This document shows, piece after piece, positions 1 through 64,000 of a DNA stretch of 64,000 nucleotides. The stretch spans positions 2,844-66,843 of the forward strand of contig CAJVXN010000001.1 in the NCBI GenBank assembly GCA_913009335.1, given 5' to 3'. Within the stretch, counting starts at the first letter, position 1, and every line of letters begins with the position of its first letter. The notes beneath the pieces are model-generated. The model was not told the DNA's origin, did no database searches, and worked only from the letters and a program-made list of their open reading frames with translations. This stretch comes from an uncultured bacterium (lineage in GTDB: Bacteria > Omnitrophota > Gorgyraeia > Ghiorseimicrobiales > Ghiorseimicrobiaceae). Both the position numbers and the translations under genes were made by a program.

Positions 1-842
1 TACGGAGGATTATTTGAAATACTTGAGCCTGATGCCGGCTCAATACGCGGCACAGAAATTGTATGAGGCCCCACGCCAAATTTATCATCCAGATAACTAC
101 AATGCTTAAGCAAGGCTAAAGTCTCAAAACGATAATCATAAAGGCCAAAAAGTACGCCTATTCCGACATCATCAATGCCGGCTGCTTGCGCAACATCAAT
201 AGCGTACAACCTAGCGTCAAAATCACTCTTCGGACCGGAAGGATGCATAAATTTATACGTTCCCCCATGGTAGGTCTCCTGAAATATCTGATAAGTACCA
301 ATACCTGCTTTTTTTATCTTTTTAAACCCTGAATATTCTAGCGGCGCGACATTTATATTTACCCTGCGGATTTCACCTTTGGATTTATTAATACTATAGA
401 TTGTTTTAATTATATCTGCTAAATAATCAGCATTAATGTTATTATCCTGTCCTGCTACAACCAATAAACGCTTATGGCCTTCTGAAATTAAAAACTCGAC
501 ATCCTGTTTAATTTCGTCAGTGTCTATTAACTTACGCTTAAGCGTCTTGTTTTTATTTCTAAATCCGCAATAAAGACAGTTATTAGTACAAAAATTTGAG
601 ATATACAGGGGTGCAAAAAATACCAGGCGCCTTCCATAGATTAACTCTTTTATCTTACCTGCCGCACTAAAAAGCTCGGAGAGGTATTCATCCCGCGTAC
701 AGCTTAAAAGCATAGCTGCCTCACGGATATCTAACCCTTTTAGTGAGAAAGCCTTATTTATTATTTCTCTAAAAGAAACAGGAGAAAACTTCGTATTATG
801 AATTATTCCTAAGATCCCCTGCTCGTCAATAAATGATTTCAT
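1..842 (-). CDS. hydG: [FeFe]-hydrogenase maturase HydG (radical SAM tyrosine lyase); 3' end runs off the window, so it is missing from the ORF track
   Basis: Manual translation from the ATG at 842 gives MKSFIDEQG...YGRRLVFFAPLYISNFCTNNCLYCGF...GEIRRVNINVAP...GIGTYQIFQETYH...GIDDVGIGVLFGL...GVGPHTISVPRIEP. It has CxxxCxxC plus motifs typical of HydG rather than ThiH. Confidence 0.88.
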   Translation of the reverse strand, partial: MKSFIDEQGILGIIHNTKFSPVSFREIINKAFSLKGLDIREAAMLLSCTRDEYLSELFSAAGKIKELIYGRRLVFFAPLYISNFCTNNCLYCGFRNKNKTLKRKLIDTDEIKQDVEFLISEGHKRLLVVAGQDNNINADYLADIIKTIYSINKSKGEIRRVNINVAPLEYSGFKKIKKAGIGTYQIFQETYHGGTYKFMHPSGPKSDFDARLYAIDVAQAAGIDDVGIGVLFGLYDYRFETLALLKHCSYLDDKFGVGPHTISVPRIEPASGSSISNNPP

Positions 843-850
843 TATAATTA

Positions 851-2149
851 TTATTGCGCTCCGATATCAGTAGGTGCCCGGCCCAGGCGATATAACAGCT
901 TAAGGCTACGGGCAATCTGGGTCTCTACTTTTATATTGCGACTCCTGCGATTAGGATAAATATCATAAAGCCTGCGAAAATCTATTGGGGTAACATTAAT
1001 CATCAATGAATTAGCCCCGGCACTTAGGGCTTTTTCTTTAGCGGGTTTAGCTAAAGTCTCGGTTGCTGTTGTAACCAATATACGCGACTTCTTATCTATT
1101 ATGCGGGCAAGAGAAATCACCCTTAGCATTTTAGCCAATCGTATTTTCTTTAAAGAAGCCAATGGAGTATCCAGATGGGGTATTAAAGGACCGAATGAAT
1201 ACATCTCAGGCTTAAGTTTTTTAGTTAACTTAATATTATTTAGAATATCGGTATCGGTCTCATTGGGAAGACCGACTAAAAATCCTGTTGCAACCAAATA
1301 GCCTATATTCTTTAATGATTTTATAAGTTTTAACCTGTCTTCTAATTTTTTTTCCGGCCGCAGCGCCGAGTATATTTTAGGATTTGCACTTTCAAATCTT
1401 AAAAGCGCGCCTCGCACTCCAGCGTCAAAAAATGCCTGATAATCAGATTCAGATCTCTCTCCTAAGCTTAAAAAAATCAATACCGCGTATTTCTGCCTTA
1501 TTTTTCTTATAATTTCTAATACGCGAGCTTTAGTATAATAGGCATCCTCTCCAGCCTGTAATACCAGCACCTTAAATCCGCGCGAATTTACCGCGTAATC
1601 TACTGCCTCTAAAATCTGGTTTAATTTTAAACGATAGCGCTTTAATTTTTTATTGCTCTTTCTAATACCGCAATAAAGACAATCCCTCACGCAATAATTA
1701 GATATTTCTATTATTCCATGAATACAGCATGAGTTATCTATATATTTATTCCGTATTCTATTGGCTAGTTGTTGCGAAAATTTTCCCTCATCGCTACTTA
1801 CTCCATTTAATAAATATAAATAATCAGTTACTGACAACCTGCGTTTTTCATCAATCTTCTTAATAATAGCATCATAAGGCTTAGAAAGCCTAAGCCCTGA
1901 ATAACTTTTATTAATAAGGCTTTCGTCTTGATTTTTTAATTTACTAAACAGAACCTTCCATGTTTTTAATATGCTCTGCGCTTGAAGATGCGGTATTTTG
2001 CGTATTGCCATGCCCGCCTGCACATAAACATAATCTCCGATATCAAAATCCAATAAATCCTTCAGGACTTTCCTTTTCTGGCCGAAATACTCAACAGTAG
2101 CAAATCTTTCTTCTATCTTTATAACCCTGGCGGGTATTGCGTAACACAC
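851..2149 (-). CDS. Fusion protein: N-terminal HypC/HupF-like domain plus C-terminal HydE-like radical SAM domain
   Basis: The N-terminus MCYAIPARVIKI...ATVEYFG...DIGDYVYVQAGMAI matches the HypC pattern (MCxAIP, GDYVxVxxGxA). The remainder has IIEISNYCVRDCLYCGIR, GPLIPHLDTPL, AGAN and YDIYPNR, as in HydE. GTG start with an AGGAGG SD. Confidence 0.85.
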   Translation of the reverse strand: MCYAIPARVIKIEERFATVEYFGQKRKVLKDLLDFDIGDYVYVQAGMAIRKIPHLQAQSILKTWKVLFSKLKNQDESLINKSYSGLRLSKPYDAIIKKIDEKRRLSVTDYLYLLNGVSSDEGKFSQQLANRIRNKYIDNSCCIHGIIEISNYCVRDCLYCGIRKSNKKLKRYRLKLNQILEAVDYAVNSRGFKVLVLQAGEDAYYTKARVLEIIRKIRQKYAVLIFLSLGERSESDYQAFFDAGVRGALLRFESANPKIYSALRPEKKLEDRLKLIKSLKNIGYLVATGFLVGLPNETDTDILNNIKLTKKLKPEMYSFGPLIPHLDTPLASLKKIRLAKMLRVISLARIIDKKSRILVTTATETLAKPAKEKALSAGANSLMINVTPIDFRRLYDIYPNRRSRNIKVETQIARSLKLLYRLGRAPTDIGAQ

Positions 2150-2337
2150 AAGAAAATTCCTCCTAATTTTCGCAGTCCCCAGCGATTAGATTTCGAAGAA
2201 ATCTGCAGGGGGATTAAATTATTCCAACAAGAAAATTCCTCCTAATTTTCGCAGTCCCCAGCGATTAGATTTCGAAGAAATCTGCAGGGGGATTAAATTA
2301 TTCCAACAAGAAAATTCCTCCTAATTTTCGCAGTCCC
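2148..2337. repeat. Perfect 79-bp tandem repeat (2 full copies plus a 32-bp third copy) containing the SD of the HypC-HydE gene and an internal hairpin
   Basis: Units start at 2148, 2227 and 2306 (acaagaaaattcctcctaattttcgcagtccc...). The internal hairpin is agatttc-gaa-gaaatct. Confidence 0.95.
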
Positions 2338-2347
2338 GACGCGGGGT

Positions 2348-2800
2348 TTAATTTAGGATTTTTGTTATCTGATTAAGAACACCGGGAAAGCTTGCTTTAA
2401 CCTCGCTTGATAAATCATTGCAAAGAAGCAGATTATTCGGCTGGATACCAATAACATAAACTTTATTACGTATATCCAACATTTTATATAGTTTCAAAAA
2501 GTCCAACAATGAAAGACTGTGAGTCGATAATCTATTTTTAACAGTACCGGAATTTAAATCTTCTAAATAAAATCCTTTAACACTACCCGCGGGAGCACCA
2601 AAATCAGCTGCGTCAATTATAAATGTATAGAGATACTGCTTTATATAATTTAAAATATCTATACTCTGAGTGGAGAATTCAAAAAAATCAAAATCTTTAT
2701 TATTTAATTTATTTTTTAAATAAGCTAAGGCCTTAATCCCTACTCCGTCATCGCCCCGTAAAGTATTACCTACACCGGCAACCAAATACCGTTTAGACAA
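2348..2800 (-). CDS. Hydrogenase maturation endopeptidase (HyaD/HycI family)
   Basis: GVGNTLRGDDGVG, IIDAAD and STHSL motifs; directly follows the large subunit. Confidence 0.93.
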   Translation of the reverse strand: MSKRYLVAGVGNTLRGDDGVGIKALAYLKNKLNNKDFDFFEFSTQSIDILNYIKQYLYTFIIDAADFGAPAGSVKGFYLEDLNSGTVKNRLSTHSLSLLDFLKLYKMLDIRNKVYVIGIQPNNLLLCNDLSSEVKASFPGVLNQITKILN

Positions 2801-4133
2801 ACTCTACCTCCAAGAGATGTGTCGAACAAGATATGCACGGGTCATATGCGCGGGCGAGCATCTCAAGATTTAGCTGTATTTCTTTTTTGGTTTTAGAAGG
2901 AAAAAGCTGAGGAACGAGTTCTTTCATGTCATTCTCTAAATTAAACAAGTTCTGTGCGGTAGGAATAATGCAGTTAGCGTGAGTAATTATACCGTTTTTA
3001 TCAACTGTATAATCATGATATAGGGTTCCGCGCGGTACCTCTACCGCACCCACCCCTCTGCCGGGCTTTACCTTAATTGGACGCTTCTTAACACTCGGCC
3101 AAGAAGTAACCAAACTTTCTTTTTCATTCAACCCCTTATCCAGTAATTCATCAATAATCTTAATCGACTCTTCCAGGCAATGCCTCCACTCAACAAGCTG
3201 TGCCACAGTATTTAAATAAGGATTATGAGATGGAGCAGAAAGACCTAAGCTTTTAGCTGCTTTTTTTGCCGCAGGATGAAGAAATTTATAGCTGTTATTA
3301 AAACGGGCAAGGGCTCCCACAGCATAAGACTCATCCTTAATAGAGGCAAATTTAGCCGTAGAGTAATCGCGAATAAATTCATTAACTACATTTAGATATT
3401 TCTGCGGATCAGTATTTTTCTTTGTTGAACTTACGTAAATATCACCGTCTAAATAAGCATAAGTTCCCAACTGTTTTAAAGAGACATACTGGGTGGGACG
3501 TATAAATTTCGGAAACTTTAATGTTTTGAATACCGCTACTGTCGCTTCGTAATCAACCCGAGAATCCGTCATCATTTTACGGAGTTTTAATAATGTCTTT
3601 TTAGCGGGCAGTTTGGTAAGCCCTCCGATGACAAAACTTATTGGGTGCACATGCCTACCGGCTAAAACATCACTGGTATAATCAGACATCTTCTTCATTC
3701 GTAAAGCAATTTCAATAACACTACGGTGAGTTTTAATCAAAGGGAATATACTATTTACGCCCAATAAATCAGGGGCAATTAAAATATAAAAATGTAATAC
3801 ATGACTGTCCATTGTCTCGGCATGCAATAACAATTGACGCAAGAGCTTAGTCTGCTTACTTACTTTAACACCCAGCGCAGCCTCTCCTGCCTTGATAGAA
3901 GCCAGGGTATGGCCGCAAGCGCAAATACCGCAAATACGACTGGTTATATGCTGCGCCTCATAAATAGAGCGGCCTACCAGCATAGACTCAAAAAATCGGG
4001 GCGATTCAATTACTTCAAAGCGACAATCAAGAAGCTTACCGTCCTTGACCTTAACCATAATATTGCCGTGTCCCTCTACGCGGGTTAAATATTTTACCTC
4101 TATATCCATATTACTCTTTGATTTCTTTAACAT
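2793..4133 (-). CDS. hyhL: Group 3b [NiFe]-hydrogenase (sulfhydrogenase) large/alpha subunit
   Basis: TRVEGHG, L1 motif SRICGIC, EVPRG, and L2 motif DPCISCSTH followed by a short cleavable tail. Start moved to the ATG at 4133 (GGAG SD); 4109 is also possible. Confidence 0.95.
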   Translation of the reverse strand: MLKKSKSNMDIEVKYLTRVEGHGNIMVKVKDGKLLDCRFEVIESPRFFESMLVGRSIYEAQHITSRICGICACGHTLASIKAGEAALGVKVSKQTKLLRQLLLHAETMDSHVLHFYILIAPDLLGVNSIFPLIKTHRSVIEIALRMKKMSDYTSDVLAGRHVHPISFVIGGLTKLPAKKTLLKLRKMMTDSRVDYEATVAVFKTLKFPKFIRPTQYVSLKQLGTYAYLDGDIYVSSTKKNTDPQKYLNVVNEFIRDYSTAKFASIKDESYAVGALARFNNSYKFLHPAAKKAAKSLGLSAPSHNPYLNTVAQLVEWRHCLEESIKIIDELLDKGLNEKESLVTSWPSVKKRPIKVKPGRGVGAVEVPRGTLYHDYTVDKNGIITHANCIIPTAQNLFNLENDMKELVPQLFPSKTKKEIQLNLEMLARAYDPCISCSTHLLEVEFV

Positions 4134-4872
4134 ACTTTTTCTCCACAGCTGTATATAAAGTAAATTTATCAATAATCTCATTCACATCTAAACCGTAATT
4201 AGCAAGAATATCATTTTGCGCATCATTTGCGGGATTATCAATAAGCCCGCGGCAACCATAACATATATTGCCATTATTAACGCACCATGAGTTGCATCCG
4301 GCACGGGTAACAGGCCCCATGCAATTTTGTTCTTTTTGGTATAAACATACATTCTCGTTCATCTTGCATTCAACGCATACCGGATAATTCGGCACATCAT
4401 ACTTCTTTCCTAAAAGTAAACATTTAAATACCTCTGCCACTTCATTTGGATGCACAGGACATCCGTGTATATAATAATCAACTTTTATGACCTGATCAAT
4501 CGGCTTAACAGCTATGGTTTTAAACTTATCTGCCTTGTCTTTATATACACGCATTAAAGATATGTTTAAAGGCGTTCGGTTCTTTATCGCGTTTACCCCG
4601 CCGATAGTAGCGCAGGCACCAAGAGCTATAACAACCTTTGCCTGCTTTCGTATCCCGGTTATACGTTTAATATCATGCTCGGTTGAAATCGAACCCTCAA
4701 TAACAGCAATATCATAATCATCGCGAGGTTCACTCATTGCCTCGCGAAAATTTACTATCTCTATATGTTCAAGTATATCAAGAAGAACTGTATTAAGATT
4801 AACTATCTGCAGCTGACAACCTTCACAATCGGTAAAATCAAAAAAAGCGACTTTTGCCTTACTCTTTTTCAA
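4111..4872 (-). CDS. hyhS: Group 3b hydrogenase small/delta subunit
   Basis: FTDCEGCQL, IEGS, GACA and GCP motifs; C-terminal Cys clusters. Confidence 0.93.
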   Translation of the reverse strand: MKKSKAKVAFFDFTDCEGCQLQIVNLNTVLLDILEHIEIVNFREAMSEPRDDYDIAVIEGSISTEHDIKRITGIRKQAKVVIALGACATIGGVNAIKNRTPLNISLMRVYKDKADKFKTIAVKPIDQVIKVDYYIHGCPVHPNEVAEVFKCLLLGKKYDVPNYPVCVECKMNENVCLYQKEQNCMGPVTRAGCNSWCVNNGNICYGCRGLIDNPANDAQNDILANYGLDVNEIIDKFTLYTAVEKKYVKEIKE

Positions 4873-5720
4873 AATGCTTCCTCCATATTCCTGATATCAC
4901 TATATTTAAATACCGGTCCATTTTGACAAACATAGACACCGTTTATCTGACAATGACCGCATTTACCCAGGCCGCATTTCATTCTACGCTCAAGAGAAAC
5001 AATTATCTGTCTATCGGGAATTTCTTTCTTGAGTAATTCTTTGATTACGAACTTATACATCAAAGGAGGCCCAACTACTACCGCATACGTACGCATAGGA
5101 TTTAAATTAACGCCGGGAATAAGCTCAGTTATTAAACCAATATTCCCCTGCCAGTCAGGATCAGCTCTATCTACGGTACATCTAAACAAAATATCTAAGT
5201 GCCTGCCCCACTGGCCAATCTCATTATTAAATAACATATCCTTGGGACTCCTGCATCCTAATAATATATTTACAGCTCCGAAATCTTTACGATGATACAT
5301 GATATAGCGTATCAGACCTCGTAAAGGGACAATACCTAATCCTCCGGCAACAATCAAAATATCATTGCCAAAAAAATTCTCTACAGGAAAACCCTTGCCA
5401 AAAGGACCGCGCACACCAACTACATCCCCTTTTTTAAGATTATGCAAAGCGCTGGTTAACGTGCCTACATTTCTTACGGTTATCTCAAAATACCCCTTAT
5501 CAGTAGGTGAGGAGCATATTGAAATAGGCGCCTCCCCCCTACCGAACATCGAAATCTCGGCAAATTGTCCGGGCATATAATTAAAATCTTTATTATTCTT
5601 TTTCAATCTTAGGCGAAAAAGTTTTTCCAGATTTGTATACTGCTTAACCATGATAATCTCGGCCGGCATTGATCTATAAGGTGAATAGGGTAGTATTTTT
5701 TTAAATTCCGATTGAAACAT
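4869..5720 (-). CDS. hyhG: Group 3b hydrogenase gamma subunit (FAD/NAD(P)-binding, 2Fe-2S)
   Basis: PGQF, RGPFGKG, AGGLG and ERRMKCGLGKCGHC motifs. Confidence 0.93.
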   Translation of the reverse strand: MFQSEFKKILPYSPYRSMPAEIIMVKQYTNLEKLFRLRLKKNNKDFNYMPGQFAEISMFGRGEAPISICSSPTDKGYFEITVRNVGTLTSALHNLKKGDVVGVRGPFGKGFPVENFFGNDILIVAGGLGIVPLRGLIRYIMYHRKDFGAVNILLGCRSPKDMLFNNEIGQWGRHLDILFRCTVDRADPDWQGNIGLITELIPGVNLNPMRTYAVVVGPPLMYKFVIKELLKKEIPDRQIIVSLERRMKCGLGKCGHCQINGVYVCQNGPVFKYSDIRNMEEAF

Positions 5721-6753
5721 TTCTATGCTCTCTGATTAGGCTATTTACGGTCTCAGTCAAATTTATTTCTGCCATACAAGTACGACTGCACCTGCCGCAG
5801 CCAGTACAAAAATAACGGCTAAATTTATCTATAGGATACTTAAATTTACGATAATAGCGGTGTCTTTGACGGGCGGATCGACCCGGCCTAAAATCTTCCC
5901 CTCCGGCAACCTTGGCAAAATCATCCATCTGACATGAGTTCCAAAGCCGATAACGCAAACCATCATTAAGATTAAGGCTTACTTCATCCAAAACATCAAA
6001 ACAGTAACATGTCGGACATACAGCCGTACAATTCCCACACCCAACACACCTTTTACCTACATCTTTCCATATCTCACTATCATACAACTTAGAAAATACA
6101 GCATAAAGTTCAGTAAGACGCCCGATAAACTCTTCCTTAAATATTTTCTCTTTTTTCTTGCGTACTGCATCCAATAAATACCTATCGGCGGAAATGCATT
6201 TCTTTATATAGCTACGCTGCCGTAAGATGCTCTCGGCTTTTGCGGAATTAATATGGATTATATATTTATTCCCGACATCCGTAAGCATGATGTCGTATCC
6301 CCCCTTAGGCACGTGATTCCCCATAGATACACAATTTGCATATTTATCACAAGGAGTAAGACATTCAATGCCGACAGTAGTCATGCGGTCCTTACGATTG
6401 ATATAATTGGCATCTAAAGGCTCCTGGCGAAACACTACATCCATACACTGAATACCTGCTATATCACAAGTATGCACGCCAAATAATACGAATTCTTCAA
6501 ATTTACGTATTGCTTTTGCGGTCTTAAATGGTTTTATTTTAAACTTTAATAGTCGTTCCTTTTGTGGAAAATAATATTTTTTAGGCGGAAGTATTGTAGA
6601 AATATAATTTAGATCGAGCTCCTTAACGTCTTTAATCGGCCGAAATACATGCCTGCCATCTTTTTTCTTGGGCCCATAGAGCTTACCGTGATCTTCTAAA
6701 GATTCAAGCCACCGATTAAAATCTTTCTTACTTATCTTTGCGTATCTTTCCAT
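5701..6753 (-). CDS. hyhB: Group 3b hydrogenase beta subunit (4Fe-4S)
   Basis: PPKK, CVGCGNCTAVCPTCYCF and CTGCGRCSRTC motifs. Confidence 0.92.
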   Translation of the reverse strand: MERYAKISKKDFNRWLESLEDHGKLYGPKKKDGRHVFRPIKDVKELDLNYISTILPPKKYYFPQKERLLKFKIKPFKTAKAIRKFEEFVLFGVHTCDIAGIQCMDVVFRQEPLDANYINRKDRMTTVGIECLTPCDKYANCVSMGNHVPKGGYDIMLTDVGNKYIIHINSAKAESILRQRSYIKKCISADRYLLDAVRKKKEKIFKEEFIGRLTELYAVFSKLYDSEIWKDVGKRCVGCGNCTAVCPTCYCFDVLDEVSLNLNDGLRYRLWNSCQMDDFAKVAGGEDFRPGRSARQRHRYYRKFKYPIDKFSRYFCTGCGRCSRTCMAEINLTETVNSLIREHRNVSIGI

Positions 6754-6762
6754 TTTTTTAAA

Positions 6763-7008
6763 TTAGCTTAGTTCATAGCTGTCAAAGCTAAGAGGTGCGC
6801 CGATTTCTGTTTCTTTTATTTCAAGCTTCACATCTTTCCAAGGCGTATTTTTTATAAACTGATAAAAATGCTCTTTAAAACGATCTCTCTTGATGCCGCC
6901 AAACAAAGAAAGTGCTACAACTATTTTTGAAACCCTGGATACATCATCTAAAGCTAGCTGCTTAGCAACTTTGTTCAACAAATCTTTTATTAAATTACTT
7001 TCATGCAT
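6763..7008 (-). CDS. hypA: Short HypA-like nickel chaperone lacking the zinc-finger domain
   Basis: MHE N-terminal Ni-binding motif and HypA-like spacing; only 81 aa with no cysteine; first gene of the hydrogenase operon. Confidence 0.7.
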   Translation of the reverse strand: MHESNLIKDLLNKVAKQLALDDVSRVSKIVVALSLFGGIKRDRFKEHFYQFIKNTPWKDVKLEIKETEIGAPLSFDSYELS

Positions 7009-7035
7009 ATAATACCTATTTAATTTTAAGATTTA

Positions 7036-7063
7036 ATTTTACCACAAATTAATTGTTTTGCAA
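7036..7063 (-). promoter_or_regulatory. Putative sigma70 promoter of the hydrogenase operon
   Basis: Minus strand reads TTGCAA-16 nt-TAAAAT, with a TGn extended -10. Confidence 0.55.
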
Positions 7064-7070
7064 TAGTTAT

Positions 7071-7088
7071 TTGTGAAAATTATCACAA
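7071..7088. promoter_or_regulatory. Rex operator
   Basis: TTGTGAAAATTATCACAA is one mismatch from the Rex consensus TTGTGAA-N4-TTCACAA; rex is encoded in the window. Confidence 0.8.
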
Positions 7089-7135
7089 TCATTAATTTTA
7101 AAGCTTTTTTTCACTCACTCGCCAAGAAAACTCCC

Positions 7136-7720
7136 TTACTCTTCCCCCTTAAATTTTTCATAATCCTTTTCAGTATTTATGTTTGCAAATGACAGTCCCT
7201 GCGGGTCAAAATGCGATACCTCATCGTGCTTAATTTTTTTAATTTTTACCCCTGTGAGGAAATCCGTCAATTTAAAATTATTTTTTTCGAACTGACGCTT
7301 AATAGAACTAATGCAACTTTTTGAATAAAAGGCATAAAGAGGCTCAAGCTTCCGCCTAAATTCCGGCACAACCACATCATAATCTTTTATATAATTCCGC
7401 ATGTATTCTATTAATAAAGTATTTACATGCGGCATATCTGAGGCGATTAGAAAATTATACTGACCATCTGAATTTATTAATGCAGAATATATTCCCCCTA
7501 GGGGCCCTTTATCCAACGCAATATCTGAAAATAACCGCACGCCTAATGCTTTGTAGCGTTCTAAAGAATTAGTAATAATAATAAGATCATCGAATACAGA
7601 CTTTAATTCTCTTATCTGTCTTTCAATAATAGTCTCACCATTTAAATTTAGCAATCCTTTATGGGGAACAAACCTAGTCCCTTTCCCCCCGGCAAGTATA
7701 GCTGCGGTCACCTTCATCAC
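7136..7720 (-). CDS. mobA: Molybdenum cofactor guanylyltransferase
   Basis: ILAGGKGTRF, GPLGGI, DMP and NINT motifs. Confidence 0.93.
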   Translation of the reverse strand: MMKVTAAILAGGKGTRFVPHKGLLNLNGETIIERQIRELKSVFDDLIIITNSLERYKALGVRLFSDIALDKGPLGGIYSALINSDGQYNFLIASDMPHVNTLLIEYMRNYIKDYDVVVPEFRRKLEPLYAFYSKSCISSIKRQFEKNNFKLTDFLTGVKIKKIKHDEVSHFDPQGLSFANINTEKDYEKFKGEE

Positions 7721-7793
7721 ACTAAATCCTTTATAATAATTAATAATTGTTACAGGTAATATTTAAGGTGTTACAGCTCCTGACAAAATTCAT

Positions 7794-7828
7794 CTTATCC
7801 ATAGAGATAGGCCATCCTAATACCTTTA
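7794..7828. repeat. 35-bp dispersed intergenic repeat, with an inverted copy at 35388-35422
   Basis: cttatccatagagataggccatcctaataccttta matches the reverse complement of 35388-35422 at 31/35 positions. Confidence 0.8.
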
Positions 7829-7870
7829 CTCAGCAGGGTAGGCCTTACCCGTTCTGTTTAGGGAAGGGCC

Positions 7871-9094
7871 TTAAGGGATGGGCCTTATAAGCTGGACCTT
7901 AATCGTATCGCCTTTTTTAATCTTTGTAACATTCTCTGGTATAACTGCTATCCCATCTGCTAAAACAAGAGATTTCAATATTCCTGATCCTTGAGGACCG
8001 GTTAGTCGAGCTAAAATTTTACCATTATTAGTCTCTAATTTTACTCTTAAAAAATAGCATAAATCTTTTTTCTTCTTAATTGTCTCCTGCGAGACCGCAT
8101 AAACTTCACAATGCCGGAAGTTTTTTACTCCGCAGGACCACATTATTGCCGGACGCACAAATTCTTCAAAACAAATAAGGCTGGATACGGGATTCCCCGG
8201 CATACCAAATATTAAAACTTTCCCTAACACAGCAAATAATAAAGGTTTTCCAGGGCGCATCTTAATACACCAAAATTTAATATCGGCGCCTAATTCTATT
8301 AAGACATCTTTAACGAAATCGTAATCACCAACCGACACCCCTCCGGAAATAAGCAGCATATCGAGGTTTAAACTTATCGCCTTTTTAATCTTAGCTCGAA
8401 TTTTTAATCTTTTATCGCGAACAATACCTAAATTAACAGGCATGCTCCCACAATCTAGAACCGCGCTATAAAGACTATAGCCGTTAGAATTACGTATTTT
8501 ACCGATAGCCAAGGGCTTTCCCGGATCAACTAATTCATCGCCTGTTGAAAGAATACCTACTACTAATTTCCTATAAACGCATACCCTGGTCAAGCCTAAG
8601 GCAGCAAACATTCCTACATCCGATGGCCCAATTTTTTTACCTTTCCTTAAAACCGTATCTTTCTTTTTTATATCCTCTCCTGCATATCTTACGTTTTCCC
8701 CTTTTTTGGGCTGATGTAAAATTTTAACATGCTGCACGTCCATCTCCATAGTCTCTTCTACTTTCACTACAGAATCAGCTCCTAGAGGAAGTGGCGCTCC
8801 CGTCATTATCCGGATTGCCTGATTAAATTTTATTTTTTTCTTAGATACGACTCCTGCGGGAAGATCATCGATTATTTCAAATATCTTAGGATTGCTTTTT
8901 GATGCGCCTTTTGCGTTTCTTGAATTAATTGCAAAACCATCCATAGCTGAATTATTAAATGGAGGAATATTGATTTTTGACTTAATATCATTTGCAAGAA
9001 TTCTACCGAAAGAAGGTAAAATAGCTACCTTCTCTGATTTTACCGGGTTCATATTGGTACGTATAATACTCATTGCCTTTTTAACATCTATCAT
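7871..9094 (-). CDS. moeA: Molybdopterin molybdotransferase
   Basis: PPFNNSAMDGFA, IMTGAP, STGDEL, SGGVSVGDYD and PGNP motifs. The probable start is the ATG at 9094. Confidence 0.95.
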   Translation of the reverse strand: MIDVKKAMSIIRTNMNPVKSEKVAILPSFGRILANDIKSKINIPPFNNSAMDGFAINSRNAKGASKSNPKIFEIIDDLPAGVVSKKKIKFNQAIRIMTGAPLPLGADSVVKVEETMEMDVQHVKILHQPKKGENVRYAGEDIKKKDTVLRKGKKIGPSDVGMFAALGLTRVCVYRKLVVGILSTGDELVDPGKPLAIGKIRNSNGYSLYSAVLDCGSMPVNLGIVRDKRLKIRAKIKKAISLNLDMLLISGGVSVGDYDFVKDVLIELGADIKFWCIKMRPGKPLLFAVLGKVLIFGMPGNPVSSLICFEEFVRPAIMWSCGVKNFRHCEVYAVSQETIKKKKDLCYFLRVKLETNNGKILARLTGPQGSGILKSLVLADGIAVIPENVTKIKKGDTIKVQLIRPIP

Positions 9095-9095
9095 T

Positions 9096-10280
9096 TTATA
9101 TTTTATTCTCCATATCGTTTTGCAGTTTCTCAATTTTAACAATCCCAAATATAAATAAATAAGAAAAAATCAAACCTATCGCAAAACCGATTGCTATAGA
9201 TTTTAATGCAAGAGTTGTAGCTGCGGTTAAAAACATTACAAAAAAATCTGTTTTACTTACCATGTCTCGACTCACCACTGCTAATTCAAAACCTGCAAAC
9301 AATAAAAGTATCCCTAAGACACTTACTGGATATGCTGAGAATATTTTTAAACAGGCGGCCCCGAATAATAAACCTACAAATATCTTAACAATACCAAGCA
9401 AAAATACACTTCCCCCCGTTCTAGCCCCAAATCTATATTGTGCCGCTAACCCTCCTGCGCCATGGCACATGGGCATTGCTCCGAACCAACATCCGATTAA
9501 ATTCATAAGCCCAACACTAATAGCAATCCCCCTGGGATTAACCCCTTTCTTAGGAAAAAGATCCCATGATAAAGCACAAACAGCAATTACCGAGTTTAAC
9601 AAAGTTAAAGGAATCTGTGCAATCGATGCCCTCATTACCCCTACAATAAAGTCGCTTTTCCCGGGAATTATAAATCTTGGAACAGCAAACCCGATATTCA
9701 ATTCCTTAAAGATGTGGGGAGATTTTAAAAAAACCAGTATAATACCTAAACCACATACCACCAGCGCTCCCGGAAAACGCTTACTGAATAAAAACACAAG
9801 AACCAATAACATGGATATTATACCGATAGAGATACTATCATAACCAAAAAAGGTATTAGTATTAGCTACCATCTGTATCCCTGTAATAACTAATTTTAAT
9901 CCCAAACCTAACTGCAGACCCCTTACTACGCTCTTAGGTATCATCTTGTTAAGGTGTGAAATTATATTTGTTATTCCCAGTAAAAACACTACAAAACCGG
10001 TAACTAGCCCAGCAGCGAATATTTGATTAGGAGATAATCTTTCTGCGATGGCAATAATTGCAATTGCCTTCATCGGTTGTACAGCTATAGGTATGCCAAA
10101 TAACATAGCACTCAAAACACTAAACAATCCAGAAAATATTAAAATATTTGCCGGGCTAAGACCGCAGACTGTAACCAACCCCACAAATAGAGGAATAAAT
10201 ATACCCATATCACCCAAGGAACCTGCAATCTCGGATATATTAAATTTAAATGATTTTATATTATTATGAATGAAATTCAT
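9096..10280 (-). CDS. MOT1-family molybdate transporter
   Basis: EIAGSLGDMG, VQPMKAIA and MPMCHGAGGLAAQYRFGAR motifs; polytopic; within the Moco cluster. Confidence 0.88.
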   Translation of the reverse strand: MNFIHNNIKSFKFNISEIAGSLGDMGIFIPLFVGLVTVCGLSPANILIFSGLFSVLSAMLFGIPIAVQPMKAIAIIAIAERLSPNQIFAAGLVTGFVVFLLGITNIISHLNKMIPKSVVRGLQLGLGLKLVITGIQMVANTNTFFGYDSISIGIISMLLVLVFLFSKRFPGALVVCGLGIILVFLKSPHIFKELNIGFAVPRFIIPGKSDFIVGVMRASIAQIPLTLLNSVIAVCALSWDLFPKKGVNPRGIAISVGLMNLIGCWFGAMPMCHGAGGLAAQYRFGARTGGSVFLLGIVKIFVGLLFGAACLKIFSAYPVSVLGILLLFAGFELAVVSRDMVSKTDFFVMFLTAATTLALKSIAIGFAIGLIFSYLFIFGIVKIEKLQNDMENKI

Positions 10281-10298
10281 TCTTTGACTAAAAACTAT

Positions 10299-10775
10299 TT
10301 AATGTTCTCTTCCAAGAATCATATCTAAGCCATGGGGTAATTCTTCTATAATCGCCTCCAAAGACTCCTTCGCGCCCTTAGAACTACCGGGAAGATTAAT
10401 TATAAGAGTATTCTCTCGTAATCCAGCAACACCCCTTGAAAGCATTGCCCGTTTAGTAATATGCAGACAGCTAACTCTCATTGCTTCCGATATCCCCGGA
10501 ACCTGTTTATGAACAATTTCCAAAGTTGCCTCGGGAGTAGAATCCCTTGGCCCCAACCCCGTTCCCCCGGTGGTAAATACAACATCTAACTTAAGGTTAT
10601 CAGAATAATGAATAAGTTTTTCTTTAATCATGTCAGGCTCATCAGGCACTATTTCATATATTGCAAGTTCATAATTTTTTGACTTTAAAATTTCTAGAAT
10701 AATCTTACCGCTCTTATCCTCCCTCTCCCCTTTAGAGCATTTATCACTTATAGTTAAAACTCCCGCTTTATACAT
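10299..10775 (-). CDS. mog: Molybdopterin adenylyltransferase (MogA/MoaB family)
   Basis: TISD, TTGGTGLGPRD.TPEA and NLPGS motifs; probable ATG at 10775. Confidence 0.9.
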   Translation of the reverse strand: MYKAGVLTISDKCSKGEREDKSGKIILEILKSKNYELAIYEIVPDEPDMIKEKLIHYSDNLKLDVVFTTGGTGLGPRDSTPEATLEIVHKQVPGISEAMRVSCLHITKRAMLSRGVAGLRENTLIINLPGSSKGAKESLEAIIEELPHGLDMILGREH

Positions 10776-11229
10776 TTGATTCCCCTTTTTTCTGAGTAGC
10801 AACAATCTCATCTCCTGGCCTTATGACTCCTGCCTTTAAAACAGTCGCAAAAATACCTTCAGTAGGCATAACACAGTCTCCCGCCTGATAATAAATAGCA
10901 CATCTTGTGTGACACTCTTTACCTATCTGGCTTATTGCTAAAACAGCATCTTTACCTATCTTTACTCTATCTCCGATATTAAGCGTTAGAAGATCAATGT
11001 CTTTTGTTGTAATATTTTCAGCAAAATCACCAGGACCTACATCAAGCCCTTTTTTTCTTATCTTTTCTATAGACTCAATAGCTAAAAAACTTACCTCTCG
11101 GCCACTCCCGGCATGAGCGTCATTTAAAACCCCAAAGTTTTCGCGCAATTCTACCATTGGCACGTTTTTCTTTTTAACGCCTTTACTTTTTGAAATTGAT
11201 GTTGCGATTATTTTTCCTTTTATCATCAT
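10768..11229 (-). CDS. MOSC domain protein
   Basis: DAHAG, PGDFAENITT, QIGKECH..C and CVMP.EGIF motifs. Confidence 0.88.
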   Translation of the reverse strand: MMIKGKIIATSISKSKGVKKKNVPMVELRENFGVLNDAHAGSGREVSFLAIESIEKIRKKGLDVGPGDFAENITTKDIDLLTLNIGDRVKIGKDAVLAISQIGKECHTRCAIYYQAGDCVMPTEGIFATVLKAGVIRPGDEIVATQKKGESNV

Positions 11230-11282
11230 GTTATATTTGCTTATATCTTATCTTCTATCCATATGGATAAGTCTACTACAAT

Positions 11283-11606
11283 TTATTTATTAAGACCTCC
11301 CAGAATATCATCAACCCAAGATAGTGACGCCATGGCTCTGGGCCAGCCAATAGTAGTAATAGCTAAAATCGCAGCATGGTAGATTTCTTCATCGCCTATT
11401 CCCGCTTTTTTACATTTACGGACATGAGAATGCACCCCGCCCTCAAGACCTGCCCCAATAGCAATGCCCAGCTTAACCAACCTCTGCGCGCGCTCATCAA
11501 TAGCGCCGACTCCTCTGACAGACTCTCCTAACTTTGTATAACTTTCCCAAACTTGCGGATATTTCTTAATGACTTTTTGTAAAAATTCAGGTAATTCTTT
11601 ATTCAT
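11283..11606 (-). CDS. Carboxymuconolactone decarboxylase (CMD/AhpD) family protein
   Basis: RLVKLGIAIG, HSHVRK and TTIGWP motifs; ATG at 11606 with an AGGAGG SD. Confidence 0.8.
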   Translation of the reverse strand: MNKELPEFLQKVIKKYPQVWESYTKLGESVRGVGAIDERAQRLVKLGIAIGAGLEGGVHSHVRKCKKAGIGDEEIYHAAILAITTIGWPRAMASLSWVDDILGGLNK

Positions 11607-11616
11607 CTCTGCCTCC

Positions 11617-11729
11617 TCAATGAGTACACGATTTACGGAATGCAAATCGTAAGTACGAATTGATCCCGCCGAATATTTAAAAATTATCGTAGAAAATTTT
11701 CAAATAGATTATGAGGCGGGGTAACATTC
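11617..11729. repeat. Composite palindromic intergenic element: a G-A hairpin arm plus a tcccgcc...ggcggg hairpin
   Basis: tcaaTGA-gtac-acgattt...aaatcgt-aa-gtac-GAAttga, then tcccgcc...ggcggg. The same architecture occurs at 25013, 28512, 29043 and 39390. Confidence 0.8.
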
Positions 11730-11739
11730 AATTGCCTTA

Positions 11740-12666
11740 CTATCCCCCAACACTAGACATATATACCCCTGATTCCTCCCAGCTAGTATAATCAATAGCA
11801 TCCTTTGTAGACATTAAATTTTTTATCTTGGCCTTAATAAAGCTATCTTCTACACCGCTTCTTAAGAAATCTCTCAAAGATACACCCTTAGGCTGATAAA
11901 GACATAATTTTAACTCCCCTATCGCAGTTAACCTTAAACGTGAGCACATTCGGCAATTTAAGCTATGTGTCTTTATAAACCCGATTATTCCATCACTATA
12001 TCGATAATATTCTGCTGGCCCTAAATTCCGGTATCCTATCCATTCAAGGCCAAATTTACTATGACAAATATTTCTAACTTTCTCAATCGGCACAAAAAAA
12101 CTTTCCTCCCATAAAGGGGTAACCTTCATAAATTCAATAAATCTTAAAATCAAATTATTCTCCTGGGCAAAATTAACAAAATCAACTATCTCATCATCAT
12201 TAACCTGCTTTCTTACTACTACATTTAGCTTTACAGTATTAAAAAGCTTTCGAGCGCGATTAATACCATCTAGAACCTGACCAAGAAGATCTTTTCCTGT
12301 TATTGACTTAAACCGCTCTTGTCTAAGAGTATCCAGGCTTATATTCATGCTTTTAAGTCCTGCATTTTTTAAATCTTTTACATAAGAAGAAAGAAGGATT
12401 CCGTTAGTGGTAAGGCAGATTTCTTCTAAACCATCTATTTGGCTAATATTTTTCACTAAATCCACTATACCTTTTCTTACTAAAGGCTCCCCTCCGGTAA
12501 GACGTATTTTTTTTATACCTAAATCAGCGAAGATTTTTAAAAACCGCAATATCTCTTCAAAACTAAGTATCGCCTCATGCGGCTGAGTAACAATTCCTTC
12601 CTTAGGTATGCAGTATCCGCATCTTAAATTGCAACGGTCAGTAATAGAAAGTCTTAAATATCCCAT
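11740..12666 (-). CDS. moaA: GTP 3',8-cyclase
   Basis: YLRLSITDRCNLRCGYC, TGGEP and CRMCSRLR motifs; C-terminal GG. Confidence 0.95.
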   Translation of the reverse strand: MGYLRLSITDRCNLRCGYCIPKEGIVTQPHEAILSFEEILRFLKIFADLGIKKIRLTGGEPLVRKGIVDLVKNISQIDGLEEICLTTNGILLSSYVKDLKNAGLKSMNISLDTLRQERFKSITGKDLLGQVLDGINRARKLFNTVKLNVVVRKQVNDDEIVDFVNFAQENNLILRFIEFMKVTPLWEESFFVPIEKVRNICHSKFGLEWIGYRNLGPAEYYRYSDGIIGFIKTHSLNCRMCSRLRLTAIGELKLCLYQPKGVSLRDFLRSGVEDSFIKAKIKNLMSTKDAIDYTSWEESGVYMSSVGG

Positions 12667-13368
12667 TTATACTCGTTTTTTATAAGTAAATTTAGAAAAA
12701 ATTACTCCCATCTCATACAATAAAATCAGGGGCAGGGCCATTAATACTTGAGTAACAACATCCGGAGGAGTCATAAGTGCTGCAGCGATAAAAACCAACA
12801 CGATCGCTTCTCTCCTTCTTGCTGCTAAAGTAGCTGGGGTAACTATCCCAACTTTAGTTAAAAAAATAAGGGCTATAGGTAACTGAAACACGATAGCAAA
12901 CGCAAAAGATAGGCTTGCTACAAAAGAGATATAATTACTTATGGAAATCATGGGAGTCAAAAAATCAGTCTCAAAACCCAAAAGAAACTTTACCCCCAAA
13001 GGTGTAATAACAGAATATCCGAATATCAACCCTGATGCAAAAAGAAGAAAAGAAACTGGACCAAAAAAGTAAATAAGTCGTCGCTCATCAATCATCAACC
13101 CCGAAGAGATAAATTTCCAAACCTGATAAAGTATAAAAGGCGACGAAATAATTAATCCTACAAACAATGCGATCTTTATATTGGCAATGAATGCTTCTTG
13201 AGGAGCAATAAATACAAGCTTACCAGCGGGTTTTATCAAAGAAGGCAAAATTTTATCACTAAAGCTATAGATAGCTATCGAACAAATCACCAAAAAAATT
13301 AAGGACCTAATAATACAACTCCTTAATTCATCTAAATGCTCGACTAAAGATAGTTTTTCATCTTTCAT
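12667..13368 (-). CDS. tatC: Twin-arginine translocase TatC
   Basis: LVEHLDELR, FQLP and TPPDV..Q motifs. Confidence 0.96.
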   Translation of the reverse strand: MKDEKLSLVEHLDELRSCIIRSLIFLVICSIAIYSFSDKILPSLIKPAGKLVFIAPQEAFIANIKIALFVGLIISSPFILYQVWKFISSGLMIDERRLIYFFGPVSFLLFASGLIFGYSVITPLGVKFLLGFETDFLTPMISISNYISFVASLSFAFAIVFQLPIALIFLTKVGIVTPATLAARRREAIVLVFIAAALMTPPDVVTQVLMALPLILLYEMGVIFSKFTYKKRV

Positions 13369-13403
13369 CTATAATAAAATTAAATACTTGCAACAAAATA
13401 TAA

Positions 13404-13586
13404 TTATTTCTTTTTTTCTTCGTTGGTTGCGTCTTTAATATCATCTTTAATTTCTTTAGCCCCCTTCTTAAACTCCTTAATCGAGCGACCCAAAGCACGG
13501 GCAATCTCAGGAAGACGCGTTGCTCCAAATAATACCAGGACTATCAACAAAATTACAATAAGCTCTCCCATCCCAAACCGAAACAT
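13404..13586 (-). CDS. tatA: Twin-arginine translocase TatA/E
   Basis: G.GEL...LFG..RLPEIARALGRSIKEFKKG. Confidence 0.95.
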   Translation of the reverse strand: MFRFGMGELIVILLIVLVLFGATRLPEIARALGRSIKEFKKGAKEIKDDIKDATNEEKKK

Positions 13587-13696
13587 AATACCCTCCTATG
13601 CTAAAATTACAGTGTTTTTATAATAATTAAACCATTACATAATAAAATTCAAAATAAATAGTTTGTATCAGGAATAAAAAAGAGAGGCAAAAACTA

Positions 13697-14314
13697 TTAA
13701 TAACCAGAATTACACCTACTTGTAAGATTTCTCTGGTCTTCTTCAATAAATGATCTTGTAAGTCGGGCTAATTTTCTATAAAAGGCCTGATGAGCACCTG
13801 CTTCTACGCTAGCAGTAAACTTATTCACCCATCTACCAAGGTGCATACCCAAAAAAGATGCCTGCTTCTGACAATAACCAAAAGCAGTATTAGAATCCTT
13901 ATTTTTCATCGATTCTGCCTCTCTAAAAATAAGCAAATACATGAATTCTAATTCTACGGCAATATGGTCAGGTGCCTCCCTTACAGTAATATCTAAGCCT
14001 TCTTTCCTGTACCACTTTTTTACATCCATAGTTGAGTCACCCATAATTCTTCTTGCGCCCTCAAGATAAACCGACCCATAAGGGGGTGCGAGTAACTTGT
14101 ATGGCCCGAGGAAAAGTTTTGAGTAATCAATTTTTAACGATACGATGTCATCTACCTCTGGAATATTCTTGATAACTTCCAGAGTCAAGCCATTTTGTGA
14201 TTCTTTAAATGCTTTTAATGCTCCGATCAACTTCTCATCCGGGGCGTAATAGCAATCTGACAATAACTTATATAAATCAGACCTCACATTGTCACAAACT
14301 AAATCATTCTTCAT
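13697..14314 (-). CDS. TorD/DmsD-family redox enzyme maturation chaperone (ArrD-like)
   Basis: PPYGSVY and EAPDHIAVELEFM motifs; translationally coupled to arrA. Confidence 0.92.
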   Translation of the reverse strand: MKNDLVCDNVRSDLYKLLSDCYYAPDEKLIGALKAFKESQNGLTLEVIKNIPEVDDIVSLKIDYSKLFLGPYKLLAPPYGSVYLEGARRIMGDSTMDVKKWYRKEGLDITVREAPDHIAVELEFMYLLIFREAESMKNKDSNTAFGYCQKQASFLGMHLGRWVNKFTASVEAGAHQAFYRKLARLTRSFIEEDQRNLTSRCNSGY

Positions 14315-16896
14315 TAAAGTTTTACTATTTTAACCCTAGTCAAGGCATAAAATGCCGAAGACCCGCTCAAACGGTCATAATCGGCAGGAATAATAGTATT
14401 GTTATTCCCTCCTCTTGCAACCTTGCCAAACTTTTTAGCGGCTACTTTCCCATAAGCCCAATGTCCTTGCCCGTAACATTTTGCAACAGTTCCGGGACGC
14501 ACGCCTTCCCATAACTTTGCCGTACATTCAATCTCGCCAATTTTAGAAATCAGTTTAATTTTATCTCCGTTTTTTATTCCTACCTTACTAGCATCAACGG
14601 AATTTATCTTAGCTACATCATCCCAAGCCTCATCTCCCGGATCAATATCTTTCAACTCCTGATACCAAGTACAATTTGCGGACCTACCTTCTCTATTTAG
14701 GCGGGATTTGTAATCTACAAGCTGAAAAGGAAACTCACTCTTCCTCCCCCAGACAAACGGCTCTTCATAATGAGGCATAAATGCTTTATCTCCTCTAGCT
14801 TGATATTTACAAAGACTCATAATTTTATCAATACTTGTTTTATATTTCTCTGCGTGTTGAGTTAAAGCTGCCTTCAATGTTTCACTATAAAACTCGAACT
14901 TTTTTGTTTTAGTTTTCATCTTCCCCCATCTTGCCCTGTAATGATAAGGATCTGAATTCCAAACACCCCTAGCGGTAAAGTCTTTCCAGCCGCTTAATTT
15001 ATCACCGCCTTTATATTCCTTTGGATCCCAAAGGTTCCTGGTAACATACTTAAGAGCATAAAGAGCAAACTCTTTTTCGTTGGCTGGCGATTTACCAGTT
15101 TCAGGATCTTTGTATTCCATGTAATGCATGAGAAGATTATCAAATCCCCTATCGCTAAGTTTTTCAGCAAGTAACCAAGGAATCTCGGATTCATCTGTTC
15201 GAATATCCCATACCAAATCAGTAACAGGCTTAAGCAGAGTAACATGGCGATACGCGTTTCCGTGTGATTTAACATAACCCCATTTCTCAAACATATGATG
15301 CGTAGAAGGTAAAACTATGTCCGCAAACCAGGTAAATTCAGCGGCATGTGTGGTAATATGTACGGTAAAAGGGATTTTGCTTAAGGCTTTTTCCCAACGT
15401 TCAGTTCCAGGACAGGAAAAAGGAAAATTATTCATATAGGCAATGACTACCTTTATTTCGTTAGGATCCTTATCCAATATCGCATCTGCTACTCTATTAG
15501 TAACAACCCCACTACCAGGCTTACCTTTTTTCAAAGCAGGAAACTCTTTTGTACCTCTATGATCCATCTTCTTATGCTTTTTCCCTTTTTTGGCAATCTC
15601 GTCCATAAATGAATCGGGCTTGGGGAATTTCCCTGTATACTCCTTATTAGCCTTAAGAGTCCCCCCTAAATTATCTACTGATCCTACTAGCCCATTGAGC
15701 GCATGTGTCGCCATGGCCCCATAACATCCTCTAACCTGCATAGAAGGACCACCGCCAACCCAACAAATAGCATGCGGGGCAGCTTTGGCAAAGCCTATAG
15801 CTACTCTCTTTATCTGTTCGACACTTATCCCTGTTATTTTTGCTGCCCATTCCGGCGTCTTATCTTTTAATTCAACATTCCACCATTTAATCAGTCCATA
15901 CGTATATTTCTCCTGAAAAGTAAGTTTTTTATTAACTTCTCCCTTTAGAGTAAATTCTTCGAGGATTCTTTTTTTCGGTATAAATTCTTTCACAGGAGAA
16001 TCCTTATCAAAATCTCCAACGAAATCTTTATACCATAAGCCATTAGTAAGGATAACATGAGCGAAGGCCGATGCCAAAGCTCCATCTTCTCCGGGCTTAA
16101 TCGGCAACCACTCATCAGCCTTTGTAGCTGTAGCTGAAAATCGAGGATCTACAACAGCAACTTCTGCCCTATCAAGCATATCTCCCCATTCACTTAGATA
16201 ATAAGAAACCTGCCGATTAGCAGAAACAGGATCAGCGCCCCAAAGAAGCACATATCTAGCATTCTTAATATCATATTGCCGATAACCCCATAATCCTTCG
16301 GTATAATAAGATCCGAATTTTTCCGCCTCAGCACAAATTGCACTATGAGAAATATTATTGGGAGAGCCGATGATTTTAGTCATGCGGTCATAGATAATAT
16401 CGCGCATATAAGAGTATCTTCCCCTCATAAGCATATACTTGTGTGTTTCATTATTATTCCTGAGTTCCATTATTTTATCTGCTACAGTATTAAGAGCCTC
16501 ATCCCAAGATATAGGAACAAATCCAGGATCTTCATTTCTACCTTTCTTAGGATTAGTCCTTTTCATCGGTAATTTGATCCTATCCGGGTCATAAACTTGC
16601 TGAAGAGCCATATGGGATCTTGGACAGCTTGCTTTTCCGTTTACCTTTGAGTTTGCGTTTCCTCTAACTTTAACAGCTCTACCATCAACTACATAAACCT
16701 CCACAGAACACCAGGAAGTACATCCCTGACAAGTAGTTGCCTTCCACTCACCGGAAGCTGCAAATAAAGGCTTATCCGTTGCAGCAAAAGCCCGCAAAAC
16801 AGGTTTAAGATTATAAGCAACTGTTGCTACTACTCCGGTAGCTGCTGCAGTTTTCATAAAAGCTCGACGACTCAATTTTTTCTTCGCAATATCCAT
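14314..16896 (-). CDS. arrA: Respiratory arsenate reductase catalytic subunit (Mo-bisPGD, Tat-exported)
   Basis: Tat signal SRRAFMK; TTCQGCTSWC cluster motif; RGRY and SHSAICAEAEK, which are diagnostic of ArrA rather than ArxA, PsrA or TtrA. Confidence 0.88.
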   Translation of the reverse strand: MDIAKKKLSRRAFMKTAAATGVVATVAYNLKPVLRAFAATDKPLFAASGEWKATTCQGCTSWCSVEVYVVDGRAVKVRGNANSKVNGKASCPRSHMALQQVYDPDRIKLPMKRTNPKKGRNEDPGFVPISWDEALNTVADKIMELRNNNETHKYMLMRGRYSYMRDIIYDRMTKIIGSPNNISHSAICAEAEKFGSYYTEGLWGYRQYDIKNARYVLLWGADPVSANRQVSYYLSEWGDMLDRAEVAVVDPRFSATATKADEWLPIKPGEDGALASAFAHVILTNGLWYKDFVGDFDKDSPVKEFIPKKRILEEFTLKGEVNKKLTFQEKYTYGLIKWWNVELKDKTPEWAAKITGISVEQIKRVAIGFAKAAPHAICWVGGGPSMQVRGCYGAMATHALNGLVGSVDNLGGTLKANKEYTGKFPKPDSFMDEIAKKGKKHKKMDHRGTKEFPALKKGKPGSGVVTNRVADAILDKDPNEIKVVIAYMNNFPFSCPGTERWEKALSKIPFTVHITTHAAEFTWFADIVLPSTHHMFEKWGYVKSHGNAYRHVTLLKPVTDLVWDIRTDESEIPWLLAEKLSDRGFDNLLMHYMEYKDPETGKSPANEKEFALYALKYVTRNLWDPKEYKGGDKLSGWKDFTARGVWNSDPYHYRARWGKMKTKTKKFEFYSETLKAALTQHAEKYKTSIDKIMSLCKYQARGDKAFMPHYEEPFVWGRKSEFPFQLVDYKSRLNREGRSANCTWYQELKDIDPGDEAWDDVAKINSVDASKVGIKNGDKIKLISKIGEIECTAKLWEGVRPGTVAKCYGQGHWAYGKVAAKKFGKVARGGNNNTIIPADYDRLSGSSAFYALTRVKIVKL

Positions 16897-16983
16897 ATCT
16901 CTTCTCCCCTCCCCTTAAAAACTCTTTCGATATATTACATCTTAAGTGATACCAGAAAACTTAGAAAAAATACAATACTTTCT

Positions 16984-17877
16984 CTATAGACTCCCTACAG
17001 ATTTTTTATATACAGCAGGATTATAATTTCTTACGTAAAATACCTTGGGTTCTGTCCCCAGGTGTTCCTTAAGCCGCATTGGGCGATATTTTCCAATAAC
17101 CTGATTTACTTTGCTATTAGGATCATTTAAGTCTCCGAATATCCTTGCTTCGGCTGGACATCTCATTACACAATAGGGTAACTTTCCTTTCTTTACTCTA
17201 TGGTCGCAAAAAGTGCATTTCTCTACAATACCTTTACGCCTTAAACCAGAACCCTTCTTATTTTGTTCTCTATCCGGATTATAATAAGGAACCACCCTCC
17301 CCTTCACATCCTTACTAACATCCTCTGGCGAATCAGTACAACCTTTTATCAAAGCTTTTCTATCTCTCCAAAACCGATGAGTTTCTTCTTCGTTAAAATA
17401 AATTACCCCCTCATACGGACAAGCCTCCATACATGCTAAGCATCCTATGCAAAGCTCTGGCTCTTGGGCAACTATATCACCATCTGCTTTATGCCTAGCT
17501 GATGTTGGACACACTTCCACGCAGGGCGGCTTTTCACAATGATTGCATAATGTCGGTATATAATCATATCTAACATTGGGGAATTTACCTGCTGTAGTAC
17601 TTTTCTTGTAAGACCAAGTCGCGCCCTCCTGTAAATTGTTTTCATTTTTGCAAGAAATTATACAACCCCCGCATCCGGTGCATCTTTGAAGATCCAATAC
17701 CATTGCCAAGCGTTTCCCAGATAAGGGTTTTTTATCGGCAAAAACTTCTTTTGCGCTCATTGCTCCCGCTACCGATACAGCTACGGCCCCGCTCATCTTT
17801 AAAAAATCTCTTCGCGAAACTTTCTTTTTTTGCAGGATATTGCCTGCAGCATTCTTTTTATTTTTTATCTTAAGCAT
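16984..17877 (-). CDS. arrB: 4x[4Fe-4S] electron-transfer subunit (ArrB/DmsB-like) with its own Tat signal
   Basis: SRRDFLK signal; CTGCGGCIISC, CNHCEKPPCVEVCP, CIGCLACMEACP and CTFC...CVMRCP motifs. Confidence 0.85.
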   Translation of the reverse strand: MLKIKNKKNAAGNILQKKKVSRRDFLKMSGAVAVSVAGAMSAKEVFADKKPLSGKRLAMVLDLQRCTGCGGCIISCKNENNLQEGATWSYKKSTTAGKFPNVRYDYIPTLCNHCEKPPCVEVCPTSARHKADGDIVAQEPELCIGCLACMEACPYEGVIYFNEEETHRFWRDRKALIKGCTDSPEDVSKDVKGRVVPYYNPDREQNKKGSGLRRKGIVEKCTFCDHRVKKGKLPYCVMRCPAEARIFGDLNDPNSKVNQVIGKYRPMRLKEHLGTEPKVFYVRNYNPAVYKKSVGSL

Positions 17878-17969
17878 ACCTCCCCCTATCGTTATAAACC
17901 AATAAGCAGCCTATTGAAAACCAGGCTACTTATTGGCCATTAATTGATATCTTGCGATTATATTAAACA

Positions 17970-19244
17970 CTAAAACTTAAATATCAAATCTGTCTGTATT
18001 ATCTGATCGTCTGATTTATTTCCCGTAATAACTTCGGTATTGTAGTAATCAACGGAAAAAGTAAGATTATCAGCAAGACCGTAGTCAAAAATAAGTTCCC
18101 AACCCTTGGCATTGGTTTTGGCGTCGTTGAAATCGCCATCGGGAAAAACATCTACCATGGCATCAGCCGCCAAACGGGAATATTGGCCAAGCAGTCTCCA
18201 TTGGCCTTTCTTTTTGACTTTTGATTTACCAAGCCAAGCTCCAACTCTCCAGGCCTCATTGCTCCTGCTTACAGCAGTATTTTCAGCAAATTCTGCAAGC
18301 AGACCAGCGGGAATATCAATGATACCAAAGATGTTCGACGATGAAAATTTCAACGCAGGACTAATAATTCTATAATCGTATCGTAGATTTGTTCCTACGG
18401 TTGTATTTGTGCTGGGTAAAGTACTAAGAACAGTCCCCTCTACGGATTTAAAATTATAGAATGCCAGACCCGTTTTTAACTTAGCATCCCAATCTTTGAT
18501 TTTCGTCTCTGTCCCCGCCTGCGCGATAAAAAGATGGGGATCTCTTGCAGTAGAAGATAAGTTTTCCAGAGGAAAGTATCCTCCAGCAAGAAATACTTTA
18601 GTAGGATTGGCCTCAAATGAATTTAGCTTATGGGTTAATTTAACAACAGCTCCTTCAAACCTTATATCAGAATCCCAAAGCATATCGGTATGGAAAAACG
18701 GACTCTTGAATTTACCGCCGATAAGATATAGCCAATCCCTAGGTTCATATTTCACATATGCATAATCAAGATCGAAATTCTTAGTCGAGAATGAATCATC
18801 CAGCGTCTGGTTGGTAGATGTTATACTTGAACCTCCTGTAGCCAGGCCAAAACCCAACTTAACCTGATCATTGACTTTTGTCGTAGCGCCCACGCGAAAA
18901 CGTAGTCTCTGGCGGTTATTGTCCTTCCCCGGAGCATTAGATTCAGCCTCATTTCTTAATCTCAGGTCGCCTTTAAATTTAAAATCCTTAATCCAGCTCG
19001 GCACTTCTTTTTGCTTCTTCTCAAGATTTGTTACTCTTGCTTCTAAACCTTTTGGGGTAGGTTCTGCCTTTTTTTCAATCTCAGCCCTCAACCCATCTAC
19101 TTCTTTCTGGCTAATAAGTCCTTTTTTAATTAATAGTTTCAGCATAATTTCGCTTGTTTGATCAGCAGAGCAAACAGAAGCTAAGCTAAAAATAATCCCA
19201 AAAGATAACAATAATACCAAACATGCTTTTATTGTTTTCACCAA
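17970..19244 (-). CDS. Putative outer-membrane porin (N-terminal coiled coil plus beta-barrel)
   Basis: Signal peptide, LLIKKGLIS, FKGDLRLR, R.RLRFR, alternating beta-strand pattern and C-terminal Phe. Confidence 0.8.
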   Translation of the reverse strand: MVKTIKACLVLLLSFGIIFSLASVCSADQTSEIMLKLLIKKGLISQKEVDGLRAEIEKKAEPTPKGLEARVTNLEKKQKEVPSWIKDFKFKGDLRLRNEAESNAPGKDNNRQRLRFRVGATTKVNDQVKLGFGLATGGSSITSTNQTLDDSFSTKNFDLDYAYVKYEPRDWLYLIGGKFKSPFFHTDMLWDSDIRFEGAVVKLTHKLNSFEANPTKVFLAGGYFPLENLSSTARDPHLFIAQAGTETKIKDWDAKLKTGLAFYNFKSVEGTVLSTLPSTNTTVGTNLRYDYRIISPALKFSSSNIFGIIDIPAGLLAEFAENTAVSRSNEAWRVGAWLGKSKVKKKGQWRLLGQYSRLAADAMVDVFPDGDFNDAKTNAKGWELIFDYGLADNLTFSVDYYNTEVITGNKSDDQIIQTDLIFKF

Positions 19245-19289
19245 TCACCTCCCTTTTTTACGTTTCTAATTTTTCCGTTATGGATATAT

Positions 19290-19323
19290 AAAAAAAAGAC
19301 ACTTATGCATTGATAAGTGTCTT
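19290..19323 (-). terminator. Intrinsic terminator-like hairpin in the porin leader
   Basis: Minus strand reads aagacacttat-caatgc-ataagtgtctt running into a T-tract. Confidence 0.7.
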
Positions 19324-19373
19324 AATGCGCTTTATCCTAGAAAGATATTTTTCTGTCATATCAATTATTTGCT

Positions 19374-19391
19374 TCGTGAAAGATATCACTA
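19374..19391. promoter_or_regulatory. Rex operator
   Basis: TCGTGAAAGATATCACTA, just downstream of the promoter at 19407-19434. Confidence 0.6.
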
Positions 19392-19406
19392 AATTTCTAT
19401 GCGTTT

Positions 19407-19434
19407 ATTTTACCACTCTACTCTATGCTGTCAA
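19407..19434 (-). promoter_or_regulatory. sigma70 promoter for porin-arrBA
   Basis: TTGACA-16 nt-TAAAAT with a TGn extension. Confidence 0.7.
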
Positions 19435-20853
19435 CTATTTTTTATCGTTTTCTGATTCCAATGCCTTTATTCTTCTGCGCATTTCTATATCATTTATCAT
19501 CGTACCGAGTTTATTCATGATTGCATCAACCGCGCCATTCCAATGTGTCCAATCCGGACCCATCATGCTTGCCCCCATCCGCCAACGCCTGCCATCGTGG
19601 TGCCAAACTAAATAATGCATTATCTCCGGAGTCTCATCAAGAGGATTACTCTTATCTATCAATCCCTCTTCGTATGCCTCAGCAAGCAAATTATCCGTAT
19701 ATTCCCAAACCATATTATAATCACTTACAACTTTATCAAATTCAATAAAATAGTTATCCGCCCATTGCCGAGAATGGCATTGATAACATATTTTTTTCAT
19801 TTGGGCCCTTCCCTTTTCTGCTTTCTTTCTATCCGGAATCCTTTCTGTTACAATATCAACCTCATCCGGCCCCTTCCATTGAGGCACTGATTTCTTAGGC
19901 TGAAGCTCCCAATATAATCTCTCGCTAACATTATGCGTTGAGGCAACTACCCCGCCGAATCCACTCATATGACAGACAGCACATGTGGGTGCCGCCGCAT
20001 CTTCAGGTCTCCATTCATCAACAGGAGCAGTCCAATTCCATTCCTCTCCAGATGCTGCGTAGATATTACCATGCTTAGATTCCTCATATATCTCATGCTG
20101 AGGGTGATCAGGTCCAAGATGACATTGTCCGCATACCTCAGGCTTGCGAGCCTCGGCAACACTAAATTTATGCCTGGGGTGACAAGCCGTGCACGAACCC
20201 ATGCTTCCATCGGGATTTATCCTGCCGACACCGGCATTAGGCCATCCCTTTAATTTACCGTCACCTTCCGCGACAATAAAACTCCCGTGGCATTGAATAC
20301 ATCCCAAATTTACATTGTTATGATGATACTGAGGATCATCCAAAAAACCGATTTTTTCCAGAATACCGCTATCCGGAAAAAGAGGCGATAGAGTAGTTTT
20401 AGCCATTCTTTCAGGATCTAATTTTTTCGCTGTTTCCTGCTTTAAAGGGTCAAGCTGCATTTCTTTTGCTTTTACATAATATGGTTTTAAAGGACCCATG
20501 AACGCAGCCCAGACATGTTTACTTTTGGCGTATTCCTCAACCTCCTTAGAATGACATTGCGCGCAAGTTAACGGAGAAGGCACAGCCGTTATCTTAAAAC
20601 CGTTATGCTCATACCCTGAAGGATCATTTTTTTTAGCCTCATGACAGGTAAAACATCCTACATCCATAGCGCTATGCTTACTCTCTTGCCATTGTTTGAT
20701 AATGCCGGGTGTAACATCAGCATGACACTTAACGCATGAATCTTTAACCTCCTCTGCAAAAACAATATTGAATGGTAAAAAGACAATAAACATAAATAAT
20801 AAACTAGAGATTTTTATTTTATAGACAAGCTCCAAAACCCCTCTCAATAACAT
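19435..20853 (-). CDS. Octaheme cytochrome c, hydroxylamine oxidoreductase (HAO) family, probably the reductive type
   Basis: Eight CxxCH motifs (CVKCH, CFTCH, CAQCH, CIQCH, CTACH, CGQCH, CAVCH, CYQCH); GVGRINPDGS.GSC, GPDHPQ.EIY.ESKHG and PDWTHWNG; signal peptide. Exact start uncertain. Confidence 0.88.
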   Translation of the reverse strand: MLLRGVLELVYKIKISSLLFMFIVFLPFNIVFAEEVKDSCVKCHADVTPGIIKQWQESKHSAMDVGCFTCHEAKKNDPSGYEHNGFKITAVPSPLTCAQCHSKEVEEYAKSKHVWAAFMGPLKPYYVKAKEMQLDPLKQETAKKLDPERMAKTTLSPLFPDSGILEKIGFLDDPQYHHNNVNLGCIQCHGSFIVAEGDGKLKGWPNAGVGRINPDGSMGSCTACHPRHKFSVAEARKPEVCGQCHLGPDHPQHEIYEESKHGNIYAASGEEWNWTAPVDEWRPEDAAAPTCAVCHMSGFGGVVASTHNVSERLYWELQPKKSVPQWKGPDEVDIVTERIPDRKKAEKGRAQMKKICYQCHSRQWADNYFIEFDKVVSDYNMVWEYTDNLLAEAYEEGLIDKSNPLDETPEIMHYLVWHHDGRRWRMGASMMGPDWTHWNGAVDAIMNKLGTMINDIEMRRRIKALESENDKK

Positions 20854-21835
20854 AATCGGCTAAATCGCCTAACGCATCACGATAACTGGAGCGAGAAAGC
20901 TTACCTAAGCTGTGTTTTGATTTATTAATAGAGGACAAGGCTTCTTCTTTTGTTTTTATAAATATTGCACTATCCTTTATCTTGTCTTTTATCTTATCCA
21001 TTATTTCTTTACTAATATTACGTTTGGCTAAATGCTCTTTAAGTTCTTTCCTGTCTTTAGCAGCCAGCGAATTAAATAAATCATAAAGCGGAAGAGTTAT
21101 TTCTCCTTGCGCGATATCCTGCCCTCCAGACTTACCTAATATAGACTTAGCAGCTATAATATCTAAATAGTCATCGACAACCTGAAAAGCAATACCAAAA
21201 TTTACTCCGTAATTATTTAAGGCAGTGTATTTCTCCTTATCGTGATTACCAGCAATAAGCGCGGCACCTTTACAACAGGCCGATATCAATGCTGCTGTTT
21301 TTTTATTAACTATTACCATATACTCTTTTTGCGGAAGGTCAAAATTATCTCGTTCGAAAATCTGAAAAAGCTGGCCCTCGCACATTGCCCTCGCGGCCAC
21401 TGCGACACAGCCTAAGACATCCGGATGCCCGCATTTCGCGACCAGTTCAAACGCCTTTGTGTAGATATAATCCCCAAATGCGATAGAGACATCTTCGCCC
21501 CACTTTGCGTGTATTGTTTGTTTATTGCGGCGCGTTAAAGAGTTATCAATAATATCATCATGTATAAGGCTCGCGGTATGTATAAGTTCGATTGCCGCTG
21601 CCATGCGAATCAATAAACTTAAATCTTTTGATTTTAATTTTCCGTTTGCTGCTGCGTGCGCTGAAAGCATTACCAGAGCCGGCCTAAGACGCTTGCCTCC
21701 CCAGCCCAATAAATAATCATTAATCCGGCATAATGAATTATATTTTGTGTTAAGATGACTCCTTAAGAGATCTTCTACTCTACAAAGATCTTCTGTAATC
21801 GGCTGGTAGATATTTTTCAGCTTTTTCATCTTCAT
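20819..21835 (-). CDS. Polyprenyl diphosphate synthase (HepT/IspB-like)
   Basis: GGKRLRP, HDDIID...RR, KTA and FQVVDDYLD motifs. Confidence 0.93.
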   Translation of the reverse strand: MKMKKLKNIYQPITEDLCRVEDLLRSHLNTKYNSLCRINDYLLGWGGKRLRPALVMLSAHAAANGKLKSKDLSLLIRMAAAIELIHTASLIHDDIIDNSLTRRNKQTIHAKWGEDVSIAFGDYIYTKAFELVAKCGHPDVLGCVAVAARAMCEGQLFQIFERDNFDLPQKEYMVIVNKKTAALISACCKGAALIAGNHDKEKYTALNNYGVNFGIAFQVVDDYLDIIAAKSILGKSGGQDIAQGEITLPLYDLFNSLAAKDRKELKEHLAKRNISKEIMDKIKDKIKDSAIFIKTKEEALSSINKSKHSLGKLSRSSYRDALGDLADYVIERGFGACL

Positions 21836-21926
21836 GCTATTCAGAGGAATGTACCTTCCTTTCCCTTGAAGGAAGGGTGCTATTCAGAGGAATGTACCTT
21901 CCTCTCCATTAAAGGAAGGGTGCTAT
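21835..21926. repeat. 43-bp tandem duplication; each unit carries a ccttcc...ggaagg hairpin
   Basis: tgctattcagaggaatgtaccttcct(ttcccttga/ctccattaa)aggaaggg at 21835 and 21878, then tgctat. It spans from the menA stop region to the prenyl synthase start. Confidence 0.9.
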
Positions 21927-22847
21927 CCGATCCAGAATAAAACCAAGGCTTAAAACAATACCTATAATAAGATGTAATTTTATTGTTGCGGCGTTTGAAA
22001 AGAGTAATCGTTGAGTATTATTAAAATTTTTTGATACATTTTTTGCAGCTTTATAGGCTAAAGGAATAGTAAAAAGTGAAAACAGGCAATATGCGGGAAT
22101 AATTTTATAAATTACAGTGAGAAGAATAAAGGAATAAGTTAAAATCAATAAAATTTGATACAGATAAACTGCTCTTGCCTTTCCCAGTAAAACAACTACA
22201 GTATTCTTGCCTACCGCCTTATCTGCCTGATAATCCGGAAACTCATTAATATAAAGGATTAGGAGCACTAGAATACCGATAGGGACCGCGCTTACAACCG
22301 GCACCATACCTAATGTTTTTGCCTGGACATAATAACTACCCAAAACAACAAGCGGGCCAAAACATAAACCCACAACTATCTCTCCCATTCCACGATAGCC
22401 TATCTTCAAAGGAGTCGCAGTATAGAAAATTGCCATGGCGACACCGGCTAAACCCAAGAATAGAACCACATTGGTTTTAAGCTGAAAATTAAGATACAAT
22501 CCAATAATACTTCCGAGGAAAAAAGATAAAAACGCAAACAAAGAAACATTACGGGGAGACATTTGGCCGTCCTGGATAACACGGCTTCCTCCGCTAAAAG
22601 GAGTAAAATTCAAATTCGCTTCATCATTGCCGCTTTTATGATCAAAATAGTCATTAATAAGATTTGTACCTATATTAATAGCAGCAATACCTAAAAGAAC
22701 AAGGCAGAAAAAATACCAGTTAAATAATCCGGTTTTATACCAGGCAATAACCGAACCAAGTAAAACTGGCACAAGCGTCGCAGTTAAAAAAGGAACCCTT
22801 GCTGCTTTTAGATAAATTGATATCCGACTAAAATTAAGCTTGCTCAA
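21909..22847 (-). CDS. menA: 1,4-dihydroxy-2-naphthoate polyprenyltransferase (UbiA family)
   Basis: NLINDYFDHKSGND, FSGGS, GYRGMGE and NEFPDYQAD..VGKNT motifs. Confidence 0.88.
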   Translation of the reverse strand: MSKLNFSRISIYLKAARVPFLTATLVPVLLGSVIAWYKTGLFNWYFFCLVLLGIAAINIGTNLINDYFDHKSGNDEANLNFTPFSGGSRVIQDGQMSPRNVSLFAFLSFFLGSIIGLYLNFQLKTNVVLFLGLAGVAMAIFYTATPLKIGYRGMGEIVVGLCFGPLVVLGSYYVQAKTLGMVPVVSAVPIGILVLLILYINEFPDYQADKAVGKNTVVVLLGKARAVYLYQILLILTYSFILLTVIYKIIPAYCLFSLFTIPLAYKAAKNVSKNFNNTQRLLFSNAATIKLHLIIGIVLSLGFILDRIAPFL

Positions 22848-23391
22848 TTTTTATTGTACCCGTTGGGCAAATATAAGCACAGGCGCCGCAGCCAATGCAA
22901 ACATCGTTAATCTTATCAAAAGGTGTGCCTACTTTTCTATGCAATCCACGCTGTTTAAAGCTTATAGCGCTGACCCCTACAATTTCACGGCAGGCACGAA
23001 CACATAAACCGCAAAGGATACAATTACCTTTATCTTTCGGTTTAATGCGTAACCTGGGTAATCCATATTCTTTAGCAAGCTCCTGAAGCCTTTCTGTCTC
23101 AGGGCTCATGGCTAATAAAAGCTCCATAACGATTTTTCGCGTACGCCTCACCCTCTCGCTATCAGTCTTAATAATCAATCCCTCTGTAACCTTGTATAAA
23201 CAAGAGGCCTGAAGACTAGGCCTTGCCCCTCCTACAATCTCAACAACGCAAAGACGACACGCGCCATAAGGAGATAATTCTTTATGATAACATAAAGTAG
23301 GAATCTTTATACCTGCCTCAAGTGCTGCCTCTAATATACTCTTTCCATCATCTACTTCTAAATTCTTATCATTAATTATAATGTTAACCAT
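22834..23391 (-). CDS. Stand-alone NuoG/HydA-N-terminal-like Fe-S protein (2Fe-2S plus 2x4Fe-4S) with no catalytic domain
   Basis: IPTLCYH...GACRLC...SC, CILCGLCVRAC and CIGCGACAYICP; only 185 aa and no H-cluster motifs. Confidence 0.85.
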   Translation of the reverse strand: MVNIIINDKNLEVDDGKSILEAALEAGIKIPTLCYHKELSPYGACRLCVVEIVGGARPSLQASCLYKVTEGLIIKTDSERVRRTRKIVMELLLAMSPETERLQELAKEYGLPRLRIKPKDKGNCILCGLCVRACREIVGVSAISFKQRGLHRKVGTPFDKINDVCIGCGACAYICPTGTIKIEQA

Positions 23392-23409
23392 GAATACACC
23401 TTTTAGTTT

Positions 23410-23868
23410 TTATTTCTTACAATCTACGCAAGAATCGAAATGATATTTATCATCCCCTTTTTTATAATCATAAACAAACCGTATTGCTGGATAAGCCGTA
23501 ATTAAACTAGCCAGAGTTTCTAAAATATCACCTACGGGCTTAAGATCCGGAGAATTAAGTTTAAAAATTGCTCTTATTATAGTACCCTGTCCCAGTTCTG
23601 AATTTATTTTTAAAGTACCCCCTGTATCCTGGGCTGCTTGAGCAAATAACGAAAGACCTAGTCCAATTCTTTTGCCGTCTTTCGTGGTGAAAAAAGGATC
23701 GAGGGCTTTTTTACGCATATCTTCATTCATCCCCCTCCCATCATCCTTAATAGAGATAATTAGCTCTTCCCTCAACGTATCTTCAAAAACCTCTATACTT
23801 ATATTCTTTGCATCTGCCCGAACCGCGTTTTCTGTTATATCAAGTATATGTAGAGATAAATCCTGCAT
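23410..23868 (-). CDS. HATPase_c ATP-binding protein (kinase-like), typical of hydrogenase operons
   Basis: DLSLHILDITEN, DDGRGM, DPFFTTK and GLGL motifs. Confidence 0.85.
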   Translation of the reverse strand: MQDLSLHILDITENAVRADAKNISIEVFEDTLREELIISIKDDGRGMNEDMRKKALDPFFTTKDGKRIGLGLSLFAQAAQDTGGTLKINSELGQGTIIRAIFKLNSPDLKPVGDILETLASLITAYPAIRFVYDYKKGDDKYHFDSCVDCKK

Positions 23869-23874
23869 AAGAGG

Positions 23875-24603
23875 CTAAAAAATAACTTTTCTTCCTTCTG
23901 TGACACTAAGCGCCATTTTAAATTCTGAAAAGCTTAAATCTTCCAATAAAAACTTCGTATGTGCCCTTCCAACATCAGCCAAGAAATGAGCATCCGAAGA
24001 TTTGATAAGCGGCAGATCGTAATTTTTATAATCCGCGACTTTTTCTGAGTTATAATTTACAGATAGCTCCAAAGCATCTAGCTGTAAGCCTTCAGGGATA
24101 AAACCTAATTGACTAATAACGCTGAATGTTTGTTTATCAATATGCGAAGCAATGGCTATACCGCCGAAATCATGAACCAGCTTAACTATCCTTCTTAATG
24201 TTAAATCGGTTGAACCAATCAACAACTTATTATTACTGCCGCCTGATTTATCGTACTCATCCACAATCAATTGTTTCCCGAAGAACTCTTCATTGTTTTC
24301 TCCGGATAAATTTTTATAAACAATATCCTGTATTTGCATTAAGGTTTTGTTCTTATCAAAAAAAGCTAAGATATGTACTTCTTCGGATGAGGTTATCTCT
24401 ATACCCACAAAGACTTTTAGCCCCTCTCTTTCGCCTGCCTTCCTTACAGCAGCTGCGTTCTCTGCTGAGTTATGATCGCAGATTCCAATTACATCCAGAC
24501 CGCGTTCTTTCGCCTGCTTAACAATTGACCTCGGCAACATTTCTAAATCACCACACGGAGACAAACAAGTATGGATATGCAAATCCATCTTAAACTCCTT
24601 CAT
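23875..24603 (-). CDS. PHP-domain phosphoesterase
   Basis: DLHIHTCLSPC, DHN, H.D and SSDAH motifs. Confidence 0.88.
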   Translation of the reverse strand: MKEFKMDLHIHTCLSPCGDLEMLPRSIVKQAKERGLDVIGICDHNSAENAAAVRKAGEREGLKVFVGIEITSSEEVHILAFFDKNKTLMQIQDIVYKNLSGENNEEFFGKQLIVDEYDKSGGSNNKLLIGSTDLTLRRIVKLVHDFGGIAIASHIDKQTFSVISQLGFIPEGLQLDALELSVNYNSEKVADYKNYDLPLIKSSDAHFLADVGRAHTKFLLEDLSFSEFKMALSVTEGRKVIF

Positions 24604-24650
24604 CCCGTCCGTCCTTCCTAAGCTTATTCCCTCCTTTGGGAAAGGCGGGG
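24604..24650. repeat. Intergenic hairpin of the gtccttcc...ggaagg family
   Basis: Shares gtccttcct..aagcttat.cc.tccttt.g.aa.ggc with the hairpin at 26636-26691. Confidence 0.65.
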
Positions 24651-25004
24651 CTAAGCATTATCTTGGGACCCCTTAATACCCAGAGCATACAACTTACCGA
24701 CTAGTTCAAATGCCGGCATCTTACTTACTAGAATCGGCACATTCTCACTCTCTGCTTTTTTAACAGTATCTTCTTCAGGCTCTCTATTGTTTATCAATAC
24801 AATGCCGGATAGCCCTTTCATGCTAGCCACTGCCACAACATTACTATGAATCTGTAAGGTAATCCATAAATCACCTTCTCGCGCATTAGCTAGCACATCA
24901 CTTAAAAGATCGCTTGCATACCCCCCTGTTACTTCCCTATCTAAATCCGTAGCCGTACCTATTACCTCTAAGCTCATTTTTTCTACTATTTCTTTTAATT
25001 TCAT
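24651..25004 (-). CDS. DRTGG-domain protein
   Basis: GGYASDLLSDVLA, WIT.Q and NVVAVA motifs. Confidence 0.85.
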   Translation of the reverse strand: MKLKEIVEKMSLEVIGTATDLDREVTGGYASDLLSDVLANAREGDLWITLQIHSNVVAVASMKGLSGIVLINNREPEEDTVKKAESENVPILVSKMPAFELVGKLYALGIKGSQDNA

Positions 25005-25012
25005 TTTTCACC

Positions 25013-25272
25013 TCAATGAGTCCGCCATTGAATCAGTGGCGGGCGAATTGATCCCGCCTGTCCCGCGTTTTTTGGCGGGGTTGAGTGTATCAAAATTATC
25101 GCACCCTCTGGAATTTCACTCCGTGAAATTCCGAGGACTTTAGTCCCGGGAATTCTTCTAATTCCACGGGGAGAAAATTTTGATACTTCTTATCCTCTGC
25201 AATTCAGAGAATTGCGAGGACTTAATCCCTGAAATTTCTCCGAAATTTCTAGGGGCGAAACGGGATTTCATT
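25013..25272. repeat. Large nested palindromic element built from multiple hairpin modules
   Basis: G-A arm at 25013-25051. atcccg...cgggat encloses gtatcaaaatt...aattttgatac and two gaggactt-agtccc twin-hairpin modules. Modules are shared with 55346-55515. Confidence 0.85.
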
Positions 25273-26193
25273 TTATCCGGCTTTCATATTAATACATATC
25301 TTAAGACGTGTACCTTTACCAACGGTCGACTCTATATCTAATTTATCAGCACATTTTTTAATATTACATAGGCCCATGCCAGCGCCAAAACCAAGATTCC
25401 TGATCCATTCAGGCGCGGTAGAATAACCCGGTTTTAATGCTTGGGCAACATCGGGGATACCCGGACCGGAATCCGTAACATGAATTTGTATCTTATCTGA
25501 CTGCACTCGAACAGATATCTCTCCGCCACTGGTATAAGAAACAACATTTATCTCCGCCTCATATGAAGCAATGGCTGCCCGACGGACAATCTGAGGGTGA
25601 ATACCTAGACGCGTCAACGTTTTTCTTATTCCGCTGGATACCTCACCTGCCCGATTAAAATCTTTACCTTTGACAAAATACTCAAACCTCAAAATGGTTT
25701 TATCAGCTATAATATCTTCAAATATATGACTCGCGCGATAACGATGAATTTCTTCTTCATGATAATCAATCTCTAGCTCACGAAGCAAACTTTCAATAAT
25801 ATCACCTTTAGTAATTACCCCCAGCAATTTACCGGTTGCCCGATCAATCACAGGAAAACGCCCAAACCCTAACTTGTCAAGCTTACCAATCGCATGAACC
25901 AGCGGCTCATCATCATACAGGGTTTTAATCGATCTGGTCATCCTGCTTTCTATGGGGCAATCTTTTCCTCCTTCCGCGAGCCACTTAATAAAATCTTCAA
26001 TACTTATTATTCCTACTAATTTATCATGCTCAACTATGGGTGTACCGGAGATACGATTAGACCTTAGTGTCTCTCCTAATTCGCTCATTAAGATATCCGG
26101 ACTAGAGCGAATTATATCCTTTCTCATAGCATCACGTACCTTTAACTCGTAAACTAATTCCTGAACTTTGGTAATCTTTTTTTCATTATTCAT
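25273..26193 (-). CDS. CBS-pair plus RsbT-like anti-sigma/Ser kinase (HATPase) fusion
   Basis: Two CBS repeats, then YEAEIN, DSGPGIPD, GYSTA and GFGAGMGL motifs. Confidence 0.85.
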   Translation of the reverse strand: MNNEKKITKVQELVYELKVRDAMRKDIIRSSPDILMSELGETLRSNRISGTPIVEHDKLVGIISIEDFIKWLAEGGKDCPIESRMTRSIKTLYDDEPLVHAIGKLDKLGFGRFPVIDRATGKLLGVITKGDIIESLLRELEIDYHEEEIHRYRASHIFEDIIADKTILRFEYFVKGKDFNRAGEVSSGIRKTLTRLGIHPQIVRRAAIASYEAEINVVSYTSGGEISVRVQSDKIQIHVTDSGPGIPDVAQALKPGYSTAPEWIRNLGFGAGMGLCNIKKCADKLDIESTVGKGTRLKICINMKAG

Positions 26194-26543
26194 TTTAACC
26201 CATCACAACTAAGCAAACCTTCTTTATATAACCTGCCGCAACAGGCATACATGGAAAACTCGCTCACTAAAACCGGGATCTCTTTCTCTTGAGCTAATTT
26301 CAAGGTTTTTTCTTGCGGCTTTTTGCCACGCACAAAACAAATCGCAATTACTTCCGCCATCTCCGCGGTACGCACAACCTGAGGATTAGTAAGGCCGGTC
26401 AAAAGTACGGCATCTGCCTTAATAAATGCCAACACATCGCTCATTAAATCAGACCCACAGGCCATTTTTACATCTTTGTCTAAAAATTTGTCTCCGTACA
26501 ATACTTTTGCGTTTAATACCTCTTTTAACTGTTTTAATTTCAC
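26190..26543 (-). CDS. DRTGG-domain protein
   Basis: ACGSDLMSDVLA, LTGL.N.QVVRTAEM and VRGK motifs; GTG start. Confidence 0.87.
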   Translation of the reverse strand: MKLKQLKEVLNAKVLYGDKFLDKDVKMACGSDLMSDVLAFIKADAVLLTGLTNPQVVRTAEMAEVIAICFVRGKKPQEKTLKLAQEKEIPVLVSEFSMYACCGRLYKEGLLSCDGLK

Positions 26544-26691
26544 CCCGTCCTTCCTTTCTAAATTTTATACTTCACTTAAAATTATATTTATACCCGCTCT
26601 ACCTTATTTATCGCTCTACTTTAAGAAGGGCGGAATGAACCCAGTCCTTCCTTCTCAAGCTTATCCCATCCTTTAGGAAGGGCTGGGTTCA
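26539..26691. repeat. Two adjacent inverted-repeat elements filling the nuoF-like/DRTGG intergenic space
   Basis: ttca..ccgtccttc...gaagggcgg..tgaa (26539-26639) and tgaacccagtccttcct...aggaagggctgggttca (26636-26691). Confidence 0.7.
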
Positions 26692-28500
26692 TTTTGAATA
26701 CGCAGCTCCTATCTTACAGACTTTTACACAGATACCGCATTTAGTACATTTATTTAAATCTATTTCGTGCGGTTTTTTTACCATACCGGAAATTGCATCA
26801 GCAGGACATTCACGCCCACAAAGCGTACACCCCGTGCATTTATCAGCATTAATATAATACCTTACTAACGGTTTACATACCCCCGCGGGACACTTTTTAT
26901 GTTTTATATGATCCAGAAATTCATCGCGGAAATGCCGCAGAGTGCTTAATACCGGATTTGGCAGAGTTTGGCCCAGACCACACATTGAAGCATCTTTTAT
27001 CGCAATACAAAGCTCCTCTAAATAATCTAAATCTGACTCCTCTCCCTCTCCGTTAGATATTTTATCAAGAATTTCAATAAGTGTTATTGAACCTTCCCGG
27101 CAAGTAGAACACTTCCCGCAAGATTCATCACTTGTAAATGTGAGAAAAAACTTTGCGATATCAACAATACAGGTATCCTCATCCATTACCACCATTCCAC
27201 CTGAACCCATTATAGCTCCCACTTCCTTAAGACGTTCATAATCTACGGGAAGATGGAGAAGACGCGCGGGAATAAACCCTCCGGATGGACCTCCGGTCTG
27301 AACCGCTTTAAGCTTTTTATTATTAGGTATACCAGCGCCAATATCATAAACTATCTCGCGTAAGGTTATCCCCATGGGGACCTCAACTAATCCGGCATTA
27401 TTTACATTGCCGGCAAGAGAGAAAACTTTTGTCCCACGGCTTGTCTCTGTGCCTATCTGAGAAAACCACTTAGCCCCCCAACTTATTATCATGGGAACAT
27501 TGGCCCAGGTCTCTACATTATTAATATTAGTAGGGGCTCCCCAGAGACCGGATTGCGCAGGAAATGGAGGTTTCTGTGTTGGTTCAGGAACTATACCTTC
27601 CAAAGAATGAATCAAGGAAGTTTCTTCTCCGCAAACAAAGGCACCCGCACCCTCAAAAATTTCAATATCAAAACTAAAATCACTACCAAATATATTTTCT
27701 CCTAAGAGGCCATATTCCTTTGCAAGCTTTATCGCAGTCTTCATCCTGGCGATAGCTAATGGATACTCAATTCTTAAATATATATATCCATCCGTTGCCC
27801 CCATGGCATATCCACCTATGCACATACCCTCAATGATAGAATGCGGATCAGCTTCAACTATGCTCCTATCCATAAAAGCGCCTGGATCTCCCTCATCAGC
27901 ATTACATATAACATAACAACGAAGATTTTTGCTTTGTTTTCTTTTCTCTAATACCTGACTGCGGCATATATCCCATTTTTTACCTGTTGGAAATCCAGCA
28001 CCGCCTCTACCGCGCAGGCCCGCATCGGTAATTTCCTTTATTACGTCTTCAGGGCTCATACCGGTTAAAACTTTTGCCAGCGCTTTATAACCATCATTAG
28101 CGATATATTCATCAATGCTTTCGGGGTCTATTATACCGCGATTCCTTAAAGCAATAAGTCTCTGATCCTTAAAAAACGGAATATCACTTATTTTAGGAAT
28201 AGGGATATCTTTTCCTTCGGGCACATACATAAGCTCCTTTACCGGCCTACCCTTTAAGAAATGTTCCTGGACTAAATTGGGAATATCTTTCTCTTGTATA
28301 TATTGGTAGAAGATACCGTCAGGCTGGACTATAAGTATCGGCCCTTTAACACAAAGACCGCTTGCTCCAGTTTGTACAACTAAAACATCATTTTCAAGGC
28401 TCTGTTTTACGATTTCAGCCTCAAGGGCATTCTTTATTTTTAATGCACCATTAGATATACAATTGGTACATGTGCAAATCATTGCATGTAAACGCTGCAT
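26689..28500 (-). CDS. NuoF-like FMN/NADH-binding subunit of the HydB/HndC/BfuB type
   Basis: GRGGAGFPTG, NADEGDPGAFMDR, GEETSL, GGPSGG and ESCGKC..CREG motifs; N-terminal thioredoxin-like domain; H..KCPAGVC and C-terminal 2x[4Fe-4S]. Confidence 0.93.
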   Translation of the reverse strand: MQRLHAMICTCTNCISNGALKIKNALEAEIVKQSLENDVLVVQTGASGLCVKGPILIVQPDGIFYQYIQEKDIPNLVQEHFLKGRPVKELMYVPEGKDIPIPKISDIPFFKDQRLIALRNRGIIDPESIDEYIANDGYKALAKVLTGMSPEDVIKEITDAGLRGRGGAGFPTGKKWDICRSQVLEKRKQSKNLRCYVICNADEGDPGAFMDRSIVEADPHSIIEGMCIGGYAMGATDGYIYLRIEYPLAIARMKTAIKLAKEYGLLGENIFGSDFSFDIEIFEGAGAFVCGEETSLIHSLEGIVPEPTQKPPFPAQSGLWGAPTNINNVETWANVPMIISWGAKWFSQIGTETSRGTKVFSLAGNVNNAGLVEVPMGITLREIVYDIGAGIPNNKKLKAVQTGGPSGGFIPARLLHLPVDYERLKEVGAIMGSGGMVVMDEDTCIVDIAKFFLTFTSDESCGKCSTCREGSITLIEILDKISNGEGEESDLDYLEELCIAIKDASMCGLGQTLPNPVLSTLRHFRDEFLDHIKHKKCPAGVCKPLVRYYINADKCTGCTLCGRECPADAISGMVKKPHEIDLNKCTKCGICVKVCKIGAAYSK

Positions 28501-28511
28501 AACTTATATCC

Positions 28512-28651
28512 TCTAATGACGACACAAGTTATAAAGCTATAAACTATATAACTTGTACGTCGGAATTAGACCCTTGACATCTTTGATGTCAAGGGTAAGT
28601 TCGGACAGACACCTTACGTCATTAACATTCCGTAAGCTGTGCCCTCACTTA
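28512..28651. repeat. Three-part palindromic element: + strand G-A arm, central hairpin, - strand G-A arm
   Basis: The central acccttgacatctttgatgtcaagggt (28570-28596) is identical to 29101-29127 and is flanked by oppositely oriented TGA...GAA hairpins. Confidence 0.9.
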
Positions 28652-29032
28652 CAGCACTCTCTCGCTGCCGACTGCCAAGGCGTATTCTTTAACAATATTT
28701 CCGCCAATTACGTGTTTTTCTAAAATTTCTTTAGCCTTATCAGGCGTTAAATCTACGTATTTAACCGGCGGTTCATTCTTCATTTCAACTGTTACCATAG
28801 GTTCACGACTGCAAAACCCCGCACAGCTGGACAATGTTAAAATCACATCTTTTAAATCGCGCTTTTCAATTTCTTCCATAAGGGCGGTCATAACAGTTCT
28901 AGCACCTGCGGCAATTCCACATGTACCCATATGCACAATCACTCTTGCGCGAGACTCTCCCTCGCGCAGATTTATTGTTTTCTTCATCTTCGCAGCTATC
29001 CTATCTAAATCTTCCGGTTTTAATTTTGGCAT
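28649..29032 (-). CDS. Thioredoxin-like (2Fe-2S) ferredoxin, HndB/HydD-like
   Basis: VHMGTCGIAAGAR and SSCAGFCSREP motifs; ATG at 29032 with a GAAGGAG SD. Confidence 0.87.
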   Translation of the reverse strand: MPKLKPEDLDRIAAKMKKTINLREGESRARVIVHMGTCGIAAGARTVMTALMEEIEKRDLKDVILTLSSCAGFCSREPMVTVEMKNEPPVKYVDLTPDKAKEILEKHVIGGNIVKEYALAVGSERVL

Positions 29033-29042
29033 AATTAACTCC

Positions 29043-29183
29043 TTCAATGACGACAAAGGTTATGGAGTTAAAAACGACATAACTTTTGCGTCGGAATTGA
29101 ACCCTTGACATCTTTGATGTCAAGGGTAGATTCAGCCAGCAAGCTTACGAAGCGAAATCGTTCGTAAGCTTGGGCTTCATTTA
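29043..29183. repeat. Second three-part palindromic element
   Basis: Same layout as 28512-28651, with different arm sequences but conserved pairing. Confidence 0.9.
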
Positions 29184-30130
29184 TACTTCTTTAAAACGTC
29201 ATCTACCTTGCTTATTTTCACATATCCATAAATATCATCATTAACAGATACTGCCGGTGATTGACCACAACAACCAATACAGTTAACCGTATCAAGGCTA
29301 AAGTTCAAATCTTTTGTCGTCTCACCGACTTTTATACCTAATTTATTCTCTAAAGAATGTAATATTTTATTTCCGCCTTTAACATAACAAGATGTCCCCA
29401 TGCAAACCCTAATAATATTTTTGCCTCTTGGCTTAAGGCTAAAAGCATTATAAAAAGTAGAAACGCGAAATACATGCGTAAACGGAAGTTCCATAAGCTG
29501 CGATACATACCAAAGGACATTTTCAGGAAAATAACCATAGGTACGATCAATTTCCTGTAAAATAAAAATAAGAGCTCCCTTGGTATTCCTGTAAGCATCA
29601 ACCATCTCTTCAACTCTGGACTTTTCTGACTTATCAAGTTTGGTCACAAATCGCTCATCATCTTCTGCTTCTTTCTTTAAATCAGTTATATTAAATATCC
29701 ATCTTAGTTTAGGATCATAGCTACGGTTCTTTACTATATTTCTAATAGTAGTTAAATAATCCGGGATGTATATATTGATATCATTTTTTACCTTAACCTG
29801 ACAAGCAAGACGCATATTATCATGTTTTTCCTCGCGGCTCATAAATATTTCCTCGGTAGGAAGTATTTCACCGCCGCCGTTTAATACTTTTATCTTGCAA
29901 TACCCACAAGTTGCTTTACCACCGCAAGAAGATGAAACATTTATATCATTCGCGGTAAGATCGGCAATTAAATAATTCCCGCCTTCAACAACAAACTCCT
30001 TCTCCTGGTCTTCCTGCTTAACGGTTATCTTACATTCACCATAATTAATAAGCACGCGGTCGGCGATGGTAAGCAAAACCGTTACCACGAGAAGAATCCC
30101 ATTCATTACTATTACAGGTAAAAAATTCAT
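29177..30130 (-). CDS. Fusion: NqrF N-terminus (TM anchor plus 2Fe-2S) and a NuoE/HndA-like 2Fe-2S domain
   Basis: TM helix, then VSSSCGGKATCGYC...GGGEILPTE...RLACQVKV (NqrF-like). No FAD/NAD domain; instead LQEI...GY.P...TFY..F..VCMGTSC...NCIGCCG (NuoE-like). Confidence 0.87.
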   Translation of the reverse strand: MNFLPVIVMNGILLVVTVLLTIADRVLINYGECKITVKQEDQEKEFVVEGGNYLIADLTANDINVSSSCGGKATCGYCKIKVLNGGGEILPTEEIFMSREEKHDNMRLACQVKVKNDINIYIPDYLTTIRNIVKNRSYDPKLRWIFNITDLKKEAEDDERFVTKLDKSEKSRVEEMVDAYRNTKGALIFILQEIDRTYGYFPENVLWYVSQLMELPFTHVFRVSTFYNAFSLKPRGKNIIRVCMGTSCYVKGGNKILHSLENKLGIKVGETTKDLNFSLDTVNCIGCCGQSPAVSVNDDIYGYVKISKVDDVLKKYK

Positions 30131-30154
30131 AATAAATAAACTTTGATAAGGAAA

Positions 30155-30742
30155 CTATTGAATCCTGACCATCCCTCCAAAACCTAAAAACGCTAAAGCA
30201 ATAATTCCCGCGATAATCATGATAATGCCCGGGCCGCGAAGCCCCTTAGGAATATCTGAAACTAATCTTAATTTTTCATTTATCGCTGCAACTATCAAGA
30301 TTGCCAGCATCCAGCCTACGGCTGAACCAAAAGCAAAAACAATAGTGGCTAAGTATGAATAGCTTCTTAGCACCATAAAAAGGGAGACTGCCAATACTGT
30401 ACAATTTACGGTTATCAGCGGAAGAAAAATCCCGAAAGAAGCCTGCAAAACGACAAAAAATTTCTCCATAATCATCTCAACCAGCTGAACGCTTGCGGCA
30501 ATAACAATGATAAAAACGATATAGTAAATAAGCTCACATCCTGCCGGAACAAGAATTAAATGATAAATAGGCCAGTTAATAGCTGCCGTAAGCGTTACTA
30601 CAAAAATTACGGCAATACCCATACCAAAAGCAGTCTTAAAACTTTTAGATAAAGCTATAAAAGGACACATGCCTAATAAATAGGTAAGCGCAATATTATG
30701 CGTAAAAACAGCAGCAATAAAAATAGTTAATAAATTACCCAT
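30155..30742 (-). CDS. nqrE: NqrE/RnfA membrane subunit
   Basis: LGMCPF and LPLITVNC motifs. Confidence 0.85.
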   Translation of the reverse strand: MGNLLTIFIAAVFTHNIALTYLLGMCPFIALSKSFKTAFGMGIAVIFVVTLTAAINWPIYHLILVPAGCELIYYIVFIIVIAASVQLVEMIMEKFFVVLQASFGIFLPLITVNCTVLAVSLFMVLRSYSYLATIVFAFGSAVGWMLAILIVAAINEKLRLVSDIPKGLRGPGIIMIIAGIIALAFLGFGGMVRIQ

Positions 30743-30744
30743 AA

Positions 30745-31374
30745 TTATTCCTTGGACTCAACTCCTGCGATAGTTCTTGTTATCCACAAATAAATACTCA
30801 ATACAAAAAATGCCCCCGGAGCCATAGCCATCATTACCCAATTTGTCCAACCATCAGGCATGACCCTAAAACCTAAAATAGTACCAAAGCCTAGCGACTC
30901 GCGCACAATAGCAATAATCACCAGTGTATACGAATAGCCCAATCCAACACCCAATCCATCCATCATAGAATGCGTTATTTTATTCTTACTGGCAAAAGCC
31001 TCGGCTCTTCCCATGATAATACAGTTGGTAATAATAAGCCCGACATAAGGACCGATAGCTTCACGTATTACAGGATAAAAAGCCTGCAGGAAACGGTCTA
31101 CAATAATTACAAAAGAAGCAATGGCTATCATGTAAGTTATAATACGCACACGAGCAGGTATAAAATTCCTTAAAGCGGAGATAGTAAGAGCCGTAAAGAT
31201 TAAAACAAAGGTAACGCCGGCACCCATAGCAATGGCATTTTCTACTTTATTTGTTACGGCTAAACCGGAACAAATACCTAAAAGCATACAAAAAACAGGA
31301 TTATCGCGCCAAAGGCCAATCATCATAACCTTAAACCCTTTCGCGCGTAGAAGTTTTTTTATGTTCTTTGCCAT
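30745..31374 (-). CDS. nqrD: NqrD/RnfE membrane subunit
   Basis: NP...LGICSGLAVT, GLIITNCIIMGRAE and APGAF motifs. Confidence 0.87.
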   Translation of the reverse strand: MAKNIKKLLRAKGFKVMMIGLWRDNPVFCMLLGICSGLAVTNKVENAIAMGAGVTFVLIFTALTISALRNFIPARVRIITYMIAIASFVIIVDRFLQAFYPVIREAIGPYVGLIITNCIIMGRAEAFASKNKITHSMMDGLGVGLGYSYTLVIIAIVRESLGFGTILGFRVMPDGWTNWVMMAMAPGAFFVLSIYLWITRTIAGVESKE

Positions 31375-31377
31375 ATT

Positions 31378-31950
31378 CTAGTTTTCCTTAATAAGTGCTA
31401 AATACTCTCCCACCTGATTATTTATTAATTCTTCAAATGCCTTACTCGTCATTGTAGCTCCTGTAATCGCATCCACTTCATTTTCTGCCTTTGCCTTACC
31501 ATGAGGCACAATTTTTAAAGCTGGGAATACTTTTTTACCCTGAAACTTAGCTAAGTATTCTTCTTCGCTAATCCTGCCCCCTAAACCGGGAGTCTCCTCC
31601 TGATGTATAATAGTTATCCCTTTAATACTTTCAAAATCCGGATTAAAAGCAATAATTCCTTTAATCGGACCCCATACACCCGAACCCTTAATTCCAAATG
31701 CAACCTCCCTTGAGAGAGATAGATAGAATTCCTTATTTTCTTTTTGTACTACTTCAATATTATCAGAGAATATATCCTCTAAGTTTTCCTTGGTGTAAGA
31801 AATATCAAAAACATCAAGTACGCTTCTCTTCTTCTTAAGCTCCTCATTCTTTTGGATGATGGGAGTCGTATAATGATTAATCGCAACAAGCAACGTAGTA
31901 AAGAAGCTTCCCAGAAGTACAACGAAAATGATAATTTTTAATACTTTCAT
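31378..31950 (-). CDS. nqrC: NqrC/RnfG FMN-binding subunit
   Basis: GSGVWGPI and ETPGLGG motifs; flavinylation motif DAITGATMTS. Confidence 0.85.
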   Translation of the reverse strand: MKVLKIIIFVVLLGSFFTTLLVAINHYTTPIIQKNEELKKKRSVLDVFDISYTKENLEDIFSDNIEVVQKENKEFYLSLSREVAFGIKGSGVWGPIKGIIAFNPDFESIKGITIIHQEETPGLGGRISEEEYLAKFQGKKVFPALKIVPHGKAKAENEVDAITGATMTSKAFEELINNQVGEYLALIKEN

Positions 31951-31955
31951 TTATA

Positions 31956-33053
31956 TTAGGTGGTTGGTTTTAATTTACCAGTTACCTTCTTAGGTTCTTT
32001 ATATTTTACTGCAAGCACAACATGATCAATTAAAGGCGCAAAAGCATTCATTAAAAGTATGCTGAACATAACCCCTTCAACATAACCGGAAAGCGCACGA
32101 ATTAAAACTGTTAATAATCCTAGCAATATCCCCCCTACCCATTTCCCTTCCTTGGTAAAAGGTGAAGTTACCGGATCAGTAGCCATAAACATCGCGCCAA
32201 AAAGAAGCCCGCCGGTTAAAAGCTGAAAACTTGGCGGTGCAAATTTTAGGGGTGCTAAATTATTGCCGATAAGTGAGAATATAGCTACCGAAGCTAAATA
32301 GGAAAAAGGTATGCGCCAATTAACTATACGTGTTATAATCAAAAATATTCCGCCGAGAATTATTCCCAACCTAAAGACTTCACCGATACATCCCCCGCTA
32401 AACCCAAACAGTAAATCACTAAATGATGCTAAGACATTCTCACTACGAAAAGCATTTAAAGGTGTCGCAGCTGTTATGGCATCCACGCCAAATTTACTAA
32501 ACCCCCCTAAACCCCCGATATAAGGCTTGGGCCAACCTACGGTCATTATCAAAGGAAAGCATATAGTTAAAAAAATCCTGCCGACAATCGCCGGGTTAAA
32601 TATGTTTTTACCTGTTCCGCCAAATACTTCTTTTCCAAAAAATACACCAAACATAACCCCAAGGGCTACAACCCATAAAGGAATAGACGGCGGAAGCAGT
32701 AACGGAAAAATTAATCCCGTAACCAAAAATCCTTCATGTATTTCTTTCTTTCGCGCAACCGCAAAAGCAACTTCTACCACACCGCCGGCTATATAAGAAA
32801 CAAGTATGACTAAGATCACACGCAGTCCCCAAAAATAAACCGCTGCAGCTACAGCAGGAAGAAGAGCAATAATCACAAAACTCATATAACGTTTTATATC
32901 AAGATAATCGGTTATGTGAGGAACCGTATTTAGCTCATCCGTGCCAAAAAGAGCTCCATCCAGAGCAGTTAATACCGGTTTAAATTTACTTAGAAATTTA
33001 TTCTTCTCTACTAGCTTAAAACTTATATCCAACGCCTTACGGACTATCTTCAT
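31956..33053 (-). CDS. nqrB: NqrB/RnfD membrane subunit with an NqrB-type N-terminal extension
   Basis: PHITD..DIKRYM, EGFLVT, KEVFGGTG.N.FNPA, DAITAATPL (FMN site) and FMATDPVT motifs. Confidence 0.88.
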   Translation of the reverse strand: MKIVRKALDISFKLVEKNKFLSKFKPVLTALDGALFGTDELNTVPHITDYLDIKRYMSFVIIALLPAVAAAVYFWGLRVILVILVSYIAGGVVEVAFAVARKKEIHEGFLVTGLIFPLLLPPSIPLWVVALGVMFGVFFGKEVFGGTGKNIFNPAIVGRIFLTICFPLIMTVGWPKPYIGGLGGFSKFGVDAITAATPLNAFRSENVLASFSDLLFGFSGGCIGEVFRLGIILGGIFLIITRIVNWRIPFSYLASVAIFSLIGNNLAPLKFAPPSFQLLTGGLLFGAMFMATDPVTSPFTKEGKWVGGILLGLLTVLIRALSGYVEGVMFSILLMNAFAPLIDHVVLAVKYKEPKKVTGKLKPTT

Positions 33054-34555
33054 AATTTAGTAGTTATTCCTTTGTATTCTTTAAGCCCTTTTAACTTAAA
33101 ATGCGGTAAAATGCTGCTCGACCGTTCGATTCCCTCCATGGCCAATTTTTTCTCGCCTTCTTTTATAAGTTCAAGAAGGGGAATTTTCGAAGGACACACA
33201 TAGCTGCATAAACCACATCCAATACAATTAAAAATCTTAAATCTTACTAAAGAATCATCGATTATATTATTTTTTACATACTTACCCAATAAATGCGGAA
33301 TTATCTGCACAGGGCAAACTTCTTCGCAATAATTACAGCTTATGCATGGCCTCAGTTCTCCGTGAATATTCGTATCCAGGGTCTTATCACAAAACGGAAA
33401 AACACTTGATGCAAACGTATTAGAATAAGCATCGCGCTTAACGCCCAAGCGAAGGAATGAGAAAAACTCTCTCTTATTATTCTCCGGCAAAGCAATAATC
33501 TTAGAAGTTGCCTTAGTTACAGGTAAAGATAAATCTGTAAGTTTATCACCCACAAGTGTATTTTCTAAAACAATTCGCGAACTTACATCAGTTCTTAAAT
33601 AAGATTTAAGAATATCCGCTATAGGCGTACCTATCCTCACCTTCAAATGCGGCGTATCATTAAACCCCGGTCCGCAGATGGCAATAGTACGCTCAATTAA
33701 AGGCTTCCCTTTTACTACTGCCTCATATACGGAAAGTATTGTCTGAGCGTTTAAAACAATTACCCCGAGATTAGCGGCATAATAGCCAAATGGAAACTTC
33801 TCACCCAAAACAGTCGCAACAAGCATCTCATCATACCCCTGAGGATACTTTGGCTCTAAAGAAATAATATTGATAAAGCCATATTGAGAAACAGCCTCAG
33901 ATAACTTTTCATTAATCTGCATATCAGTCTTACTTAAGGCAAGGTAAATATTAGCCTGAGGCATAAAAGCATGCAAAATCCGTAATCCTTCTATGTAATC
34001 TAAAACCCTTTTTTCGCCCAATAATAATTCTTGAGAAAGATTATAAACGTCAAATCCGATTGCAGGAACAATAATACTTCTAACATCTTTAGGGGTAATG
34101 ATTGAGCTTTTAAATTTTGTGGGAATTCCTGATTTATCTAAAGAAGTTACGCCAGCTAAATACAATATGCTTTCAATTTCCTCATTTTTTAGTTTCGCCC
34201 AATCAGAAGTAAACCCTTTAACTTTTTTACAATCATCTGCTTTATCTTTCCGGGTAGATATTCTTACTATTTGAGTTTCATGCCCCAAATAGTTTGAAAG
34301 CTTTATTTCTTTAACTACCCCAGATACAGATGCATGCACAGGGCTTGAGACATTTGAATCATCCCTTCCGATAATCTGTCCTGCGACTACAATATCACCT
34401 TCCTTTACCAAAGAAACAACACCCATCCCAAAACCTTGCTTTAAAGGAATAAGCACTTCATTAGGAATATCTTGCGTAGTCAGCATATCACGCGGACAAC
34501 CCTCAATTCGCCTGAAACGATACCCGCCCTTGAATGTATATTGTTTTTTCTTCAT
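33050..34555 (-). CDS. RnfC/NqrA-like subunit with two [4Fe-4S] motifs and degenerate FMN/NADH motifs
   Basis: PVHASVSG and KYPQG present; CISCNYCEEVCP and CIGCGLCSYVCP present; AGVTSLDKSGIPT replaces the RnfC G.GGAGFPT motif. Confidence 0.82.
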   Translation of the reverse strand: MKKKQYTFKGGYRFRRIEGCPRDMLTTQDIPNEVLIPLKQGFGMGVVSLVKEGDIVVAGQIIGRDDSNVSSPVHASVSGVVKEIKLSNYLGHETQIVRISTRKDKADDCKKVKGFTSDWAKLKNEEIESILYLAGVTSLDKSGIPTKFKSSIITPKDVRSIIVPAIGFDVYNLSQELLLGEKRVLDYIEGLRILHAFMPQANIYLALSKTDMQINEKLSEAVSQYGFINIISLEPKYPQGYDEMLVATVLGEKFPFGYYAANLGVIVLNAQTILSVYEAVVKGKPLIERTIAICGPGFNDTPHLKVRIGTPIADILKSYLRTDVSSRIVLENTLVGDKLTDLSLPVTKATSKIIALPENNKREFFSFLRLGVKRDAYSNTFASSVFPFCDKTLDTNIHGELRPCISCNYCEEVCPVQIIPHLLGKYVKNNIIDDSLVRFKIFNCIGCGLCSYVCPSKIPLLELIKEGEKKLAMEGIERSSSILPHFKLKGLKEYKGITTKL

Positions 34556-34613
34556 ATTATATGTTTAGCCCCGATAAACTTTAGCTACACAAACTACAAA
34601 ACCTAACAAGCGA

Positions 34614-34701
34614 TTGTACTGCGTTTCGCACAGCACCCCACTGTATTTACCCAATGGTTGCACTGCGCTTTACGCAGCACCCCACTGTATTTATCTAATG
34701 G
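34614..34701. repeat. Imperfect 44-bp tandem duplication upstream of the nqr-like operon
   Basis: ttg(t/c)actgcg...cagcaccccactgtattta...aatgg at 34614 and 34658. Confidence 0.85.
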
Positions 34702-34734
34702 TTGTTAAATAGCTCACAGTGAAATCAATCACGA
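34702..34734. promoter_or_regulatory. Two overlapping degenerate Rex operators
   Basis: TTGTTAAATAGCTCACAG (34702-34719) and CAGTGAAATCAATCACGA (34717-34734). Confidence 0.55.
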
Positions 34735-34747
34735 CCTTAGGAAAAAA

Positions 34748-35383
34748 TTAACTTTTTGATTTAGTTAAAAAATAGGCTAATCTCTCAAGCTCGATTGAAA
34801 GATCTATATTAAGCAGACCTACCGAAGGCGGAACCTGTGGTCTGATAGGAGCAAAATTAAGTATAGCTTTGACTCCGGATTTTATTAAAATATTTATTAC
34901 CTCCTGCGCGCCTTCACCGGGTGTGGCAACAATACCAATGGAAATATTACGTTCCTTTACAGTATTTCCTAATTCACTAATATCCTGTATCTTAATTCCT
35001 TCCAACGTCTTACCAACTCTACGCAAATCATTATCAAAGGCACAAATAATCTTAAATCCTTGTTTCTCAAATCCTTTATAAGAAAGCAAAGCTGTGCCTA
35101 AATTACCAACACCGGCTAAAACAACATCCCAATTTTTATCCGTACCAAGAATTGATAAAATAGCTTTTTTTAATGCCTCAACCTCATACCCCTTACCGGG
35201 TGTACCAAATTGGCCAAAATAGGTTAAATCACGTCTAACTTGAGCAGCCGTAAAGTTAGTTAATTTCGAAAGCTCATCAGAAGAAACATAATCTTTACCG
35301 CGCGATTCTACTAAAACCCGATAATACAACGAAAGTCTCGGAACTGCTGCTTGAGGAATTTTATTAATCATATAGAGACCCAT
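34748..35383 (-). CDS. rex: Redox-sensing transcriptional repressor Rex
   Basis: RLSLYYR, QVRRDL.YFG.FG.PGKGY, GVGNLG.AL and ILNFAP motifs. Confidence 0.96.
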   Translation of the reverse strand: MGLYMINKIPQAAVPRLSLYYRVLVESRGKDYVSSDELSKLTNFTAAQVRRDLTYFGQFGTPGKGYEVEALKKAILSILGTDKNWDVVLAGVGNLGTALLSYKGFEKQGFKIICAFDNDLRRVGKTLEGIKIQDISELGNTVKERNISIGIVATPGEGAQEVINILIKSGVKAILNFAPIRPQVPPSVGLLNIDLSIELERLAYFLTKSKS

Positions 35384-35429
35384 CCTTTAAAGGTATTAGG
35401 ACGGTCTATCCCTGTGGATAAGGAAATGT

Positions 35430-35447
35430 TAGTTAAATGTTTCACAA
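35430..35447. promoter_or_regulatory. Rex operator (autoregulation)
   Basis: Minus strand TTGTGAAACATTTAACTA, downstream of the rex promoter. Confidence 0.7.
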
Positions 35448-35463
35448 ATACTAATATGTTACT

Positions 35464-35491
35464 ACTATACTAAAATAATTTTGATTGTCAA
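35464..35491 (-). promoter_or_regulatory. sigma70 promoter of rex and the downstream operon
   Basis: TTGACA-16 nt-TATAGT. Confidence 0.7.
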
Positions 35492-35581
35492 GAAAAATCT
35501 GCTGGCTGGCGATTAAATTTTTACTTGATGCCGCAAATACTTTTGGGGCGCAAGAAAAAAATACCTTAATCGAAGCTGAAT

Positions 35582-36214
35582 TCAAGAATGTGACTGAATC
35601 AAACTTTTTAAATCCAATGGTAAAGCAGAATAAAAACTTAACTTTTTTTTAGTTACCGGATGAAAAAATTCCAGGCGGCTTGCATGAAGAGCCGTGCGCT
35701 TAAATTTAATCTTAAAATCACGCCTATAGGCAAAACGCCGCTCCCCTAATAAAGGATGCCCAATCTGCTTAAAATGAATCCTTATCTGATTAGTCCTGCC
35801 CGTCTTAGGCAAAACATGCACTTGAGCAAAATCCTTAAACTGATTTATCACGCAATAGTGAGTTTCGGCAAGCCTTAAAGGATCTCGCAGATCACGCCTA
35901 ATATAGCTTTTAATCTCTCCGGTTTTCTTAGGTACCCCGCGCACAAATGCAATATACTCTTTTTTTACTTTTCTCTTACGGAAATCATCCATCACTGCCT
36001 GCTGGATTTTTTTACTCTTCGCATAGATAATAAGGCCCGAAGTATCCCTATCCAGGCGATGACACGGATAAAGCCTTATATTTTTTTTGTTTAAATTCTT
36101 ATTTAGAATAGAGGTGAGTGTATTTTTTTCTTTCCTAGGAGTAGGTACGGTAAGAAGTCCGGAAGGTTTATCTATAACTAAAATGTAATCGTCTTCGTAG
36201 ATAGTTTGAATCAT
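35582..36214 (-). CDS. RluA-family pseudouridine synthase
   Basis: DKPSG, HRLDRDTSG and TGRTNQIRIH motifs. Confidence 0.93.
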   Translation of the reverse strand: MIQTIYEDDYILVIDKPSGLLTVPTPRKEKNTLTSILNKNLNKKNIRLYPCHRLDRDTSGLIIYAKSKKIQQAVMDDFRKRKVKKEYIAFVRGVPKKTGEIKSYIRRDLRDPLRLAETHYCVINQFKDFAQVHVLPKTGRTNQIRIHFKQIGHPLLGERRFAYRRDFKIKFKRTALHASRLEFFHPVTKKKLSFYSALPLDLKSLIQSHS

Positions 36215-36289
36215 TATTTAACTAATAAAAAATAATACAGGCTTTATACATAAACACCTTAGGAATTTTTTGCCCATTTTAGATAAGTA

Positions 36290-36497
36290 AAAACAGTCTT
36301 ATGTTTTTAAACGAACTTGCAATTTAGTCAGGAGTCGCAGGTCTTTTAAGGAATACTTCTTGGATGAAAAAGACAAGAAAGACGCCAGCCGCATGTTTGA
36401 CCCCGACGGTACCGTCGGGGGAGTTCGGTGGCGCTTAAAATACCGAGAAACTGACGTGAAAAATTGCAACTTGAGCGAAAAAATATAAGACTGTTTT
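36290..36497. mobile_element. MITE-like long imperfect palindrome
   Basis: Ends aaaacagtcttatgttttt / aaaaatataagactgtttt; inner ttgcaattt/aaattgcaa; central ccccgacggtaccgtcgggg; no real ORF. Confidence 0.65.
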
Positions 36498-36504
36498 ATC
36501 GAAA

Positions 36505-38616
36505 TTACTTAACTAAGCTATTAGCTACAACAAACGAAGCAAAAACGATAGAAACCATAGACATTAATTTTATTAGAATATTTAATGACGGACCGGATGT
36601 ATCCTTAAAAGGGTCTCCTACTGTATCTCCCACCACAGTTGCCTTATGCTCAAAGGATCCCTTACCTCCGCATTCTTTACATTCTCCGCCTTCAATATAT
36701 TTTTTGGCGTTATCCCATGCTCCTCCGGAATTCGCCATCATAATTGCCAAAACAAAACCGCAGACTAAGGATCCGACAAGAAGTCCTACCTCTGCTTCAA
36801 TACCGATAAAAATACCGACAATAATCGGAGCAGATATCGCAAGAAGTGCAGGCAAGATCATTTCTTTCTGAGCGGCTGCCGTTACGATATCAACGCATCT
36901 TGCGTAATCAGGTTTGGCCTTACCTTCCATCAAACCCTTAATTTCCTTAAACTGACGCCTAACCTCCATGACAACTTTACTGGCTGCCCGACCAACTGCT
37001 CCCATAGTAAGCGCTGAAAATAAAAACGGCAGCATTCCTCCTATAAATAACCCACAGATAATCCGCGGATTCATAAGCGATAAATCCATTTCTTTGCCCA
37101 ATATGCCAATTTGTTCTTTATAAGCTGCGATTAGCGCAAGAGCAGTTAAAGCAGCTGAGCCAATAGCAAAACCTTTACCGGTTGCAGCCGTTGTATTACC
37201 TAATGAATCCAAAGCATCCGTTCTTTTTCGTACTTCTTTACCTAATCCGGACATCTCAGCATTTCCTCCGGCATTATCAGCCACGGGTCCATAAGCATCT
37301 GTGGCAAGAGTTATACCTAACGTAGAAAGCATGCCTACTGCCGCGATACCCACACCATAAATGCCCATATTAAAATTAGATGCCCCTCCTGATAAATAAA
37401 AACTAAGAAGAATTGCTATAACTACAACAATAATAGGAATAGCCGTCGAAAGCATACCCACACCGAGCCCGCTTATAATAACAGTTGCCGGGCCGGTTTT
37501 CGCGCTAAGGCAAATTGAACGGGTTGGAGAATACTTAGCGGATGTAAAAAATTCCGTAGATAACCCAATTAAAAGACCGGTAACAAGACCGGATAAAACA
37601 GCCCAATAGACACCCATATATTCAACACCTAAGGTAAATTTAATAATAAAATAGGATACAACTGCCATAATAAATGCCGCAGAAAATACACCCCTTCTCA
37701 GCGCCCAAAGAAGAGTCCCCTGGTCTGCTTTCTCTCCGGAGCGCACAAAGAAAGTACCGATAATTGAAGCGACTACACCGACTGAGGCCATAACCAAGGG
37801 AATTGTAACACCCTTTATGCCTAAGCCCGCAGCCACTGCTAAAGCCATTGTCGCAACTATTGAACCTACATAAGACTCATATAAATCCGCACCCATACCT
37901 GCGACATCTCCAACATTGTCTCCTACATTATCCGCAATAACCGCGGGATTCCTAGGGTCATCTTCAGGTATACCGGCTTCGATTTTTCCTACTAAATCCG
38001 CTCCCACATCCGCAGCCTTAGTAAATATACCCCCACCTACTCTGGCAAAGAGAGCTTGCGCGCTCGCGCCCATACCAAAACATAGCATAGTCGAAGTAAT
38101 TACCCCTATTTTATCTACCCCTATTGGTAAAGGATTTTTAGTATAATACCAATCAAGTAAAAAATACCATATACTCAAATCCAAGAGCCCTAACCCAACA
38201 ACTACCAAACCCATAACAGCCCCGGATGAAAATGCAACTGTCAATCCGCTATTTAAACTTTTCTCTGCTGCGCATGCGGTGCGGGCACTGGAATTTGTAG
38301 ATACCATCATGCCGATATATCCAGCAAGCGCGGAAAAAAATCCTCCGGTTAAAAAAGCAAAAGGAACAAAAACCGGAAGATAATCATTTAAGGAAAGTGC
38401 CAGTAAAATTAAAAATACGACACCGAAAAACAAAGACACGCCTAAATATTGACGCTTAATGTATGCTTTTGCGCCTACTTTTACGGCATTGGCAATCTCC
38501 CGCATTTTTTCAGTGCCTTCACTAAATCTAAAAATTCTAAACGAAAGGTATGCGGCAAATAATAATGCTAATGCCGAACCTATTGGCGCAAGATACAAAA
38601 TATTAAGCTTAAACAT
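36505..38616 (-). CDS. hppA: Membrane pyrophosphatase, K+-dependent (probably Na+-translocating)
   Basis: [28 protein letters not shown] and [10 protein letters not shown] motifs; GNTTAA has Ala, marking the K+-dependent class. Confidence 0.95.
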
Positions 38617-38704
38617 CTATTTTTCCTCGTAAGCTTTCTATAAAAATCCCGTCCGCCAGCGATCCTTGACGGACGGGGTGAATATTAAACCAATTAATTT
38701 TTAC

Positions 38705-39376
38705 TTATTTTTTCTTTAATTTCTCAACTGCTTCTGTTACCATTTCACCTACTAAATCCTTACAACCTAAACCAAACGCCAAAGCAAGCCCCAAACCTAA
38801 AGCTGCAAGAATAATAGTTATCAAGGTGTTAATAACCGCAGCTCCAATATTAAGCTGCTCCAAAGCAATAACTGATGCAAGAACAATAATAATAACTTCA
38901 ACTATTTTAGCCAGTAGTTTTGCTTGGTCAATTCCAGCGTTAGCTGCGGCTGTTTGAACTGTCGCAGATAAAAAAGTTGCCACAAACATACCTAACGCTA
39001 ATACGATTATAGCAATAATAACATTCGGTATATAAAGTATAATTTGATTCAGTAGATCTGCTGCCATAGTTAGGCCCACGGAATTTACAGCCACTACTAC
39101 CACAATAAGTAAAACCAGCCAATAACATATTGCGCCTATTAATTCGGCCAGTGTAAACTTAATTCCGCCTCTAGCTAAAAAAGAGTTTGCCCCGATTTGA
39201 TCGGCAATTGAATCAATCTTAATAAGCTTAAGCAGCCTAGTAATTAGACGCTGGATAAACTTTGCGATAAGCCAGCCGATAACAAGAATAATAATTACCA
39301 GGACAAGATTACCTAACAATACACCAATGCGGCTAAGTAAATTACTTATGGGTTCGAACAAAACCGTTCTCCACAT
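38705..39376 (-). CDS. TM-helix repeat membrane protein (MscS-associated/CmpX-like)
   Basis: Multiple TM helices, YIPN and ALAFGLG motifs; ATG at 39376 with an AGGAGG SD. Confidence 0.78.
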   Translation of the reverse strand: MWRTVLFEPISNLLSRIGVLLGNLVLVIIILVIGWLIAKFIQRLITRLLKLIKIDSIADQIGANSFLARGGIKFTLAELIGAICYWLVLLIVVVVAVNSVGLTMAADLLNQIILYIPNVIIAIIVLALGMFVATFLSATVQTAAANAGIDQAKLLAKIVEVIIIVLASVIALEQLNIGAAVINTLITIILAALGLGLALAFGLGCKDLVGEMVTEAVEKLKKK

Positions 39377-39389
39377 AATACTCCTCCTT

Positions 39390-39471
39390 TCAATGAACGC
39401 ATAACTTACGAACATAAACATGTGAGTAAGTTATATGCGTGAATTGATCCCGCCAACGGCGGGATACATTC
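39390..39471. repeat. G-A hairpin arm plus atcccgcc-aac-ggcgggat hairpin
   Basis: tcaaTGA-acgc-ataacttac...gtaagttat-at-gcgt-GAAttga. Confidence 0.85.
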
Positions 39472-39498
39472 CATTCAGTAACAGCACATAATAACGAA

Positions 39499-41115
<1,617 letters not shown>

Positions 41116-41181
41116 TTAAAATATCATACATGCAAACAAGTGTCAACACATTTTGCATATATTAGAGCAAATTTTATTTTT

Positions 41182-42879
41182 TTAAGTCTTTTTCTTCTCA
41201 ATCCGTATAAGAGTATCCACGATTTTTTTATCAAAATGCGCGCCCGCTTCTTCTTTTAATATTTGAAATGCTTTTTTCTTCGAAAATGCTTTTCGATAGG
41301 GCCTATCAGATGTAAGAGCCTGATATGCATCGGCGATTGCAATAATGCGGGCACACAACGGGATCTCTCCGTTTTTAAGATGTGACGGGTAACCCATCCC
41401 ATCCAATCTCTCGTGGTGATGAAGAACTATAGGCACAACGTCTTTTAAAAAATGTACGGCACGAATAATCTCGGCCCCTATCTGAGGATGTGTCTTAATT
41501 ATTTTGTATTCTTCGGGAGTAAGCTTACCTTTTTTTCGCAGTATCTCATCACTTATGCCGATTTTACCTATATCATGCAAAACAGCGGCCTTCTCCAGAT
41601 TATCTAAGATATTTTTATTTAATCCTATTTTTTTACCTATATCTGAAGCAATGGCGATCATTCTATCTGCATGCTCGGCCGTATAATAATCTCTCGCCTC
41701 AAGAGACTTAGAAAAAGCATACATCGACTCAAGTACCGCCTGATCAACCCGTTGCCCTAATTTTGTTATTTTCCTCTTAAGAATCTCTACTTCTTCCTTG
41801 TAATTTATCTTCCCGGATCTTTTCTTCTTATCTTTATATAGAGCACTAAAAACTGCTGTACGATTTCCTCCAGTCTCTTTAGCACGTTGCAGCGCCTTAT
41901 CTGCGGCATCAAATATTTCCTTTGTCTCGGTCAATTTACTCTCTCGGGAAAATTCTGATATACCAATACTGACTCTAATCTTAATAGATACATTACCTAT
42001 TTTAAAAATATGTTTATTTACTTGCTCTATTATTCTATTGGCGGTATTTAAAGCATTTCTTTTAGTAGCCTGCGGCATAACAACAACAAACTCTTCTCCG
42101 CCGTATCTTGTTAAAGTATCGCTCTTACGCAGGAGATTCTTAATGAAACCGGAAAGCTCCAATAGAACCCTATCTCCGATCTGATGCCCATATACATCAT
42201 TTATAGATTTAAAATAATCAATATCAATAATCAAAAGCGAAAGGGAAAAATAATGCCTTTTGCAAAGTTCAATTTCGGCTGATAATCTATCCATAAGATA
42301 GCGATAATTATAAAGTCCCGTGTGAGGATCCCGCAGCGTTAGCTCTTTTAATCTCTGCATATACCGCCTGCTCTCATCCTCTATTTTTCTACTCTCTGTA
42401 ATATCCCTTGAAATATGAACAATGGCTTTTATTTTTTTCCTGCTATCAAATACGGGATAGGTAATTACTTCTGAAAAATAAGGCTTACCCTTTCCATCAT
42501 AATGTGTATGCTCAGCCCTGGCAACTTCACCGGTTTTAATAGTTTCCTGCATCGGGCATGTATCCTTCGGAGGCATACATGGTGAGCTTCTTTTATGGGT
42601 GATTTCATAGCACTTTTTACCCCTGATATCTTTTAATGAAAACCCTTCCTTTTGTAGGTATTTCTTGTTTGCGGTAAGTATTGAATAATCACAAGGATCT
42701 ATAACTATTAATATATCAGATATGACATCGATGATATCGCGGAAAAGCGCCCTATCAAGCTCCATATCGAGCTCATTAGACTTACCAGCATTAATCGCAA
42801 ATCCATAACCGTTTGCGGCCAATGAAGTCTTTTTCTTGCATTGTTTAACTTTTTTATTTTTGGTTTGCTTTTTTTTCAT
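41182..42879 (-). CDS. PAS-GGDEF-HD-GYP cyclic-di-GMP enzyme
   Basis: PAS domain, RYGGEEF, LHDIGK, HHERLDG.GYP and DRPYR motifs. Confidence 0.93.
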   Translation of the reverse strand: MKKKQTKNKKVKQCKKKTSLAANGYGFAINAGKSNELDMELDRALFRDIIDVISDILIVIDPCDYSILTANKKYLQKEGFSLKDIRGKKCYEITHKRSSPCMPPKDTCPMQETIKTGEVARAEHTHYDGKGKPYFSEVITYPVFDSRKKIKAIVHISRDITESRKIEDESRRYMQRLKELTLRDPHTGLYNYRYLMDRLSAEIELCKRHYFSLSLLIIDIDYFKSINDVYGHQIGDRVLLELSGFIKNLLRKSDTLTRYGGEEFVVVMPQATKRNALNTANRIIEQVNKHIFKIGNVSIKIRVSIGISEFSRESKLTETKEIFDAADKALQRAKETGGNRTAVFSALYKDKKKRSGKINYKEEVEILKRKITKLGQRVDQAVLESMYAFSKSLEARDYYTAEHADRMIAIASDIGKKIGLNKNILDNLEKAAVLHDIGKIGISDEILRKKGKLTPEEYKIIKTHPQIGAEIIRAVHFLKDVVPIVLHHHERLDGMGYPSHLKNGEIPLCARIIAIADAYQALTSDRPYRKAFSKKKAFQILKEEAGAHFDKKIVDTLIRIEKKKT

Positions 42880-42897
42880 AATAAAATAGATTGCGCC

Positions 42898-43086
42898 TTA
42901 CGGATGATTAAGCCTGAACCATTCACACGTAAAACACTTCTTAATACCTTGTTTATTCACTCTCCCGCAGTATCCAGAAGCAACATGCCAGCAAGGCTGT
43001 CCGGACTTAAAAGCAGGACAGCTATTCCTCGTCTCCAGACTACACTGCCAATACTCCCAGCATTTCTTTGCATCTTTATTAGGCAC
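42898..43086 (-). CDS. Small Cys-rich 'two-CW' domain protein
   Basis: CWEYWQC...CPA...CW....YC...C..C pattern; translationally coupled to the upstream kinase. Confidence 0.75.
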   Translation of the reverse strand: MPNKDAKKCWEYWQCSLETRNSCPAFKSGQPCWHVASGYCGRVNKQGIKKCFTCEWFRLNHP

Positions 43087-44639
43087 TATTTCTTAACTAT
43101 CCTCTTGGGAATCTTAAAAACAAACTTGCTGCCCTTACCAATCTCCGACTCTACCCAAACTTCACCTTTATGTGCCTGGACGATAGCCTTAACAACAGAC
43201 AAGCCTAAACCTGTTCCACCTTTCTGACGTGCCTGCTTATCGTATATCTGTTTAAACTTATCAAATATATCCGCTTTTGCATCATCGGAAATTCCCGGAC
43301 CAGTGTCGCTTACTGAACACTCCAGAAAATCTTTTTTTTCTTCAACTTCAATCTTAATCTCTCCGCCCTCAGGTGTAAATTTAACAGCATTAGAGACAAG
43401 GTTTATCATAACCTGTTCTACTTTATTAAAATCAGCGGAAATCTTCAATAAACCTTTAGGCAGTAAAGAACTTACCTTTATCTTTTTCTGTTTAATTAAA
43501 ACTTCAAAATCACTCAGGCAGCGCTGTATAATACTCCCCACATCAACATCTTCAATAGTTAATTCATATAGACCGGATTCAAATTTAGATAAATCCAAAA
43601 GATCGCTTGTTAAATCCAATAAACGATCAGAAGTATTTTTGATTATTTCAAGACATTCTCTCTGGGGCTTATTTATTTCTCCTACTACACCATCTAAAAC
43701 ATTTCCCGCGCTTGCTTTAATTATACTTAAAGGGGTCTTTAATTCATGCGTTGCCATAGAAATAAAATCTGCTTTTATCTGTTCAGCTTCTTTGATTTTA
43801 GTAATATCTTTTAGTACGCAGACAGCACCAACTAATTTTCGCTCATCATCTCTCAATAAAGATACGCTAAGTAAAGCGGACATTATTCCATTACGCCTAC
43901 GTTGAGCAAACTTAAACTCAACTTCCACATCAATAGCATCTTTACCCGATGTAAATACGTCATAAAAATAACATGCATCCTTACATAATGACCCCGAAAA
44001 AACATCGCAGCATTTCTTTCCCAATGCGTTTTTTACCGGTATAGTTGTCATCTGCGCCATAATCGGATTATAAGAAGTAATCGTCCTTTCTTCATCAACA
44101 ACCACTAAACCTTCAGCAAGACTAGATAGTATAGTTTCAACTTTTAATCTTTCTAGTGTCGAGCTGTAAAGATGCTTGTCGAGTAATGCTGAAAGTTTGG
44201 ATAAAATCTCAATAGGATCAGAAAGAGAAACCCCCGGAATATCAACATCACTTTTGATTTTACTGTATCTTGCGACAAACTTCTTAACTGTCTTAAGAAT
44301 AGTCTTGGGAGTATTGAAATCTTTAACCATAAACTCATCCGCACCCGTCTCAAGACTCCAAAATTTTTCAGTTTTTCCTTCCGCGCTCGTTAAAATTATT
44401 ACGGGTATATCACAAACACTTACATCATCCTTAAGCAAGCGGCAGACCTGATAACCGTTAACTTTCGGCATAAATATATCCAGGAGTATAGTATCCGGAC
44501 GCTCTAAATACGCCGCCTCTATTGCTTCAATACCGTTTGAAGCGGTCAGCGTAACATATCCGGCGCCCTGCAAAATAGAACTCAACATGTTTCTTACTGT
44601 AGGACTATCATCGGCGATTAAAATTTTACTTTGACTCAT
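43086..44639 (-). CDS. Hybrid REC-PAS histidine kinase
   Basis: N-terminal receiver (ADDS, D..MP), PAS, HELKTPL, NAVKFT and GTGLGL; probable ATG at 44639. Confidence 0.92.
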   Translation of the reverse strand: MSQSKILIADDSPTVRNMLSSILQGAGYVTLTASNGIEAIEAAYLERPDTILLDIFMPKVNGYQVCRLLKDDVSVCDIPVIILTSAEGKTEKFWSLETGADEFMVKDFNTPKTILKTVKKFVARYSKIKSDVDIPGVSLSDPIEILSKLSALLDKHLYSSTLERLKVETILSSLAEGLVVVDEERTITSYNPIMAQMTTIPVKNALGKKCCDVFSGSLCKDACYFYDVFTSGKDAIDVEVEFKFAQRRRNGIMSALLSVSLLRDDERKLVGAVCVLKDITKIKEAEQIKADFISMATHELKTPLSIIKASAGNVLDGVVGEINKPQRECLEIIKNTSDRLLDLTSDLLDLSKFESGLYELTIEDVDVGSIIQRCLSDFEVLIKQKKIKVSSLLPKGLLKISADFNKVEQVMINLVSNAVKFTPEGGEIKIEVEEKKDFLECSVSDTGPGISDDAKADIFDKFKQIYDKQARQKGGTGLGLSVVKAIVQAHKGEVWVESEIGKGSKFVFKIPKRIVKK

Positions 44640-46180
44640 TTCGGTCTCACCGTCTCGATATTTTTCTTGCATGCGGCAAGCAAAACTTCGGTTGTTACAT
44701 CCTCTGAAAATGTAATTATTTCATTTTTCGGTTTACTCTCAAGTATATTTATCGCGTTTTTAAATTCTCTTTTTGCTTCCGCATATTTACCCTGACAATA
44801 AAAAATGTTCGCAAGATTAAAATGCGCTAAAACTATTTTCCCATCAATATAGATTACCTTCTTAAACTCTTCTATTGCCATACTAAAATCCTCAAGTTTG
44901 TTGCTAAGAACCCCCATTAGATAATAGGCCTCTATAAAAAGATTATCTGCTTTAATAATTTTTTTTAATTCTATTACTGCCTCTTTATATTTTCCCTGAT
45001 TAGAAAGTATCGTTGCCTTAGCAAAATAAGCCTTAAGAAAATTAGGGTCAGAATTAATAACTCCATTAAATACCTCTAAAGCCTTATCGTGCTCTTTCTG
45101 ATTAAACAACTCAATCCCCTCTTGATAACGGGCCTTCATTGCTTCATGGGATAACTTTTCTTTTTTTGCCACTATTTCTTCTATATCAATAAGAAGATCT
45201 TCGTCTTCATCCGTAGAAATAGAGCCCAGGTCAAGTTCCGGTATGTTGATAAAAGGTTTTTCTGTTTCATATACAGGAACATCTGTAAGTTGTTTTTTAT
45301 ATACGAAAACATGGGGGAATTCTATTGATTTAAATTTAGTTGATATCTGCCATAAGCTTTCAGCCGGACCAATAAACAACGAACCCTGATCGTTTACAGA
45401 TTCATAAAATTTATCGATAATCCGCTTTGTAGTCTCGAGGTCAAAATAAATAAGTACATTTCGGCAAAATATAACATCCACACCCTTCATATATTCTATA
45501 TTAATCGCGTCTTTTGCTAAATTGTGTTCCGTGAATCGAACTAATCTTTTAATCTCATCAGAAACTTCGTATTTATCGTCCCTTTGAATAAAATATTTAT
45601 CTAAAATAGCCGGGCCTAGATTTCGCAATGAACGCCCCTTGTAGAATCCCAGCTTAGCGCGAGAGATGCGTTCGCGATTAACATCTGTTGCCAGTATAGA
45701 TACTGTATGATAATTAGCCTCGGGCATAATCTCTAGGATTTTAATGGCTAAAGAATATGGCTCCTCACCGGTAGAGCATCCCGCGGACCAAATTTTTATA
45801 ACCGGATTATCCAAACCAAGAAAGTTATTCGCAGATACTCTTTTTAAAATATCATACTTACGGCGAATTATCTCCGGCAGGATAAATTCACTAAACACAT
45901 CAAGTTGCGCCGGAGTCCTAAAGAATTCTGTCTCCCCGATAGTTATCGATTCCAAGAGAAGGTGTAATTCAACACGCCCTTCAGAAGAAGAAACTATAAA
46001 ATTATAATATTCATCAAAAGAGGAAAAACTATTTTTAAGGAGCCTTTCCAGTAAAGACATGGCCAGGGAATCTTTTTGATCGTCGCTAAAATATATACCG
46101 CTTTCATCAAGGATAAGTTGACGAAAGAACTTAAAACTATCATTGCTTAAATTGTGACCATCTAAAGAAGATCTGCGCAT
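44636..46180 (-). CDS. cheR: CheR methyltransferase with C-terminal TPR repeats (WspC/FrzF-like)
   Basis: ET.FFR, WSAGCSTGEEPYS and CRNVLIYF motifs; TPRs. Confidence 0.93.
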   Translation of the reverse strand: MRRSSLDGHNLSNDSFKFFRQLILDESGIYFSDDQKDSLAMSLLERLLKNSFSSFDEYYNFIVSSSEGRVELHLLLESITIGETEFFRTPAQLDVFSEFILPEIIRRKYDILKRVSANNFLGLDNPVIKIWSAGCSTGEEPYSLAIKILEIMPEANYHTVSILATDVNRERISRAKLGFYKGRSLRNLGPAILDKYFIQRDDKYEVSDEIKRLVRFTEHNLAKDAINIEYMKGVDVIFCRNVLIYFDLETTKRIIDKFYESVNDQGSLFIGPAESLWQISTKFKSIEFPHVFVYKKQLTDVPVYETEKPFINIPELDLGSISTDEDEDLLIDIEEIVAKKEKLSHEAMKARYQEGIELFNQKEHDKALEVFNGVINSDPNFLKAYFAKATILSNQGKYKEAVIELKKIIKADNLFIEAYYLMGVLSNKLEDFSMAIEEFKKVIYIDGKIVLAHFNLANIFYCQGKYAEAKREFKNAINILESKPKNEIITFSEDVTTEVLLAACKKNIETVRPK

Positions 46181-46251
46181 AACTTAAGGCCTAAAAATGT
46201 TATCGGATTAATCTTTTCTAACTATATAGAAAATAAAACAGAGAGCATCAC

Positions 46252-46614
46252 CTAAGGAAGCATACTATTAGCTGCTTCAATTATTTTTAAAGGGTCCGTA
46301 TCTTTAGTAATAAATTTATCTGCGCCGCACTCAAGCCCAAGATTTTTTGAATCACTATCTTGACGTCCGGTAAGCATTATGACTTTTATTTGCTTTAACT
46401 TTTCGTCCTTTTTAATCATTGTGCACACATGAAAACCGTCCATCTTCGGAAGCATTAAATCCAGAAGCATTAAATCCGGCATTTCTTTTCGCGCAAGAGT
46501 TAATGCATCTATACCGTTATCAGAAGTTATAATCTTACATTTATCCGACTCAAGCCCTTTCTTAAGAAGCGCAACTATGGTAGGACTGTCATCTACGATT
46601 AAAACCTTAGCCAT
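46252..46614 (-). CDS. Single-domain response regulator (CheY-like)
   Basis: VDDS and LD.MLPKMDG motifs, conserved T and K. Confidence 0.9.
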   Translation of the reverse strand: MAKVLIVDDSPTIVALLKKGLESDKCKIITSDNGIDALTLARKEMPDLMLLDLMLPKMDGFHVCTMIKKDEKLKQIKVIMLTGRQDSDSKNLGLECGADKFITKDTDPLKIIEAANSMLP

Positions 46615-47101
46615 TTATCTTCCTCCTTCTTACCTGTAGTAAGTGTTTTATTTCTTTATCGCTTAATACAGATGCTAAATCAAGAACAATGGTCATTTTT
46701 TCATTAATTTTTGCAACACCTGCAATAACATCATTATTTATTTGAGAACTTACAACCTCCGGCGCATTTTCTAATTTTTGCTCATCTAAATCCACCACTT
46801 TAAGCACGCTGTCTACAATAATCCCCAATAACGCATCTTTAATACGTGTAATTATAATACGTGTATCTTTATTTATTTGGCGGCTATTTAAATCAAAATA
46901 TTTACGCAGATCAACAATCCCTATAATGTGACCCCGTAAATCTATAACCCCTTCGATAAATTCCGGTGTTTTAGGCACCGGAGAAATCTCGCGAAACATC
47001 AAAACTTCCCTTACGCACTTTACATCTACAGCAAAATGCTGCCCACTCAAAGTAAAAACAACTATGTTAATTTTCTTTTCATCTCTTATCAAATCACTCA
47101 T
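46607..47101 (-). CDS. cheW: CheW adaptor
   Basis: VREV, P.TPEFIEGVIDLRG and GIIVD motifs. Confidence 0.93.
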   Translation of the reverse strand: MSDLIRDEKKINIVVFTLSGQHFAVDVKCVREVLMFREISPVPKTPEFIEGVIDLRGHIIGIVDLRKYFDLNSRQINKDTRIIITRIKDALLGIIVDSVLKVVDLDEQKLENAPEVVSSQINNDVIAGVAKINEKMTIVLDLASVLSDKEIKHLLQVRRRKING

Positions 47102-47112
47102 TACCTTTTGCC

Positions 47113-48174
47113 TTATGTTGAGCGCGATACCATATCAATAATTGCTTCAGCTATTAATTCAGGAGGCAGCACTTTATCTATATTCCCTGCCTCGATTGCT
47201 TCTTTGGGCATACCATAAATAACACAGGATTCTTCATTCTGGGCTATGGTTCTTCCGCCTAATTGTTTAATCGTTTTGATACCCGAAACTCCATCTTTAC
47301 CCATCCCGGTTAATATTACGCCTATTGTTTTACTACCATAATTCTTAGCCGCAGACTCAAATAAAACATCGGCAGAAGGTTTAAAATGTCCGCACGGAGC
47401 ATCATCGGTAAGCCCGATTATTCCTTCTCTATATATTACCATGTGGGTATCCGTAGGAGCTACATAAGCCGTACCCATTTCAAGTTTTTGGTTATCCCGG
47501 GGTATTTTTACTTCCAACGGGCAATTTTTAGATAACCACTCCACAAAACCTTCATCAAAACCCCTGGCAATATGCTGAACCACTAAAATAGCAGCAGGAA
47601 TGCTAGGAGGAATTTTCGCTAAAATTGAAGCGACTACCTGTGGGCCGCCGGTTGAGGCTGCGATTACTACAATATTGTTAAAAGTCGTACTTTCAGATAC
47701 CCCTTCTATTATTTTTTTCAGACTAGATGGTTTCGGCTTAATCTGTAATTTTGCCAGAGGATGCCTAATTACTTTTATTTTCGATAAAAGTTTTATCTTT
47801 TCGATAAGATCATCGACTCCATCATTCCCTGTAGAATCTTGCTCAAAATTTGTCTTCTCTAAAACATCCAAGGCGCCAAACGATATTGCCTGGAAAACTT
47901 TATTTTTCTTTCGCGAATGTGAAGCAGTTAAAATAAGAATGGGCGTGGGGCGATATGCCATGATTTGTTTTGTAGCCTCAACTCCATCCATATCAGGCAT
48001 CATAATATCCATGGTTATGATATCCGGCTTAAGGTCCATAGACATCTTAATACCTTCTCTACCTGTTACGGCTACACCAACTACTTTTAATTCTGGATCA
48101 GAATCAAAAATCCTGGTTAAAATTTTTGATACCAAAAGAGAATCTTCAACTATAAGAAGTTTAATCAATTTCAT
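47113..48174 (-). CDS. cheB: CheB methylesterase (REC plus catalytic domain)
   Basis: ASTGGP, VQHI, PSAD.LF and LTGMGKDG motifs. Confidence 0.95.
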   Translation of the reverse strand: MKLIKLLIVEDSLLVSKILTRIFDSDPELKVVGVAVTGREGIKMSMDLKPDIITMDIMMPDMDGVEATKQIMAYRPTPILILTASHSRKKNKVFQAISFGALDVLEKTNFEQDSTGNDGVDDLIEKIKLLSKIKVIRHPLAKLQIKPKPSSLKKIIEGVSESTTFNNIVVIAASTGGPQVVASILAKIPPSIPAAILVVQHIARGFDEGFVEWLSKNCPLEVKIPRDNQKLEMGTAYVAPTDTHMVIYREGIIGLTDDAPCGHFKPSADVLFESAAKNYGSKTIGVILTGMGKDGVSGIKTIKQLGGRTIAQNEESCVIYGMPKEAIEAGNIDKVLPPELIAEAIIDMVSRST

Positions 48175-48219
48175 CTATCCTTCCCATTACTTAACAATAC
48201 AGAAAATAATACTTAAATA

Positions 48220-49512
48220 TCAAGTGTTACTAATTTCCTCATCGAGGTTAAATTTACTTATCGTTTCTTTAAACGTCTCTGACATTTTTTTCAATTGAAG
48301 ACAACTACCCGCTATCTGTTTAGCTGCTACAACAAACTGCTTAGTGACCGTATCCATATTTCTCATTGCCTCAGCTACCTGGCTTGAAGCGCTTTTTTGC
48401 TGCTGGGTAGCCAGAGAGATTTCTTTAGACATCTTGGCCGTATCATCTACCATGGTCAACCCCTCAGATACACCTCGCGTGGAATCTTCTATACCCATAA
48501 CAACGCTATTAGTCTCTGCTTGAATTTCACCGATTAACTGCCTTATCTCTTCAGTCGACTCAATAGAACGCTCAGCTAGTTTTCTCACCTCATTGGCAAC
48601 AACTGCAAAACCCCTACCGGCTTCGCCTGCGCGGGCAGCTTCAATAGCAGCGTTTAGAGCGAGAAGATTTGTCTGGCCCGACAAATCATCAATCATTGTT
48701 GTGATTTTTCCTATAGCGTATGATTTCTCACCTAGAGAAAGGATTTTCTTTGCCGCCTCGGAAACCTTAGTATTTGCCTCTTTCATTTCAAGAAGTGTTC
48801 TTTCCGCAGCTCGGGTTACATTATAAGCATTTTCCGCAATACTTGATGCGGTACGAGAAAGCTCTTCCATAGTACTACTGGTCTCTGTCACAGCAGACGA
48901 TTGCTCAGCTAACCCTACACTCTGCTGCTCTGTGGATGATCTAATCTGTGAAGCTTCTTTGTTTAACTCTAACCCTGCATCGCGAACCTGTTTAATTAAT
49001 TGACGTAAATTTCTAATCATTCGGTTAAAAGATTCTGCGAGAGGCTGCAAAACAGGAACAACTTGCGTATCTACCTGACGCGTTAAATCATTATTACTAG
49101 AGGCTGCTACCGCGGTCTCTATAAGTTTACTGATACCGCCTTCTAACTCTTTTTTTTCCTTAACCGCAGCGCCTTCTTCCATTCTCTTATCAATTATCAT
49201 TTCATGCATAACATTAACTGTATCATTAAAGCTAACCGCGAATTTTCCGAATTCATCATTAGTTTTAATATCTAGAACAAGATCATAATTCCCCATACTT
49301 AATCCTCGGGATGTCGTCAATATAACACTTAGCGGCAACACCACCTTTTTAATCATGCGCCAAGCTATGAAAATAAATAAACACACTATGAGTAATTGCG
49401 CGATCAGTTTTATGCTTATATGGATAGCTAAGAATCCTATACCTAAAACTCCCATAACACTCATAATAACACTACCAGCAGTTATTAGGATTAATTTATA
49501 TTTTAGCGACAT
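48220..49512 (-). CDS. Methyl-accepting chemotaxis protein (2 TM, no periplasmic domain, two HAMP-like regions)
   Basis: [27 protein letters not shown] motif. Confidence 0.93.
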
Positions 49513-49564
49513 CTTTAAACCCCCGTTTAATATAAACCTTTTTTTTATTTAAATACTATATTTT

Positions 49565-51868
49565 TTATCCTATCAACCCTTGGATGGTATCAATAAGGTT
49601 TGACTGGTCAAACGCAGTCTTAACAATATAAGCCTGAGCCCCCACCTCTATTCCGCGCCTTTTATCTTCTTCTTTTGCCAACGCGGTAACAAATATTATA
49701 GGGATTCCCTCATAGCGTTCATTTTGCTTAAATGTCTTACAAAATTCAAAACCATCCATTCGAGGCATCTGAACATCACAAACTATTAAATCGTATTTTG
49801 CCTGCGCTAATTTATCCAAACCTTCTAATCCGTCTATAGCCGTATCTACTAAATACCCCTGAACCTCCAAAATACTGCGCTCAAGCTCCCGAGTTGTTAA
49901 AGAATCCTCAACAACCAATATTCTCTTCTTGGTTTTTCCTTTTACGCTCGGTACTCTTTCCTGCGCAGGCGCGGCAGTAGATAAACGACTGGATATTATT
50001 AAATCCGCAACATCTAAAATAACCACTACCTCCCCCGTGCCCAACACTGTTGCTCCGGAAACATTTCTCACCTTCCCTAAATGAACACCTAGATTCTTGA
50101 TAAAAACTTCCTGCTCCCCTATCACACCATCTACGATAAACCCAACTCTTTTATCTAAAGATTTAACTATAATCACGGATAATGTTTTACTTTGTTTAGC
50201 GTTTTTTTCCTCAACAATAGGCGCAATTCCCAAGATATCCCCTAGACGCGATAATGAAACTGCATGATCTCTTACTTGAGTTACCAATTTATTCTCTACC
50301 GTTGAAATACTATCTGCCTTAATCTCTAGGGCCTCTTCTATTGAAAGCATAGGTACTGCGCATATTTGATTGCTCACGTTAATCAGAAGCACATCAATTA
50401 TCGCGATAGTAAGCGGAAGTTCTAAGATCATTAAAACTCCCTTGCCTTTTTCTGACTCAATATGAACCTTCCCTTTTAACTTATCTATCTGATTTTTAAC
50501 TACATCTAATCCTATGCCTCTTCCGGAAATATCCGTAATAATAGGAGAAGTAGAAAACCCGCTCTTAAAAATAAAAGCGTATATTTGCTCATCATTCATG
50601 GCGCTGAGTTCTATCTCTGAACACAAATTCTTTTTAATAATTATCTGCTTAATTTTATCCAAATCCAACCCTTTACCGTCATCGTATATACGAATAACTA
50701 CCTGCCCTCCCTCCTGCGAAGCAGAAAGTTCTATAGTTCCTTCTTCATTTTTACCAAGCTTACGCCTTGCAAGAGATGTCTCAATACCATGGTCAACACA
50801 ATTACGTAAGATATGAACAAGCGGAGATTTTATACCTTCAAGCACTTTTTTATCTAATTCAGTTTCTTCACCCTTAATCACCAAATTAACCTTTTTCGCC
50901 TGCTCATACGCGATATCACGGACTAGACGCGGGAATTCATCAAAGATACTAGAACAGGGAAGCATCCGCATTTCTTTCATCCGTTCCTGCAATTCATCAA
51001 CTACCGGATCAGTGTGTATGGCTTCATTGGAAATATTTTCAAAAATATCCAGCATTTCCTCTTTTATCTTCTCAGCATCAACGTTACACTGATGCAGCGC
51101 CTCCAAAGCATAATCAAAGCTTGCGCTTTCACAAAAATCATCGTTATTTTTAAACTCTTCGGAAAATGCAGCCAATCTTCTCTGGAAATTTTTTGTCAGC
51201 TTATTAATTTTTTTCAGGGTAATTATTTTTTGAGATGCTTTAATTTTATTTATCACCATCTCCCCTAATAAATTAAGCAACTTATTTATACGAGACAAAG
51301 GCACACGTATATATTCCTCTGAAGGAGATGTAAAAAATTCTGAATCGCTAGCTGTTATAGCAACTGCGGATTCTACCTGAGGAGGGGGGATAGATTCAGC
51401 AGGAGAAGCAGCATTCTCTTCTTTTTTCTTAGCTTTTCGGGAAGATTTTTTAGATTTTTTTTCCGGAATACTTACATCTTGCGGCAAGCACAATTCTAAA
51501 TTACTACATATAGAGGAAACGTCAATAGTTACTTTTTTATTTCCGGCAATACTACTTACAGTACTCTTTATAGAATCTAAAGCCTCAAAGATGATACTTG
51601 CTATTTTGGGAACAAATTTTAAACGCTTATCCGTTACCGCGCTAAAGATATCTTCTATGCGATGAGATATTTCCTGTATCTCAAAAAAACCCATCATTCG
51701 AGCGACACCCTTTAACGTATGGGCCGTACGGAATAAATCCTTAATCAAATCAAAATCATCAGGTTTCTTCTCCAGGCGGACTAAGCCCTTGCTTAATTTA
51801 TTCAGGTGCTCATCAACCTCTGCTTTAAATGTAGCAAAAAATTCTGAACGATTAAAATTACCGGCCAT
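49565..51868 (-). CDS. cheA: CheA-REC hybrid kinase (WspE/FrzE-like)
   Basis: AHTLKG, RNCVDHG and SGRGIGLD motifs; CheW domain and C-terminal receiver. Confidence 0.94.
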   Translation of the reverse strand: MAGNFNRSEFFATFKAEVDEHLNKLSKGLVRLEKKPDDFDLIKDLFRTAHTLKGVARMMGFFEIQEISHRIEDIFSAVTDKRLKFVPKIASIIFEALDSIKSTVSSIAGNKKVTIDVSSICSNLELCLPQDVSIPEKKSKKSSRKAKKKEENAASPAESIPPPQVESAVAITASDSEFFTSPSEEYIRVPLSRINKLLNLLGEMVINKIKASQKIITLKKINKLTKNFQRRLAAFSEEFKNNDDFCESASFDYALEALHQCNVDAEKIKEEMLDIFENISNEAIHTDPVVDELQERMKEMRMLPCSSIFDEFPRLVRDIAYEQAKKVNLVIKGEETELDKKVLEGIKSPLVHILRNCVDHGIETSLARRKLGKNEEGTIELSASQEGGQVVIRIYDDGKGLDLDKIKQIIIKKNLCSEIELSAMNDEQIYAFIFKSGFSTSPIITDISGRGIGLDVVKNQIDKLKGKVHIESEKGKGVLMILELPLTIAIIDVLLINVSNQICAVPMLSIEEALEIKADSISTVENKLVTQVRDHAVSLSRLGDILGIAPIVEEKNAKQSKTLSVIIVKSLDKRVGFIVDGVIGEQEVFIKNLGVHLGKVRNVSGATVLGTGEVVVILDVADLIISSRLSTAAPAQERVPSVKGKTKKRILVVEDSLTTRELERSILEVQGYLVDTAIDGLEGLDKLAQAKYDLIVCDVQMPRMDGFEFCKTFKQNERYEGIPIIFVTALAKEEDKRRGIEVGAQAYIVKTAFDQSNLIDTIQGLIG

Positions 51869-51877
51869 CTTTTTAGA

Positions 51878-53029
51878 TTACTCCCTATCGCCCATATCTT
51901 CTTTAAATTTATTTACAGATTTTTTAAGATCAACAGCTAATTCATTTAACTTTTGCGCACTGGAAACAGACTGCTTGGCTGACACAGCAAATTGCTTTGT
52001 TACTGTATCGACATTTCTCATTGCCTCCGCTACCTGACTTGAAGCGCTTTTTTGCTGCTGGGTAGCTAAGGAGATTTCTTTAGACATTTTAGCTGTATCC
52101 CCTACCATACTTAACCCCTCGGATACACCTCTGGTAGACTCCTCTATCCCCATAACAACACTATTTGTACCTGCCTGGATTTCATTGATTACCTGTCTAA
52201 TCTCCTCAGTCGATTCGACGGAACGTTCTGCCAACTTACGTATCTCACTTGCTACTACGGCAAAACCCCTGCCGGCTTCACCCGCGCGGGCAGCTTCAAT
52301 AGCAGCGTTTAAGGCAAGAAGATTTGTCTGGCTGGATAAATCATCAATCATTGCGCTAATTTTTCCTACAGTCTGCGATTTCTCCCCCAAAGCAAGAATC
52401 TTTTTAGCAGCATCAGTAACTTTATTATTTGCCTCTTTCATCTCAAGAAGTGTTCTTTCCGCGGACCTGGTTACATTATAAGCATTTTCCGCAATACTTG
52501 ATGCCGTGCGGGAAAGTTCTTCCATAGTAGTTGAGGTCTCCGTAACGGCTGAAGACTGCTCCGCAGCTCCGGAAGCCTGATCTTCTGTTGTAGCCATTAT
52601 CTGAGCAGCGCAAGAAGTAATCTCCAGGCTTGCCTGACGAATCTGATGCATTAGCTCCTTAACAATAGACATACGCTTAACTGCTGCTCCTTCTTCCATC
52701 CTCTTTTCAATAAGCATTTCATGGATAACCTCAATTGCCTGATTAAAACTTTTAGCAAATTTACCAAACTCATCATTGCCCTTTATATCCAAAACAAGAT
52801 CATAATTACCGTAACTAATACCCTTAGCCACAATTATCAAGGTATCCAAAGGAGCAAGCAATTTAGCAATAACGAATCCACTGATAATCAGCGAGACAGC
52901 CACAAATAATACCACATAAAGCAATTTTTGCAGAGGGCCCAACCCTAAAGAGCTAAGCCAGGATATGCCAAATACCAGTAAGATTACAAAAACCCCTACC
53001 AGTAAAAGCAATTTATACTTTACCTTCAT
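51878..53029 (-). CDS. Methyl-accepting chemotaxis protein, close paralog of 48220-49512
   Basis: MCP tip motif; shares [20 protein letters not shown] and [10 protein letters not shown] with the paralog. Confidence 0.93.
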
Positions 53030-53202
53030 TTATCCCTCCCTTTATCAGTATATAGCTTATATAAACACACACAAAATAAATAAGCAGATACGCACACTTC
53101 ACCTCTCTAAGATAAACTATTTTTTATCTACTTATTTTATTAGAGCACTTTATGATGTAATAAAATTAGGCTGTCCCGTTATTATTTTACAACAAATATA
53201 TT

Positions 53203-53463
53203 TTACTGAGTAATTTTTATATCTTCGCCCTTGCCGTGATCTTTGTAAACTTTACAAATCTTACAAACACTGACGTCTACTCCGCTTTCACCCTTACAAA
53301 TCGTACCTTTAATAACCCAGCAAGGATACTCTTGTTTTTTATACGCGGGACAACTCGGCGCACCTCCGGGTTTAACCTCACAGCCTCTTACTTCCCAACA
53401 AGCAGTTTTATCAGTCCAAAAACCCTTTCCTTTTGATAAAGCCATTTTCATTCCTCCTTTCAA
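53203..53463 (-). CDS. Small Cys-rich 'two-CW' domain protein
   Basis: CWEVRGC...CPAY...CWVIKGTIC...CKIC pattern; the true start may be the third Met (MALSK). Confidence 0.72.
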   Translation of the reverse strand: MKGGMKMALSKGKGFWTDKTACWEVRGCEVKPGGAPSCPAYKKQEYPCWVIKGTICKGESGVDVSVCKICKVYKDHGKGEDIKITQ

Positions 53464-53522
53464 TAGTCTCCTGTATTTTAATCACACCTAAAAGATACAT
53501 ACCAGGAGAATTACACGTTTCA

Positions 53523-54107
53523 TCATTTAAACGCAAGTATTTTTTCCACATTCAGAATCGCAAAGAAAATATTTTTCAACTTACAAACCCCTACGATATA
53601 TTCCGCCCTCGAGGGATCCAAAGTCTCCAGCGGCGGGTCAATCTTACTTAGCTCAATCTCCATGGCCTTAGGAGTTCTATCTACTACAATAGTTGTTTCA
53701 AATTCTCCTGCCTGAATAACTAAAATATGGCTTTCCTTTGTCGTTGGAACGGGGCTAAGCCCAAGTAATTTTCTTAAATCTGTAACCGAAACAATATTTC
53801 CCCGTAAATTTACTATTCCGGCAATATGCAGTGGCGCGCACGGTAAATAAGTAATAGTCGAAAGTGCAGACACATCCTTTATTTTTGAAATTTCAACCCC
53901 GTACCACTCATTACCTAAAACAAAACTAATAAATTGCAGTTTGGACTTCTTAGGCTTGCCCCCTTCTTCGTAAAGATCAGGGATTAATTCTACGCCGGCC
54001 TCAAGTACCTGCTTTTTTTTTATTTGCTTCTTTGACTGTTTAGACATAATAACGTAATATAAAATTATTACTACTGTTAAAATACCACAAAAAATATATA
54101 AAGGCAA
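53523..54107 (-). CDS. cheW: CheW adaptor, with a possible N-terminal TM segment or a later start at MSKQ
   Basis: P.AP.HIAGIVNLRG and VVD motifs. Confidence 0.88.
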   Translation of the reverse strand: MPLYIFCGILTVVIILYYVIMSKQSKKQIKKKQVLEAGVELIPDLYEEGGKPKKSKLQFISFVLGNEWYGVEISKIKDVSALSTITYLPCAPLHIAGIVNLRGNIVSVTDLRKLLGLSPVPTTKESHILVIQAGEFETTIVVDRTPKAMEIELSKIDPPLETLDPSRAEYIVGVCKLKNIFFAILNVEKILAFK

Positions 54108-54112
54108 TATTT

Positions 54113-54988
54113 TTATAACCTTTCCGGCTCCATATGGATAATTACATCCGTTACACCGAAAATATTCTTTTTTATTTGTCCTTCTATTTCGTAGCTTATT
54201 TTATGAGCATATTTCATATGCATATCAGGCCTTACCTCAACATGCAGATCCACATGCACATCATCGCATCTGCCGCGTGTTCTAATTTTATGAACACTTG
54301 ATACTCCCTCAATGCCTAAAACCAATTTTTCAATCCGCTCAGCATCTACAGGAGCAGTATCACAAAGAACAGATGAGCTTTCTTTTAAGATTTCAAATCC
54401 GGTATAAATAATAAATATAGCAATAATAATAGCAGCTATTGGGTCAAGTAAAGGCCAACCGAATTTGACAGCAACCAAAGCAAAAATTACTGAAATTGAA
54501 GTAAATATATCTGCCCGCGTATGCATAGAATCCGCTATCAAAATATCACTGTTTAGCTTTTTCCCTGCGCGATATTCGTATAACATAACAGCAAGATTAA
54601 TTATCAAAGTAGACAGCATTACAACAAAACTTAAAATAGTCACATTAGGCGACGCATCCTGGCTAAAACGCATAACACTGGAATAAACTATTCGAATAGA
54701 AACAAGAAATAATAAAAACGCAATACCTAAAGAGGCAAATGTTTCATATTTTTTGCGGCCATAAGGATGAGTCTCATCCCTTGGACGGGAGGCGAGCCAT
54801 ATGCCGAACAAACCGATAATGTTTGATGCCCCGTCGGCAAATGAATGATAGCCGTCGGCAACCATAGCATTGCTCATTATGATATATCCGCAGACAAGCT
54901 TAGCAAAAGATACCAACCAGTTTAAGCCTAATATATAAACAAGTATAGCTCTTATACGCTGCGTTCTATGTTGTTCTTTTGGATCCAT
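54113..54988 (-). CDS. Cation diffusion facilitator (FieF-like)
   Basis: ADGYHSFAD, HPYG..KYE, ADSMH..AD and IHMEP motifs. Confidence 0.92.
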   Translation of the reverse strand: MDPKEQHRTQRIRAILVYILGLNWLVSFAKLVCGYIIMSNAMVADGYHSFADGASNIIGLFGIWLASRPRDETHPYGRKKYETFASLGIAFLLFLVSIRIVYSSVMRFSQDASPNVTILSFVVMLSTLIINLAVMLYEYRAGKKLNSDILIADSMHTRADIFTSISVIFALVAVKFGWPLLDPIAAIIIAIFIIYTGFEILKESSSVLCDTAPVDAERIEKLVLGIEGVSSVHKIRTRGRCDDVHVDLHVEVRPDMHMKYAHKISYEIEGQIKKNIFGVTDVIIHMEPERL

Positions 54989-55334
54989 ATTTACTTATTA
55001 GATTATCTATTTCCTTAAGAGGGAAAGGTTTCCTTAAAAATACATCTATGCCGGCTATCTTAGCAAAATCTTCTTTAATACCACTATAACCGGAGACCAT
55101 AATCAATACGGCCTGCGGATTTTCTTTTTTAATAATCCGAATTAAATCGACCCCGGAAAGACGCGGCATATCACAATCAAAAAAAATAATACCGTAATTA
55201 GCTTTTTCAAGATAATATTTAGCCTCCTCTCCGTCAAAAGCAACAGTTACCTGATATTTATTCTTTTTTTCTAAATACTTTTTTATATCAAGACAATACT
55301 GCCTATCATCATCAACAAATAAAATTTGCATCAT
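54966..55334 (-). CDS. Single-domain response regulator
   Basis: VDDD, D..MP..SG and KPF motifs. Confidence 0.87.
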   Translation of the reverse strand: MMQILFVDDDRQYCLDIKKYLEKKNKYQVTVAFDGEEAKYYLEKANYGIIFFDCDMPRLSGVDLIRIIKKENPQAVLIMVSGYSGIKEDFAKIAGIDVFLRKPFPLKEIDNLISKYGSKRTT

Positions 55335-55345
55335 CTTTATTAACT

Positions 55346-55515
55346 CCCTTGCTTAAGCATCCGCCACTGATTCAATGGCGGATAAGCTTTAGGATCCCCG
55401 AGGAAATTTTAAAATTCCCGGGACTAAGTCCTGGAAATTCAAAAGAATTTCTCAGGGAAATTCGGACAGATAAGTTATTCCTGACTATCGGTAGACATAA
55501 CTTATGTCCTCATTT
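55346..55515. repeat. Composite palindromic element sharing modules with 25013-25272
   Basis: ccgccactgattcaatggcgga is the exact reverse complement of 25021-25042; a cccgggactaagtcct module; a - strand G-A arm at 55458-55515. Confidence 0.85.
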
Positions 55516-56296
55516 ATTTTTTTTCGCTTTTGTATAAATCAAAGGCTGCCTTTACCGAAAGCTTATTGTGAACAATTTCCCTTACTGCCTTTATCATTCC
55601 TTGCGGACAATCAGACTGAAATATATTACGGCCCATATCCACGCCTATGGCCCCTTCATTAACCGCATTATAAGCTAACTCCAACGCTTTCTTCTCTTCA
55701 ATCTTCTTACCTCCGGCAATAACAATAGGGACGGGGCAATTTTTAACTATTCTGTTGAAATTATCGCAATAATATGTCTTAACAATATGTGCCCCTAATT
55801 CTGCGGCAATACGACAACACAACCCCAGATAACGTACGTCGCGAGCCATCTCTTTTCCTACAGCCGTAACCGCTAAAACAGGAATGCCATACTTTTCTCC
55901 CGCATCGACAAGCCTGGACAGGCTTGTTAAAGTTTCTTTTTCATAATCTGAGCCTACAAATATAGAAAGTGCTACAGCTGAAACATTCAGCTTGATAGCA
56001 TCTTCCATAGAAACCGTTATATTCTCATTGGCCAGGGATTTTCCCACTATACTTGTACCTCCGGAAACGCGTAGTACAATAGGAATATCGCTCTTCGGCG
56101 CGACAGAAGTCCTTAAGACACCCCTAGTAAGCATTAATGAATCAGCGTAAGGAAGAATAGGCTCAATGGTCTTTGCCGGATCCTCCAAACCAGAAGTAGG
56201 ACCTAAAAAATAACCATGATCCACTGCCAGCATTACCGTACGATTTGTATCCGGTTTAATTATTCTACTGATTCGATTTTCCATTCCCCAATCCAT
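55514..56296 (-). CDS. lsrF: LsrF/DhnA-family class I aldolase-type enzyme
   Basis: MDWGMENR, AVDHGYFLGPTSGL, AELGA..VKTYY and GVDMGRNIFQ motifs. Confidence 0.85.
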   Translation of the reverse strand: MDWGMENRISRIIKPDTNRTVMLAVDHGYFLGPTSGLEDPAKTIEPILPYADSLMLTRGVLRTSVAPKSDIPIVLRVSGGTSIVGKSLANENITVSMEDAIKLNVSAVALSIFVGSDYEKETLTSLSRLVDAGEKYGIPVLAVTAVGKEMARDVRYLGLCCRIAAELGAHIVKTYYCDNFNRIVKNCPVPIVIAGGKKIEEKKALELAYNAVNEGAIGVDMGRNIFQSDCPQGMIKAVREIVHNKLSVKAAFDLYKSEKK

Positions 56297-56352
56297 GTCT
56301 TTCTCCCTTCGGTCGAAAAGTTTACTGTTGACTGTTTACAGTAAACTATTTT

Positions 56353-57381
56353 TTACTCTTGTGGTTTAATTATTATTTTTACTGATTCTTTCGCCTGACT
56401 CACTAATTCAAACCCCAAACCCGTATCTTTAAGAGGCAGGCGGTGTGTAATCATCTTATCCAAATTAAGCTTTCCCTGTTTTATTAAATCTAGCGCATCA
56501 ATATGATCCTGCGGGCTGCCCGCATAAGAAGATACCAGCTTTCTTTCATGCCGCCAAAAAAGCTTGTTTACAGAAAAAGGTATAATTTTATCTTTATCCG
56601 TAGGAGCAAAAAAGATAATAGTTCCTGCCCTATCTACAGAATCAAACGCCTGGCTAATCGCAGATGGATTACCAGTACATAATATCACAACATCAGCAAG
56701 CCTGCCATGATTAACCTGACATAATGCATCAGGCGCATAGTCAGAAGCATTAATTACAAAATCAGCCCCCAGCTCTTTTGCTTTCGCAAGACGCCAATTC
56801 GATAAATCCGTGGCAAAAACGCAACCTGCGCTGTTTATTTTTGCCAAATGAATATGCAGCAGTCCCGCAATACCACTACCGATGACTAAAATGGTTTGCC
56901 TAGATTTTATACCGGCTACTTTATGCGCCCGTAATACACAAGCAAGCGGCTCAACAAAAGTCGCATCATCAAAAGAAACCTCATCCGGCAAAATAAAAGT
57001 GCCGTTTCTTACATTTACCCCTGGCAGCCTTACGTACTCAGAAAATCCTCCGGGATCAAAATTAGTCTTACGCAATGTATCGCATACCGTATGATATCCA
57101 TTCTTACAATAATAACAGTTATTACACGGTACGTGATGCGCGGCAACCACCCTATCCCCGAGACTAAACCCTCTAACTTCACTCCCCTTCTCAACAACGC
57201 TAGCAGAAATTTCATGCCCCAGGACTAAAGGAACACGATTTAATCTATACCACTGCATTACATCACTACCGCATATACCGGATGACTCAACACGCAAAAG
57301 AAGCTCATCCTTGCCTATTTTAGGCAAAGGCTGCTCTTTGAGACGTAAATCAGAATTACTATAATACATTATAATACGCAT
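56353..57381 (-). CDS. Zn-dependent (MDR) sugar-alcohol dehydrogenase
   Basis: GICGSD, GHE, C..C..C...C and GSGIAG motifs. Confidence 0.9.
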   Translation of the reverse strand: MRIIMYYSNSDLRLKEQPLPKIGKDELLLRVESSGICGSDVMQWYRLNRVPLVLGHEISASVVEKGSEVRGFSLGDRVVAAHHVPCNNCYYCKNGYHTVCDTLRKTNFDPGGFSEYVRLPGVNVRNGTFILPDEVSFDDATFVEPLACVLRAHKVAGIKSRQTILVIGSGIAGLLHIHLAKINSAGCVFATDLSNWRLAKAKELGADFVINASDYAPDALCQVNHGRLADVVILCTGNPSAISQAFDSVDRAGTIIFFAPTDKDKIIPFSVNKLFWRHERKLVSSYAGSPQDHIDALDLIKQGKLNLDKMITHRLPLKDTGLGFELVSQAKESVKIIIKPQE

Positions 57382-57396
57382 AACTAACTTTAAATT

Positions 57397-57930
57397 TTAA
57401 TAATTTTTTGAAGAAAGCTTATTATTTAAAACCTTGATTAACAAATCTCTTTCTTCCCTATCCAGCTTGACGGTTGCCTGATTAAAATGGTCAACGCGCT
57501 CCTTCTGTTCAAGGAAAAATATTATATCGGGAATCAATCTAAGGCCATCCTGAAGAATCGCCCGTAACTTCGAACAAGTCGGCAAATCCGGCTGGGGATC
57601 ATTAATTCTAATAATTTCATTCCTCAACCGCTCCAATTCCTTAACCCAATCTCCAAAATTATTCTCTAACTTTGTATAATAATCGGCATCACCGACTACC
57701 CACAGTTTAATATATTCAACATCTTCACTGCTCATAGGATCATCTGTTCTGAGCTTATTTATAATCTCACTAATTCTATCTTCTGTAGTTTCTTGAATAT
57801 GCTCCCGCAAAGTCCTTTCAAACTCATCAAATACTCCGGCAATTCTTTCATAAGAACCTATATCGGGCCTCTCCTCTAATTTGCCAAAACCCTGATCAAG
57901 TTTCAGATATAAATCTTTAATCTCACTCAT
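57397..57930 (-). CDS. Hypothetical helical protein
   Basis: Open frame with an ATG at 57930 preceded by GGAGG; TTAACA-17-TATAGT promoter at 57955-57983. Confidence 0.7.
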   Translation of the reverse strand: MSEIKDLYLKLDQGFGKLEERPDIGSYERIAGVFDEFERTLREHIQETTEDRISEIINKLRTDDPMSSEDVEYIKLWVVGDADYYTKLENNFGDWVKELERLRNEIIRINDPQPDLPTCSKLRAILQDGLRLIPDIIFFLEQKERVDHFNQATVKLDREERDLLIKVLNNKLSSKNY

Positions 57931-57989
57931 GAGACCTCCTGGTATAATCCTCACACTATACTTTAGTATGAGTTCTTTGTTAATAATGT

Positions 57990-58250
57990 TAAAATAAAAG
58001 GGTAATCCTTTTTCAGTTGGGAGACAGCTTGCATTCCTCCTTAAGACTTCTTTTTAGAAGATCTTTGAATAAAGAGTGCTGCTTCCCGCGGTTGTGCCTG
58101 CGAATATTTATTTAGGATCCTAAGGGGCTCTGTTGATACAAAGCTACCTTTTATATCCCAGGCTATATTTAGGCAAAGCCTGCCGGAAAACACTCCCATA
58201 ATCTGAAAAAGAACTACTCTTAACAACTTTTTATTTATCAAAAGGAGGGC
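57990..58250 (+). ncRNA. Candidate bridge RNA in the left non-coding end of the IS110 element
   Basis: About 260-nt ORF-free, hairpin-rich region directly upstream of the IS110 recombinase, preceded by TGTTAAAAT (extended -10). Boundaries are approximate. Confidence 0.5.
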
Positions 58251-58257
58251 TGATCTT

Positions 58258-59478
58258 ATGAACTATCTTGGTATCGATATCTCAAAATCAACCGCCCGTT
58301 GTGTCATTATCAATAATGACGGCGAAAAAAGCGTAAAACCGTTTACGCTTAAAAACAACAAACACGAATTCAATGAACTTATTGAACGTTTAAAAAAACA
58401 TGATCTAAACTATGAAAATCTGCTTATCGGCATTGAAGCCACCGGTATTTGGTGGGAAAACATTTATTGTTTTCTAACTGAACAAAAATTTAAAATAGTT
58501 GTTCTTAACCCCCACCAGACAAACAAGTTTAGAGAAGCTTTGCGTAAAAAAGCAAAAACCGATGATATTGACGCTTATGTTATTGCCGGGCTTATGCGTT
58601 CAAACGAATACGCTCAAAGCTTTGTGCCTGAAGAAGCTGTTCAAATCCTAAAGGATTTTACTAAACTCAGATACAGGCTTATCAAAGATCAAAAAGACTA
58701 TCAAAGACAGGCATTAAGCTTGCTGGCTTTGGTTTTTCCTGAATATGAACAAACAAAACTAAAAAAACCTTTTGGTATTGCCGCGGCCGCGATTCTTAAA
58801 AAGTTCTCTACCGCAAAACATTTGGCTGAAGCAAAACCTAAACATATTGAGAAAATCGTTCGCTCAATCAAAGGCAATAATTTTAATATCAAGGAAATAA
58901 TACATCTTATACAAACAGCTAAAGACTCTATATATTCCGGCAGAGCTGCTTACGCTCGAGCCTTAAATCTTAATATTATGATAGAACAGGTTCAAAACAT
59001 AAATAAATCTATTGATGAACTTGATAAGGAAATCGAAAATATTCTCTCACCTAAAGATGATAATGAACCCTTTGATTTCCCAGGCGGCAATTTACTCTCT
59101 ATCCCTGGTATAGGGCTAAAAACTATTGCCTCTATTATCTCTGCTGTAGGTATTGATGGCCAATCTTTTAAAGATTCTAAAAAAATTATCGGATATATAG
59201 GATTTTATCCTAAAATCTATCAATCCGGTGAAACTTTAAAAGCAAACAAGATAGCTAAACGCGGCCCTTCATATTTACGTTCCGCTTTATACATAGCTGC
59301 TGTTGCCTGCGTTAAGCATAATGCTGAATTTAAAGCGCTATATCATAAAAAACGATCTCAAGGTAAAGCCGGTAAACAAGCTTTAATCTATGTCGCTAAA
59401 AAACTCGCGCACTTATGTTTAAGCATGCTTAAAAGCGGTGAATTGTATCAACCCCAAAGAGTTTTTATGCCTGTTTAA
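58258..59478 (+). mobile_element. IS110-family transposase/recombinase
   Basis: DEDD motifs GIDISK, IEATG and KTDDIDA; SIPGIG; YQSG catalytic Ser; the only long + strand gene in the window. Confidence 0.95.
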
Positions 59479-59588
59479 TTGTCAATGAACGTTCTTTGAA
59501 AATTTGTTATTTTTTACTTTATTCTTTATAGGATCTCTTTTTAAAAACCCGTTAAAACAATAAATATTAATTTTACAGGACCTTTAAA

Positions 59589-60530
59589 TTAATAAGCAAA
59601 TTTAAAAATGTAGAAAATATATCCCGCATATATACTAAAAAACAATAATCCTTCTAATCTTGTTAATTTTAATCTTATTTTAAAAAATAAAAGCAGAAGT
59701 AACGTAACGCCAATCACAACAGGCATTGTTATCATTTTAATCTGGTTATCTATATCTAATGGTCGAATCGAAGCAGAAACTCCAACAACTAATAAAATAT
59801 TTAATATATTGGCTCCGATTACATTACCTACTGCCAACTCACCCATATTCTTAATACTGGCAACTATAGCAGTGGATAATTCAGGGAGCGAAGTCCCCAC
59901 AGCAACAAGAGATAAACCAATAACAACTTCAGGAACCTGTAAAAATCTGGCAATACTTACTCCGCTCGGTATTATCGCGTACTTAGCAGCAATTATAACA
60001 CCGATTGCGCCTATTGCAAACTTTAGAATATCCTTCCCCGCGGTATGAACTGGAGAATTATCCTTCTGATATTGTTTTTTATTTTTAAATTCTCTTAAAA
60101 TAATATAAACAAAAAATACCACCAGGAGTGAACATAAAAGTAACCCATCCAGACGGCTAATTCTATTATCGGAAATAAATATACAGAGAATAAAAAGTAT
60201 GAAGATTAAGAAAGGAAGTTCTTGCCTTATTATTCTAGAACCAATATTAACAGGCCTAATTACAACGGCTATTGCTAATATTAAACCAATATTGGCCAGG
60301 CACGACCCTAAGGCATTACCAATAGCCATGCCCTCTATACCGGCATAAGAAGATATCGCGGATACTGTAAGCTCCGGAGCGGTTGTTGCCAAACTTACAA
60401 TTGTAAGTCCAATTACAATCCTGGGGATTTTAAAAATATAAGCTATTCCCTCAGCGCCGCTGGTAAATAAATCAGCGCTCTTTATAATTATGAGTACCCC
60501 AATTACAAAAATTAGTATATCTTTATACAA
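59589..60530 (-). CDS. Ca2+/Na+ antiporter (YrbG/CaCA family)
   Basis: Alpha repeats TTAPEL / GTSLPEL and GNALGS / GNVIGANI. Confidence 0.92.
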   Translation of the reverse strand: MYKDILIFVIGVLIIIKSADLFTSGAEGIAYIFKIPRIVIGLTIVSLATTAPELTVSAISSYAGIEGMAIGNALGSCLANIGLILAIAVVIRPVNIGSRIIRQELPFLIFILFILCIFISDNRISRLDGLLLCSLLVVFFVYIILREFKNKKQYQKDNSPVHTAGKDILKFAIGAIGVIIAAKYAIIPSGVSIARFLQVPEVVIGLSLVAVGTSLPELSTAIVASIKNMGELAVGNVIGANILNILLVVGVSASIRPLDIDNQIKMITMPVVIGVTLLLLLFFKIRLKLTRLEGLLFFSIYAGYIFYIFKFAY

Positions 60531-60614
60531 AACAGCTTAAATCTTCCCTTTATGGCAGGATTGAATAATAAAAGCGATTAGCCACATACTAACCGCAACT
60601 ATTCATACTGCAAC

Positions 60615-60643
60615 ATCTTACAATATAACCATTTTTGTGTCAA
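60615..60643 (-). promoter_or_regulatory. sigma70 promoter of the antiporter gene
   Basis: TTGACA-17 nt-TAAGAT. Confidence 0.6.
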
Positions 60644-60702
60644 GAAATTAAGGAATAACTGCTTTTTTTAATCAATATTTTGCAAGACAGCATCTCTCAG
60701 CT

Positions 60703-60870
60703 TAAACCCGAATTATACAATAGATCGCAGAATTCGACGTAACCTCTTAAGCCATCTTGCCTTTCAAAAAGCCTCGCCGTACCATAAAGGTATGCCTGCG
60801 TTTTCTTCAAGGCAATCTAACCCAATATGTTACGTCTCGGTTCTCACATCTATTGCACGATTCGGGTTAA
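60703..60870. mobile_element. MITE-like long imperfect palindrome
   Basis: aacccgaat..caatagat..gacgtaac..ttgcctt pairs with aaggcaa..gttacgtc..atctattg..attcgggtt. Confidence 0.65.
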
Positions 60871-60899
60871 AAAAAGGAAGCCGGAAGCACTGAGCTCTC

Positions 60900-63059
60900 T
60901 CATCTGACTTTAAAGGTAATAATTATTTTCGTTCCTTTACCTTCCTTACTTTTTACTTCTATTGAAGCGTTATGCATATCAATTATATTCTTAACAATTG
61001 AGAGCCCCAAACCCGTACCTTCCCCCGCTTTCTTTGTGGTAAAAAACGGATCGAAGATTATCTTTAGCTTATCTTTAGAAATGCCTAAACCCGTATCTAC
61101 GATTTCTACAGTCACAACCGTCTCGTTGGACTTAAAAATATTCTGCCCTTCACTACCCAGTTTAGTCTTGGAATCTTTAAGCTTTGTTTGGTAAGTCCTC
61201 AAGGAAAGCTCTCCCCCTTCGGGCATAGCATGACAGGCATTTATTAAAACATTAACGAATACCTGTTCCATCTTACTTCTATCCGCGAGCACCTTTGGTA
61301 AATCACTCGCGAATTCCTTAGTAAGCTTTATTTTTTTCAACTTGACTCTATGCTGCACCAATACCAACGAATTCGCTACAATACGATTTATATCTTCGCC
61401 TTTAATCTTCAACTCCTGAGACCTGGAAAAATTAAGAAGCGTACATATAATAGTATCGGCTCTTTCAACGCTATCTTTTATCATTCTAAGAGTCTCAAGC
61501 GCTTCTTTATTTTTCATCGGAGATAAAACTCTATCCAGGTAATCCACCCCCTGTAATATTATGCCCAAAGGATTTTTTACTTCGTGAGCTATCCCACTAG
61601 CCATTGTGCCAATTGCTTTCATTTTCTCGGACTGAATAAGCTGAAAATGGGTTTTTTTAAGTTGAGCGTATGCCTCCTGTAGATGTCTCATTACCTCTAA
61701 GGTTTCTTCCTGGGATTTAGTTACCTCCTCTGTACGCTGCTCTACCCTTTTCTCCAAAGTCTTTGACCATGACTCAATCTCGTTATTAGCTCTAATAAGT
61801 TGTTTTTGTTTATTTTTTATGTTCAGCACCATGGCGTTAAAAGAAGCAGCTAGCTCACCGACTTCATCTTTTGATGCAACATCAATATTAGTATCCAACT
61901 CCCCCTCACTTATTCTCACCGTAGCATCTTTTAATTTCATAATAGGGGCAGAAATTGAACGGGCTATAAAAAAACCTATAAAAATAGCCAATACTGTCAC
62001 AAGAAACGCTGTAATTAATAAAATATTCCTTAATCGCAGACTGGCTGCAAATACCTTCTCCGTATCATGCTGAATTACTAAAATCCAGCCCAGGCCTTTA
62101 AAATTACGATAACCCCCTGAACGCGCATAGACAAAAAGCCCTTCTTTATCGTGTCTTGCGTCAATTCCTATATCATAATACAGATGATTGTATCCTGATC
62201 GCTTAAAATTATCAATAAATAATACCCCTGATAAATCTTTAAAAAAAACATTGCCCATTGTTGAATAAATCGACCGTCCGTCTTTGGTTAATAAATCAAA
62301 GCGCATATCCAGCAAATCGCCATAATCTTTATAAATACTCTGTTCATTGCGGTATTTTTTAATCTCACCTTTCTCTAATTCTACCAGAATATCAATGACT
62401 CCCCGAACATCTAAAGAAGCCTTGATTATACCTAAAAAATTTCCCGCATCATCATCTACTCTTACGCAAATATCTATGGAATAAACTTTCGCGTTTTCAT
62501 CATATGCTACATCTGCGATATAAAATCCGTCTTTTCTTGCCATACGCCACCATTCTTCATCAGCCTGCATGTAATCAGTAGTTTTTTGTGTCTGCGCGCA
62601 ATTTGCCCCATATTTATTTGTCGCAAAAACCTCACTAAAAAGATGATATCCGTATTCTTCCTGACGAAATCCCACAAAATTCCTTCTTAGTTTCTGCGAT
62701 AATGGATTATTTATCAAATTCTGTATAAACGGCGCAAGTTCTTTGCTGTCTCTATCTATCCATTGGGTATCTATTCTATCTATATAGCTCGCAATATCAT
62801 CCAGCTTTTCAAACTCCCTATTGGAATTAATAATAGTTTTACGCAAATCTAAATTTTGCCCATAGCGCTGTACTAAAATAAGCTTATCGTAAATATACCT
62901 ATCAATTATATCCAACAATCCGTCCGCCAGCTCCGCGGAATGTACCCCGATAGTTTTCTCTAGGGCCTTTTGGCTTGCTCCGCTAGAAAAATAACCCATT
63001 ACAAGAACTAATAGTGATATCACTAAAAATGACAATGTTAATTTAACGATTATTCTCAT
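60900..63059 (-). CDS. Membrane sensor histidine kinase (Cache-HAMP-HisKA-HATPase)
   Basis: Two TMs with a large periplasmic domain; DEVGELA.SFN, AHEVKNPL and GTGLGL motifs. Confidence 0.93.
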   Translation of the reverse strand: MRIIVKLTLSFLVISLLVLVMGYFSSGASQKALEKTIGVHSAELADGLLDIIDRYIYDKLILVQRYGQNLDLRKTIINSNREFEKLDDIASYIDRIDTQWIDRDSKELAPFIQNLINNPLSQKLRRNFVGFRQEEYGYHLFSEVFATNKYGANCAQTQKTTDYMQADEEWWRMARKDGFYIADVAYDENAKVYSIDICVRVDDDAGNFLGIIKASLDVRGVIDILVELEKGEIKKYRNEQSIYKDYGDLLDMRFDLLTKDGRSIYSTMGNVFFKDLSGVLFIDNFKRSGYNHLYYDIGIDARHDKEGLFVYARSGGYRNFKGLGWILVIQHDTEKVFAASLRLRNILLITAFLVTVLAIFIGFFIARSISAPIMKLKDATVRISEGELDTNIDVASKDEVGELAASFNAMVLNIKNKQKQLIRANNEIESWSKTLEKRVEQRTEEVTKSQEETLEVMRHLQEAYAQLKKTHFQLIQSEKMKAIGTMASGIAHEVKNPLGIILQGVDYLDRVLSPMKNKEALETLRMIKDSVERADTIICTLLNFSRSQELKIKGEDINRIVANSLVLVQHRVKLKKIKLTKEFASDLPKVLADRSKMEQVFVNVLINACHAMPEGGELSLRTYQTKLKDSKTKLGSEGQNIFKSNETVVTVEIVDTGLGISKDKLKIIFDPFFTTKKAGEGTGLGLSIVKNIIDMHNASIEVKSKEGKGTKIIITFKVR

Positions 63060-63113
63060 TATGCGTATTTAGACCTTTCTGTAAAAGGTATTACGAAAGT
63101 CTATCCATCTAGA

Positions 63114-64000
63114 TTAAATAATTTTTATTCCGCCAATAAAAACACTAACGGCAATTACAAAAGAAATAAAGCTCACCATAAATGCTCTTAATCCATTACG
63201 CGTAAATAAAAGCCGTGAATCAGCATTAAAACCAATTGCTGCCATGGCTATGCTCCACATTATGGTTAACGCTATTTTAAATACAGGACCCAATGTGCTG
63301 GCGATATTGGGAACAAAATTAAATATTAATCCTGCTCCTAAAAAAGCCCATAAATACCAGGGGACATGAAACTTCCCCTTTACAAAGCTAGCAAATAACG
63401 GTATTAAAAACAATAAACCGACATATCTTAACGCTTTTACGGAAATCGCAATACTTTGAACTTCCCCGGGTAAATTCGCAACAGATGCCTTTACAAACCC
63501 GGTAAACTGCAATACGGATCCGGAAAAAAATCCGTAGTTTGCGCCTTCTATTTTAAAATAAAATCCTACTAAAGGCATCAAGATAAATAATCCGATTAAC
63601 GCGGATATAAAAACACTTATCAAGCTTATTGAAACATCATCCGCAGACGCATCTATAGCCTTAGAAGTTATGGCAATTGCCGAAGCCCCGCATATAGTAG
63701 AACCGGCAGCAATTAAATAACCTGTTTTCTCATTAAGTCCGAAAAGATTTGCCAACAGGAGTGATGAAATTAGATATATTAAAAACACAATAAACAGCAT
63801 AAAAATAAAATTCGTATCAACTGTCATGAATCTGGAAAAGTTCAAGTTTACCGCACCGTAGAATATCACACCTACAGGGATAAATAATGAAGGAGCAATG
63901 TTAAATCCAGCTATTGTTTCATCTTTGAATTTTATGAATGACCTGCAAATTACACCTATGATAAGCGCTATAAACAAGGGATCTAAAATAGGTAATTTTA
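63114..64000 (-). CDS. YeiH/PSE (putative sulfate exporter) family membrane protein; 5' end lies beyond the window
   Basis: GSTICGASAIA and MAAIG motifs; the frame stays open to the window edge. Confidence 0.8.
   Translation of the reverse strand, partial: KLPILDPLFIALIIGVICRSFIKFKDETIAGFNIAPSLFIPVGVIFYGAVNLNFSRFMTVDTNFIFMLFIVFLIYLISSLLLANLFGLNEKTGYLIAAGSTICGASAIAITSKAIDASADDVSISLISVFISALIGLFILMPLVGFYFKIEGANYGFFSGSVLQFTGFVKASVANLPGEVQSIAISVKALRYVGLLFLIPLFASFVKGKFHVPWYLWAFLGAGLIFNFVPNIASTLGPVFKIALTIMWSIAMAAIGFNADSRLLFTRNGLRAFMVSFISFVIAVSVFIGGIKII

Follow-up and report, generated by a model that had tools for sequence, protein, structure and literature searches.

In an uncultured Omnitrophota bacterium, within a contiguous 64,000-nucleotide stretch of DNA (hereinafter, the window), we identified an operon in which gene six of an Nqr/Rnf-type pump series (29177-30130) encodes the NqrF membrane helix and 2Fe-2S domain joined to a NuoE/HydC domain. 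The products of this operon likely form one respiratory complex. The reading that we tentatively prefer, while giving it somewhat less than an even chance, is that the Nqr-type pump and a Bfu-type module acting on NADH and, probably, ferredoxin constitute a single menaquinone-reducing, ion-exporting complex.

Operon organization

The minus-strand stretch 20819-35383 starts with rex, followed by five Nqr/Rnf-type pump genes in the nqrA-E order; after the fusion gene come an HndB-like gene, a HydB-type NuoF gene, five accessory or regulatory genes, and the genes for a BfuA/HoxU-like Fe-S protein, MenA and a polyprenyl synthase. Sequence comparison clearly identifies the domain make-up and the predicted cofactor ligands of every subunit.

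34748..35383, minus strand: Rex-type redox-sensing repressor gene (Put_DNA-bind_N + CoA_binding)
33050..34555, minus strand: A subunit, NqrA/RnfC intermediate (RnfC_N + degenerate Complex1_51K + 4Fe-4S dicluster)
31956..33053, minus strand: B subunit, NqrB-like (NQR2_RnfD_RnfE)
31378..31950, minus strand: C subunit, NqrC/RnfG-like (FMN_bind, TGAT motif)
30745..31374, minus strand: D subunit, NqrD/RnfE-like (Rnf-Nqr)
30155..30742, minus strand: E subunit, NqrE/RnfA-like (Rnf-Nqr)
29177..30130, minus strand: fusion protein, 317 aa (nqrF TIGR01941 + PF01257 NuoE)
28649..29056, minus strand: HndB/HydD-like thioredoxin-fold protein
26689..28500, minus strand: NuoF, HydB/BfuB-type, 603 aa (2Fe-2S, FMN, SLBB, 4Fe-4S, 2x[4Fe-4S])
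26190..26543, minus strand: DRTGG-domain protein, accessory or regulatory
25273..26193, minus strand: CBS-pair + HATPase protein, anti-sigma-type kinase-like
24651..25004, minus strand: second DRTGG-domain protein
23875..24603, minus strand: PHP-domain phosphoesterase-like protein
23410..23868, minus strand: small HATPase_c protein
22834..23391, minus strand: small BfuA/HoxU-like Fe-S protein, 185 aa (2Fe-2S + 2x[4Fe-4S])
21909..22847, minus strand: MenA, DHNA polyprenyltransferase (TIGR00751)
20819..21835, minus strand: polyprenyl diphosphate synthase

All genes named in the first-pass annotation lie where it had placed them, on the minus strand, but that list passed over the five genes between NuoF and the small Fe-S gene (DRTGG, CBS+HATPase, DRTGG, PHP and HATPase). 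The DRTGG/CBS-HATPase/PHP/HATPase set recurs in the Halanaerobiales HydABC loci L005, L006 and L010, which share the HndB-like gene with the operon as well. The assignment of menA after the Fe-S fragment holds, with a TIGR00751 score of 135.9 bits against a cut-off of 102.15, and the start of menA overlaps the 3' end of the small Fe-S gene. The rex gene is located directly upstream of the pump operon, and also upstream in loci L026, L029 and L074, and Rex presumably regulates this operon; weak Rex-box-like sites are present at 34702-34719 and 35430-35447, although the scan as a whole did not rise above chance. Genes for a multihaem cytochrome and a Mo-oxidoreductase adjoin the operon.

The fusion protein and its conservation

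Residues 6-130 of the fusion protein align with positions 5-128 of nqrF TIGR01941 (E 1.9e-32) and residues 174-317 with PF01257 NuoE (E 1.4e-46), bearing out the original description of an NqrF transmembrane anchor and 2Fe-2S domain joined to a full NuoE domain. The predicted transmembrane helix (approximately residues 4-27) is followed by the NqrF-type 2Fe-2S domain (C69, C75, C78, C110), a conserved tail or linker (approximately residues 120-148) and the NuoE/HydC domain (C243, C248, C284, C288); these eight cluster cysteines are invariant in all 27 aligned sequences. The anchor and 2Fe-2S part match residues 8-130 of V. cholerae NqrF, and the NuoE part matches the solved chain 8a6t_C at 2.2e-46. 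A search at E <= 0.001 yielded 882 matches, the best 120 of which, from several phyla, all combine PF00111 with PF01257, so the Fer2(NqrF)+NuoE architecture is real. Furthermore, a contig of 1239 bases from a run in a different study is identical to window positions 28567-29805, with zero differences, and spans the NuoE-linker-Fer2 junction. Because the listed relatives share the fusion and an independent contig crosses the junction, a sequencing artefact is ruled out.

Of the 80 loci that encode an NqrF-type anchor, the fusion is found in 13, a split version in 12, the fusion together with a canonical NqrF in one, and canonical NqrF only in 49, the remaining 5 being cut off. In the split loci, a 149-aa anchor gene and a separate NuoE gene are adjacent. 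Within the 26 Bfu-type loci of this set, the gene directly upstream of the anchor is NqrE-like (or NqrF) wherever there is room (19 of 19), NuoF is at most three ORFs away in 12 of 13 cases and further downstream in the remaining one, the module is followed by a small BfuA-like gene in 12 of 12, and MenA or polyprenyl synthase is adjacent in six of the eight loci longer than 9 kb. Comparison of these loci thus upholds the claimed tie between a Bfu-type module and an Nqr-type pump: whether as a fusion or as separate genes, the module evidently keeps its place beside Nqr-type genes. Conservation of the anchor tail is confined to the anchor-NuoE family. In the closest relative, a canonical NqrF lies beside the fusion in one operon, so that input through the fusion looks non-redundant with canonical NqrF.

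The pump core

Phylogeny and motifs place the pump with Nqr rather than with Rnf, which supports its initial interpretation as a Na+-NQR-like pump with Nqr gene order. The RnfD clade excludes the B subunit (support 100/99), which groups next to canonical-NqrF loci (99/98); this subunit keeps the Gly-Gly site of NqrB helix III, with 'GG' and the RKxExxEGF segment conserved, and a flavinylation-type DAITAAT motif. The NqrB N-terminal extension that had been noted is only partly there: the B subunit is 41 residues longer than RnfD at the N-terminus but lacks about 48 residues found in V. cholerae NqrB. Both cysteines of the D subunit and both of the E subunit align with those of V. cholerae NqrD and NqrE, and V. 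cholerae Nqr chains are the best solved matches of B, D and E. None of these three reaches the cut-off of its Nqr equivalog HMM (B, 303 bits versus 414; D, 213 versus 235; E, 196 versus 247.6), which counts against our main reading.

The A subunit appears to resemble an Rnf-to-Nqr intermediate. The label 'nqrA-like' is apt insofar as this protein carries an NqrA-type insert and has lost the RnfC FMN/NADH motifs (GxGGAxFP and AECEP are absent in all 16 clade members), but the label does not reflect that the protein has two complete CxxCxxCxxxCP (4Fe-4S) motifs, both kept in 15 of the 16 clade members, and a score above the rnfC subfamily cut-off (255.1 versus 245.95 bits); the best solved match is RnfC 7zc6_C (1e-50). 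An A subunit with the Fe-S motifs also occurs alongside canonical NADH-oxidizing NqrF.

The operon thus shares with NqrABCDEF of V. cholerae (7xk3, 8a1t) the A-F gene order, the NqrB Gly-Gly segment, the four D/E cysteines and the NqrA-type insert; unlike that system, it has NuoE in place of the FAD/NADH (FNR-like) domain of the sixth subunit, two 4Fe-4S motifs in A, a B subunit short by about 48 residues in the N-terminal region and no subunit meeting an equivalog cut-off, and its quinone would be menaquinone. With RnfCDGEAB (7zc6, 9eri, 8ahx), it has in common the C-D-G-E-A gene order and the match of A to RnfC, including both 4Fe-4S motifs, whereas the RnfB polyferredoxin and the RnfC FMN/NADH motifs are missing and B lies outside the RnfD clade.

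The NADH/ferredoxin module

The module is, judging by homology, clearly of HydB/HydC/BfuA-type ancestry. NuoF, correctly recognized earlier as bifurcating-type, is a full-length homologue of HydB from solved bifurcating enzymes (7q4v_B, E 8.4e-238, residues 3-599; also 7t2r_B, 8a6t_B and 7p5h_B); it comprises an N-terminal thioredoxin-like 2Fe-2S domain, an FMN/NADH site, SLBB, an N3-type 4Fe-4S domain and C-terminal 2x[4Fe-4S]. The quoted motifs (ADEGDPGAFM, VFSL, GGPSG, H..KCP..VC) are all present in the translation, as is KCPAGVC. The HydB N- and C-terminal cluster domains are present in 11 of 13 NuoF proteins of the family; in the other loci (L031 and L057; 2 of 13), a GltD-like domain replaces the C-terminal ferredoxin-like domain. 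This replacement and the shifted ligand pattern of the N-terminal 2Fe-2S domain of NuoF (variant CTCTNC...GASGLC) count against our main reading. The HndB-like gene is present as annotated, but with only three cysteines in the HndB/HydD-like protein, its designation as a ferredoxin, and hence Fe-S cluster binding, is uncertain. The 185-aa Fe-S protein fits the earlier description of a NuoG/HydA fragment free of the catalytic domain; its residues 2-181 align with 9mqx_A at 1.3e-41. Locus L003 encodes a soluble near relative of the module whose BfuA is HdrA-like.

Compared to HydABC/BfuABC (A. woodii 7q4v, A. mobile 7t2r, T. kivui 8a6t, T. maritima 7p5h), the operon encodes homologues of HydB (NuoF) and HydC (the NuoE part of the fusion), but no hydrogenase domain or gene; its BfuC is part of a fusion that adds a membrane anchor and a further 2Fe-2S domain, and a membrane pump would serve as the third partner. 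As in the small type-2 BfuA of Wor-Bfu (9mqx; PMC12318220), the BfuA-like protein lacks the His-ligated-cluster segment; in contrast to Wor-Bfu, the partner is an NqrF-type 2Fe-2S shuttle rather than a tungsten oxidoreductase or a polyferredoxin wire.

Genomic context

In the genome, estimated to be 92.6% complete, we did not find complex I (NuoH), [FeFe] hydrogenase or a full, canonical NqrF. A separate canonical Rnf with an RnfB-like gene is encoded elsewhere in the same genome, so ferredoxin could already be oxidized there. ApbE and MenG/UbiE are present. Menaquinone synthesis is represented by the last steps only: MenB and the futalosine-pathway family PF02621 (Mqn) were not found in the genome search, so the cell would need to obtain the head group of its quinone by scavenging, which counts against our main reading. 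This partial pathway, the Fe-S clusters of the A subunit and the canonical NqrF of the closest relative had been overlooked in the first-pass annotation.

Proposed mechanism and alternatives

In the complex that we favour, the soluble module would oxidize NADH and probably reduced ferredoxin too, the tethered 2Fe-2S domain would carry electrons from the module into the pump, and the pump would export Na+ or H+ as it reduces menaquinone. The path would lead from the NuoF FMN through the Fe-S chain of NuoF and the BfuA-like protein to the fusion 2Fe-2S, and then via the NqrD/E cluster, NqrC-FMN, NqrB-FMN and riboflavin to the quinone. Ferredoxin as the second donor is suggested by analogy with the Nuo-Bfu proposal in passages of Schut et al. 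2022 (PMC9304861); we infer menaquinone as the acceptor and ion export by the complex. By our own arithmetic, fewer ions would be pumped through joint oxidation than by Rnf and Nqr working one after the other, a point against our main reading. Doubtful, though far from negligible, is a plain NADH:menaquinone pump in which the NuoE/NuoF/BfuA-like module is an NADH dehydrogenase only, replacing the NqrF FAD domain, with the extra HydB-type clusters vestigial or structural and ferredoxin taking no part. Without complex I and canonical NqrF, the genome needs an NADH entry point, Rex lies upstream, the separate Rnf can deal with ferredoxin, and some family members have the ferredoxin-like domain replaced; yet 11 of 13 family NuoF proteins retain the HydB cluster domains, published passages on characterized non-bifurcating homologues describe these as devoid of the extra BfuB clusters, and the canonical NqrF beside the fusion in the closest relative would be redundant. 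True bifurcation, with one electron pair from 2 NADH passing to menaquinone via the pump and the other to ferredoxin, is compatible with the BfuB/BfuC-type core with all cluster domains and with a gene order that links a high-potential acceptor to the module, but we consider it unlikely. With the potentials quoted in passages of PMC9304861 (NADH, approximately -280 mV; ferredoxin, approximately -500 mV; menaquinone, -74 mV), the downhill step of about 206 mV per electron is, by our arithmetic, smaller than the uphill cost of about 220 mV, leaving nothing for ion export, so that the bifurcation with pumping proposed at first barely balances or does not; standard potentials make the balance marginal. 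Moreover, in the known Bfu enzymes of those passages, NAD(H) and ferredoxin are coupled with each other on one side of the reaction. A better fit is a reaction that oxidizes NADH together with reduced ferredoxin, or NADH alone.

Quinone reduction at an NqrB site alone leaves the A-subunit 4Fe-4S motifs unexplained, and the actual acceptor could therefore be a different one. Still less probable than bifurcation, electrons might exit via these clusters to a soluble or peripheral redox protein or, in the extreme form, return to the Bfu module, making an Rnf-like ferredoxin:NAD+ pump. This would accord with the Fe-S motifs in 15 of the 16 A subunits of the clade, the passing of the rnfC cut-off and the failure to find MenB and Mqn genes in the genome search; however, the pairing of Fe-S-bearing A subunits with canonical NADH-oxidizing NqrF rules out NAD+ as the general acceptor, the A subunit lacks the FMN/NADH motifs, the NqrB-type Gly-Gly segment is conserved, and MenA, PolyP and MenG are present. 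Finally, the soluble relative with an HdrA-like BfuA and the accessory genes typical of soluble HydABC operons could hint at two unrelated neighbours, a pump that no longer has subunit F and a soluble enzyme of the Bfu type deprived of its catalytic partner. That is highly improbable given that anchor and NuoE are a single polypeptide here and in the best 120 of 882 relatives, that Nqr-type genes are linked in 19 of 19 loci with room, and that the tail is confined to the anchor-NuoE family.

Relationship to predicted membrane Bfu forms

In the literature searched, we found no description of a complex between an Nqr core and a Bfu-type module. A term search of the main text of Schut et al. 2022 (PMC9304861) returned 'Nqr' zero times and 'Rnf' once, and the membrane forms in the passages concerned are Nuo-Bfu and Mbh-Bfu only, with quinone predicted as the third substrate of Nuo-Bfu. 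The operon shares with these predicted forms the idea of a BfuBC core on an ion-translocating membrane complex; it differs in that the membrane partner is of the Rnf/Nqr rather than the complex-I/Mbh type and the module is attached via a BfuC-NqrF anchor fusion. The operon described here joins the membrane core of a sodium pump to a module of the bifurcating-hydrogenase type through a fused anchor protein.

The operon and its NqrF-NuoE fusion protein

The operon shows the colinear Nqr order A-B-C-D-E, with an F-type anchor gene in the sixth place. The first-pass annotation was right for the genes that it named but omitted the five accessory genes.

Genes of the operon and its flanks, in order of transcription (assigned with Pfam/NCBIfam)
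34748-35383, minus: Rex-type repressor
33050-34555, minus: A subunit, 501 aa
31956-33053, minus: B subunit, NQR2_RnfD_RnfE family
31378-31950, minus: C subunit, FMN_bind
30745-31374, minus: D subunit, Rnf-Nqr membrane family
30155-30742, minus: E subunit, Rnf-Nqr membrane family
29177-30130, minus: fusion protein, 317 aa
28649-29056, minus: HndB-like protein, 135 aa
26689-28500, minus: NuoF, 603 aa
26543 down to 23410, minus: accessory genes DRTGG, CBS+HATPase, DRTGG, PHP, HATPase
22834-23391, minus: Fe-S protein, 185 aa
21909-22847, minus: menA (TIGR00751, 135.9 bits, cut-off 102.15)
20819-21835, minus: polyprenyl synthase
19435-20853, minus: multihaem cytochrome c

Rex-box-like inverted repeats are found at 34702-34719 (three mismatches, 5' of the A gene) and at 35430-35447 (two mismatches, 5' of rex); a Rex-box scan gave 8 matches against 4.45 expected, a number reached in 9 of 100 shuffles and so not significant. 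The only clear plus-strand gene of the window is an IS110-family transposase (58258-59478), the rest being transcribed from the minus strand.

Residues 6-130 of the fusion protein align with positions 5-128 of the 405 in the nqrF model (NCBIfam, E 1.9e-32), the only part of the model that is matched, and the FAD/NADH-binding FNR-like domain of NqrF was not found in the fusion. Residues 8-130 of Vibrio cholerae NqrF (8a1t_F) match the same anchor/2Fe-2S part (E 5.9e-21), and residues 171-316 of the fusion match HydC of a bifurcating hydrogenase, with 8a6t_C as the best solved match (E 2.2e-46). The cysteines of the NqrF-type cluster (C69, C75, C78 and C110) and those of the NuoE cluster (C243, C248, C284 and C288) are invariant in all 27 aligned fusion members; with four invariant cluster cysteines and HydC as its best solved match, the NuoE part is of the BfuC type. 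The AlphaFold2 model of the fusion (mean pLDDT 62.4) is confident only in the transmembrane helix and the NuoE domain and is uninformative on docking.

A search of a large protein collection yielded 882 matches to the fusion at E <= 0.001, and PF00111 and PF01257 occur together in all 120 that were listed. These 120 relatives are 294-333 aa long and 54-100% identical, and the organism names given for them, where there are any, are Planctomycetota, Latescibacterota, Poribacteria and Desulfobacterales; the nearest genome record to the fusion is an Omnitrophica MAG (73% identity). Window positions 28567-29805 are matched without a difference by a contig from another study's run, which reaches from the NuoE domain through the linker into the end of the 2Fe-2S domain. 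Since this contig spans the junction unchanged, and given the 120 conserved relatives and the invariant cysteines, a sequencing or assembly artefact, the danger raised in the first reading of the fusion, is ruled out.

The soluble module

NuoF and HydB of Acetobacterium woodii align over their full length (7q4v_B, E 8.4e-238, residues 3-599); NuoF further matches the B chains of 7t2r, 8a6t and 7p5h and the NfnB chain 9n5u, whereas the NuoF chains of complex I match it over residues ~120-535 only. It contains the Nuo51 FMN, SLBB, NuoF 4Fe-4S and ferredoxin-type 4Fe-4S domains (Pfam PF01512, PF10531, PF10589 and Fer4), the four by which BfuB is defined in the family description of Schut et al. 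(2022; PMC9304861); the same description has clusters B2-B5 missing from non-bifurcating homologues, and PMC11406978 presents the Syntrophomonas wolfei enzyme as likewise a non-bifurcating homologue without those BfuB clusters. Conserved in the NuoF family are the FMN/NADH motifs, the N3-type cysteines, the KCPAGVC motif and eight C-terminal cysteines. The N-terminal 2Fe-2S domain has four cysteines in a shifted pattern, CTCTNC...GASGLC as against the usual CxGTxC...GCxGxC, and this variant is common to L026 (= L002), the closest relative, to two further loci (L029 and L031) and to the soluble Planctomycete enzyme of L003. The L003 locus (9365-18817) encodes a soluble relative of the module and shares both the NuoF cysteine variant and the accessory genes; its BfuA, 1084 aa long, includes an HdrA-like flavoprotein part, and its NuoE is extended at the N-terminus by an FAD/4Fe-4S region. 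At L031 (1290-4373) and L057 (10323-14159), a GltD-like Fer4_20 + Pyr_redox_2 unit replaces the C-terminal two-4Fe-4S domain of NuoF and, at L057, NuoE, NuoF and the GltD-like domain form a single 1278-aa protein beside a stand-alone anchor.

The small Fe-S protein has 12 cysteines that are invariant in 11 of 11 sequences. Among solved structures, it is matched best by 9mqx_A, a BfuA-type chain of 247 aa (E 1.3e-41), and the segment of the His-ligated cluster is missing from both alike; the 9MQX code occurs in the Wor-Bfu paper (PMC12318220). By its sequence, this protein is probably of the BfuA type and would transfer electrons to the pump. The accessory genes are found as an identical set 5' of NuoE-HndB-NuoF-HydA in three Halanaerobiales loci (L005, L006 and L010), a sharing with HydABC loci that suggests descent from an operon of the HydABC type.

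The pump belongs with Nqr

The scores of the pump subunits are intermediate between Nqr and Rnf, and none of A-F reaches its Nqr equivalog cut-off (NCBIfam): in bits, with the cut-offs in brackets, the B subunit scores 303 (414) and 282 (349.9), C 103 (144), D 213 (235), E 196 (247.6) and F 113 (295).

Scores of pump subunits against Nqr and Rnf models
A subunit: nqrA 158 bits (cut-off 450); rnfC 255.1 bits (cut-off 245.95)
B subunit: nqrB 303 bits; rnfD 278 bits
D subunit: nqrD 213 bits; RsxE 186 bits
E subunit: nqrE 196 bits; rnfA 185 bits

Trees of the B subunit drew on 150 representatives, 112 of them labelled by NCBIfam, and on the B sequences of the loci. The careful tree, of 61 rows under LG+G4, separates 11 RnfD rows, among them the genome's own second RnfD, from the 50 others with 100/99 support, and the loci with an NqrF-type anchor, whether canonical or Bfu-type (that is, with the fusion or with a split anchor and NuoE), all fall on the non-RnfD side; a quick tree of 110 rows agrees. 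The B subunit of the operon groups with that of L026 (100/99) and next with that of L074, a locus with canonical NqrF (99/98), within a 12-row clade in which canonical and Bfu-type loci are mixed (100/98). A separate clade (99/97) unites six further Bfu-type loci, half of them fused and half split, and L057, with its NuoE fused to the NuoF-GltD protein, belongs to another (96/94). This scatter indicates that a Bfu-type input has joined the pump lineage more than once or has moved between lineages. The B subunit thus falls, by its sequence, in the NqrB lineage and not with RnfD. We rejected the identification of the pump as Rnf, the B subunit lying outside the RnfD clade and the A subunit lacking the FMN/NADH motifs of RnfC.

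The residue-level checks agree with a pump of the Nqr type. Helix III of V. cholerae NqrB has a 'GG' and an RKxExxEGF segment that are both preserved in the B subunit and at which RnfD of Clostridium tetanomorphum differs; the helix III glycines presumably bear on quinone binding. The N-terminal extension of NqrB that had been claimed for this protein is there in part: 41 residues precede the RnfD start, but V. cholerae NqrB has ~48 residues in its N-terminal region that are missing here. The four cysteines of D and E align with those of V. cholerae NqrD and NqrE. The C subunit has a TGAT-type and the B subunit a TAAT-type motif, which we take to be flavinylation motifs, and ApbE, of the flavinylation machinery, is present in the genome.

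The A subunit as an apparent intermediate

Compared with RnfC of 7zc6, the A subunit of the operon has LDKSGIPT in place of GMGGATFPT and PAIGFDVY in place of NAAECEPY. Among 16 A subunits, namely, that of the window and 15 others drawn from 14 loci in which both input types are represented, neither GxGG[AG]xFP nor [AG]E[CGS]EP was found in any, whereas both are present in the genome's own canonical RnfC. An insert of ~35 residues occurs in all 16; canonical NqrA (L105) has it and canonical RnfC does not. Two complete CxxCxxCxxxC motifs are found in 15 of the 16, that of the window included, and the only A subunit without them is that of L105, a locus within the HMM-true NqrB clade. The large clade of Nqr-like operons whose A subunits keep the Fe-S motifs includes, besides the window gene (33050-34555), L026, L029, L032, L048, L050, L053, L057, L061, L074, L079, L082, L093 and L094. 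Most operons of this clade carry canonical NqrF, and ~500-aa proteins of this type make up a large family, with members in Omnitrophota and Elusimicrobia records, among others.

In Na+-NQR, NqrA has no redox cofactors, whereas the A subunit described here has two 4Fe-4S motifs and lacks the FMN/NADH motifs; conversely, of the FMN/NADH site and two 4Fe-4S clusters of RnfC, only the Fe-S motifs are kept. The input differs from Rnf as well: instead of the RnfB polyferredoxin, the sixth gene encodes the NqrF-type Fer2 anchor with NuoE. Reyes-Prieto et al. (2014) proposed that NqrA derives from RnfC via loss of the NAD/FMN sites and of the cluster cysteines. Judged by their motifs, the Fe-S-keeping A subunits look like a half-way state of the Rnf-to-Nqr transition.

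Fused, split and canonical forms of the input gene

A metagenome scan yielded 80 loci, which were annotated by BLAST against the window proteins. The loci with an NqrF-type anchor are likewise 80, namely, that of the window (L001) and 79 from metagenomes. Canonical NqrF (anchor and FNR domain) is present in 49 of these and the fusion in 13, and in 12 the anchor stands alone as a 149-aa protein with NuoE encoded by a gene of its own after it; five are cut short after the anchor, and one (L026) holds both canonical NqrF and the fusion. In L026, the two genes are neighbours within one operon (2483-4534 in L002 coordinates), and the canonical NqrF is a 362-aa protein with Fer2, FAD_binding_6 and NAD_binding_1 domains; this operon gives one pump two alternative input subunits. 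The split point falls directly after the tail IPDYLT...RW, which is kept throughout the fused/split family and absent from canonical NqrF, and the separate NuoE gene starts 16-21 bases after the anchor gene or overlaps it by 8-22 bases.

Counts over the 26 Bfu-type loci are not independent, since the loci are mutually related. Of these loci, 19 have at least 700 bases of sequence ahead of the anchor, and in every one the gene directly upstream is NqrE-like (or NqrF). NuoF is at most three ORFs away in 12 of the 13 loci with enough sequence to show it; the exception, L050, has two accessory genes ahead of NuoF. A small Fe-S protein (<260 aa) comes after it in 12 of 12, and 7 of the 26 retain accessory genes. 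Of the 8 loci that exceed 9 kb, 6 contain MenA or polyprenyl synthase, versus 4 of 17 canonical-NqrF loci. Among species genomes, the fused form is rare: in the phylum of the window (401 genomes), it was seen in two (G000 and G318), counting the best 150 of the 357 matches, and, at E <= 1e-70, in one of 301 genomes of a second phylum, that of G401.

Genome context and quinone

Neither an Fe-hydrogenase catalytic domain nor NuoH nor a full NqrF was found in the genome, which is 92.6% complete. A second, canonical rnfC-D-(G)-E-A-B locus lies outside the window (C15:35329-40169), and an RnfB-like gene was found only there. A cluster encoding NuoE (168 aa), NuoF (1059 aa) and a NuoG-like protein (891 aa) is located ~2.4 kb past the window end (C1:69233-75653). 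MenA, polyprenyl synthase and MenG/UbiE are present, whereas neither MenB nor PF02621, the futalosine family, turned up in this 92.6% complete genome, so the naphthoquinone head group may be salvaged.

Directly 3' of the operon is a respiratory-looking block (13697-20853, minus) that adjoins Moco biosynthesis genes and encodes a molybdopterin oxidoreductase (860 aa), a 4Fe-4S protein, a NarJ-like chaperone, TatC, a porin-like protein and the multihaem cytochrome c, a content that fits quinone-linked anaerobic respiration. Elsewhere in the window (851-2149, minus), a 432-aa ORF combines a HupF/HypC domain (residues 1-64) with a radical SAM domain (147-307); beside it lie a HycI protease gene and the four genes of a NiFe hydrogenase (2348-6753) that includes FAD/NAD and Fe-S subunits.

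Possible mechanism and alternatives

On the most likely reading, although we rate it somewhat short of an even chance, the pump would reduce menaquinone with NADH and reduced ferredoxin as joint donors. The NuoE domain would keep two partners at the membrane, the HydB-type NuoF and the small protein of BfuA-like type. The FMN of NuoF would be reduced by NADH, and electrons would pass along the Fe-S centres to the NqrF-type 2Fe-2S domain on its tether; this domain would swing to the NqrD/E cluster, as in Nqr; the onward path would lead through NqrC-FMN to NqrB-FMN and riboflavin and then to menaquinone, with export of Na+ or H+. Reduced ferredoxin would be the second donor because the HydB-type cluster domains are kept and canonical NqrF stands beside the fusion in L026; this would parallel Nuo-Bfu, for which Schut et al. 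(2022; PMC9304861) propose joint use of NADH and ferredoxin.

A second reading, in which the module feeds in NADH alone and ferredoxin has no role, appears somewhat less likely, the same retained cluster domains and the arrangement in L026 pointing to ferredoxin. The bifurcation of NADH to ferredoxin and quinone with Na+ pumping, as proposed in the first-pass annotation, is improbable: by the potentials quoted in PMC9304861, ~206 mV per electron would be gained downhill against an uphill cost of ~220 mV, with none left for pumping. Output via the clusters of the A subunit, whose motifs are complete, to a non-quinone acceptor is likewise improbable. Returning to joint donors, the broader picture that we put forward, again tentatively and at less than even odds, is a third kind of membrane-bound Bfu, a pump of the Nqr lineage driven by NADH and reduced ferredoxin and reducing menaquinone, whose Fe-S-bearing A subunit would be a living Rnf-to-Nqr intermediate in the sense of Reyes-Prieto et al. 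(2014) and in whose family inputs of the FNR-type NqrF, HydBC and NuoF-GltD types would have been swapped several times.

Precedents and implications

No description of an NqrF-NuoE fusion or of an Nqr-Bfu complex was found in the openly accessible papers searched. A 2025 review of RNF/NQR contains neither 'NuoE' nor 'hybrid', and 'Nqr' does not occur in the main text of Schut et al. (2022; PMC9304861), whose supplementary unassigned clades possibly list the family. The 'NQR/RNF-like' system, as it appears in PMC8238504, was rejected as a precedent, being NqrB fused to an NAD-binding domain.

The fused and split forms offer a clear handle for purification, structural work and assays. The F slot of the pump accepts at least three kinds of input module, and the family is a natural experiment on the origin of Nqr from Rnf in which the A subunit lost the NAD/FMN site and kept the Fe-S clusters. 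If the complex works as we infer, it would link the Rnf/Nqr redox pumps with the Bfu NAD(H)/ferredoxin enzymes, two fields so far separate, and would provide anaerobes with a new route for low-potential electrons into the quinone pool with energy conservation; as far as the genome shows, NADH would have no other entry point to quinone in this bacterium.
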